This document shows, in pieces, positions 1 to 64,000 of a DNA stretch of 64,000 bases. The notes under the pieces are model-generated. The model was not told the DNA's origin and did no database searches. It saw only the letters and a program-made list of their open reading frames with translations. Source of the stretch: Macrostomum hystrix (lineage: Eukaryota > Animalia > Platyhelminthes); contig CATNEN010000041.1 of assembly GCA_950097015.1 (NCBI GenBank), forward strand, positions 2,480,001 through 2,544,000, given 5' to 3'. How positions within the stretch are numbered: the first letter of the stretch is position 1; each line of letters opens with the position of its first letter. Both the position numbers and the translations under genes were made by a program.

Positions 1-14
1 GCAGCAAAACTTAC

Positions 15-3000
15 TCAAGATCGTCCTTCACGGTGCCCCAGTTGTGGGCGCCGGCGCCCTCGCGCTTGTCGACAGGCTTCACTCCAGTGGTGGCCGAGCC
101 CGAGTGCCGCTCGTATTCGCGACCTCGTCCGCGCTGGGCACCGCCAGCTCCGCTGAAGCCGCCACGGCTTCCACGACCTCCACGACTGAAGCCACCACGG
201 CCGCGACCGCGCGACCTGGCCTCGTCACCGCCAACCGGAGCTCCGGCCTCATCGTCACCGGCAACCTCGCCCTCGCCACCAGCCTCGGCGTCACGGTTGG
301 CACTAAAGCCACCGAAGCCGCCGCGGCCACGACCGCGGCCAAAACCACCGCCCTGCTGAGCAGCCGGACGGTCTTCGCCCGCGGCAGCCTCCTCACCACC
401 GGCCGAATCGGCACGCGGCCCACCAAAACTGCCACCTCGACCGCGGCCACCGAAGCCTCCGCGACCCTCACCAAATCCGCCGCGACCCTCACCGAATCCG
501 CCGCGTCCCTCACCAAATCCGCCACGTCCGCGTCCGCGACCTTCGCCGCCGCCGCGACCACGGCCACGACCGCCAAATCCGCCGCGTCCGCCTTCGCCAG
601 CCTCTCCTGCCGGGGCGTCGTCTCGGCCGGTTGATGGCCGTGAGCCGAAACCACCTCGCTGCTGTCCGGCGCCACCGCGCCCAAAGCCACGGGCTGGTCT
701 GTCCTGACCGCCGGTCTCTCCGGTAGCTGGTTCATTGAATCGAGGAATGGCGCTTCGACCTGGGCCAGCGGAGAAAAAATACTTGTTATTTAGGTACTGA
801 GCACTGGATTGAAGAAAGGCTATAAACATTTCATTTCTTTCTATTTTTATGGTCTTTTACGTGTTTTCCCCCCTAATTTCCGTAACTCCAGCATCGCCAA
901 CACTTTTAGATTTTCACAAGCAGGTTGTTAGTGCTATTACCTATAAAGTTTTCTTGTAGTAGAAAAATAAATCAATATACAAAAATAGCTTTTAGCCCAG
1001 CTTTTAGACTTCTTTAGACTAAGGTAAGGAATTTATATAGTAGTAAGAAAGTGTCCCAGATATTAAAAAATCTAATTATATCAGTTAATGAAGCTATAAA
1101 CTTGCTACTATCAGTAGAAGTGCAGAAAGCCAAGGTAGAAATTTAGGCAGGTAGCTAGCCCCCAGTTCTAAAGAGTATAGAGCTATATAGGCCTTTAAAA
1201 TGATTGTCATTTGCTATACATCCAGCCCAACTAGCTAAGCATTAACAGACTATTTATCAGTATATAGAATTTTTATTTCTTGCATACAGTGCCCACTGCA
1301 GTGAATTTTGACTGATCTAACTGTAGTCATATCAATAACCAAAGAAGTATGGTCAGTAGCTCAGTTAAAGTATAAAGTTGCAAAGGGAGGGGGAATAAAA
1401 ATTTAAAGTTGATAACCAAGCCTGTAAATTTTTGTACAAAGCTAGAGGGCAACAGTTGGTTGGGTGATTCTAATAATGTTTATTAATAGTTCAGCCAGAT
1501 TTTTGCAGGGATTGAATAATATAATGTGGTAGCTAGTGCTTATGACAAAAAAAACTAGAGTTACTGAGCTAACATTTTAACAAACTTAGACTATTAGCAA
1601 TATGGGTTTCTAGTATACATCGTGTCTAGTAGGTCTGATTGACAATTTTTTAAATTCCTAATTGCCTTATTTGGTTGAGGGTTGGTATGAAAACAAATAT
1701 TAAACTACACTATGTTGCTGGTCTCAAGCTCAACTAACCCTTAACTTTTGTTGAACCCACAAAAATGTATAGATATATATATTTAAATACACAAAAGTTT
1801 GATTGGACGAACAAAGTTAATGTAATATGATAAGGTAAACTTATTAACTGAGTAAAATGCAAAATACAAAAGTGAACAAGCTTTTCTTTTTTTCTTTCAA
1901 TTCTCTGAGTAAAACATATCAATAATATTATACCAAAATTATTTAACAGAATCTAGTTTTTTAAATAATCAGTTTTCAGGCTTGTATTTAGTAACAGATT
2001 TACAAACCAAGCAAGTTTGTGAAAAACAAGTTTTGGCAATGTGGGGGTGGACTTATTTTGTCTCTGAAGTCTTCTTGAATCTGGACTATGGAGAGTTCAG
2101 CATTAGGAGTTGAGGGAGTAAAGATGGATAAAAATGGATTTCTGAAATTAAAATAATTTTTTTTTACAAATTACAATATTGTACACCTTAAATATGAACT
2201 TCCACATCAGCTTTAGATTAATATAAATTTAAATTTGACAAAAGTGAACTGATGCTGAAAAAATAGAATTTGCATTTTTGTAAGATTTGGACTGAAGTTT
2301 GAATTATTTGGCTGAACTATTGTACTATGTGCATCATACATGCGCAACCTCTTAGCTGGCCAAATCTTAGCTGGCCGTGCGACTTAGTTTTTGCTCTCAT
2401 TTGCTCTTTTTCTCTCCATGTTTTCCTTTTCTTCACGCCTTCCTTTTTTGTCCCTTGGTCCCCCCTTTGATTTTTTTGCGCTTGGTTGATTGGTTTTTGC
2501 TACTTACCATGCTTGGCCCTTGTTTCACCCGGCCGGGTATTGAGCATGTATGATGCGCATATTTGATTAAATATTTAAACAAATTGACAATGAAATAAAT
2601 CCTCAGCTAAATCCTAGATCATGGTCTGGATTTCTTCTTTGGTATAGTGTTTAATGGAAACCAACTTGTAAAACACAAAATACATGTATGGGTTCCCAGA
2701 CAGACATTTTTCACTTTAAGCGAAAATCAAAACAAAAACACGAACTCTTGAACCCGAGTGTTTGTCCGACTCTGACACCAGCTATGCTTTAAAAAATGTG
2801 TGGGACAAATAGTTTCGTCAATGATTTGCTACTGAAGAAACTTTTAAAGTGTGTTCTGATGGCTTTTTCAGATGTGTCTTATGATCCTATTTCTGCCTCA
2901 CCTAAAGGCATGGGTCAATTATTTCACTTTTCAGATATTCTCAGTTAAAGTGTGCTTTTTTTCTGCTTCTTTGCTACTTTTGACATGGCACAGATGCTAA

Positions 3001-5476
3001 ACAGAAGCTTTGTGATTCAAGAAGTCAAAATGCATTTTTTAGAGTTTGGAGTTCATTGAAAAAAAATTTGGCAAAACATAGAAAAGATACTTTACAAATT
3101 GGTACTTGAACATGTCTTTGACTAAGGTAGCATGGGACACAGTACTCATTTGTTTAATGTCAATGGTATACAATGAAAGCTGCAAAGAAGCAGAGAAAGC
3201 ACACTTTAAACAAGAATATCTGAAAAAGAACTTGACTAATTAGTGTGTCTAAGGTGTCATTGTGTAGCAGGGACATGCGTCAAACAGTTGTAGCAGTATC
3301 TGGTGAAATAATTGACCGATGCCTTTAGGTGAGGCAGAAATAGGATCATAAGACACATCCAAAAAAGCCATCAGAACACACTTTAAAAGTTTCAGTCAGA
3401 AAATGTCTATCGGGGAACCTATACATATTAAATACATTTTAAAATTTTATGTATTTTTCAACTATCTTTAATGCTTTCTGGTTGTAAAAAGTGTCTTTTT
3501 ATGGAAGTGCTTATTCCTACAGTCCTATGCCAATAATTTCAATTTTATCCACACGGATCTGTGCTGATAATTTTGTTTATCCACATGGCAGCTTGTTTGA
3601 ATAGGTCTACTTTCAAGTCCCTACCTATTCTTCTCTGAGCATAAGGCTTTTGCTTCAGAGTATAGTTTATAGTGTACACTATCAATGCATAGTGTAAAAT
3701 AATAACAATGATGTATAATATGTGTGACGAGTTTGGTGCTAAATAGAATTCTGCTGGTTGACTCGTATGATTTTCTTTTATAGACTTCTTACTTTTAAAG
3801 TCAATACAATTTAAATGAAAACATGTAACGATGACAAAAGATTTAGTAAGTTGCTATTAAAATAATTAAAAAGAATGACATTAATGTCAGTTAATGAATG
3901 TGTAGGTTGAAATGTAGAACACTGTCGTAACACACTGGCAACTTTGTCAATCTATTGGCTCAAGGGTTCAACAAAACGTTTAAACCCAAAAGGGCCTCGT
4001 TTCAAAGAACAGAACCGTGTGGATAAATTTGAAATTAATGGCACGGCATATTTATATAATAAAGAGTTTTAGACCTATTCATACAAGCTGCTGTGTGGAT
4101 AAGCAGAAAATTATAGGCACGGATCCATGTGGATAAAATTGAAATTATTGGCACGGGACCATGGGAATAAGCTCTGCCATTTTATATATTTGGTATACCT
4201 TATTTAAACTAATTTGTCAATTTTTTTGTTTCTTTTGTTCTAATTACATATAACTTTTCATGAATTGTGTATTCAAATTTTAGCATTTAAATAATTTTTT
4301 GGAAGTTCTAACCCAGCTCAAATGGCTTTTTGCATTATATCCTTTTAGTTTTTACTATCTGTCCTTGTGTCTTTGCCTAAAAAAAATTATTGCTCTAGAG
4401 TATTTACAGATATAGTTATAGGAAAGTAGAGGGCAGTAAAAACTATAGTATTTGGGTTATGGATTATTGTTATGGTTGACAGGGGCATTTATAGAAGGAC
4501 TATACTTCGGATTATACCAAGAAGGACACATTTAATGAATTTTCCTGTAACATTTAATTAAAATTTCTCAATACTAACTGATGAATCAGTCATTTTTCTT
4601 GCAAAAAAATCTAAACTATAATATTTTAAAAAGCAAATCTCAAAATTATTTTTTCTGGCATACTTAAAATAATTAAATATAAGTTACTGGTAGTTTGTTT
4701 AAATTTAAAATTAAATGTTCACGTTTAAAAAAAACTAGTTTGATTTGTTTATTTTTTTCCTTTGGCCATTTAACAAAGATGACATTTTTATGCATTGACA
4801 ATTACCAATGTGAGAATGTCCCTTATCTATCTAATATTTATTTAATAAACATGGGAAACAGAAAGACATAGATAAGGATGGAAATACTAGGTTTCAGTTT
4901 TGGTGAAATATTTAAGTGATTAATTCTAGAACTACTTAGCAGTGAGCAGTGAAATTATGTAGTGTTAATTAGCCCAAAAAATCTTATTTGCAACTAGAAA
5001 AAGCAAGTAGCTAGCAAATATAGCTCAGAAAAAAGTTTACAAACAAAAAAATTAAACCTTATTAGGCAGCAACTTGCACAAGCTGCACTGCTTCAGTTTA
5101 AATTTTCAAAGTATATAAATAGCTATTTTGCTTTAAGATATTACTAATAATATAAAAAATTTACAAAGCACGAAAACTTATTTTAGCTATGGCTACAATT
5201 TTGCTTACCATCTTGTTGCCCTGCCCTTTCTCGCCGAGGTTTTTTGGCACCAGATTGATCACCCGTGGCCGAATCTGGCTTGGCAGCTTGCTTAGCATCC
5301 TCAGGCTTTGCAGATAAAGGGGTCTTTTCAGATTTAGATTTTTTCTTCTGCTTTGCCTTGTCGCCTTTCTCCTCCATTGCGGCCTTAAGCAGTTCATCAG
5401 GATCCTCTACATCGTCCAGCAGGAAATCAAACTTGTTCCCCGTGACTACTGTAAAGCTGCTTTCTACTTCTGTCAT
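15..5476 (-). CDS. SERBP1: SERBP1/HABP4/Vig-family RGG RNA- and ribosome-binding protein; 5' part only, gene continues past the left edge
   Basis: Exon 5476-5209 ([22 protein letters not shown]..., donor GTAAGC, phase 1) splices in frame to exon 759-15 (acceptor CCCAG, donor GTAAGT). The second exon is RGG/FGG-rich and ends in [38 protein letters not shown], matching the HABP4_PAI-RBP1 signature (REFDRHSG...GSHNWG). Confidence 0.92.
2335..2552. mobile_element. hAT-type MITE, copy 1 (218 bp)
   Basis: TIRs CATACATGC...GCATGTATG; flanking 8-mers ATGTGCAT / ATGCGCAT (1 mismatch); reverse-complement homolog of 14002-14234. Confidence 0.85.
2684..3426. mobile_element. Foldback / non-autonomous DNA transposon with long inverted repeats
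   Basis: About 2837-2920 is the reverse complement of about 3310-3390; about 2931-2990 mirrors about 3172-3228; termini tgtatgggttccc / gggaacctataca. Confidence 0.7.
3501..4180. mobile_element. Second foldback/MITE-like element with ~110-bp inverted arms
   Basis: 3501-3610 (...ccaataatttcaattttatccacacggatc...gaataggtcta) is the reverse complement of about 4070-4180 (tagacctattc...tggataaaattgaaattattgg...ggaataag). Confidence 0.65.
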
Positions 5477-7952
5477 TTTCTGCGTGCCAGTTTTTTAGTT
5501 CAAACACATTTTTAATCCAAAGCTCTTGATTGTGATTAGTTTTTGTAAAAAGCGTGAAAAAGAACGTGTTGTTTTCAAATCGGCGCAGAAGTAAACAATT
5601 AAAACACACAAAACACATGAGATGATTCATGTAAGCTTTATTATTATTTTTTAATTGTACAACTGAAAATATATACTTAAGTTTTTCTAGTGATAATTTT
5701 TTAGTTTGGCGTTTAAAGGGTTTAATTTTTCCGCAACTTGTTGACCTAAGTGCATTGCAATTATGTGTGTCATTGTATATGCAAGGACCACTAGAAGTAG
5801 GACAGGAGACTTCGTTTCTTCGAGATAAATAGACGAAAATAAAATGAAGATAAATTATTAATGAATAAGGCTTACTAAAATTCGTTAAAGCAACAAGTTG
5901 TGCAAGATATACCAAACCATTGATATCTTTGGAGATTGGAGATCACCATTGGATCTGCTTCGTATAAAATGTTGTCAACATTTTCAATGGGAAAAGTGAC
6001 AATTTCCTACCTCGCTAGTGCATTCTTACGGAAAATCTACCTCTCATAAATTTTCGAAAAAATGAAGTGTTCTGTCATTCTTCATTTAGACGTCCTTGAA
6101 TATAGGCTGATATTATAAGTAGAAGGCATAAGCAAAGGAATCCTCTAGACTCCTCTGCTTCTAGTGGTTCTTGGTAGAAATTAGAGGAAATTTGCACTCA
6201 CGATCGGTACAAAACCAATTCCTTCCGGGCCAAATCAAGGACTACTCTAGTAACTCGTAACTGCTATAGTTACTAGATATTAAACTACTTAGTGCTCCTT
6301 TGGGCCATAATTCGCTGAGGATCTATTAAGGACCATTGAACAAAAAACAGTTTTCTCTTTTGTGTTCTCTTTTGTGATAGTATTTGGGCATTCGAGGATT
6401 TTGACCACAACCACGGATTTTTACAGAGTCTTATTGAACCTGCGCGTCAAAAAAATAATGCAAATTTGCATGGCTTTTTGAGGGTTGAGAACATTTTAAA
6501 GCCTCTAATATTTAGATAACTTATAATGTACATAAAATTTCATAGCTGCAATAAAGAACTGTGATGGAAATCCAAGGAATTCTTTTGGACACCCCTCGTA
6601 TCAGAACTCACTTTAATCGCCTTACCGCGGTAGGACTGCCAAGCCATTTTGCCGCCCGTTAATTTTTATATCAAGAGCCCGTCTGGGCAAAGGTCGGTGA
6701 CCAGCGAAGTCGGAGATGCAGGCACAATATAGGGTTGACGTGCTCATAAAGTAATTGAAGGCGTGACAAGGCCGCACTGAGGCACAGTGCAAATTCGTGT
6801 ATATGAAGTGTGCATGAAATACGCTGGTTTTTATGGGGAAAATCTGACCTTCGGCCAGAATCTTTGAATACCTCGCCGATCTGAAGGGCTGGCAACTTGA
6901 TTATTGTTTCAGAAGACGCGCAACAAAAAGTTAGTCTGTGTAATTCTTGAGTTTCGTTGCTCCATTGAAACATTCTTTATAAAATGCATGCGTGATCACG
7001 CTAGCCATCGTCTCTTGTCAACTGAAGCTGCCACCATTTGCCGTGACGATGCCGCGGTCATTTACCAGTCAATGCAGTAGATCTGATGCAGTACCCCTTG
7101 TATGGGCAGTCAATTGGAATTAATGCATGATTGCTGCTACAAGTTGAGCAATATCGGCCTCTGCAGAACCTGATGCCAATCTGCCCAAGCGCGCTAGGAC
7201 GCAGGTGGCGCAACTATGGAATGGCCGCACCGTGTCAAGCTGCCGGCTTTCGGCGCTCCGAGGAACAGGTGGATACCATGCAACACTTGCACACGCTTGG
7301 TAATGCAATTCCACTTAATGAAGCCTGTAGTTTTGTGGCATTAAAGTTTGGAATTAAGCAATCCCTATTTCTAACTTAACTAGGAAGAATAAAAAAAGAT
7401 AATTGAGAACACTCGTTAGGAGTGAGTGCTCAAAGAGCTCACAAAGCCTATCAATGCTTTGAGTCCTTCTATCATTGCAAAAAGGAAATAAAAAGTGCCA
7501 ATTTTTAGAAGCTGACAAACGAACTGCACAGCGGGGTGCACTCTCAGGTTAGAAAACTTGTCAATTTAAAAAACTTGTCATGTTTAAAGTTCCAGAAACT
7601 TCTTCGAGCTATTTGCACAGCAGCTTCATGCCGACTTCAGCGGGTCGAAAAAAGCAGATGCGCAAATAAAAGGGTTTCTAGATTGGAAGAGTAACAAATT
7701 GAGGAAAACACAAATGTGGGGCAAGAAGATTTAGCAACAATTCTTTTAATTGCTAAGTTAGTGAGCAAGCAAATATGTTCTTGACATCAATCCAGGCTTG
7801 TAAAATCAGCAAGCGAAGCACTTCATAGTTGACACGCGACAGGTGCGACAGCGGCCACACGCTGAGAGAAAAGGCAAAAATTCAGCATAAATTAAGGGCG
7901 AAAAATCCAGTCGTCCTTCAAGTCGGTGAAGTCACCTTTGAGAAGCTCAAAC

Positions 7953-10900
7953 ATGAAGTTCATTCTGCTGGCTGCATGCGCAGCGGTGTTCTGCACCCTC
8001 GCGGTAAGTCCTCAGTATATCATTTTAGGCTTTCGCATATCAGCTTAGAGACCTATCAATCGGAAAAAACGCGAAATTTGAATTTTAGCTATCAGCACCT
8101 CCACCGAATGCTGCAAACAAGCTGACGAAGCCGTCCGGACCGGCTCCAGCTAAGACTGCTGCACCAGCTGCGAATGCAAAGAGGCCGGCAAAGCCCACAG
8201 GACCCTGCACAAAACCCACAAGAAGAGAAGATCGCGGTAGACGCGACGAAAGGCGTCGCGACTCGAGGCGTCAAGAAAGGCGTTCCGACAGACGTGCCCG
8301 CACAAGGCGCGATGTGAGAACGAGAAGAAGCAACCGTCGTCGTGCTAGACGCAACCGCAGACGCTCCAACAGACGCGCCAGACGTAACCGCAGACGCTCT
8401 GCTAGACGCAACCGCAAGAGCCGCGATGTGAGAAAGAGAAGGGTTAGGATTAGGCTAGAGATTAGGGTTAGACGTAACCGCAGACGCTCTGCTAGACGCA
8501 ACCGCAAGAGCCGCGATGTCAGAAAGAGAAGAAGCAACCGTCGTCGTGCTAGACGCAACCCCAGACGCTCCAACAGACGCGCCAGACGTAACCGCAGACG
8601 CTCTGCTAGACGCAACCGCAAGAGCCGCGATGTCAGAAAGAGAAGAAGCAACCGTCGTCGTGCTAGACGCAACCGCAGACGCTCCAACAGACGCGCCATA
8701 CGTAACCGCAGACGCTCTGCTAGACGCAACCGCAAGAGCCGCGATGTGAGAAAGAGAAGCAATCGTCGTATTGCTAGACGCAACCGCAGACGCTCCAACA
8801 GACGCGCCAGACGTAACCGCAGACGCTCTGCTAGACGCAACCGCAAGAGCCGCGATGTGAGAAAGAGAAGGGTTAGGATTAGGCTAGAGATTAGGGTTAG
8901 ACGTAACCGCAGACGCTCGGCCAGACGCAACCGCAAGAGCCGCGATGTCAGAAAGAGAAGAAGCAACCGTCGTCGTGCTAGACGCAACCGCAGACGCTCC
9001 AACAGACGCGCCAGACGTAACCGCAGACGCTCTGCTAGACGCAACCGCAAGAGCCGCGATGTCAGAAAGAGAAGAAGCAACCGTCGTCGTGCTAGACGCA
9101 ACCGCAGACGCTCCAACAGACGCGCCAGACGTAACCGCAGACGCTCTGCTAGACGCAACCGCAAGAGCCGCGATGTGAGAAAGAGAAGCAATCGTCGTAT
9201 TGCTAGACGCAACCGCAGACGCTCCAACAGACGCGCCAGACGTAACCGCAGACGCTCTGCTAGACGCAACCGCAAGAGCCGCGATGTCAGAAAGAGAAGA
9301 AGCAACCGTCGTCGTGCTAGACGCAACCGCAGACGCTCCAACAGACGCGCCAGACGTAACCGCAGACGCTCTGCTAGACGCAACCGCAAGAGCCGCGATG
9401 TGAGAAAGAGAAGGGTTAGGATTAGGCTAGAGATTAGGGTTAGACGTAACCGCAGACGCTCTGCTAGACGCAACCGCAAGAGCCGCGATGTCAGAAAGAG
9501 AAGAAGCAACCGTCGTCGTGCTAGACGCAACCGCAGACGCTCCAACAGACGCGCTAGACGTAACCGCAGACGCTCGGCCAGACGCAACCGCAAGAGCCGC
9601 GATGTCAGAAAGAGAAGAAGCAACCGTCGTCGTGCTAGACGCAACCGCAGACGCTCCAACAGACGCGCCAGACGTAACCGCAGACGCTCTGCTAGACGCA
9701 ACCGCAAGAGCCGCGATGTCAGAAAGAGAAGAAGCAACCGTCGTCGTGCTAGACGCAACCGCAGACGCTCCAACAGACGCGCCAGACGTAACCGCAGACG
9801 CTCTGCTAGACGCAACCGCAAGAGCCGCGATGTGAGAAAGAGAAGCAATCGTCGTATTGCTAGACGCAACCGCAGACGCTCCAACAGACGCGCCAGACGT
9901 AACCGCAGACGCTCTGCTAGACGCAACCGCAAGAGCCGCGATGTCAGAAAGAGAAGAAGCAACCGTCGTCGTGCTAGACGCAACCGCAGACGCTCCAACA
10001 GACGCGCCAGACGTAACCGCAGACGCTCTGCTAGACGCAACCGCAAGAGCCGCGATGTGAGAAAGAGAAGGGTTAGGATTAGGCTAGAGATTAGGGTTAG
10101 ACGTAACCGCAGACGCTCTGCTAGACGCAACCGCAAGAGCCGCGATGTCAGAAAGAGAAGAAGCAACCGTCGTCGTGCTAGACGCAACCGCAGACGCTCC
10201 AACAGACGCGCTAGACGTAACCGCAGACGCTCGGCCAGACGCAACCGCAAGAGCCGCGATGTCAGAAAGAGAAGAAGCAACCGTCGTCGTGCTAGACGCA
10301 ACCGCAGACGCTCCAACAGACGCGCTAGACGTAACCGCAGACGCTCGGCCAGACGCAACCGCAAGAGCCGCGATGTGAGAAAGAGAAGCAATCGTCGTCG
10401 TGCTAGACGCAACCGCAGACGCTCCAACAGACGCGCCAGACGTAACCGCAGACGCTCTGCTAGACGCAACCGCAAGAGCCGCGATGTGAGAAAGAGAAGA
10501 AGCAACCGTCGTCGTGCTAGACGCAACCGCAGACGCTCCAACAGACGCGCCAGACGTAACCGCAGACGCTCTGCTAGACGCAACCGCAAGAGCCGCGATG
10601 TGAGAAAGAGAAGGGTTAGGATTAGGCTAGAGATTAGGGTTAGACGTAACCGCAGACGCTCTGCTAGACGCAACCGCAAGAGCCGCGATGTCAGAAAGAG
10701 AAGAAGCAACCGTCGTCGTGCTAGACGCAACCGCAGACGCTCCAACAGACGCGCCAGACGTAACCGCAGACGCTCTGCTAGACGCAACCGCAAGAGCCGC
10801 GATGTGAGAAAGAGAAGAAGCAACCGTCGTCGTGCTAGACGCAACCGCAGACGCTCCAACAGACGCGCCAGACGTAACCGCAGACGCTCTGCTAGACGCA

Positions 10901-11181
10901 ACCGCAAGAGCCGCGATGTGAGAAAGAGAAGGGTTAAGATTAGGGTAGAGATTAGGGTTAGACGTAACCGCAGACGCTCTGCTAGACGCAACCGCAAGAG
11001 CCGCGATGTCAGAAAGAGAAGAAGCAACCGTCGTCGTGCTAGACGCAACCGCAGACGCTCCAACAGACGCTCCAGACGTAACCGCAGACGCTCGGCCAGA
11101 CGCAACCGCAAGAGCCGCGATGTCAGAAAGAGAAGAAGCAACCGTCGTCGTGCTAGACGCAACCGCACACGTTCCAACTGA
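7953..11181 (+). CDS. Secreted, extremely arginine-rich tandem-repeat protein (~1047 aa), orphan
   Basis: Exon 1 7953-8003 encodes MKFILLAACAAVFCTLA (signal-peptide-like), donor GTAAGT. 85-nt intron ends TTTTAG. Exon 2 8089-11181 is in frame (phase 0): LSAPPPNAANKLTKPSGPAPAK... then Arg-rich repeats to TGA; 8089 is in frame with track ORF 8314. Confidence 0.8.
8314..11170 (+). repeat. Coding tandem array of 114-, 111- and 90-nt units
   Basis: Unit A is RRSNRRRARRNRRRSNRRARRNRRRSARRNRKSRDVRK (114 nt); unit B is one codon shorter; unit C is RRVRIRLEIRVRRNRRRSARRNRKSRDVRK (90 nt). All unit lengths are multiples of 3. Confidence 0.95.
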
Positions 11182-13414
11182 TGCGCAACTGAAAGTGCAA
11201 CTGACTGTTCACTCGTAATTAGGTTTTCGGACTGAAGCTTTGGCTATGCTAGCTGTGTTGTGGTTAAGGGATTAAAATATACGTACCTCTTGAAACTTAA
11301 CGCTGCTTTTGTCTTCTCCTTTCTTTGGGCCGTTGATACGTTACATAGGTTCGATACTTTGATATGATACGTTATGTTACATTTTTGTCGAAGTTACTTC
11401 CGCAAATGTTTAAAAACAGATACAAAACTACAACTGTATACGTACTCAACGCTTACGACCAGGTGTCCTTTGAAGGCATGCAGTGACCATAGCGTATCAT
11501 CAGTGGGATGACATGAATATGACCGAGGAGTCGCCCCGAGGAAGGCGTTTGTTCATGCCTTCAAACGGAGTGGATTGGTGGGGCACCTAGCGCAAAACGG
11601 CAGGTCCTGCCTTGCCACCGGCAGAGCCGCCGTCAGGTTGCCCTGGGTGCTTGTTGCGCCAGCCCAGACGAGGCTTGCGTGCGTGGTAGACGCGGTCTGA
11701 TGATCGTAGTGAAAATCCACCAAAGACTCTTGGGTTTGAGCCCCCACAAAGTACCCACAGCGCGCCTGATCTGGGCCAGGATTGCCAAGGTTTTTTTTAA
11801 CTTTGGCTTCATTTGGCCTAAATAACATCAGGCTAAATGTAGTCATGTGTGTATTTAATTTTTTTATGAAAGAAAGAGTTATATATTTTCCAATGTGTCA
11901 TTTTACTGCTTAACGATTATCCGATTATAACGATTGTAGTTGAACTAGCTTATTCCCGTTTTTAAGTGTGTGGTTTCGAGGAATTGTGTAAATGGATAAG
12001 TGAGAAGGTTGAAAGATATTTGAAAATTATTTATATAGCTTTTTGATAACCCATAAAGTAAAATTATACATAGTTTTAGTAGTTACTATTTCTTCGGATA
12101 ATAATCAACTTGCTCAAAACTAGAGCACAAATCGACATACGAACATTTAAATTATTAATAACCAGTATGTCTAGTGTAGGATGTAGTTAGAGCGCTGTAG
12201 TCTAAGATTTGTTATTTTTTAAGAAAAAATCTGTTGAGGAATATTTACAAGCATCATTCACAGGCTTCTTAAAAATAAAATTTGAAAATGTTTTTAGCAG
12301 ATATGCAGCTAAGACTAACCCTATTGGCTATCATTGCTGTCCTTAAATTTAATTGCAATATATCAGAGAACTAAAAGTTTATATTATATTCTTACTTATG
12401 TAGGGCCCAGCTACATATATTTATTTATAGATATTTGGCTAGCTATAGCTAATTTTGATTGTTATCTAGTTATTTTTTAGATATAAAGTTTTACTCTGTG
12501 TCTTATTGTTATGAAAATTAATCATACAAGGCATTTTTTACTTTCTATGTATGGTGTGCTTGCTTTTATCTTATTGCACAGTAGCAATTGACTCTGGAGT
12601 TTTACTTTAGCTACTAATTGCATTATACATTTGATAATAAGAATTGAATCACTATATACACCAATATCAAATGCTTAGTAGTAATATAGATAGCTTGAAT
12701 ATTTGGTTTATTGAATGCTAGTTCATATTGGTCTTTGCTTAGAATAACCTGTTATCTTAGGCCTATGGGATTGTCAAAAAATCAGAACCAATGAAGTTAG
12801 CTAATAAACATTATATTTTATAGTGTAGGTGCAATGAATTTTTTAGTCACATATATATAGGTGCCAAGATTTACTAAATAAACAGTTATGGTATTCTTTT
12901 TGAATCATTTGTTAAACAGTTTTTCTGAAAATGTTCATTTTAAATCAATGTAACGACTTGAATTTTTTAAAAATTTATAAAGGTTGCTTTTTTGCACTTT
13001 TTAAGGCTGCTTCTGGGGTTCTGAGGAACTTGTCTATGGCAAATGTTCAGAGTGGGAGGAAATAAAAGCAAAATGGTTGACATGCTTGGGAGTTTTCAAA
13101 AGGGATGAGCTGGTTAGTGGGAGAGGAAGTATTGGTTTTTGTATGCTAAGTGAGACTTTTTTCAAGCAATCTAAGACTGAATAGCAAAAACACTATTGTC
13201 TATGGCCACCCCTCACTGCAGCCTAGCTTTTTGGGCATGCGCCTTGCAAGCAAAGTGAGAATTTTTTTAACACTTAGTGAGAACCATATTGAAAACAAAG
13301 GGGTAGTTTTACGAAATTACAAAATGTACTGTCAGAAACAATATATTTGGAAAAGGATATGCAGGAACACAACAAAACAAGTGGTACAAAAATTGTTGAT
13401 AATGTTATAGGCAT

Positions 13415-14708
13415 TCAAATAAAAGGTTGCATGTTGATACACTGAGCAAACTTTCGAGTGCAGTAAAGCTCCCAGCCTGCAATCTTGTGCGGAGTAATGA
13501 CATGCAGCGATTCTCTTCCAAGCCAATCCATCAGCATGTATTGCCAATCATCTCGTTCCTTAGCTGCAATTGTGGGCTCAACAAGGCAACGCTTGATCTC
13601 ACTCTTAAGAGCACTGTGCGCCATCTCCACAGGATTCAAAAATGGCAAGTATGCCAGTAAAATTTGCAGACAAATGAGATCCTCAAACTGCTCAGGTATC
13701 TCAATCCCTTGGTGAAAATCTGGACCATCGAAAATGACTTGTCTGCTGCTAGGAGCATTGGCCTGTATGATGTTCGCCAGTTCCAAAATAAACTGCTGAA
13801 ATCTCTCTCGTGTCTGACCACCTCGCTGCAGCGTACAGTGGACAAGACCCAAGTCAGATGACACTGCCAAGCACATTGTCATGTTGGGACCCCTCTGCAT
13901 TACCACAGTTTGTCGCACAGGCTGGCCAACTCTTGCTCGACCATGTGTCCTTCTTGTCTATAGGTTGTAGGCAGTCTCATTGATAAACACAGCCAGGTCA
14001 TCATACATGCTCAACACCCGGCCGGGTAAAATGAGGCCAAGCAAGGTAAGTTGCAAAAACCAATTGACCAAGCGCAAAAAAATCAAAGGGGGGGACCAAG
14101 GGACAAAAAAGGAAGGCGTGAAGAAAAGGAAAAAGGGGAGAGAAAAAGAGAGCAAATGAGAGCAAACTAAGTCGTAAATAGAGCAAAAACTAAGTTGCAC
14201 GGCCGGCTAAGATTTAGGAGGTTGCGCATGTATGCAGGTCATTCACAGGCAGTCCCGTCATCATCATAGCATCTAGTCGCGCCTCACTTGTATCACATCC
14301 TGGGTATTCGCAGCAAGCTTCACGTTGGCATCCTTGGTGGCAACTTTCAGTGAGATAAGCATGGAGTTCATTGCTCTAGCAATGGTGGATTCAGAGATAG
14401 CCGGCTTTTGTGGCAACTCCAAAGTCAGTTTTCTCTGCACATCAGTCAGAGTAACAGGGATTTTGCTCAACTATCTGCTCAACGGCTTTCTGCATTTCAG
14501 CATCCATTTTTGTTGACCCCGGCTTGCAGCCACCATGTTGCAACGCATGGATCTCACCAGTAGCTGCATAGCGACTCCATATCTGATAGGCAGTCTTCTT
14601 GTTCAGATTAAGGATTTTGGACGCAGTCAAAATTGATTAACCATCTTTGATGGCATTGACCAGGTGCTCTCTATCCTCGTTGCTTGTTAAACACAGTTGA
14701 TTTGCCAT
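13415..14708 (-). pseudogene. IS630/Tc1-like DDE transposase pseudogene (stops, frameshifts, MITE insertion)
   Basis: HTH-like N-terminus (ASKILNLNKKTAYQIWSRY; ISESTIARAM). After excising the MITE: VFINETAYNL*TRRTHGRA (FIDE-like), VIFDGPDFH (DNA.FH-like) and LAYLPFLNPVE (PYSP.LNPIE-like). Confidence 0.85.
14002..14234. mobile_element. hAT-type MITE, copy 2 (233 bp), inserted in the transposase
   Basis: TIRs CATACATGC/GCATGTATG; perfect 8-bp TSD CAGGTCAT at 13994-14001 and 14235-14242. Confidence 0.9.
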
Positions 14709-15070
14709 AGCACAGCCTTTGTTTTCAATATGGTTCTCTATGCAGCGAGTGGTGGCCATAGACAATAGTGTTTTTGCTATTCAGTCTCAGATTGCTTAAA
14801 AAAAGTCTCACTTAGCATGCAAAAACCATTGTAACACGCAATGCGGTGCATTAAAGGTTAGACAGCGTGCGTGTAACGCAAGCAGTCTATGGTAGAAGCT
14901 CAACCGCGCTAAGCGTTTTCATCATGCGTGTAACGCATTTAGCGTGCGTCTAACGCTACAAGCACAAAAACAGTTTATTTTGCCAGCCACTATATGGAGC
15001 GTGCGACCACAGGCTTGAGCGTGCATTTAACGCAAGTGTCTATGGCCCAGCTAGCATATTACAATGCAAC

Positions 15071-15125
15071 TAATATATCGCCGCTTTGAACTTTAACGGT
15101 CTCAGCACTCAGCGGCGATATATTA
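15071..15125. repeat. Perfect 15-bp inverted repeat with a 25-nt loop
   Basis: TAATATATCGCCGCT ... AGCGGCGATATATTA. Confidence 0.7.
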
Positions 15126-15916
15126 ATCCTACAATATAACTCCTCTGCTAATTCTGCTAGTTCTGCTAACACACTACTAATTTTCTACCATTAACTAACA
15201 CACTTAAAGTCTACTAACACCATGCTTGGAGGCCACCCAGCAATACCACCATTTGTTAGATCCAAACTCACTTATTATTATTATTCCTGCTCAATTTAGA
15301 CATGTAATCCTGCAGAATTTGGACACAACTTTTGACAATCATCATATAATTGTTTCTGATTGTTTCATCATTTCCCATTGTTTCAAAATGATTTCCCAGT
15401 GATTTTGCATCAATTTGAAATGAAAATTTTCAGAAAAACAGTTCAACAAACAATTAGAAAAGAATGCCACAGTTTAAAATGTTAAATTGAAAAGTAGCTA
15501 TTATATTAAATTTAAAATAAAGTTAATAACTTACCTTATACTTTTGTAATAACTAGAGCAATAAAGTAGGTCTATTTTAGAAGTTTAGGGTTTTAGTCAA
15601 AGTTTGTTCTTTAATTTATTTATAACTCTAACTTATATACCTTATGCATGTTAAACACAAATGTAACAGTTTTTTAAATAATAGTAAAGCTAATATTTTA
15701 ATCTGTATTTTTACTTACACCTATAGTGCTATATGTATATAAAGTTAATGTAAATTAGAATTTAATAATCTTTTTTTCCATGCCCTATGTATTCTAGGCA
15801 TCATGTTTTTGTAAATAAAAAAATGTTTTCAGTTTTCAGAGAGCTTTGCAAAAAAATGCTGACAATGTTGTTGACAATTTAGAAGAGCAAATTACAAGAT
15901 CTGCCCTAGTCACAGA

Positions 15917-18900
15917 ATGGCTGAAACTCACACTATTCTGCTACTGTGCAAAGGCCTCATTCAGATCTCTCTGTTCTTTGGTAAGAGTTTGAGATTACGT
16001 TGTGCATAGTCTTACTTTTGTTGGTTTAAAATAGATTTCAGTGCCCTGAAAAATTCACTTTCAATTGCAGCGAGCCTCATTCGTTACAATGTATTCTCAT
16101 TTGTCTACCTGCTGTTTCTGCTTGTCAGCCCATTCGCTTCATTTGATAACAGAGGCAAGTATATGGTTTGAGTGTACCATTGGAGTATCTGGGATTGAGT
16201 ACACATTGAGACCATTGCAGAATCTGGGATTGAGTACTCAGTGAGACCATTGGAGTATCTGGGAATGAGTACACAGTGAGACCATTGGATTATCTGGGAA
16301 TGAGTACACAGTGAGGTCATTGGAGAGTCTGGGAATGAGTACACATTGAGAACATTGCAGAATCTGGGATTGAGTACTCAGTTAGAGTGGTTTGGATTGA
16401 GTATCCGTCTTCTACAAACTTGCAGGCTGTTTCTTGGCCTTCATCATCGCCCTGGTTGCCTGCAGCTCAGCTTTCACCCTGTGCCACGTGGCCTTCCAAA
16501 CAGTGCTGGCTGCCCACCAGCCCTACGGCAGCCTCCTGTCGGACTGTGAGTAAATCAGAGGCTTCATGGTCTCTCTGTTATCTCTGAATCTAATTGACAT
16601 CAGCATCTATTCCACAATTCTCCCTATTCCTGTCACTACTTTCCCTATCCCGCTATCCTGTATCTATTCGAACACCTCAATCCCACTATCTATATCCACG
16701 CTATCCCTATCCACGCTAGCCGATCCCCAGAATCCCTTATGCCTCGCTAAACCCATCCCAACATCTCTATCCTGCTCTCCCATCGGATGTGCACAATGCG
16801 CATGCGCAAGTGCTCAAGCAGCTCACCGCCTTGCATCCAATGCCGCAGGTGAGTCGGACCTGCTGTGGCGCCAGATCGGTCTGCAGCCGCTCCACCGGGC
16901 TGAGTTCTACCACATCGCCCGGCTGCTGTGCCCGGAGCCGCTGACGCTGCTGGTCTCAGTCGGCATGCTCGCCGCCATCTGGCGCCACCGGGACGAATTC
17001 TTCCCGGCCGCCGTTGGCGACGCCTGCCCCGACTGCGGCGTCCTGGACGGCTACCGGCGTAATCTCAAGCGAATGGGCGACTGGCTGATGTTCGTGCTGT
17101 TTCTGGCGCTCATGTGCTCGGCCGCCATCTGCCTGCCCTGCCTGCTGTCCAGCGTCTACCTGTTGTCCTTCCTGCTGGCCGCGCTGCTCTGGACCGCCGG
17201 CCGGCTGGACTTCCGTCGGCGCGGCCTTCGCTGGCAGCGGCGCTGGCTGGCCCTGTACACGGCCTGCCACCTGGCCTGCATCTTCCTGTACCAGTTCCCG
17301 GCGTCGCAGAAATTTGAAAGACTCAGAGCGAACTCAACGGCTGCCAGGTGAGAATTTGGTGGAGAGCCAGGGAGCCTGGCCGCAGTTTGACTGTGTGAAT
17401 GACCATAAGAATGAGCAGGATAATGACCATAAGAATGAGCAGGATAATGACCATAAGAATGAGCAGGATAATGACCATAAGAGTGAGCAGGATAATGAAC
17501 ATAAGAATGAGCAGGATAATGACCATAAGAATGAGCAGGATAATGACCATAAGAATGAGCAGGATAATGACCATAAGAGTGAGCAGGATAATGAACATAA
17601 GAATGAGCAGGATAATGACCATAAGAATGAGCAGGATAATGACCATAAGAGTGAGCAGGATAATGAACATAAGAGTGAGCAGGATAATGAACATAAGAAT
17701 GAGCAGGATAATGATAATATGAATAAGCAGGATAATCACCATAAGAATGAGCAGGATAATGACCATAAGAGTGAGCAGGATAATGACCATAAGAGTGAGC
17801 AGGATAATGACCACAAGAATGAGCAGGATAATGACCATAAGAATGAGCAGGATAATGACCATAAGAGTGAGCAGGATAATGAACATAAGAATGAGCAGGA
17901 TAATGACCATAAGAATGAGCAGGATAATGACCATAAGAATGAGCAGGATAATGACCATAAGAGTGAGCAGGATAATGAACATAAGAATGAGCAGGATAAT
18001 GACCATAAGAATGAGCAGGATAATGACCATAAGAGTGAGCAGGATAATGAACATAAGAGTGAGCAGGATAATGAACATAAGAATGAGCAGGATAATGATA
18101 ATATGAATAAGCAGGATAATCACCATAAGAATGAGCAGGATAATGACCATAAGAGTGAGCAGGATAATGACCATAAGAGTGAGCAGGATAATGACCACAA
18201 GAATGAGCAGGATAATGACCATAAGAATGAGCAGGATAATGACCATAAGAATGAGCAGGATAATGAACATAAGAATGAGCAGGATAATGACCATAAGAAT
18301 GAGCAGGATAATGACCATAAGAGTGAGCAGGATAATGAACATAAGAATGAGCAGGATAATGACCACAAGAATGAGCAGGATAATGACCATAAGAGTGAGC
18401 AGGATAATGAACATAAGAATGAGCAGGATAATGACCATAAGAATGAGCAGGATAATGACCACAAGAATGAGCTGGGGAGTAAGAATATGCAGGAGAATGA
18501 CCATATGTATGACCTGTTGAATGACTAGATAAATGACTATGTAAATGGCTTGATGTAGGACCAATTAAATGGCTTGATAAATGACTATTTAAATGGCTTG
18601 ATGAATGATCAATTTAAGTGGCCTAATGAATGACCAGGTAAATTGCTTTATAAATGCTTAATTGTGTGGCTTAATGAATGACCAGGTAAAAAGCTGGTAG
18701 AATAAAAAGGTAAATGGCTTTATGAACAACCCATTACGTGACTTTATGAATGACCAATTAAGTAGCTTAATGAATGTTCAGTTATATGGCTTGCTGAATG
18801 ACCAGGTAAATTGCTGATTGAGTGACTCTGGAAATGACTCAGTCCATGAGCACATAAACAACCCTGTTGTACACCGCAGGCTGCTGGGCCTGCACTACCT

Positions 18901-21900
18901 GATCCAGTCCAACTGTTCGTCTGCCCAGGTGCATTTTGCCAGCTCGGTGCGCAGCTCTGAGTACGCCTCGCCACTGCTCATCCTAGTCTTCTATTTCTAC
19001 CTGGCCCTGCAGATTCACCTGCACGATCGGCGGCCGCACAGGAGTGATGTGAGTGCAGTCTGTGACTGCCAGCTTGGCTTGTGTTCAGTAAACATATATC
19101 AGCCTGCTTGTTCAGCTGCTGCAGTTGCAACTATAAGATGCTTTAGCTTGATAGCACTGACTGTCAGCTGTAGCTGTGGCAGTGGGACTTGCTGCTTGTC
19201 TCCTCGCAGCAAAGATTCGAGTTTAAGGGTATTTTTGATAGACCAGCCTGCATTTGTTTCCGTTTTAATACAGCAGCTTTGAAACACGTGTGCAGCCTGT
19301 CGCTGCACTGTCGCTAAAACCAACCAAAATTATTTGTTATGGCTGCTGTAAAAACTGGGACTATACATTCATTCTAGACCAGAATAATTTGAATCCTTTC
19401 TGCATCAAACATGTACTTATAAACCTAACAGTTGCTATGCATATATTAACTGATCCCCAACAGTTGCCATGCATATATTAACTGATCCCCAACAGTTGCC
19501 ATGCAGATATTAACTGATCCCCAACAGTTGCCATGCAGATATTAACTGATCCCCAACAGTTGCCATGCAGATATTAACTGATCCCCAACAGTTGCCATGC
19601 AGATATTAACTGATCCCCAACAGTTGCCATGCAGATATTAACTGATCCCCAACAGTTGCTATGCAGATATTAACTTATCCCAAGCTACTTACATTGGACC
19701 TGTACTAACTCGTCGTGCAGGTGTTGTTTAATTAGACTTAGAGTTATTACTGGAGTAGTTACGTGCTAGCCGCCTGCTCTGTTGCCATGAGTAGTGCAGT
19801 GCTGTAGAACGCAGCCGCTGCGCTAGCAAGCACTAATACCAGTTTGTGTTTTTGTTCGTCTATCCGTTCCTGCATTGACAATCGTTGCACAAGAACTGAA
19901 CTCGCGTTCTGACCTTTTATGCCCTATTAAAATCCTTAAATAATAAAAATACGCCTCTGAGACACGAATGTCAGTGAGTCAGAGACACATGTCAGACACG
20001 GATGTCAGTGAGTCAGAGACACATGTCAGACACGGATGTCAGTGAGTCAGAGACACATGTCAGACACGGATGTCAGTGAGTCAGAGACACATGTCAGACA
20101 CGGATGTCAGTGAGTCAGACACATGTCGGACACGGATGTCAGTGAGTCAGTGACACATGTCAGACACGGATGTCAGTGAGTCAGAGACACATGTCGGACA
20201 CGGATGTCAGTGAGTCAGAGACACATGTCGGACACGGATGTCAGTGAGTCAGTGACACATGTCAGACACGGATGTCAGTGAGTCAGAGACACATGTCGGA
20301 CACGGATGTCAGTGAGTCAGAGACACATGTCGGACACGGATGTCAGTGAGTCAGTGACACATGTCGGACACGGATGTCAGTGAGTCAGTGACACATGTCA
20401 GACACGGATGTCAGTGAGTCAGAGACACATGTCAGACACGGATGTCAGTGAGTCAGTGTCACATGTCAGGCACAGAGAAGTCAAGGGACAGAGAGGGCCA
20501 GTGCCGAGCTTCTGCATTGCGTCAATACCTGCTCCCAGTATGCTTATGAGCTAATTAAAGTACTGCCAAGCATCTCCACCTGCTTTTCCTTCCACTCCGC
20601 TTCGCCTCCCAGTACAAAAGCATCCTGACTGTGGACATACCTCATGGGGACTTCAGCGCCAGCGAGCCCATGGTAAGATGCTCTGCGGTGACGGGCCGGC
20701 CTCCTTAACTGTGTTGCGGTATCTGACTGCTCTGTCACGGGTTTTACTTGGTTCTGCATGTCGTGCCGAATTTTTGTTTGCAGTTTGATTAAACTTTTAT
20801 TGATTCATAACTTCATATCTATTTGAATTTGCTGAAAATATGAAGCTCGATTTAGCATTGATCTGTTCTCTTAGTTTAACTGTTACCTGCACTATGTGAG
20901 CTGGACTATTAACTGTAACCTGTCACTCTCATTGACACATTGACTCTCACCAGTCACTCTCATTGACACATTGACTCTCACCAGTCACTCTCATTGACAC
21001 ATTGACTCTCACCAGTCACTCTCATTGACACATTGACTCTCACCAGTCACTCTAATTGACACATTGACCTCACCAGTCACTCTCATTGACACATTGACCT
21101 CACCAGTCACTCTTATTGACAAATTGACTCTCACCAGTCACTCTTATTGACAAATTGACTCTCACCAGTCACTCTTATTGACAAATTGACTCTCACCAGT
21201 CACTCTTATTGACACATTGACTCTCACCAATCACTCTCATTGACACATTGACTCTCACCAGTCACTCTCATTGACACATTGACTCTCACCAGTCACTCTC
21301 ATTGACAATGCCCTCTCGCGAATGCCGCCGATTTGATTCCAGAGCCCCGGAGCCCACTGTCACAGTGCCGGCTTCAAGCAGCCGCAGCTGCACTCGCATC
21401 CCGCACATCCGCCGGAGGTCTGTCTTGTGCGCCTTTGTTGTCAGTGGCAACCAAACCCATCACTTTTATTGTGCTCGCAGCCTTCCCGCCAGCTAGCATC
21501 TAGAACTGTGTTTGCTTATTGTGCCCCTGCTTTTGTGTTTTCTTAATTTTTTCAGGGCTAGCTGATGCCATATCCCAAAACTTCCCAAGTCTGCACAATT
21601 CACTACTTCCCTCCTTCACTTCCCGGTTTAAAATCTTCCGATCCGCTTTTTAATATGCACATTAAAAAATTCCCTCTTTTAAAATCTTCCCACCCAAAAC
21701 TCCCCACTTTATTATCCTCCAACCCAAAACTCCCCACTTTTTATATTCCAACCCAAAACTCCCCACTTTTTTATATTCCAACCCAAAACTCCCCACTTTT
21801 TATATTCCAACCCAAAACTCCCCACTTTTTATATTCCAACCCAAAACTCCCCACTTTTTATATTCCAACCCAAAACTCCCCACTTTTTTATATTCCAACC

Positions 21901-23289
21901 CAAAACTCCCCACTTTTTTATATTCCAACCCAAAACTCCCCACTTTTTTATATTCCAACCCAAAACTCCCCACTTTTTTATATTCCAACCCAAAACTCCC
22001 CACTTTTTTATATTCCAACCCAAAACTCCCCACTTTTTTATATTCCAACCCAAAACTCCCCACTTTTTATATTCCAACCCAAAACTCCCCACTTTTTATA
22101 TTCCAACCCAAAACTCCCCACTTTTTATATTCCAACCCAAAACTCCCCACTTTTTATATTCCAACCCAAAACTCCCCACTTTTTATATTCCAACCCAAAA
22201 CTCCCCACTTTTTTATATTCCAACCCAAAACTCCCCACTTTTTTATATTCCAACCCAAATCTCCCCACTTTTTTATATTCCAACCCAAAACTCCCCACTT
22301 TTTTATATTCCAACCCGAAAATTCTCCTTTTAAATGTTCTCATCCGAAACTTCCTACCCGAAATTTCCCCATTCTCTAATATTCCCAGCCGAAACTTCCC
22401 CTTTTAAAACTTTCCACCCAAAGCTCCCCCTTTTTAATCTTCCCACTCGAATCTGCCACCATGAGCTTCCTAATTTACGTAGCGTCGCCCATACTGTGTT
22501 GGTTATCCCAAGATACCTAGTCCTGTTGTTTTTTATTAACCACACCGAAACTTACAAGTAATTCAGTAACTAACAGACAAAATCTGTGTGGTTCAGTGTA
22601 TCAGGTCAGTGTATAGCACCAATTGTTGTTGCAACCGCTTCAGTGTCTTTGTAAAGTGCTCACATAGCGTTAACATTTTGTTAAACTTGCTTCTAAAATC
22701 AGAAAATTTCCGTTAGTGTAAATCAATAGAATTTAATGACTCAGTGCACGTTTCATATTGCTGCTGTGACCTGTGTCTGGGCCATGAAATAATGAAAGTA
22801 ATTAGCACCTGCCGATTATTATTATTATTATTGATTACTCACAATCGACTCACAAGCGTCTGTGCACCGTTGCTAAGCAACCAGTGCCGGGCCACTAACC
22901 CCTAAACCATGCCGCACCGCTGTTGTGCAACTTGCAGCTCTGTAGGAGAGTTCAAGCTCGGGCGCGGAAGCATTCCGTGAGTAGCCAGCCACCCACCTCA
23001 CTCCGCTGCGGCCTGATTGGCTGTTGCTCACCCATTGGTTTGCTTTTCACCAAATTCTTCCTACATTGTCTTGCAAACTTGAGTTTTTTGCCGGTAATAG
23101 GGGCTAGTAGAAACTGCTAATTGATGATACTGGATAAACAGTTCACCTTGATGCTCTTGGATACTATTCCTTTGTAAATGTTTAATTCTTACACATATAC
23201 CTGTTTGCTTGTGTTCCTTGTGCCTGGATTGAGCAAAAGACAAAAAGCTGTGTCTATGCTGTGTATATATGCTGTTTTTTGTCAGTCCC

Positions 23290-23326
<37 letters not shown>

Positions 23327-23341
23327 GCCTGTCTGTCTGCC

Positions 23342-23414
<73 letters not shown>

Positions 23415-23417
23415 GCC

Positions 23418-23454
<37 letters not shown>

Positions 23455-26400
23455 GACACCGTACTATCAGAACTGTTGTTTTACTTCAGCATGCAGATAT
23501 AATTAACAAATTTAAATACAGTTAATTTGTTTTTCTCACAGGTACATTTGAGCTACGAGTGCAAATATTAAGTCGCAGCCTTTTAATTAGCCTAGTATTT
23601 TTGTTTTGGAATGGGCTGCTTGCTTGTAGCATGTTTATGTTTCCTCGGAGCCTGATTTGCCTATTCTGTGCGAGAGGCAGCTATTGCTTGTTTAGAAGCA
23701 ACACGCTTTCCCCAATTAGTTATCCTACTCCAGTTCTCCTCAAAATGATTCCCAATTCCCAGTCTTCCCTTTGTCCCGCCAACGCAGTGCCTGATCGACG
23801 CGCCCTTCCCAATCCTGACGGAGTCGATCTTGCTGCGCCAGCAGGGCCCGCGCCGCACCACCTCGGAGCCGCTGGCCCTGCTCACCATGCCGCCGCGAGG
23901 CTCAGCCGCCGCCCCGATGGCCAACAGCGTCTCCGACGCCGCTTCCGACATCGCCGCCGAGTTTTCAGCCGCCGCCTCCACGCTTGACGATACGCCGTCA
24001 TCCAACGCTGCAATCAACGCCGCCGTAGCCGCCGCAGCCGCCGTCGTCGCTGCCGCGTCCGCCGCCTCGCCGCAGCCGCCGCCTCCACCTCCGCCGCCGC
24101 CGCCAGCCAGGGCGCCATCGCTGGAGAGCTCCACGTTGCGGCACGAGGCCAAGCTGACGTGGCTGCTGTACACCCTGAGCGACCCACTCGTGAAGCTCTT
24201 CCACCGCCTGCGCCAGTTCCTCATGGGAGCCAGCTACATCCTCACCCTGGTCAGCATGATGGCCTGGAGCGTCACGTACGTGTCCTTCTGCACCCTGCCA
24301 TTCCTGTTGCTCTCCTGCCTGCTCTGGCTGTCTCCCGGCACCCGGCGTTTCACGCTCGGCCTGTCGCCACTGCTGGTCGTGTACTCCACCGGCCTGCTGC
24401 TAGCCAATTACGCCTTCAACTTCAACCTGCCTGAGGTCTACCTGGCCAGCAAGAACGAGTCCTCCTTTGCGCAAATCGGACTACAGGTGCGGCTCCACCA
24501 CACTGCCTACTGCCTAACTGTCTACCAATGCTCTACCCCATTGTCTACTCGTGCTCTACCCAACTGTCTACCATGGCCCTACCCCAATATCTACCACGGC
24601 CCTACTCCACTGTCTACCATGGCTCTACCCCACTGTCTACCATGGCTCTACCCCACTGTCTACCATGGCTCTACCCCACTGTCTACCATGGCTCTACCCC
24701 ACTGTCTACCATGGCTCTACCCCACTGTCTACCATGGCTCTACCCCACTGTCTACCATGGCTCTACCCCACTGTCTACCATGGCTCTACCCCACTGTCTA
24801 CCATGGCTCTACCCCACTCCGCCAGGTGTACGAGGCGCCTATGGTGACCTTTGCTGCCCAGCTCACATTCTGCTGCGTGTTCTACTTCACCCTGTGGACA
24901 TTTCTGTCCGAGCGGCGCCAGGGCGTCAGCCACGACACCCGGGCTGCGCTGGAGCTCTACCACCTGCGCGGACACTTGCTGAACCGGCGTCGGCGCAAGA
25001 CCATGGAGACCCTCATCATTGAGGTCATGTCCAAGTACTCGCTCATCATCTGCTGCACCTTCTGGGTGCTCATGTGCTCCCGCTCCGTGGTCAACATCTC
25101 CCACATCATCGTCATGGCCATCTTCCTTTACTTCATCATCACCTTCAGAGTGAGTTTTCGTTCAGGCTTGCAGAGCTTAGGCCGTCCTGAATATGAAGGG
25201 GCAGCCAAACCTGAAGTAGGAGGGGTAGCCAAACATCAGTAGGAGGGGTAGCAAAACCTGAAGTCGGAGGGGTAGCTAAGCCTGAAGTAGGAGGGGTAGC
25301 CAAACCTGAAGTCGGAGGGGTAGCTAAGCCTGAAGTAGGAGGGGTAGCCAAACCCGAAGTCGGAGGGGCAGCCAAACCTGAAGTAGGAGGGGTAGCCAAA
25401 CCTGAAGTAGGAGGGGTAGCCAAACCTGAAGTCGGAGGGGTAGCCAAACCTCAGTAGGAGGGGTAGCCAAACCTCAGTAGGAGGGGTAGCCAAACCTGAA
25501 GTCGGAGGGGTAGCCAAACCTGAAGTCGGAGGGGTAGCCAAACCTGAAGTCGGAGGGGTAGCCAAACCTGAAGTAGGAGAACTCTAGTCAGACTTAAAAG
25601 CAAACTTTTGCTGCTCACTAGCCTATTGATACCTGGCTCCCATCCGGTCCAAAGACTTAGCTGCCGACTGTCCTGCATTTCAGCTGTTCTATTCGTTCTG
25701 GCGACGGCAGCTGATCTTCTGCTTCTGGGGCATCATGCTGTACTCCATGCTGACCCTGCTGCTCATATATGCCTACCAGTTTCAGAGTGTGCCAGATTTC
25801 ATTCATCGACTCACTAAAATTGAGTCGGCCACGTAAGTTGCGCTTCTCTAGCGTGCGTTCTAAAATTTCTCCAAAGCCCTTTCTGATTGGTTGTATGCCC
25901 CAGAGCCCCGTCTGATTGGTTGTTTGCCCCAGAGGCCTGTCTGATTGGTTGTATGCCCCAGAGCCCCGTCTGATTGGTTGTTTGCCACAGAGGCCTGTCT
26001 GAATGGTTGTATGCCCCAGAGCCCCGTCTGATTGGTTGTTTGCCCCAGAGGCCTGTCTGATTGGTTGTTTGCCCCAGAGTCCTGTCTGATTGGTTGTTTG
26101 CCCCAGAGGCCTGTCTGATTGGTTGTATGCCCAGAGCCCCGTCTGATTGGTTGTTTGCCCCAGAGGCCTGTCTGATTGGTTGTTTGCCCCAGAGGCCTGT
26201 CTGATTGGTTGTATGCCCCAGAGCCCCGTCTGATTGGTTGTTTGCCCCAGAGGCCTGTCTGATTGGTTGTATGCCCTAGAGCCCCGTCTGATTGGTTGTT
26301 TGCCCCAGAGGCCTGTCTGATTGGTTGTTTGCCCCAGAGGCCTGTCTGATTGGTTGTATGCCCTAGAGCCCCGTCTGATTGGTTGTTTGCCCCAGAGGCC

Positions 26401-29400
26401 TGTCTGATTGGTCGTTTGCCCCAGAGGCCTGTCTGATTGGTTGTATGCCCTAGAGCCCCGTCTGATTGGTTGTTTGCCCCAGAGGCCTGTCTGATTGGTT
26501 GTTTACCCGAGAGCCCTGTCTGATTGGTTGTCTGCTCGAGAGCCCTGTCTGATTGGTTGTCTGCCCGAGAGGCCTGCCTGATTGGTTACTTGAGTGCCTG
26601 TTGAGCTTCTAAGAAAAATATTTGAATCGTGGCCACCCGCAGGCTGAAAGAGATCGGCATCGAGAAATACGAAACCCCGCAGCTGTTCCTCAACCTGCTG
26701 TTCCCAACGTCCTTTATCATTGTGATCATGATCCACGTGAAGAACTTCCACAAGACCTTCCTGCAGCTGTCCAACCTGCAGCCGAACCTGGACCCGTCCG
26801 CCACGGAGCAGCCGGTGCAGCAGCCGCAGTCCGCGCCAATGGCCAGCAGCTCCATCGAGCGTCCATTCGAAATCGACGTCGAATTGACGGCTCCGGCATT
26901 AAGCGACTCAGAAATTGATGACGACTTGGCAGATCCGGCGGCAGCTGCTGCGGCAACCGGAGTGTCCGCGGCCAGCGGCGGCGGCGGCGGAGCCGGCAAG
27001 CGGGGCACCTTCAATGCCAAGACGGCTGCTATTAGAAGGAGTGAGTGGGTAGTGGAAGTTCGGTTCTGAGAACTGTCCCAACTGTACAAGTCTCAGGTCT
27101 GAGAAGTATCTAAACTGTACAAGTCTCAGGTCTGAGAAGTATCTAAACTGTACAAGTCTAAGGTCCGAGAAGTATCTAAACTGTACAAGTCTAAGGTCTG
27201 AGAAGTATCTAAACTGTACAAGTCTAAGGTCCGAGAAGTATCTAAACTGTACAAGTCTAAGGTCTGAGAAGTATCTAAACTGTACAAGTCTAAGGTCTGA
27301 GAAGTATCTAAACTGTACAAGTCTAAGGTCCGAGAAGTATCTAAACTGTACAAGTCTCAGGTCTGAGAAGTATCTAAACTGTACAAGTCTCAGGTCTGAG
27401 AAGTGTCTAAACTGTACAAGTCTCAGGTCTGAGAAGTATCTAAACTGTACAAGTCTCAGGTCTGAGAAGTATCTAAACTGTACAAGTCTCAGGTCTGAGA
27501 AGTATCTAAACTGTACAAGTCTCAGGTCTGAGAAGTATCTAAACTGTACAAGTCTCAGGTCCGAGAAGTATCTAAACTGTACAAGTCTAAGGTCCGAGAA
27601 GTATCTAAACTGTACAAGTCTAAGGTCCGAGAAGTATCTAAACTGTACAAGTCTCATGTCTGAGAAGTATCTAAACTGTACAAGTCTCATGTCCGAGAAG
27701 TATCTAAACTGTACAAGTCTAAGGTCCGAGAAGTATCTAAACTGTACAAGTCTAAGGTCCGAGAAGTATCTAAACTGCACAATTTCCATTCCACACTGTG
27801 ATTCTGTCCTACTCATTCCAGCACTGCTCAAGACTCAGTCCTATGAGAATGCGGTCCTACGCCAGACCAAAAGTAAAAATATTCGCTGTGCCATGCTGAT
27901 CTACGAAGTAGCCTAGCTGTTCTGTATTAACCCTGTAACCAGACTAGCCTGTATTTGGTAGCGTGCCTTGGCATGTACGCATGTGTCGTTTCTGTTGTGG
28001 CTTGACTGTGTGACAAATTGGTTTCCAATTGATTGATTGATTAGCAACATCTGATTCTGTTGTGATATTCGCATTTAGCTGTAGTAGAAATGTATTTTTA
28101 TGAATACAAGTATCCACAAGTTGCTATGCTGTTTCATGTCGTTAATTAACATTGTGTTCTTCTGGCCAATGTGGCACGCTAGATGCTGACTAACAAACCT
28201 ATTTAGAGTCACACCGCCTTTCACTATTTATGTGAATATTTTTTCAACTGTTGGTGCTGTCACTGTCAGTCTGTAATGCTCCTGCTGCTGGGCGAAAGCT
28301 TTTTTAAGTATTTGTTTGTATCTTGCTTCGCTTGGCATGAGCGGTTGGATGAGATAGAGTGGGAAATCCGCTGAGAGATCTTGGAATCCGCTTAGAGATC
28401 TTGGAATCCGCTTAGAGATATTGGAATCCGCTTAGAGATCTTGGAATCCGCTTAGAGATCTTGGAATCCGCTGAGAGATATTGGAATCCGCTGAGAGATC
28501 TTGGAATCCGCTGAGAGATCTTGGAATCCGCTTAGAGATCTTGGAATCCGCTGAGAGATCTTGGAATCCGCTTAGAGATCTTGGAATCCGCTTAGAGATC
28601 TTGGAATCCGCTTAGAGATATTGGAATCCGCTTAGAGATCTTGGAATCCGCTTAGAGATCTTGGAATCCGCTTAGAGATCTTGGAATCCGCTTAGAGATC
28701 TTGGAATCCGCTTAGAGATCTTGGAATCCGCTGAGAGATCTTGGAATCCGCTTAGAGATCTTGGAATCCGCTGAGAGATATTGGAATCCGCTGAGGGATT
28801 TTGGAATTGGTAACTTAGGGATAAAGGAATCGGCTGAGGGATATGGGAATCGGCTCATGGATATGGAATCAGCTGAGTGGCATGGAATCAGCTGAAGGAT
28901 AATAGGAATCGACTGAGGGATATAGTAATCTGCTCAGTGGGCCAAGTAACCAAAGACTTGTCGGGAATCGGCTGAGACAGCTCACAGTCCCCTGTTTCTT
29001 CCGCCCGGCAGTGATCCGCAAGGACCTGAACGCGCTAATCGTGAAGGCCAATGCGCTCTACTCGCTCTATTCGAAGAAGTTCTCGCCGACCCTGTGGCGC
29101 TTCCTGGAGGTGCACTGGCACAAGGCGGTCGGCATGGTGATTGTGTGCACCGCCACCGGCCCCACCGATGCTGGGAACGTGCGTTGCCTTCCTGCATTTT
29201 TATTCGCAAGATTTCTATCCAACTGCCTTTGTCAGTCAATCAGAGAACTCGATTCAGACACCCACCCCAATCCCTAACATTGACAGTTCGAGGCGGCCAA
29301 CTTCATCTACATCGCCCTGCTGCCGCTCTACCTCGCCGCGCCGGACTTTGTCTCCGTGTTGTACTTGTTCTGGAGCGCCTTCCTCATCCTGGGCAAGATG

Positions 29401-32400
29401 ATCTACCAGCTCGGCCTCGTGCACACCGCCATCGACCGGCTGGTCGTCACCAACTGCACCGTGAGCTGATCTGCCTGAGCTGCCTTTAAAATCCTACCCT
29501 GCAGCTGGAAACACCCTCAGTCCCATCTGACACCTCCTACCCTGCAGCTGGAAACACCCTCAGTCCCATCTGACACCTCCTACCCTGCAGCTGGAAACAC
29601 CCTCAGTCCCATCTGACACCTCCTACCCTGCAGCTGGAAACACCCTCAGTCCCATCTGACACCTCCTACCCTGCAGCTGGAAACACCCTCAGTCCCATCT
29701 GACACCTCCTACCCTGCAGCTGGAAACACCTTCAGTCCCATCTGACACCTCCTACCCTTCAGCTGGAAACACCGTCAGTCCCATCTGACACCTCCTACCC
29801 TTCAGCTGGAAACACCTTCAGTCCCATCTGACACCTCCTACCCTTCAGCTGGAAACACCTTCAGTCCCATCTGACACCTCCTACCCTTCAGCTGGAAACA
29901 CCTTCAGTCCCATCTGACACCTCCTACCTCCTACATCTGACGCAGCTGAATTCAGCTGGAAACACCTTCAGTCCCATCTGACACCTCCTACCCTTCAGCT
30001 GGAAACACCCTCTGTCCCTTCAGCTCCTACCCTGCAGCTGGAAACACCCTCTGTCCCACCTGACACCTCCTACCCTTCAGCTGGAAACACCCTCTGTCCC
30101 TTCAGCTCCTACCCTGCAGCTGGAAACACCCTCTGTCCCACCTGACACCTCCTACCCTTCAGCTGGAAACACCCTCTGTCCCATCAGCTCCTACCCTGCA
30201 GCTGGAAACACCGTCAGTCCCATCTGACACCTCCTACCCTGCAGCTGGATCCTGAATCCACTGACACCTCAGTCGGACCTGACATCTCCCAAGTCTGACC
30301 CCTGATTCCCCTGACACCTTCAGTCGGACCTGACGCCGCCAGAGAAGGACTCAAACGCCACCTACCTGCCGACCCGCATGGACAACAACGCCAAGTACTT
30401 CGGCTTCTTCGTCACGGCTGACGGCGCCTTTTTCTCGTACATCATCCAGTACATGGCCATTGTGGTGTGCCTGGCCTTCCAGCACATAATCTCGCTGCAC
30501 CAGCGCAAGTACTACCTCAGCAACCCGCGCCCCATGCCCGGCATTGTGTTCCCCAACTTTGCCTTTGCCGACTTTGAGAAATTCTACCGGGCCCGCGTGA
30601 TCGCCACCAGCTCCGACTCGTCCACTGGCCTAGTTGGCACCCTGCTGAAACTGCTGGCCAACTTTGGCTGCTACAAGTTCGGCCTGGAGCTCACCTACAC
30701 GGCCACAGTGGTGGTCTCCTGCCTGCGCCTGGACATGTTCAGCTGCCTGTACATGCTGTTCCTGCTCATCTTCACCTTCATGCAGCGGAGCACAGTGCGC
30801 CGTCTCTGGGTGGCCTTCCGCCTGCTCCTGTGCTGCGCCTTCCTGGCCCAGTTCCTGCTGGCCTGTGGCTACCCGCCCATGCTCTGCCTGGAGTACCCCT
30901 GGTTCCGCAGCGCCCACCGCGCCCAGGCCAGCATTCGCTACGTGCGCACTGACAACTTCCGGCACTGGATGTTCCTGCCGGCCTACAATGCGCCCCCGCT
31001 GGCTCAGAAGCTCATTGGTGAGGCCTCGCTATTTTCTTTCACTTCTAGGATGATTGGGATGCCCGTGCGGCCCTGATATTTTCACTTGCTTCTCTCTTTT
31101 AGGCCCATATGAGATTTTCCCTTCTTTCTTGGTTATCCTGAAGTTGCCAATCTATCTCTGTCACTCCGCTCACATCACGCTCTGCTATGCCACTCTAAAA
31201 TTTTCACTCTCTACTATGTCACTCTGAAGTCTTCACTCTGCTATGTTTACTCTAAAAGCATCGCTCTCTGCTATGTCACTAAAATGTCATAGTAGTGACC
31301 ATGTTACTTCATTCAGAGTCACTCTAAAATCGTCACTCTTATCTGGCTCACTGTGCTGAATGAATTTCACACCCAGGTCACTCTTATCTGGCTCACTGTG
31401 CTGAATGAATTTCACACCCAGATCACTCTCATTCACTATTTCTCGTGGATTCGAACCCTCGCCCACTCCCGCCCTGTCCACCCACAGCCGACTACTTCCT
31501 GCTAGTCCTCGTTGCCTGCCAGCACCGCGTGTTCAAAGCGGAGGTGTACAACGGCGGTCCCGGCTACGACAGCTCCAACGACCCCGTGTGGCGCGACGTG
31601 GCACCGATGCTGCGCCTGCGCAACTCCTTCATGAACTCAAAGTGAGCAGCCGGAATAAGCACACATTCGATTCCTGAGCTTGTTTTGAAAAAAATCGTTA
31701 ATCCCTAAACTTCAGGTCGGCGGATTTGTTAATCCTTCTGTTCCGCCTAATCTTCTCCTGGATCTTCTGGGCCTGCCCCTTCCTTCTGCTGATCCTGGGC
31801 TTTCTGTCCTTCAACATGTTCTCCTTCCTGTACATCCTGACCGCCTTCTACTTCATCGGCAAGGGCCACCGCTTCCTGCTGCAGCAGCGCAAGAAGGTCA
31901 TCCAGCTGTGGAACGCGGCCCTCGGCCTCAACGTGTTCGTGGTGCTGTGCAAGTGCCTGCTGCAGATCATTGGCTGCTCGTTCCCAAACCGCAGCATCTC
32001 GGACTGGAAGCACCAGGTGTTCGGCATCCAGTGCCTCAACATGAAGGCCTTCACCGAGTATGCCATCGACAACTCCTGGGACAGCTCCGTGAACAATCCG
32101 GGTGAGTTCTGGCGCCCGGGCTCTGAGATTGCGTTGGGATCTGCTGTGGGTTCATTGGGATCTGCTGTGGGGTTTCATTGGGATCTGCTGTGGGGTTTCA
32201 TTGGGATCTGCTGTGGGTTCATTGGGATCTGCTGTGGGGTTTTATTGGGATCTGCTGTGGGGTTTTATTGGGATCTGCTGTGGGTTCATTGGGATCTGCT
32301 GTGGGGTTTTATTGGGATCTGCTGTGGGTTCATTGGGATCTGCTGTGGGGTTTTATTGGGATCTGCTGTGGGGTTTCATTGGGATCTGCTGTGGGGTTTT

Positions 32401-35400
32401 ATTGGGATCTGCTGTGGGGTTTCATTGGGATCTGCTGTGGGTTCATTGGGATCTGCTGTGGGGTTTTATTGGGATCTGCTGTGGGGTTTCATTGGGATCT
32501 GCTGTGGGGTTTCATTGGGATCTGCTGTGGGGTTTCATTGGGATCTGCTGTGGGTTCATTGGGATCTGCTGTGGGGTTTCATTGTGATCTGCTGTGGGTT
32601 CACTGGGATCTGCTGTGGGGTTTCACTGGGATCTGCTGTGGGGTTTCATTGGGATCTGCTGTGGGGTTTCATTGGGATCTGCTGTGGGGTTTTATTATAC
32701 TTTGTTGGGACGTTACTGGACACTATATCTTGGGCTAGGCAATTTGAGTATGAGCTGATCGGTCTGATCACAGTTTGAGCACACTGCAGCCAACCCACTC
32801 CGCATCATACAGGCATTGTGATGGACATGGTCTGCTTCATCTTCATGATAGTGCAGAAGCGGGTCTTCCTCACCACCTACTTCACCGAGGTGCGGCTGGA
32901 CACGGAGATCCAGAACTCCTTCACCTCCAAGGGCGCGCGCATTATCACGCTGTCGCTGAAGCGCCAGAAGGAGCAGAACCAGGCCGAGGAGCTCAACGAG
33001 GTCAAGTACATCCGGCGAAAGGTAGAGAATCTCAAATCTCGCAAGCGGCAGAAACGAGAGCTGACAGAGCATTTTCAGGTACCGACAACTTGGGGGCTGA
33101 CAGGGATCTCTCCCGTGTCTCATCTCTCCTGTGTCTCATCTCTACCGTGTCTCATCTCTACCGTGTCTCATCCCTCCTGTGTCTCATCTCTCCTGTGTCT
33201 CATCTCTCCCGTGTCTATCTCTACCGTGTCTCATCTCTCCTGTGTCTATCTCTCCCGTGTCTATCTCTACCGTGTCTCATCTCTCCTGTGTCTCATCTCT
33301 CCTGTGTCTCATCTCTCCCGTGTCTATCTCTCCCGTGTCTCATCTCTCCCGTGTCTATCTCTCCCGTGTCTATCTCTACCGTGTCTCATCTCTCCTGTGT
33401 CTCATCTCTCCTGTGTCTCATCTCTCCCGTGTCTATCTCTCCCGTGTCTATCTCTCCCGTGTCTCATCTCTCCCGTGTCTCATCTCTCCCGTGTCTCATC
33501 TCTCCCGTGTCTCATCTCTCCCGTGTCTCATCTCTCTCGTGTCTCTCATCTCTTGAGTTTTTCTTCGCTTGAGTTTCTCATCGCTTGAGTGTCTCATCTC
33601 TCCAGTGTCTCATCTCTAGTGTATTATCTCTCGTGTCCCATCACGTTGTGTCTCATGTCCATTGTGCCCCATATCAGCCAAGTTAAGCCAGCTCAAGCAA
33701 CGGGATGAATTGCTTTCTTCCCCAGGCCATCCGGTCCGGCACTCGCGACCTCTTCTACACGGTGGATGCCGACGGCAACAAGGTTTTGACCATAGACGAA
33801 TCCGCGGAGGACGAGCCGGATCCTCACTGGCAGCCGACCGCCGCCGAGAACCTCATCGAGCAGGGCCTGCTGAAGGCCACCGAGTTCGCGCAGAAGCCCG
33901 GCGAGATGATTCGCAAGACCATCAACACGCTGGGCCAGCGGCGCTACTCCCGCTCCGTGTCCATCAACGAGGATGAGCTCAAGCGGCTTGTGGCTGGCTC
34001 CACGCCCACGGCAGGCGCCGCCGCGGCAGCCGCCACCGCCTCCTCCGTCCTGTCTGGCGAAGAGCGCCAGTCACTGCTGCTTGCCGGGCCGACAATTCCC
34101 GAGGAGCTGGAGCTGGTGGTCGCCGCGGCAGCCGCTGCCGCCGCTGTCGCTGACGAGGCAGACGCTGCGACCGGCCTGACTGACCGGCCCATGCAGCTGC
34201 AGCTTCAAAACAGCCTTATCGAGGTGCCTCCGCCTCCAACCACGCCGGTGCTGAGTCCTAGCAGCACGCTGGTGGACCTCAACGAGGCGCTGCTCATGCG
34301 GAGTATTGGCAGCGACTATCGTCAGGTGAGCTCAGCAACGGTTCCCCTTGTACCTGCACATTCTTTCAATTTGTCTGATGATTCTCGGGTCTACTCAGAT
34401 CGGTGGTCTCTGTGGTTTCCTTGCAGTCTCCGGCGCCCACGGACTATCAGCGGCCTCCGCTGCAGCAGCATCTGCAGTCACCCGCTCAGCAGAAGCAGCT
34501 CCTGGTTCAACAGCAGCAGCAGCAGCAGCATCCGCCACCGCCGCCGGTTCGCGGCCTCGGCGACGTCGGCGATGGTAGCATCGGCCGGGGCCACCGCACC
34601 GCGGCCGGCTTCCATCCGGCCACTGCGACCGCCGTCCAGCTGTGCGAAGCCGGCCTGGCGATGCCGGGGGCGATCGGCGACTTCCATGACGATCGCGACT
34701 ACGATGCCGAGGAGCTGGAGGATGAGGAGGGCGCGGAGGCCGAGGGCCCGACGTCGCGCACCTGGAGCCTGGTCTGGTTCGTGGTCTCCGCGCTGGGCCG
34801 CAACCTGCTGGCCCTGCTGCGAGTCATCTGTCGCCTGCTGGACCGTGCCACCGCTGACTACCGCAAGATCAAGGACGAGATGATGCAGAGCAAGCTGGAC
34901 GCCAAGGACGAGCGCCTGGGCGAGTCGGTCGTGGACTCCCAGGGCTTCGGTGAGCTGAACATCCGGCCCTACCCGGAGGAGTGCATTCAAGATGATGACA
35001 CCTCGAGCGACGTGCCACTGGAGTCGCTGCCAGAGCCGCAGACTTTGGGCCAGGCGGCTGGCCAGCTGCTGCTGCTGCTGCAGTACCTGCTGTTCTCCCG
35101 CCTGACTCCGCTGTGCTACCTTGCCATGGTAACCTATCACCTGGTGAACTGCACCGTGTTCTCGCTGTCCTACCCGCTTGTGGTGTTCATGTGGGGCATG
35201 CTGTCCGTGCCCTTCCCCACCAAGCGCTTCTGGCTGTCCGCGATCGCCTACACCATGCTACTCATAGTAATCAAGTACGCGCTGCAGTTTACCGTCATCA
35301 AGAAGGAGCTCATCAGGGAGCTCCCGCACCGGAACCTTTCTTCACACGAGAAGTTCGCCGAGTGGTTCGCTAAGGAAATCGGCGCCACCAGCGACTATTC

Positions 35401-38400
35401 CACTCCGGTGGCTGAGATCATCATTCTGGGCCTGCTGTTCCTGCAGCGGAGCAGCCTGAAGCGCTACGGCCTCTGGGACATCTCCAGGCAGCACACCACC
35501 GCCATGTTCTACCCCGGAGCTGAGCGGCACCGGGCCTGTGAGTCCGGCCCGTCCTGCGGCATGGAGCCGGGTTGATTGCGGATAGGGGATTTTAGGGGAT
35601 GAGGATTTGACCGATTGAGTCAGATGGGGATTTGACCGATTGAGTCAGATGAGGATTTGAACGATTGAGTCCATTGGAGATTTGACCGATTGAGTCAGTT
35701 GGAGATTTGACCGATTGAGTCAGTTGGAGATTTGATCGATTGAGTCAGTTGGAGATTTGACCGATTGAGTCAGTTGGAGATTTGATCGATTGATTCAGTT
35801 GGAGATTTGACCGATTGAGTCAGTTGGAGATTTGATCGATTGAGTCAGATGGAGATTTGACCGATTGAGTCAGATGAGGATTTGAACGATTGAGTCCATT
35901 GGAGATTTGACCGATTGAGTCAGTTGGAGATTTGATCGATTGAGTCAGTTGGAGATTTGACCGATTGAGTCAGTTGGAGATTTGATCGATTGATTCAGTT
36001 GGAGATTTGACCGATTGAGTCAGTTGGAGATTTGATCGATTGAGTCAGATGGAGATTTGACCGATTGAGTCAGATGGAGATTTGACCGATTGAGTCAGTT
36101 GGAGATTTTACCGATTGAGTCAGATGGAGATTTGACCGATTGAGTCAGATGGAGATTTGACCGATTGAGTCAGTTGGAGATTTTACCGATTGAGTCAGAT
36201 GGAGATTTTACCGATTGAGTCAGTTGGAGATTTGACCGATTGAGTCAGATGGAGATTTGACCGATTGAGTCAGTTGGAGATTTTACCGATTGAGTCAGAT
36301 GGAGATTTTACCGATTGAGTCAGATGGAGATTTGACCTATTGAGTCAGATGGTGATTGGACCGATTGAGTCAGATGGGAATTTGATGGGATGAGTCAGTT
36401 GGGGATTTGACCGATAGAGTCAGATGGTGATTGGACCGATTGAGTCAGATGGGAATTTGATGCGATGAGTCAGTTGGGGATTTGATGGGATGAGTCAGTT
36501 GGGGATTTGATAGGATGAGTCAGTTGGGAATTTGATGGGATGAGTCAGTTGGGAATTTGATGGGATGAGTCAGTTGGGGATTTGATGGGATGAGTCAGTT
36601 GGGAATTTGATGGGATGAGTCAGTTGGGGATTTGATGGGATGAGTCAGTTGGGATGAGTCAGTTGGGGATTTGATGGGATGAGTCAGTTGGGAATTTGAT
36701 GGGATGAGTCAGTTGGGAATTTGATGGGATGAGTCAGTTGGGAATTTGATGGGATGAGTCAGTTGGGGATTTGATGGGATGAGTCAGTTGGGAATTTGAT
36801 GGGATGAGTCAGTTGGGAATTTGATGGGATGAGTCAGTTGGGGATTTGATGGGATGAGTCAGATGGTGATTGGACCGATTGAGTCAGTTGGGGATTTGAT
36901 GGGATGAGTCAGTTGGGGATTTGATGGGATGAGTCAGTTGAGAATTTGATGGGATGAGTCAGTTGGGGATTTGATGGGATGAGTCAGTTGGGAATTTGAT
37001 GGGATGAGTCAGTTGGGAATTTGATGGGATGAGTCAGTTGGGGATTTGATGGGATGAGTCAGATGGTGATTGGACCGATTGAGTCAGTTGGGGATTTGAT
37101 GGGATGAGTCAGTTGGGAATTTGATGGGATGAGTCAGTTGGGGATTTGATGGGATGAGTCAGTTGGGGATTTGATGGGATGAGTCAGTTGGGAATTTGAT
37201 GGGATGAGTCAGTTGGGGATTTGATGGGATGAGTCAGTTGGGGATTTGACCGATGTAGAATACGGAGTCATTTGAGTCTATTTCATCTGCTTGAGCCGCA
37301 GCGCCAACCCGTCATTCACGCCGCAGCTCAAGAAACCCGCGGCAGCGTCGGCGGCGGCGCTGCCGAGCCTTCAACGATGTCCAAGGAGGGGGCCGGGAGT
37401 GGCGGCAACTCAGCCAAGGCCCCGGTGGCGGTGCCTGACCCTGACATTGCCCACGGCGGCGTTCGCTATCGGCGCTACCGACCTACAACTGCTCCTGCAC
37501 CGCCGTCTCCATCGCAGTCGCCGTCGGCCCTGCCATCGCCGCTGGCGCCGGAGCTGATTGACGCCGATGTCATCGACGGCATCGGATCGGAGGATGACGA
37601 CCTGGGCCCCTCGAGGCACACGCTGGACACGGTCGCCGTTGATGAGGTGCGGCTACCTGAGCTGCTGGGGTGTGGGAGCTCTGCAGTCAAGAATTTGGGG
37701 CCTTGTTTAGCCTAACCTGACAGCTCATCATGGCGCGATAGATTGCCAGGGGTGTGGTTGAATTAGTTTAAGTAGTCCAGACTGTCATTTGGTTCAGACT
37801 GTCAGGTGGTGCAGACTGTCAGGTGTTGCAGACTGTCAGGTGGTTCAGACTGTCAGGTGGTGCAGAATGTCAGGTGGTGCAGACTGTCAGGTGGTTCAGA
37901 CTGTCAGGTGGTTCAGACTGTCAGGTGGTGCAGAATGTCAGGTGGTGCAGACTGTCAGGTGGTTCAGACTGTCAGGTGGTGCAGACTGTCAGGTGGTTCA
38001 GACTGTCAGGTGGTTCAGACTGTCAGGTGGTTCAGACTGTCAGGTGGTTCAGACTGTCAGGTGGTTCAGACTGTCAGGTGGTTCAGACTGTCAGGTGGTT
38101 CAGACTGTCAGGTGGTTCAGACTGTCAGGTGGTGCAGACTGTCAGGTGGTGCAGACTGTCAGGTGGTGCAGACTGTCAGGTGGTGCAGACTGTCAGGTGG
38201 TTCAGGCTGTCAGGAAGTCACGCGCCTGCCCAGCTGAGCCGTGATTGGATGCCAGCCGCCAACCTCGCACTCCCACCCCATGCCATCCTCAGCGTAGCGG
38301 TCGTCGGTCCGGCGCGAAGTCCTCCTCCTGCCTGCTGAGCTGCCTCACTTGCCATCCGTTCCGCGAGTTCTTCAAGAAGATCGCCGACCCGAACATCTCC

Positions 38401-41400
38401 GTCCGCGTGGACCTGTACTCCTGGATGTTCATCAGCGAGTTCGTGTCGCTGCTCATAATCTTCTTCGGCTACACTGCTGGCTTCGCCGGGCCTGGTCGCG
38501 TTGAGAACGAGAACATCATCACCTACATCTCCAAGGAGGAGGTGTGCCACCAGCTTTCATCTGTGACCCACCAGCTCTCACCTGTGACCCACCAGCTCTC
38601 ACCTGTGACCCACCAGCTCTCACCTGTTACCTACCAGCTCTCACCCGTTACCTACCAGCTCTCACCTGTTACCTACCAGCTCTCACCCGTTACCTACCAG
38701 CTCTCACCTGTTACCTACCAGCTCTCACCCGTTACCTACCAGCTCTCACCTGTTACCTACCAGCTCTCACCTGTTACCTACCAGCTTTCACCTGTGACCC
38801 ACCAGCTCTCATCCGTGATCCACCAGCTCTCACATGTGACCCACCAGCTCTCACATGTGACCCACCTACTATCACATGTTACCTACATGCTCTCATCTGT
38901 GACCCACCAGCTCTCCCCTGTGACCCACCTGCTCTCACCTGTGACCCTTCTGCCCTTGGACTGCTGCATTATCACTCTAGGATTTCTACTGCCGCTCTCT
39001 CACATTCCCCTGGGATTCCCATTGCTACCCCCATGGATTTCATTCGATTCCCTTGGGACGGTGCCCGCAGATTCCGCTGACGCTGACGGTGACCATGTTC
39101 GTGCAGTTCGCCATGCTGCTGGTGGACCGCGGCCTATTTCTCACCCGCTCGCGCAGGGGCAAATTCTTCTTCCACCTGCTGCACGTGATTCTGCTGCACG
39201 TCTACCTGAAGTTCATCCTGCCCCATATGACGTCGTGAGTTCGATCTATGCTGTTTATTTAAATAAAAGCCTGAAGTCACGAACCAGTCTCGGAATCATT
39301 GGGGAATCTGGGATTTCAATGAGTCATTGGGGATTTTAGTGAATAAAGGGGAAATCGGAATTATCGTCTTTCGAATCCTCACCAATCCTGACAATGCTGA
39401 ACCCCCGCCGCCATCGCCACAGTCCCGAGTACGTGGCCCGCAGCTGGGTGATCAAGATGTTCTACTCATCCAAGTGCCTGTACTTCGCCCTGTCGGCCTA
39501 CCAGATCCTGTCTGGGTATCCGTCCCGCGTGCTCGGCAATTTCATCTGCATGCGGCAGAACTACCTGAACCTGTTCTCATTCAAGATCTACCTCATCATT
39601 CCGTTCCTGTTCGAGCTGCGCTCCATCATGGACTGGATGCTGACCAACACTGCGCTCAGCATCTCCCACTGGTTGCTGGTTGAGGACATCTACAGCGTCA
39701 TCTTCGTGTCCAAGTGCTGGCGCCGCGCCGAAATCGACTACCCCACCGAGCGGGCCAAGAACCGAAGCCCCTGCTACAAGTACTGCCCCGGCTTCTGGCT
39801 CATCGCCCTCATAGTGGCCTGCATCTGGGCGCCCGTGCTCTGGTTCTCCGTCATGAGCAATGTCTTCCTTGAGATCAATCACGTGACCTCCTGCACCTCG
39901 GAGCTGTCCATCGGCTCCTTCACTCCGCTGTACACCCTGCGAACCACCAGCGTCAAGGGCTTCACGCCGGAGAACCGCACTTCCATGCACGACTGCTTCG
40001 CAGAGAAGGGAGAGGTCTGGCGCACTCGAATGCCCGCACTACTACTCTTTAGTTTAGTAGCTTGAACGAGCATGCTGGTATTTTTCTAAGATTCCGGCTC
40101 ATTGGTGCTTGGAGATGCAGAGAGAAGTCACAACTGACCCTGCCCATTGTCCGCAACTCCCCCCAGTCCGTGCAGCACGCTGAGTACTAAGAAAGTTTGA
40201 GCTGGCGCGCCTTTCACCAGGTAAAACCAGCCTTAGCGAATGCCTGATCAGCTGTGGCTTTGCCCTTAGCAGCCTTAGCCAATGCCTGATCAGCTGTGGC
40301 TTTGCCCTTAGCAGCCTTAGCCAATGCCTGATCAGCTGTGGCTTTGCCCTTAGCAGCCTTAGCCAATGCCTGATCAGCTGTGGCTTTGCCCTTAGCCAAT
40401 GCCTGATCAGCTGTGGCTTTGCCCTTAGCCAATGCCTGATCAGCTGTGGCTTTGCCCTTAGCAGCCTTAGCCAATGCCTGATCAGCTGTGGCTTTGCCCT
40501 TAGCCAATGCCTGATCAGCTGTGGCTTTGCCCTTAGCAGCCTTAGCCAATGCCTGATCAGCTGTGGCTTTGCCCTTAGCCTTAGCCAATGCCTGATCAGC
40601 TGTGGCTTTGCCCTTAGCCAATGCCTGATCAGCTGTGGCTTTGCCCATAGCAGCCTTAGCCAATGCCTGATCAGCTGTGGCTTTGCCCATAGCAGCCTTA
40701 GCCAATGCCTGATCAGCTGTTGCTTTGCCCTTAGCCATTGCCTGGCAATCAATCGGATGGCACTGCTCAGCCTCTGCGTGCTCGAAACTACACGAGACCT
40801 TATGATTAAAATATGAATAATAACTAATGCTCGAAGTATTCACACCAGCATTACACAAGATTAGCACCCAGATTGCTTTGACTCATTGCGATATCTGCGT
40901 TTTAGTAGATCATCACCAAATCAATGAATCCGTTTTGTGTACTTAGCTTTGTATTATTTAATTCACATTCTTATATTCAATGTGCCGCTTATTCCCTAAC
41001 CTGAATCTAGCGAATAAGTTATAGATTGCCGCTCAAAAATAGTTGAGATTCGGCGGATTCCTATTGAGATTGAGCGGTTTCCTATAGAGATTCGGCGGAT
41101 TCCAATTAAGATTGAGCTGTTTCCTATTGAGATTTAGCAGGTTCCTTTATAGGTTCAGCAGATTCCTATAGAGATTCGGCGGATTCCTATTGAGATTGAG
41201 CGGTTTCCTATAGAGATTCGGTGGATTCCAATTAAGATTGAGCTGTTTCTTATTGAGATTTAGCAGATTCCTTTATAGGTTCAGCAGATTCTTTTTGAGA
41301 TTAAGCGGATTCTAATACAGATTTCTTTTTAAAGATTTAGCAGATTCCTTTAGAGATTAAGCAGATTCCTTTATAGGTTCAGCAGATTCCTGTTGAGATT

Positions 41401-43658
41401 AAGCGGATTTCAATACAGATTCCTTTTTAGAGATTAAGCAGATTCCTTTAGAGATTAAGCAGATTCCAATACGGCTCGTAAATATTTAGCAGATTCCTTT
41501 ATAGATTTAGCAGATTCCTTTGTAGATTTAGCAGATTCCTTTAGAGATTTAGCAGATTCCTTTGTAGATTTAGCAGATTCCTTTAGATATAGCAGATTCC
41601 TTTGTAGATTTAGCAGATTCCTTTGTAGATTTAGCAGATTCCTTTATTGATTGAATTTGCTGATTGAATTGATTGGATCAATTGATTGAATTGATTGAAT
41701 CTCACTGCTCTTGAACGGTTTCCTGTAAATTCTGTGTAGACTCTCTGCAGGGATTGGAAGGGATCTGCAGGGATCTGCAGGGATCTCTGCACTACACCGG
41801 CAACTAACCATATGGGCATTCTAATTAATTAACACAAAGAGCATACTATAACTGATTATTATAGGCGTACAGAATTGTAGGAGGCCACTTGAATTTCTCC
41901 CTGACTGTCTGATCCGCGCGGATCCCCGCCCCGCAGGAGACGAGGAAGCGGATCGGCCACCTGCTGCAGTCCACCACGGCCTACATCGTGGAGTTCGACG
42001 GCATGTCCAGCGTGCTGTGGACCATCACGCCGCCCTCCCGCCGCGCCCTCAGCAAGGAGCTGCGCAACAACCGCAGTACGGTGCGCCTGTTCTTCAAGCT
42101 CGAGTGCCTCCGCTCCAAGGACGGAGGAGTGTCCAGGAAGAAGGTATTCGACAGGGAGCTGGGCTTCGGCACCCCGGTGCGGGAGAGCCTCATCCGCGTG
42201 CTCAACAACTCGGCCGCCAACGCGTCCGTCACCTTCAACCAGATCGGCGATCGCTTCCTGCTGCTCAGCAGCGACCCGGCCGGCGGCATGGAACCGCTGA
42301 GTAACAGCCTGCCCAATGAGAAGCTCAACATCAGCAAGATTGACATTCAGGTGAGTGACAGGTGCTCAGGGGTCAGGAGCCCCCACCCTGCGAAACAGTG
42401 ACAGCCCCATTCACTAGCGGAGTCTCTCGGGCACTTCCAGGCGGACCTGCGCTCCGATGAGATGGGCGTCTCCTGGTGGGAGCTGCAGGACATCTACACC
42501 GGCAACTTCCTGTGCCCCAGCAACCGCACCGGCAGGCCGCTCACTGACAATGACATGCACAACATCCTGCGGCTCGTGTTCTTCTCGGAGCGGGCCAAGT
42601 CTGAGAACAGGCTCATTCAGGTGCGAACACTGTCGACTAATTCTTTACCCCAGATTGAGCTCCTCTTCTCCCAGATCCCCAGCTGTCATTCTCCCAGATC
42701 CCCAGCTGTCATTCTCCCAGATCCCCAGCTGTCATTCTCCCAGATCCTCAGCTGTCATCCTCCCAGATCCTTAGCTTTCATCCTCCCAGATCCTTAGATG
42801 TCATTACAGATCCTCCCAGACCCTCAGCTGTCATTCTCCCAGACCCTCAGCTGTCATTCTCCCAGATCCCCAGCTGTCATTCTCCCAGATCCCCAGCTGT
42901 CAGTCTCCCAGATCCCCAGCTGTCATTCTCCCAGATCCCCAGCTGTCATTCTCCCAGATCCCCAGCTGTCATTCTCCCAGATCCCCAGCTGTCATTCTCC
43001 CAGATCCCCAGCTGTCAGTCTCCCAGATCCCCAGCTGTCATTCTCCCAGATCCCCAGCTGTCATTCTCCCAGATCCCCAGCTGTTATTCTCCCAGATCCC
43101 CAGCTGTCATTCTCCCAGATCCCCAGCTGTCATTCTCCCAGATCCCCAGCTGTCATTCTCCCAGATCCCCAGCTGTCATTGCAGATCCTCCCATATCCCC
43201 ATGAGTTAATAATTCTTCCCTCCGCCGCTGTGCAGGCCATCCAGCGAGTTGGCATGTACGGTATCCTGTCGGTGTTCGTGATCTCCATCGCCCGTGTGCT
43301 CCGTGCGGGCATCATTCCCCGGCACTACCTGGTGATGTACGTGGACATGCCGCACGTGGACCGCATCCTGTCGCTGCTGCACGACATCTACCTGGTGCGC
43401 GAGTCCGAGGAGCTGGAGCTGGAGGAGGAGCTGTTCGCCAAACTGCTCTACCTGTTCCGCTCGCCCTCTATGCTCATCCGCTATACTCAGACACCTGAGT
43501 CCATTCTGCGCCGCTTCTATGAGGAGCCGCAGCAGCCGGCCGACACGCAGGGCGAGCTGGCCGCCGCCTCCGGAGGCGCCGAGGAGGCGGCAGGCGGCGG
43601 AAGCGGCGGCCACTGCCGGAAGCCGTCAGACACAGCCAGCAAGCATAAGCATGAGTGA
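15917..43658 (+). CDS. PIEZO: PIEZO mechanosensitive ion channel, 27 exons, ~2857 aa
   Basis: Phase-consistent exons: 15917-15980, 16071-16154, 16426-16545, 16849-17347, 18880-19048, 20613-20672, 21343-21417, 22938-22976, 23788-24486, 24826-25149, 25684-25832, 26643-27040, 29012-29178, 29287-29460, 30324-31017, 31488-31641, 31716-32101, 32813-33078, 33726-34325, 34427-35537, 37327-37646, 38293-38541, 39071-39234, 39423-40014, 41937-42350, 42441-42620, 43236-43658 (sum 8574 nt). Piezo motifs: ASLIRYNVFSFVYLLFLL, ADYFLL..ACQHRVFKAE, GIVMDMVCFIFMIVQKRVF, PFPTKRFW, PFLFELRSIMDW, VEDIY, LWTITPPSR, DIYLVRESEELELEEELFAKLLYLFRSP. The three small exons at 20.6-23 kb are less certain. Confidence 0.93.
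16180..16400. repeat. Degenerate intronic minisatellite (~35 bp)
   Basis: Repeats of gagtacacagtgagaccattggagtatctgggaat in PIEZO intron 2. Confidence 0.7.
17397..18475. repeat. Intronic 24-bp minisatellite with a 384-bp higher-order repeat
   Basis: Unit gaccataagaatgagcaggataat; the variant gataatgataatatgaataagcag recurs at about 17707 and 18091. Confidence 0.95.
19431..19680. repeat. Intronic 32-bp minisatellite
   Basis: gttgccatgcagatattaactgatccccaaca, about 8 copies. Confidence 0.9.
19961..20470. repeat. Intronic 34-bp minisatellite containing TGAGTCA
   Basis: gacacggatgtcagtgagtcagagacacatgtca, about 15 copies. Confidence 0.9.
20924..21306. repeat. Intronic 31-bp minisatellite
   Basis: cactctcattgacacattgactctcaccagt, about 12 copies. 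Confidence 0.9.
21690..22320. repeat. Intronic 29/30-bp minisatellite
   Basis: ccaacccaaaactccccactttt(t)tatatt, about 20 copies. Confidence 0.9.
23290..23455. repeat. (TCTG)n microsatellite
   Basis: About 40 TCTG/GTCT units. Confidence 0.95.
24540..24820. repeat. Intronic 23-bp minisatellite
   Basis: ctaccatggctctaccccactgt; the array ends at the acceptor (24825). Confidence 0.9.
25205..25580. repeat. Intronic 24-bp minisatellite
   Basis: aaacctgaagt(a/c)ggaggggtagcc. Confidence 0.9.
25880..26590. repeat. Intronic 29-bp minisatellite containing CTGATTGG (inverted CCAAT)
   Basis: ctgattggttgtttgccccagaggcctgt, about 24 copies. Confidence 0.9.
27066..27780. repeat. Intronic 33-bp minisatellite
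   Basis: ctgtacaagtctcaggtctgagaagtatctaaa, about 21 copies. Confidence 0.95.
28363..28800. repeat. Intronic 20-bp minisatellite
   Basis: gaatccgcttagagatcttg, about 22 copies. Confidence 0.95.
29494..30260. repeat. Intronic 43-bp minisatellite
   Basis: ctaccctgcagctggaaacaccctcagtcccatctgacacctc. Confidence 0.9.
32130..32695. repeat. Intronic 21/23-bp minisatellite
   Basis: tgggatctgctgtggg(gt)tt(c/t)at. Confidence 0.9.
33105..33660. repeat. Intronic 15/16-bp minisatellite
   Basis: ccgtgtctcatctctc and variants. Confidence 0.9.
35600..37255. repeat. Intronic 25-bp minisatellite in two subfamilies, nearly all units containing TGAGTCA
   Basis: tttgaccgattgagtcagttggaga, then tttgatgggatgagtcagttggg(g/a)a; about 65 units. 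Confidence 0.95.
37785..38215. repeat. Intronic 17-bp minisatellite
   Basis: (t/g)cagactgtcaggtggt. Confidence 0.95.
38548..38945. repeat. Intronic 21-bp minisatellite
   Basis: ccagctctcacctgt(g/t)acc(c/t)a, starting just after the donor at 38542. Confidence 0.9.
40228..40740. repeat. Intronic 33/42-bp minisatellite
   Basis: gcctgatcagctgtggctttgcccttag(cagccttag)ccaat. Confidence 0.9.
41045..41645. repeat. Degenerate intronic ~21-bp repeat
   Basis: agattcctttatagatttagc variants. Confidence 0.7.
42660..43190. repeat. Intronic 23-bp minisatellite
   Basis: ccagatccccagctgtcattctc. Confidence 0.9.
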
Positions 43659-44649
43659 GGCTTCAACAACCCAGCATAGACAAGCCAGTGATTCATAATC
43701 CCCAGCAGGACTTCGGCCTCTCTAAGTCCTAGTTTCAGTTAGCTGCTAATTCGCTTGTTTTGTTGCATGTTTTTAGCTCGCTTAGGCCTATTTTTTTGAC
43801 AGAATTAAACATTTTCTCTCGCTTGCATGATCCTCTACTCGCTGAGTAGTAGCCTGCGCTTATTCGAAATCATTTTTCTTATTTATTTGTTTCTCTTTTT
43901 ATCGCGTCTATTCCCAGCCTTTGCTGCCGTTGTCTTTCACTCACCTGTCCACTCACCTGTTCCCCTGACTTGCAATCCCAGTATGCTAGTCTTCTATCAG
44001 TCTAATTACTGCCCTTAGCTGGCTAAAATGCACTCAGTGTATTGGTCACAGGCAGTGCAACATCGTGTATGTATTTCAAGTTTTGTTGTTGTACACTATG
44101 CTCTAGTTTCTATGGAAACGATATTAAAAGTGCATTCGCATCTGCATGAACTGTTGTTGTTTTTGTTTATTTATTTATTTTTTGTTTGGTTGTTTGTTTG
44201 TGTATGTCCTGCGAATTGACTGTTTATCGAATCTCCAGGATCTGGAGTCTGCTTTTATTTCAACGCAATCCCTGCTGTACTTTTATCCCATTGTTATCAG
44301 CAGCCCCAGGCCAGTCATCCTCAGATCTGCTTATCATATTTTTATCTAATCATTTCAACATAGATTAATTCCGCAATACGCATTCGTGCAATGAATAGAA
44401 TTCGGTGGCACTTACTCGCAGTAGTGTGATTGGCGCTGTGTCGCCATTTTTTCTTTTATTTCAATAGGCAATCAAAATGAAACATTTATTTTCCGCCGCC
44501 ACTGTACCACTGCAGCTGTGGTGTTCCGATACGTATTAGCTGAGCTTAATTAACCTGCGGCATGCTGGCCCACAAATATATACTGTACACAGGAGATATG
44601 CTTCAACTGGTCTCTGACTTGCTCATTTGCTATTTAGTTAGGCTGACTA

Positions 44650-44925
44650 ATGAGTGAGTCTGTGACTGATGAGTGAGTCACTGCCTGGGTGAGAGTGACT
44701 GATGAGTGAGTCACTGCTTGGGTGAGAGTGACTGATGAGTGAGTCACTGCCTGGGTGAGAGTGACTGATGAGTGAGTCACTGCCTGGGTGAGAGTGACTG
44801 ATGAGTGAGTCACTGCCTGGGTGAGAGTGACTGATGAGTGAGTCACTGCCTGGGTGAGAGTGACTGATGAGTGAGTCACTGCCTGGGTGAGAGTGACTGA
44901 TGAGTGAGTCACTGCCTGGGTGAGG
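44650..44925. repeat. 33-bp minisatellite containing TGAGTCA
   Basis: gagtgactgatgagtgagtcactgcctgggtga, about 8 copies. Confidence 0.9.
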
Positions 44926-44951
44926 CTGATGACGTGTCGCTCGCCTTCCAG

Positions 44952-47080
44952 AAAAATCCAACTGAGGCGGCTACGGAAGCGGGTGGCCACCCTCAGCCGT
45001 CGCAGCTGCCGTCGCCTCCGGTCGCCGGCTGGGCCGCGGTGGCGCGGCCACCGACCTCAGGCCTGGCGTCGGTGATGTCAGAGCAGCTGGCCGACCACGC
45101 CAGAGAGCAGCAGCTGCGCCAGGACCTCCGCCTGGCCGCCAAACTGCAGGCCCTGGCTTCGACGGAGTCCGAAGGCGATGTTAAGGTAAAAGGAGCAGGT
45201 GAGGTCGCGAGTTCGAATTCGGAAACTCATGCTGCAGACGAGTCGGACAGCGACTTTGTGCTGGCGCTGATGCTGCAGCAGGAGTTCGACAGGGAGTTCG
45301 ACATGCAGCTGCGGCTTAAAGAGGCCAAGTTCAATGGAAATCAGAAGGTGAGGCTGCTGAAGTTAGTCGCAATGTCAGTAGGCTAGTCACAATGTCAGTG
45401 GGCTAGTCACAATGTCAGTGGGCTAGTCACTATGTCAGTGGGCTAGTCACTATGTCAGTAGGCTAGTCACTATGTCAGTGGGCTAGTCACTATGTCAGTA
45501 GGCTAGTCACTATGTCAGTAGGCTAGTCACAATGTCAGTGAGCTAGTCACAATGTCAGTGGGCTAGTCACAATGTCAGTGAAAGCCACCCACCACCCCTA
45601 CCGCCGCAGGTGCGAGTGACCCTGTCCAACCACCTGCGTCGTGACACCACGGGCGCTCCAATCTCTGACTCAGAGGACGAAGCCGCCGCCGCAGCCGTTG
45701 AGCCGCCGCTCCTGCCTCCGGGTCCGTCGCGAACATTCAACGCCCGTGGCGTCTCTGGACGCGGCGCCGACCTGCTGACGAAACACGACGCCGAGATCTG
45801 CGGCCGCCGCAACGCGGACCGAATGGCGGGCTTCGGGCACACCGGCTTCCACACTGGCGACACGCACGGCCTGCAGCTCAGCAACCCCGTCTACAACAGC
45901 CTGAAGGTGCACGCGGCCCAGGAGGAGCGGCGGACGGCTAGGAAGCACCGGGACAGTCAGCAGCTGGCACAACAGGGCCAACAGCAGCAGCAGCAGCAGC
46001 TGGATGAGCGGACACGGCGGCTGCTGCAGCGGCTGGTCACCATTCGGCGTTTGGCCTCCTTCTCTGACGCGCCCCTGGCTGTGGGCGAGCAAAGCTTGGT
46101 CAGTAGCTGGGAGACTGCATTCACATTGACTACTCATAGTAGAGTGCATTAGAAGACTGGGGACATTGCCTTTCGCCATATCCGCAGCTAGTTCACGCGC
46201 AGTGCGACACCAATTCTCGCGGCCCGCACGGCCGGCCGATGCCGCCGGAGGTGGTGGTCAAAGTCTTCCGGCGCTTGACCAGGCCGCGGAGAACCAACTC
46301 GACTTCGGCCGCTGCCAGTGCCAGCGACTTGGAGCCGCCGGAGGCGCCCAGCTGCCCACGAGGCTCCGCCCGTGCCCGCTGCCAGCGCGAGCTGCGCGGC
46401 TACCGCCGACTACGACGAGCCGGCGTCGCCTGCCCAGCCCCACTGATGCTGCGGCGACACCTCCTGCTGACGGAGCTCGTCGGCGCCGAAGGCATCGCCG
46501 CGCCGAGTTTGGCCGACTGCCTGGAGGACGGCCGGCTGAGCGAGACGGACTGGCAGCGGGCCTGGGAGCTCACGGTGACGGCCATGCGAGACTCGCTGCG
46601 GCTGGCCAGGTGAGTGCCATTACTGCCCTTCAATCCCTGCTCTGCAGTCCGCAATGAGCTCACATTCGGAGCATAAAGCTGTGAGCATTCAGTGCGATCG
46701 CGAATCGAACCCCTTCGCAATTTCTAAGGCTGGTTCATGGCAACCTGGACGGCCGCCACCTTCTGTGGTGGCGAGGCGCCGTGTGGCTCACCGGCCTGTC
46801 TCGCTGGTCCGACCGCGCCGACCCGCGCGCCCCCGGCCTCCTGCTGCGCGACTGCCACTCCGTCTGCGGCCTGTTCGAGGCGGCCCGACCCGGCCTGCCC
46901 GGCCTGCTGGACCCGCAGGACCTGGCGGACCTGCTGACCGCCGCAGCCCCGGCCCGGGACGCTGAGCGACTGCGGCGCGAGGCTGCCGAGGACGAGGAGG
47001 ACGATGATGAAGAGGACGAAGACGGCGAGGACGACGAAGATGACGATGATGTTGACGATGACGACTGGGCGGGTGAATAA
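44952..47080 (+). CDS. RIOK3: RIOK3-like atypical kinase with degenerate catalytic motifs (predicted pseudokinase); start exon not located
   Basis: Exons 44952-45347, 45610-46098, 46188-46609 and 46729-47080 are phase-consistent. RIOK3-type motifs: LASVMSEQLA, SDFVLALMLQQEFDREFD...EAKFNGNQKV, TKHDAEICGRRN, LSNPVYNSLKVHA..EERR..RKH, LRRAGVACP..LMLRRHLL, LLLRDCHSV. Confidence 0.8.
45365..45580. repeat. Intronic 20-bp minisatellite
   Basis: gtcac(a/t)atgtcagt(g/a)ggcta. Confidence 0.9.
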
Positions 47081-47124
47081 ACTCGATTCTTGAGAACGGG
47101 ACAGACTGGATATTCGGAGCTGGG

Positions 47125-47620
47125 GATTCAGGATGTAGAACAGGGAGTTCAGGATGTAGAACAGGGACATCAGGATGTAGAACAGGGAGTTCAGGATGTA
47201 GAACAGGGACATCAGGATGTAGAACAGGGAGTTCAGGATGTAGAACAGGGACATCAGGATGTAGAACAGGGAGTTCAGGATGTAGAACAGGGACATCGGG
47301 ATGTAGAACAGGGAGTTCAGGATGTAGAACAGGGACATCAGGATGTAGAACAGGGAGTTCAGGATGTAGAACAGGGACATCAGGATGTAGAACAGGGACA
47401 TCAGGATGTAGAACAGGGACATCGGGATGTAGAACAGGGAGTTCAGGATGTAGAACAGGGACATCAGGATGTAGAACAGGGACATCAGGATGTAGAACAG
47501 GGAGTTCAGGATGTAGAACAGGGACATCAGGATGTAGAACAGGGAGTTCAGGATGTAGAACAGGGACATCGGGATGTAGAACAGGGAGTTCAGGATGTAG
47601 AACAGGGAGTTCAGGATGTC
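47125..47620. repeat. 21-bp minisatellite downstream of the RIOK3-like stop
   Basis: caggatgtagaacaggg(acat/agtt). Confidence 0.95.
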
Positions 47621-48439
47621 GCATGCCATATGCTCTCTGACTCTCGTGTCTCCAGCCCTGTTCTCACCCTGCTGGGCGTGTCTGAGTTTCTGATAACTCG
47701 ATAGCTTGAGCCCATGTAAATCTTTTGCTTGACTTAAGACTCGAGTTTTCTTTTTAAGTCTATTTTTTTCTTTACTTTCTAAAAGCTTCTCTGCTTGACT
47801 TTGCTTGCAATCTGTTTTTAGGAAGTTTTTTGAGACTGTTAAATACATGCAAATGCAACAATAATGTGTTTGGCACACTGCTCAAGCAGTGCTCAATAAA
47901 GCTATCAATAAGGCTCGATGCGCGTGGAGTCGTCGCAAAGTTGAAGCTGGAGTTAGTTTGTTGTGTTTGGTGATACCTAAGAAGTGCCAAGGGCCCGAGC
48001 TGGCCCAGGGCCGTGTTGTCGTTTAGTTTCTTTATAACGCAGTGAATTTTTCATACATAACAGTGACATCAAGGAATGTCGGTTTTATACTAGCCGCTAA
48101 ACGGATAGCGTGGCCCATGCAACCACTTTTGGATCACAGCGTCCAATACGACACGAGTTCTGTGCAATGCACAAAAGCTTGCACTAGCATTTCAATACAT
48201 AATGCAACCCGCATTGATAATATTGAGTATAGCTTCTCAATGCAGGTAAGTACGCTCAACTCGGCTCATAAACTGGCTTTGAGTACACACACTGCATGCC
48301 TACTAGCATTGCCTAATTGCACAAGTACGAGATTTTTGGTACCTAGTTTGTCGCCTCGACCCTCCCCACCATTTTCTAAACTTTTAGCTGCTAATCGGGC
48401 TCTCCGCTGCTGGAGCAACTCCGCTTCTCCTCACACCCG

Positions 48440-64000: not shown

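Follow-up and report, generated by a model that had tools for sequence, protein, structure and literature searches.

Within the window, the stretch of 64,000 nucleotides of Macrostomum hystrix DNA that was analysed, lies a two-exon gene whose exon 1 (7953-8003) and exon 2 (8089-11181) translate together into a spliced product of 1047 amino acids. The first exon encodes MKFILLAACAAVFCTLA, and the reading frame resumed at 8089 stays open up to the TGA at 11179-11181; the list of open reading frames holds a sole entry in the frame of the repeat array, beginning with a GTG at 8314. An earlier note on this DNA had held that this GTG concealed a true start further upstream, which the ATG of exon 1 bears out, and its gene model, signal-type leader and extreme polycation were likewise supported by translation and composition. 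The features of the gene are compiled in Table 1.

The locus is a genuine animal gene, both spliced and transcribed. Contigs assembled from three runs (X1, X2 and X4) skip the intron exactly, with 57-73 nt on the junction sides, and thus join the 8003/8089 splice (GTAAGT...TTTTAG, phase 0) that had been proposed from the letters; the silent locus or missing 8003-8089 transcript, on which the earlier note would have withdrawn its claim, is contradicted by these contigs. Read depth was 40-56 over the exons and zero both inside the intron and in 6956-7891. The 5' untranslated region (7930-7952) holds no ATG, the start codon stands in the context caaacATGa, and the TATA-like element upstream may be the promoter. 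At the other end, the fraction of words of 11160-11760 present was 0.20 in each of three runs; this corresponds to about 120 nt and is consistent with a transcript that ends near 11280-11300. Short-read contigs end within the first repeat unit, the assembled part being the first 330 nt only, and it is by such partial assembly and by internal starts like the GTG that short-read transcriptomes and ORF tracks conceal genes of this kind.

Table 1. Features of the polyarginine gene, by position in the window
Feature	Position	Strand	Basis
TATA-like ATAAATTAA	7888..7896	+	sequence; 34-42 nt 5' of transcript contig 5' ends
5' UTR	7930..7952	+	contigs of two runs start here: X1 at 7931, X4 at 7930
Exon 1 coding part, 17-aa signal-type peptide MKFILLAACAAVFCTLA	7953..8003	+	translation
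Phase-0 intron of 85 nt, GTAAGT...TTTTAG	8004..8088	+	X1, X2 and X4 contigs skip exactly these bases
Pro/Ala/Lys-rich spacer, 44 aa, with the sole post-signal Cys	8089..8220	+	translation
Mixed-charge Arg/Asp/Glu stretch, 32 aa	8221..8316	+	translation
Arginine repeat array: degenerate first, 25 full and truncated last unit	8317..11178	+	Tandem Repeats Finder and unit parsing
Telomere-like segment defining the 30-aa B units (second of six)	8869..8902	+	(TTAGGG)n match
Stop codon TGA	11179..11181	+	sequence
Probable 3' UTR with ATTAAA at 11271-11276	11182..11300	+	earliest + strand AWTAAA past the stop

Judged from its sequence, the array frame is coding, because it has a single ATG, unit lengths that keep the frame, shared variants that are synonymous and a paralogue whose leader differs by synonymous or conservative changes. 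The ATG of exon 1 is the sole in-frame Met codon of the entire reading frame, and the unit lengths of 114, 111 and 90 nt are all divisible by three. Five of the six variants common to at least two units are third-position synonymous changes (P = 0.005 against an expectation of 25%), and the variants confined to single units are nonsynonymous. The GT..AG intron fixes the strand, on which frame +1 is the sole open one over the array (no stops, against 18 in +2 and 95 in +3). A transcribed paralogue among the contigs reads MRLLLLAACAAVFCTLV followed by LSAPPPNAA; its signal differs by hydrophobic-for-hydrophobic changes, and the three changes at the start of its exon 2 are all synonymous. Arginine codon usage departs from that of the neighbouring genes, with AGA at 39% vs 6% and CGA plus CGG at 0% vs 31%.

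It is accordingly very improbable that the locus is a transcribed satellite with an accidentally open frame, whose RNA is non-coding or whose translation aborts on the polybasic tract. Such an alternative could draw on the openness of two of the six frames over the array (openness alone being no proof), on the many tandem arrays of this genome in which a frame is open and on the known stalling of ribosomes by polybasic tracts. However, a canonical intron links the ATG and the signal peptide to the array in phase, all indels are in frame, the variants shared between units and the leader changes of the paralogue are synonymous, CGA and CGG codons are avoided, and a stop codon followed by a poly(A) signal lies directly past the array.

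Arginine makes up 548 of the 1047 residues (52.3%), followed by Asn (11%), Ser (9.5%), Ala (8%) and Lys (5.7%), while Trp, Tyr and His are absent from the whole protein; the signal contains the only two Phe of the protein and two of its three Cys, the third Cys lying in the leader spacer. After residue 17 the chain carries 607 Lys and Arg vs 40 Asp and Glu, giving a net charge of about +567 on a mass of roughly 134 kDa. Tandem Repeats Finder reports a period of 114 with matches of 95-99%, and the 25 full units consist of 15 of 38 aa, 4 of 37 aa and 6 of 30 aa; with the degenerate first and the shortened last unit, this agrees with the 26-27 repeats counted in the earlier note, whose composition for unit A (22 Arg, 2 Lys and 1 Asp per 38 aa, 58% Arg) was also reproduced. 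The array extends over about 950 residues with no Gly and, save for one Pro variant, no Pro. A Pfam scan of the protein returned no family or domain at E up to 1. The mixed-charge stretch ahead of the array probably consists of decayed repeats, and the spacer before it was modelled by AlphaFold2 with pLDDT below 55 and no secondary structure. For the array, the single-sequence AlphaFold2 model gave long helices with pLDDT above 90, interrupted at the one Pro variant; these were discounted as a stable fold, as so charged a chain needs counter-ions to keep a helix. An amphipathic helix built on an 11-residue sub-repeat, with Asn, Ser and Ala on one face, was also considered and rejected, the spectrum of the non-basic residues peaking at 133 degrees and not at about 100.

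The N-terminus answers to the classical description of a signal peptide, namely a basic n-region (MK), a hydrophobic core of 7-15 residues (here FILLAACAAVFCTL, about 14 residues) and small residues at -3 and -1; T-L-A occupies -3 to -1, and the T at -3 and the A at -1 agree with the signal-peptidase rule. Residues 3-17 have a mean Kyte-Doolittle hydropathy of 2.6 and form the sole hydrophobic segment of the protein; outside the N-terminus no further membrane-spanning segment was found (best 15-residue hydropathy -0.1), and the C-terminus RNRTRSN holds no retention motif. The protein is thus predicted to enter the secretory pathway. Two properties of the chain count against the secreted polycation favoured below: so basic a sequence after a short hydrophobic core could disturb the orientation of the signal, and a chain with 113 RX[KR]R sites might not survive intact against proprotein convertases.

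The composition resembles that of protamines in having 50-60% Arg, Ser/Arg dipeptides, few acidic and no aromatic residues, but protamines are short and nuclear and have no signal peptide, in contrast to the 1047 aa and the hydrophobic signal-type start seen here. A nuclear or nucleolar Arg-rich binder of nucleic acids, akin to a condenser of sperm chromatin or to an RNA binder with an arginine-rich motif, would demand that the N-terminal hydrophobic stretch does not function as a signal, and we give this reading little credence. The 52-58% Arg with RS dipeptides and the long AlphaFold2 helices would suit it, as would the heptad ARRNRRR, which recalls viral arginine-rich RNA-binding helices and is taken as a lead only. 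Against it, the sole start codon puts a 15-residue hydrophobic segment at the extreme N-terminus, the paralogue keeps that segment through hydrophobic-for-hydrophobic changes, and there is no match to protamine or any other Pfam family. A nuclear protamine role is unlikely, as the earlier note had argued from the signal peptide; the absent family match and a length about ten times that of protamines, which 1047 aa far exceeds, speak in the same direction.

Word-indexed protein searches with the leader, the whole protein and the 114-aa N-terminal piece, phmmer against 1.84 billion representatives, a search of PDB sequences and searches of metagenome loci by protein and by exact repeat DNA retrieved no relative, and the best score of an ESM Atlas features search, 0.78, fell in the noise range; the composition correction of HMMER may mask Arg-rich relatives, and blank homology searches are weak evidence. 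In the literature covering protamine, arginine-rich and cationic proteins of Macrostomum, rhabdite arginine and the motif RRNRRRS, no such protein is described, and neither the repeat motif nor the leader was found in the paper supplements searched. The gene represents a family not described before, but the theme to which it belongs is a known one, and its designation in the earlier note as the strongest candidate for an undescribed system was overstated.

The theme in question is that of the polycationic adhesion proteins of flatworms. In Macrostomum lignano, Mlig-ap1 is a protein of 5,407 aa with a globular core of C-type lectin, vWD, C8, TIL and EGF domains and with secreted Lys/Arg-rich regions that exceed 3,600 aa in total, for which isoelectric points above 14 are reported; its knock-down abolishes the dense core of the adhesive vesicles, and the paper attributes to the basic regions a cohesive role and an interaction by charge with negatively charged molecules (PMC6410801). 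The protein described here resembles it in coupling a signal-type leader to an extremely basic, low-complexity repeat bulk (net +567 with secretion predicted), but it is the product of a stand-alone gene of two exons and has none of the Mlig-ap1 core domains nor any other Pfam domain. The repeats differ as well, those of Mlig-ap1 mixing Lys, Arg, Pro and Gly and those described here having no Pro or Gly, in a protein with Arg to Lys at 9:1. A specific likeness to the published 14-aa Mlig-ap1 antigen peptide is not supported, and the best match of 7/14 is probably compositional, since it equals what shuffles attain (7-9 in 200 protein shuffles). That the gene might be just the 5' part of something larger and ap1-like was also considered, and this was dismissed on account of the stop and the ATTAAA after the array and the other genes downstream of 11181, where a DDE transposase remnant is followed by a Piezo gene.

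Another parallel is offered by Mile-ap3a/b of Minona ileanae, an independent Gly/Arg/Lys-rich protein required for the electron-dense core of the adhesive vesicles, which is lost on knock-down; the authors of that work suggest that KR-rich proteins occur as independent entities capable of fusing to mucus-type proteins (PMC6745481). Both are polycationic low-complexity proteins encoded apart from a domain-bearing ap1 core, Mile-ap3a/b being a gland protein. However, Mile-ap3a/b belongs to a different flatworm order and is built of GRK tripeptide units, unlike the 38-aa Arg units here, and its sequence is only partly known; the polyarginine repeats lack the Lys, Gly and Pro of both ap1 and ap3. 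Outside the flatworms, the sandcastle worm makes polybasic cement proteins whose partner in the granules is a polyphosphoserine protein. These secreted polycations, condensed with a polyanion in gland granules, share with the present chain its polycationic nature and its predicted secretion, but they are small, rich in Lys, His, Gly and Tyr and rely on DOPA chemistry, whereas no aromatic residues are present here.

The product is probably a huge, positively charged component of a secretion. We tentatively favour, with somewhat less than even confidence, the reading that this stand-alone gene of a small, lineage-specific family encodes a polycation of the secretory pathway that condenses a gland secretion by charge complexing, a reading adopted because of the analogy with the Lys/Arg-rich regions of Mlig-ap1 and Mile-ap3. 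The cleavable signal peptide would direct the chain into the ER, leaving a weakly charged Pro/Ala/Lys spacer followed by about 950 residues of arginine repeats; vesicles of a gland cell would then pack this chain with a polyanionic partner, for example sulphated or acidic glycans or acidic proteins, and charge-driven complex formation would make it the condensing, dense-core or cohesive component of the secretion. Both the condensing or cohesive role and the gland-cell origin are proposed by analogy. Planarian rhabdites contain sulphated glycosaminoglycans (PMC5450325), and by the same kind of analogy these are possible polyanion partners of the chain. The earlier proposal of a bioadhesive or coacervate component is accordingly plausible in the light of the flatworm adhesion proteins (PMC6410801, PMC6745481). 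On the other side of the balance, no sequence-specific similarity emerged from the comparison with the 14-aa antigen peptide of Mlig-ap1.

The same secretory features would also suit a reproductive secretion, in which the chain would be a component of seminal fluid, of a cement or shell gland or of sperm granules, condensing with polyanions of the ejaculate, the eggshell or the egg glue. A lineage-specific, multi-copy, fast-evolving family for which no homologue was found shows a pattern common for reproductive proteins, and the protamine-like composition suggests such a setting. In the supplements of a seminal-fluid in situ screen (PMC5977470) the motif and the leader were not found, which is weak counter-evidence, these files holding few sequences. 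We regard the reproductive reading as possible and on balance unlikely.

A similar, rather low probability is attached to a polycation that serves defence or kills microbes and is released in mucus or at the surface of the body, acting either as the whole chain or, after partial cutting by convertases, as short cationic, membrane-active or cell-penetrating pieces. Oligo-arginines and protamine are known to be membrane-active and antimicrobial, and the signal-type leader, the extreme Arg content, the 113 RX[KR]R and 357 RXXR motifs and a transcript whose abundance sufficed for assembly from a sediment metatranscriptome (X3) would all accord with this reading. On the other hand, the repeats contain nothing hydrophobic or amphipathic that could serve as cargo: just N, SN, A, SA and SRDV are left between runs of at least two basic residues, with VRIRLEIRV added by the six B units of 30 aa only, and the spacing of the non-basic residues lacks the periodicity of a helical face (peak at 133 degrees, not about 100). 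Full processing would yield chiefly free Arg and dipeptides. The furin-type polyprotein put forward in the earlier note is weak for this reason, since cutting at the 113 RX[KR]R sites leaves only these inter-basic pieces and no peptide cargo; a polyprotein would be expected to carry repeated cargo between its dibasic or RX[KR]R sites, and none is seen beyond the 9-aa piece of the six B units.

Improbable, and marginally more so, is a chain that is exported intact for a task distinct from those of the known adhesion proteins: a rod-like, helix-prone polyarginine of about 950 residues that would act as a giant natural cell-penetrating or nucleic-acid-binding agent against prey, microbes or mates, or as the charged counterpart through which a gland secretion is set or released. 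If so, special translation, special translocation and the shielding of a +567 chain from convertases would be implied.

Under any reading in which it is made as predicted, the protein would rank with the most arginine-dense long chains known to be secreted, and it would raise the concrete questions of how ribosomes handle 548 Arg codons in 1047, how the chain crosses the ER membrane, how it escapes convertases at its RX[KR]R sites and which polyanion neutralises it in the vesicle. Returning to the condensing polycation, temporary adhesion in flatworms serves as a model of reversible gluing under water, and to our knowledge components of its charge-based attach-and-release scheme are still missing; a stand-alone polyarginine family in such animals is an obvious candidate for such a component.

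A minor feature of the array concerns its B units, which start at 8431, 8860, 9403, 10060, 10603 and 10921. Of the 34 positions of their defining segment, taken at 8869..8902, 26 agree with (TTAGGG)n, a value as high being reached in 4 of 20000 random windows, and in frame this telomere-like segment reads VRIRLEIRV.

Translation of the forward strand yielded a two-exon coding sequence at 7953-11181, whose spliced product of 1047 aa comprises 548 Arg (52.3%), 118 Asn, 99 Ser, 83 Ala, 60 Lys and 41 Val with only 40 acidic residues, and whose chain past the first 17 residues has a net charge of about +567 and a mass of about 134 kDa. The repeat array runs from a degenerate first unit through 25 full units (38 aa, n = 15; 37 aa, n = 4; 30 aa, n = 6), each with SRDV at its C-terminal end, to a truncated last unit. 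Unit A, the 38-aa repeat, holds 22 R, 2 K and 1 D, while unit B, the 30-aa repeat found six times, contains VRIRLEIRV. Tandem Repeats Finder reported a period of 114 at 95-99% matches plus higher-order periods, and weaker periods of 33 and 57 nt lie within a unit. When translation, composition and unit counts were re-derived, the figures of the earlier note for the protein and its repeats all proved correct.

Coordinates of the Arg-repeat gene, its parts and its neighbours
Feature	Position	Strand	Remarks
Exon 1	7953-8003	+	translation MKFILLAACAAVFCTLA
Intron	8004-8088	+	85 nt, GTAAGT...TTTTAG
Exon 2	8089-11181	+	1030 codons, open up to TGA
Pro/Ala/Lys spacer	8089-8220	+	44 aa, one Cys
Arg/Asp/Glu stretch	8221-8316	+	32 aa
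B units	8431-8520, 8860-8949, 9403-9492, 10060-10149, 10603-10692, 10921-11010		segment example 8869-8902
HABP4/SERBP1-like gene	11-829 and 5183-5476	-	PF04774, PF16174; upstream
DDE_3 transposase remnant	13415-13918	-
Piezo gene	16566-35575	+	multi-exon; PF24871, PF23188

The segment that defines the B units resembles a degenerate telomere-type repeat, with 26/34 positions in agreement with (TTAGGG)n (4 of 20000 random windows did as well), and its in-frame translation is the nonapeptide named for unit B. A telomere-like tract seems, judging from the sequence, to have been captured by the coding repeat and then amplified along with it.

Two of the six frames (+1 and -2) are free of stops across the array, so openness by itself is no proof of coding. 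The GT..AG intron fixes the + strand, on which +1 is the sole open frame; the exon-1 ATG is the only Met codon in that frame and the first ATG of the transcript; and the unit lengths of 114, 111 and 90 nt are all divisible by three. Five of the six variants common to at least two units are synonymous third-position changes (GCC/GCT, TCT/TCG, GCT/GCC, GTC/GTG; P = 0.005 against an expectation of 25%), and the singleton variants are nonsynonymous. Differences between samples occur at 8133 (G>A, synonymous) and 8225 (G>A, Arg>Lys). A paralogue transcript of the same exon structure was present in X2, one of the coded public transcript runs (record 4, aligned to 7963-7999; depth 99 vs 40), with the signal MRLLLLAACAAVFCTLV followed by the leader LSAPPPNAA; its signal differs from that of the gene by the conservative changes K>R, F>L, I>L and A>V, and the three further differences, where exon 2 begins, are each synonymous. 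The Arg codons are AGA (213), CGC (216), CGT (91) and AGG (28), with CGA and CGG absent, an absence that extends to the 18 Arg codons of the non-repeat part; among the Arg codons of neighbouring genes, CGA and CGG make up 31% and AGA 6%. Taken together, intron, Met, unit lengths, variants, paralogue and codon use settle at the sequence level that the arginine frame is the coding one, and they clash with the alternative of an untranslated satellite transcript, which is very improbable. Along the gene AGA and CGC/CGT for the most part take turns. Such unusual codon use could share out decoding between two tRNA pools, or may be no more than a legacy of how the repeat arose.

Contigs of four public runs (X1 to X4) were aligned to 6800-8330. 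One contig each in X1, X2 and X4 omits exactly 85 bases with GT..AG ends, the shorter side spanning 57-73 nt; the 8003/8089 junction on which the earlier note had staked its gene model is therefore transcribed and spliced, and the locus is not silent. Depth was 40-56 over the exons and 0 both in the intron and in the 900 nt upstream (6956-7891), so the contigs represent cDNA, not carry-over of genomic DNA. The 5' ends of two contigs lie at 7930/7931, giving a 22-nt 5' UTR free of ATG, and a TATA-like ATAAATTAA lies 34-42 nt upstream of the contig ends. The contigs reach only the first repeat unit, as expected of short reads, and the spliced-transcript evidence covers this 5' part, not the array. 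The first + strand poly(A) signal past the stop is ATTAAA at 11271. Of the words in 11160-11760, each of three runs contains a fraction of 0.20 (about 120 nt), which would fit a probable transcript end near 11290. The start of exon 2 (8093-8330) was also found at about 98.7% identity in X3, a sediment metatranscriptome, so the transcript is detectable in an environmental sample; X3 carries the same G>A differences at both sites as the 'organism A' runs. X2 and X4 also show a short transcribed piece at 6839-6934, whose loose end beyond 6934 resembles a splice joint to a partner outside the aligned stretch; the piece may belong to another gene as an exon, or be a repeat.

At the N-terminus, an n-region with Lys precedes a hydrophobic core of about 14 residues whose mean hydropathy is 2.6, and T-L-A occupies -3 to -1; the protein begins with each of the three elements of a cleavable signal peptide, in line with the earlier note's proposal of a signal peptide. 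Every other segment of the protein has a hydropathy of -0.1 or lower, and no retention motif was found in it. Established signal-peptide rules thus predict secretory entry, and the 44-aa spacer, with its mild charge, may hold the polycation off the signal during translocon engagement. A nuclear protamine-like or RNA-binding protein, as the composition might invite, would clash with the conserved hydrophobic N-terminus and is given little credence.

Word-indexed protein search and phmmer against 1.84 billion representatives returned no related proteins, Pfam, PDB sequences and metagenome scans gave no match, and the Atlas search gave noise level only; since composition filters may hide Arg-rich kin, these blank searches are weak evidence. 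AlphaFold2, run on exon-2 residues 1-258, modelled an unstructured spacer and long helices at 45-153 and 159-257 (pLDDT above 90), with the break at the sole Pro variant in the repeats. From this model we take only that the Pro/Gly-free repeats would be compatible with helix once neutralised.

Secreted flatworm polycations are already known as a theme, and the closest analogues in function are the flatworm adhesion systems. In Macrostomum lignano, the secreted Lys/Arg-rich regions of Mlig-ap1 exceed 3,600 aa and have reported isoelectric points above 14, knock-down of Mlig-ap1 strips adhesive vesicles of their dense core, and attachment in this worm is blocked by polyanions and release by cations (PMC6410801). 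In Minona ileanae the basic region has a gene of its own, Mile-ap3a/b, on knock-down of which the dense core is likewise lost, and independent KR-rich proteins were proposed as building blocks (PMC6745481). Sulphated glycosaminoglycans form the basis of planarian rhabdites (PMC5450325), so polyanion partners are available in flatworm secretions. By analogy with these precedents, the protein could, with a confidence just short of even, be a bulk polycation that would condense with a polyanion inside gland vesicles and supply the dense core or cohesion of a secretion. Membership of the ap1 family fails, as Mlig-ap1 possesses a domain core that this protein lacks. A defensive or antimicrobial polycation, acting whole or partly cut, is unlikely, the basic runs having no peptide cargo between them; a reproductive secretion or sperm-granule component is likewise a doubtful alternative to the vesicle condenser. 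The literature search found no description of a stand-alone secreted 52%-Arg, Lys-poor, Pro/Gly-free protein of regular 38-aa units in a small gene family.

The neighbouring genes are unrelated, so the gene stands alone, which rules it out as the 5' end of some larger adhesion gene. A long tandem array at 17314-18528, where Piezo begins, is open on both strands, and its + frame translates to an acidic/His repeat (NDHKNEQD...). Additional tandem arrays with open frames lie in several of the Piezo introns or inserts.
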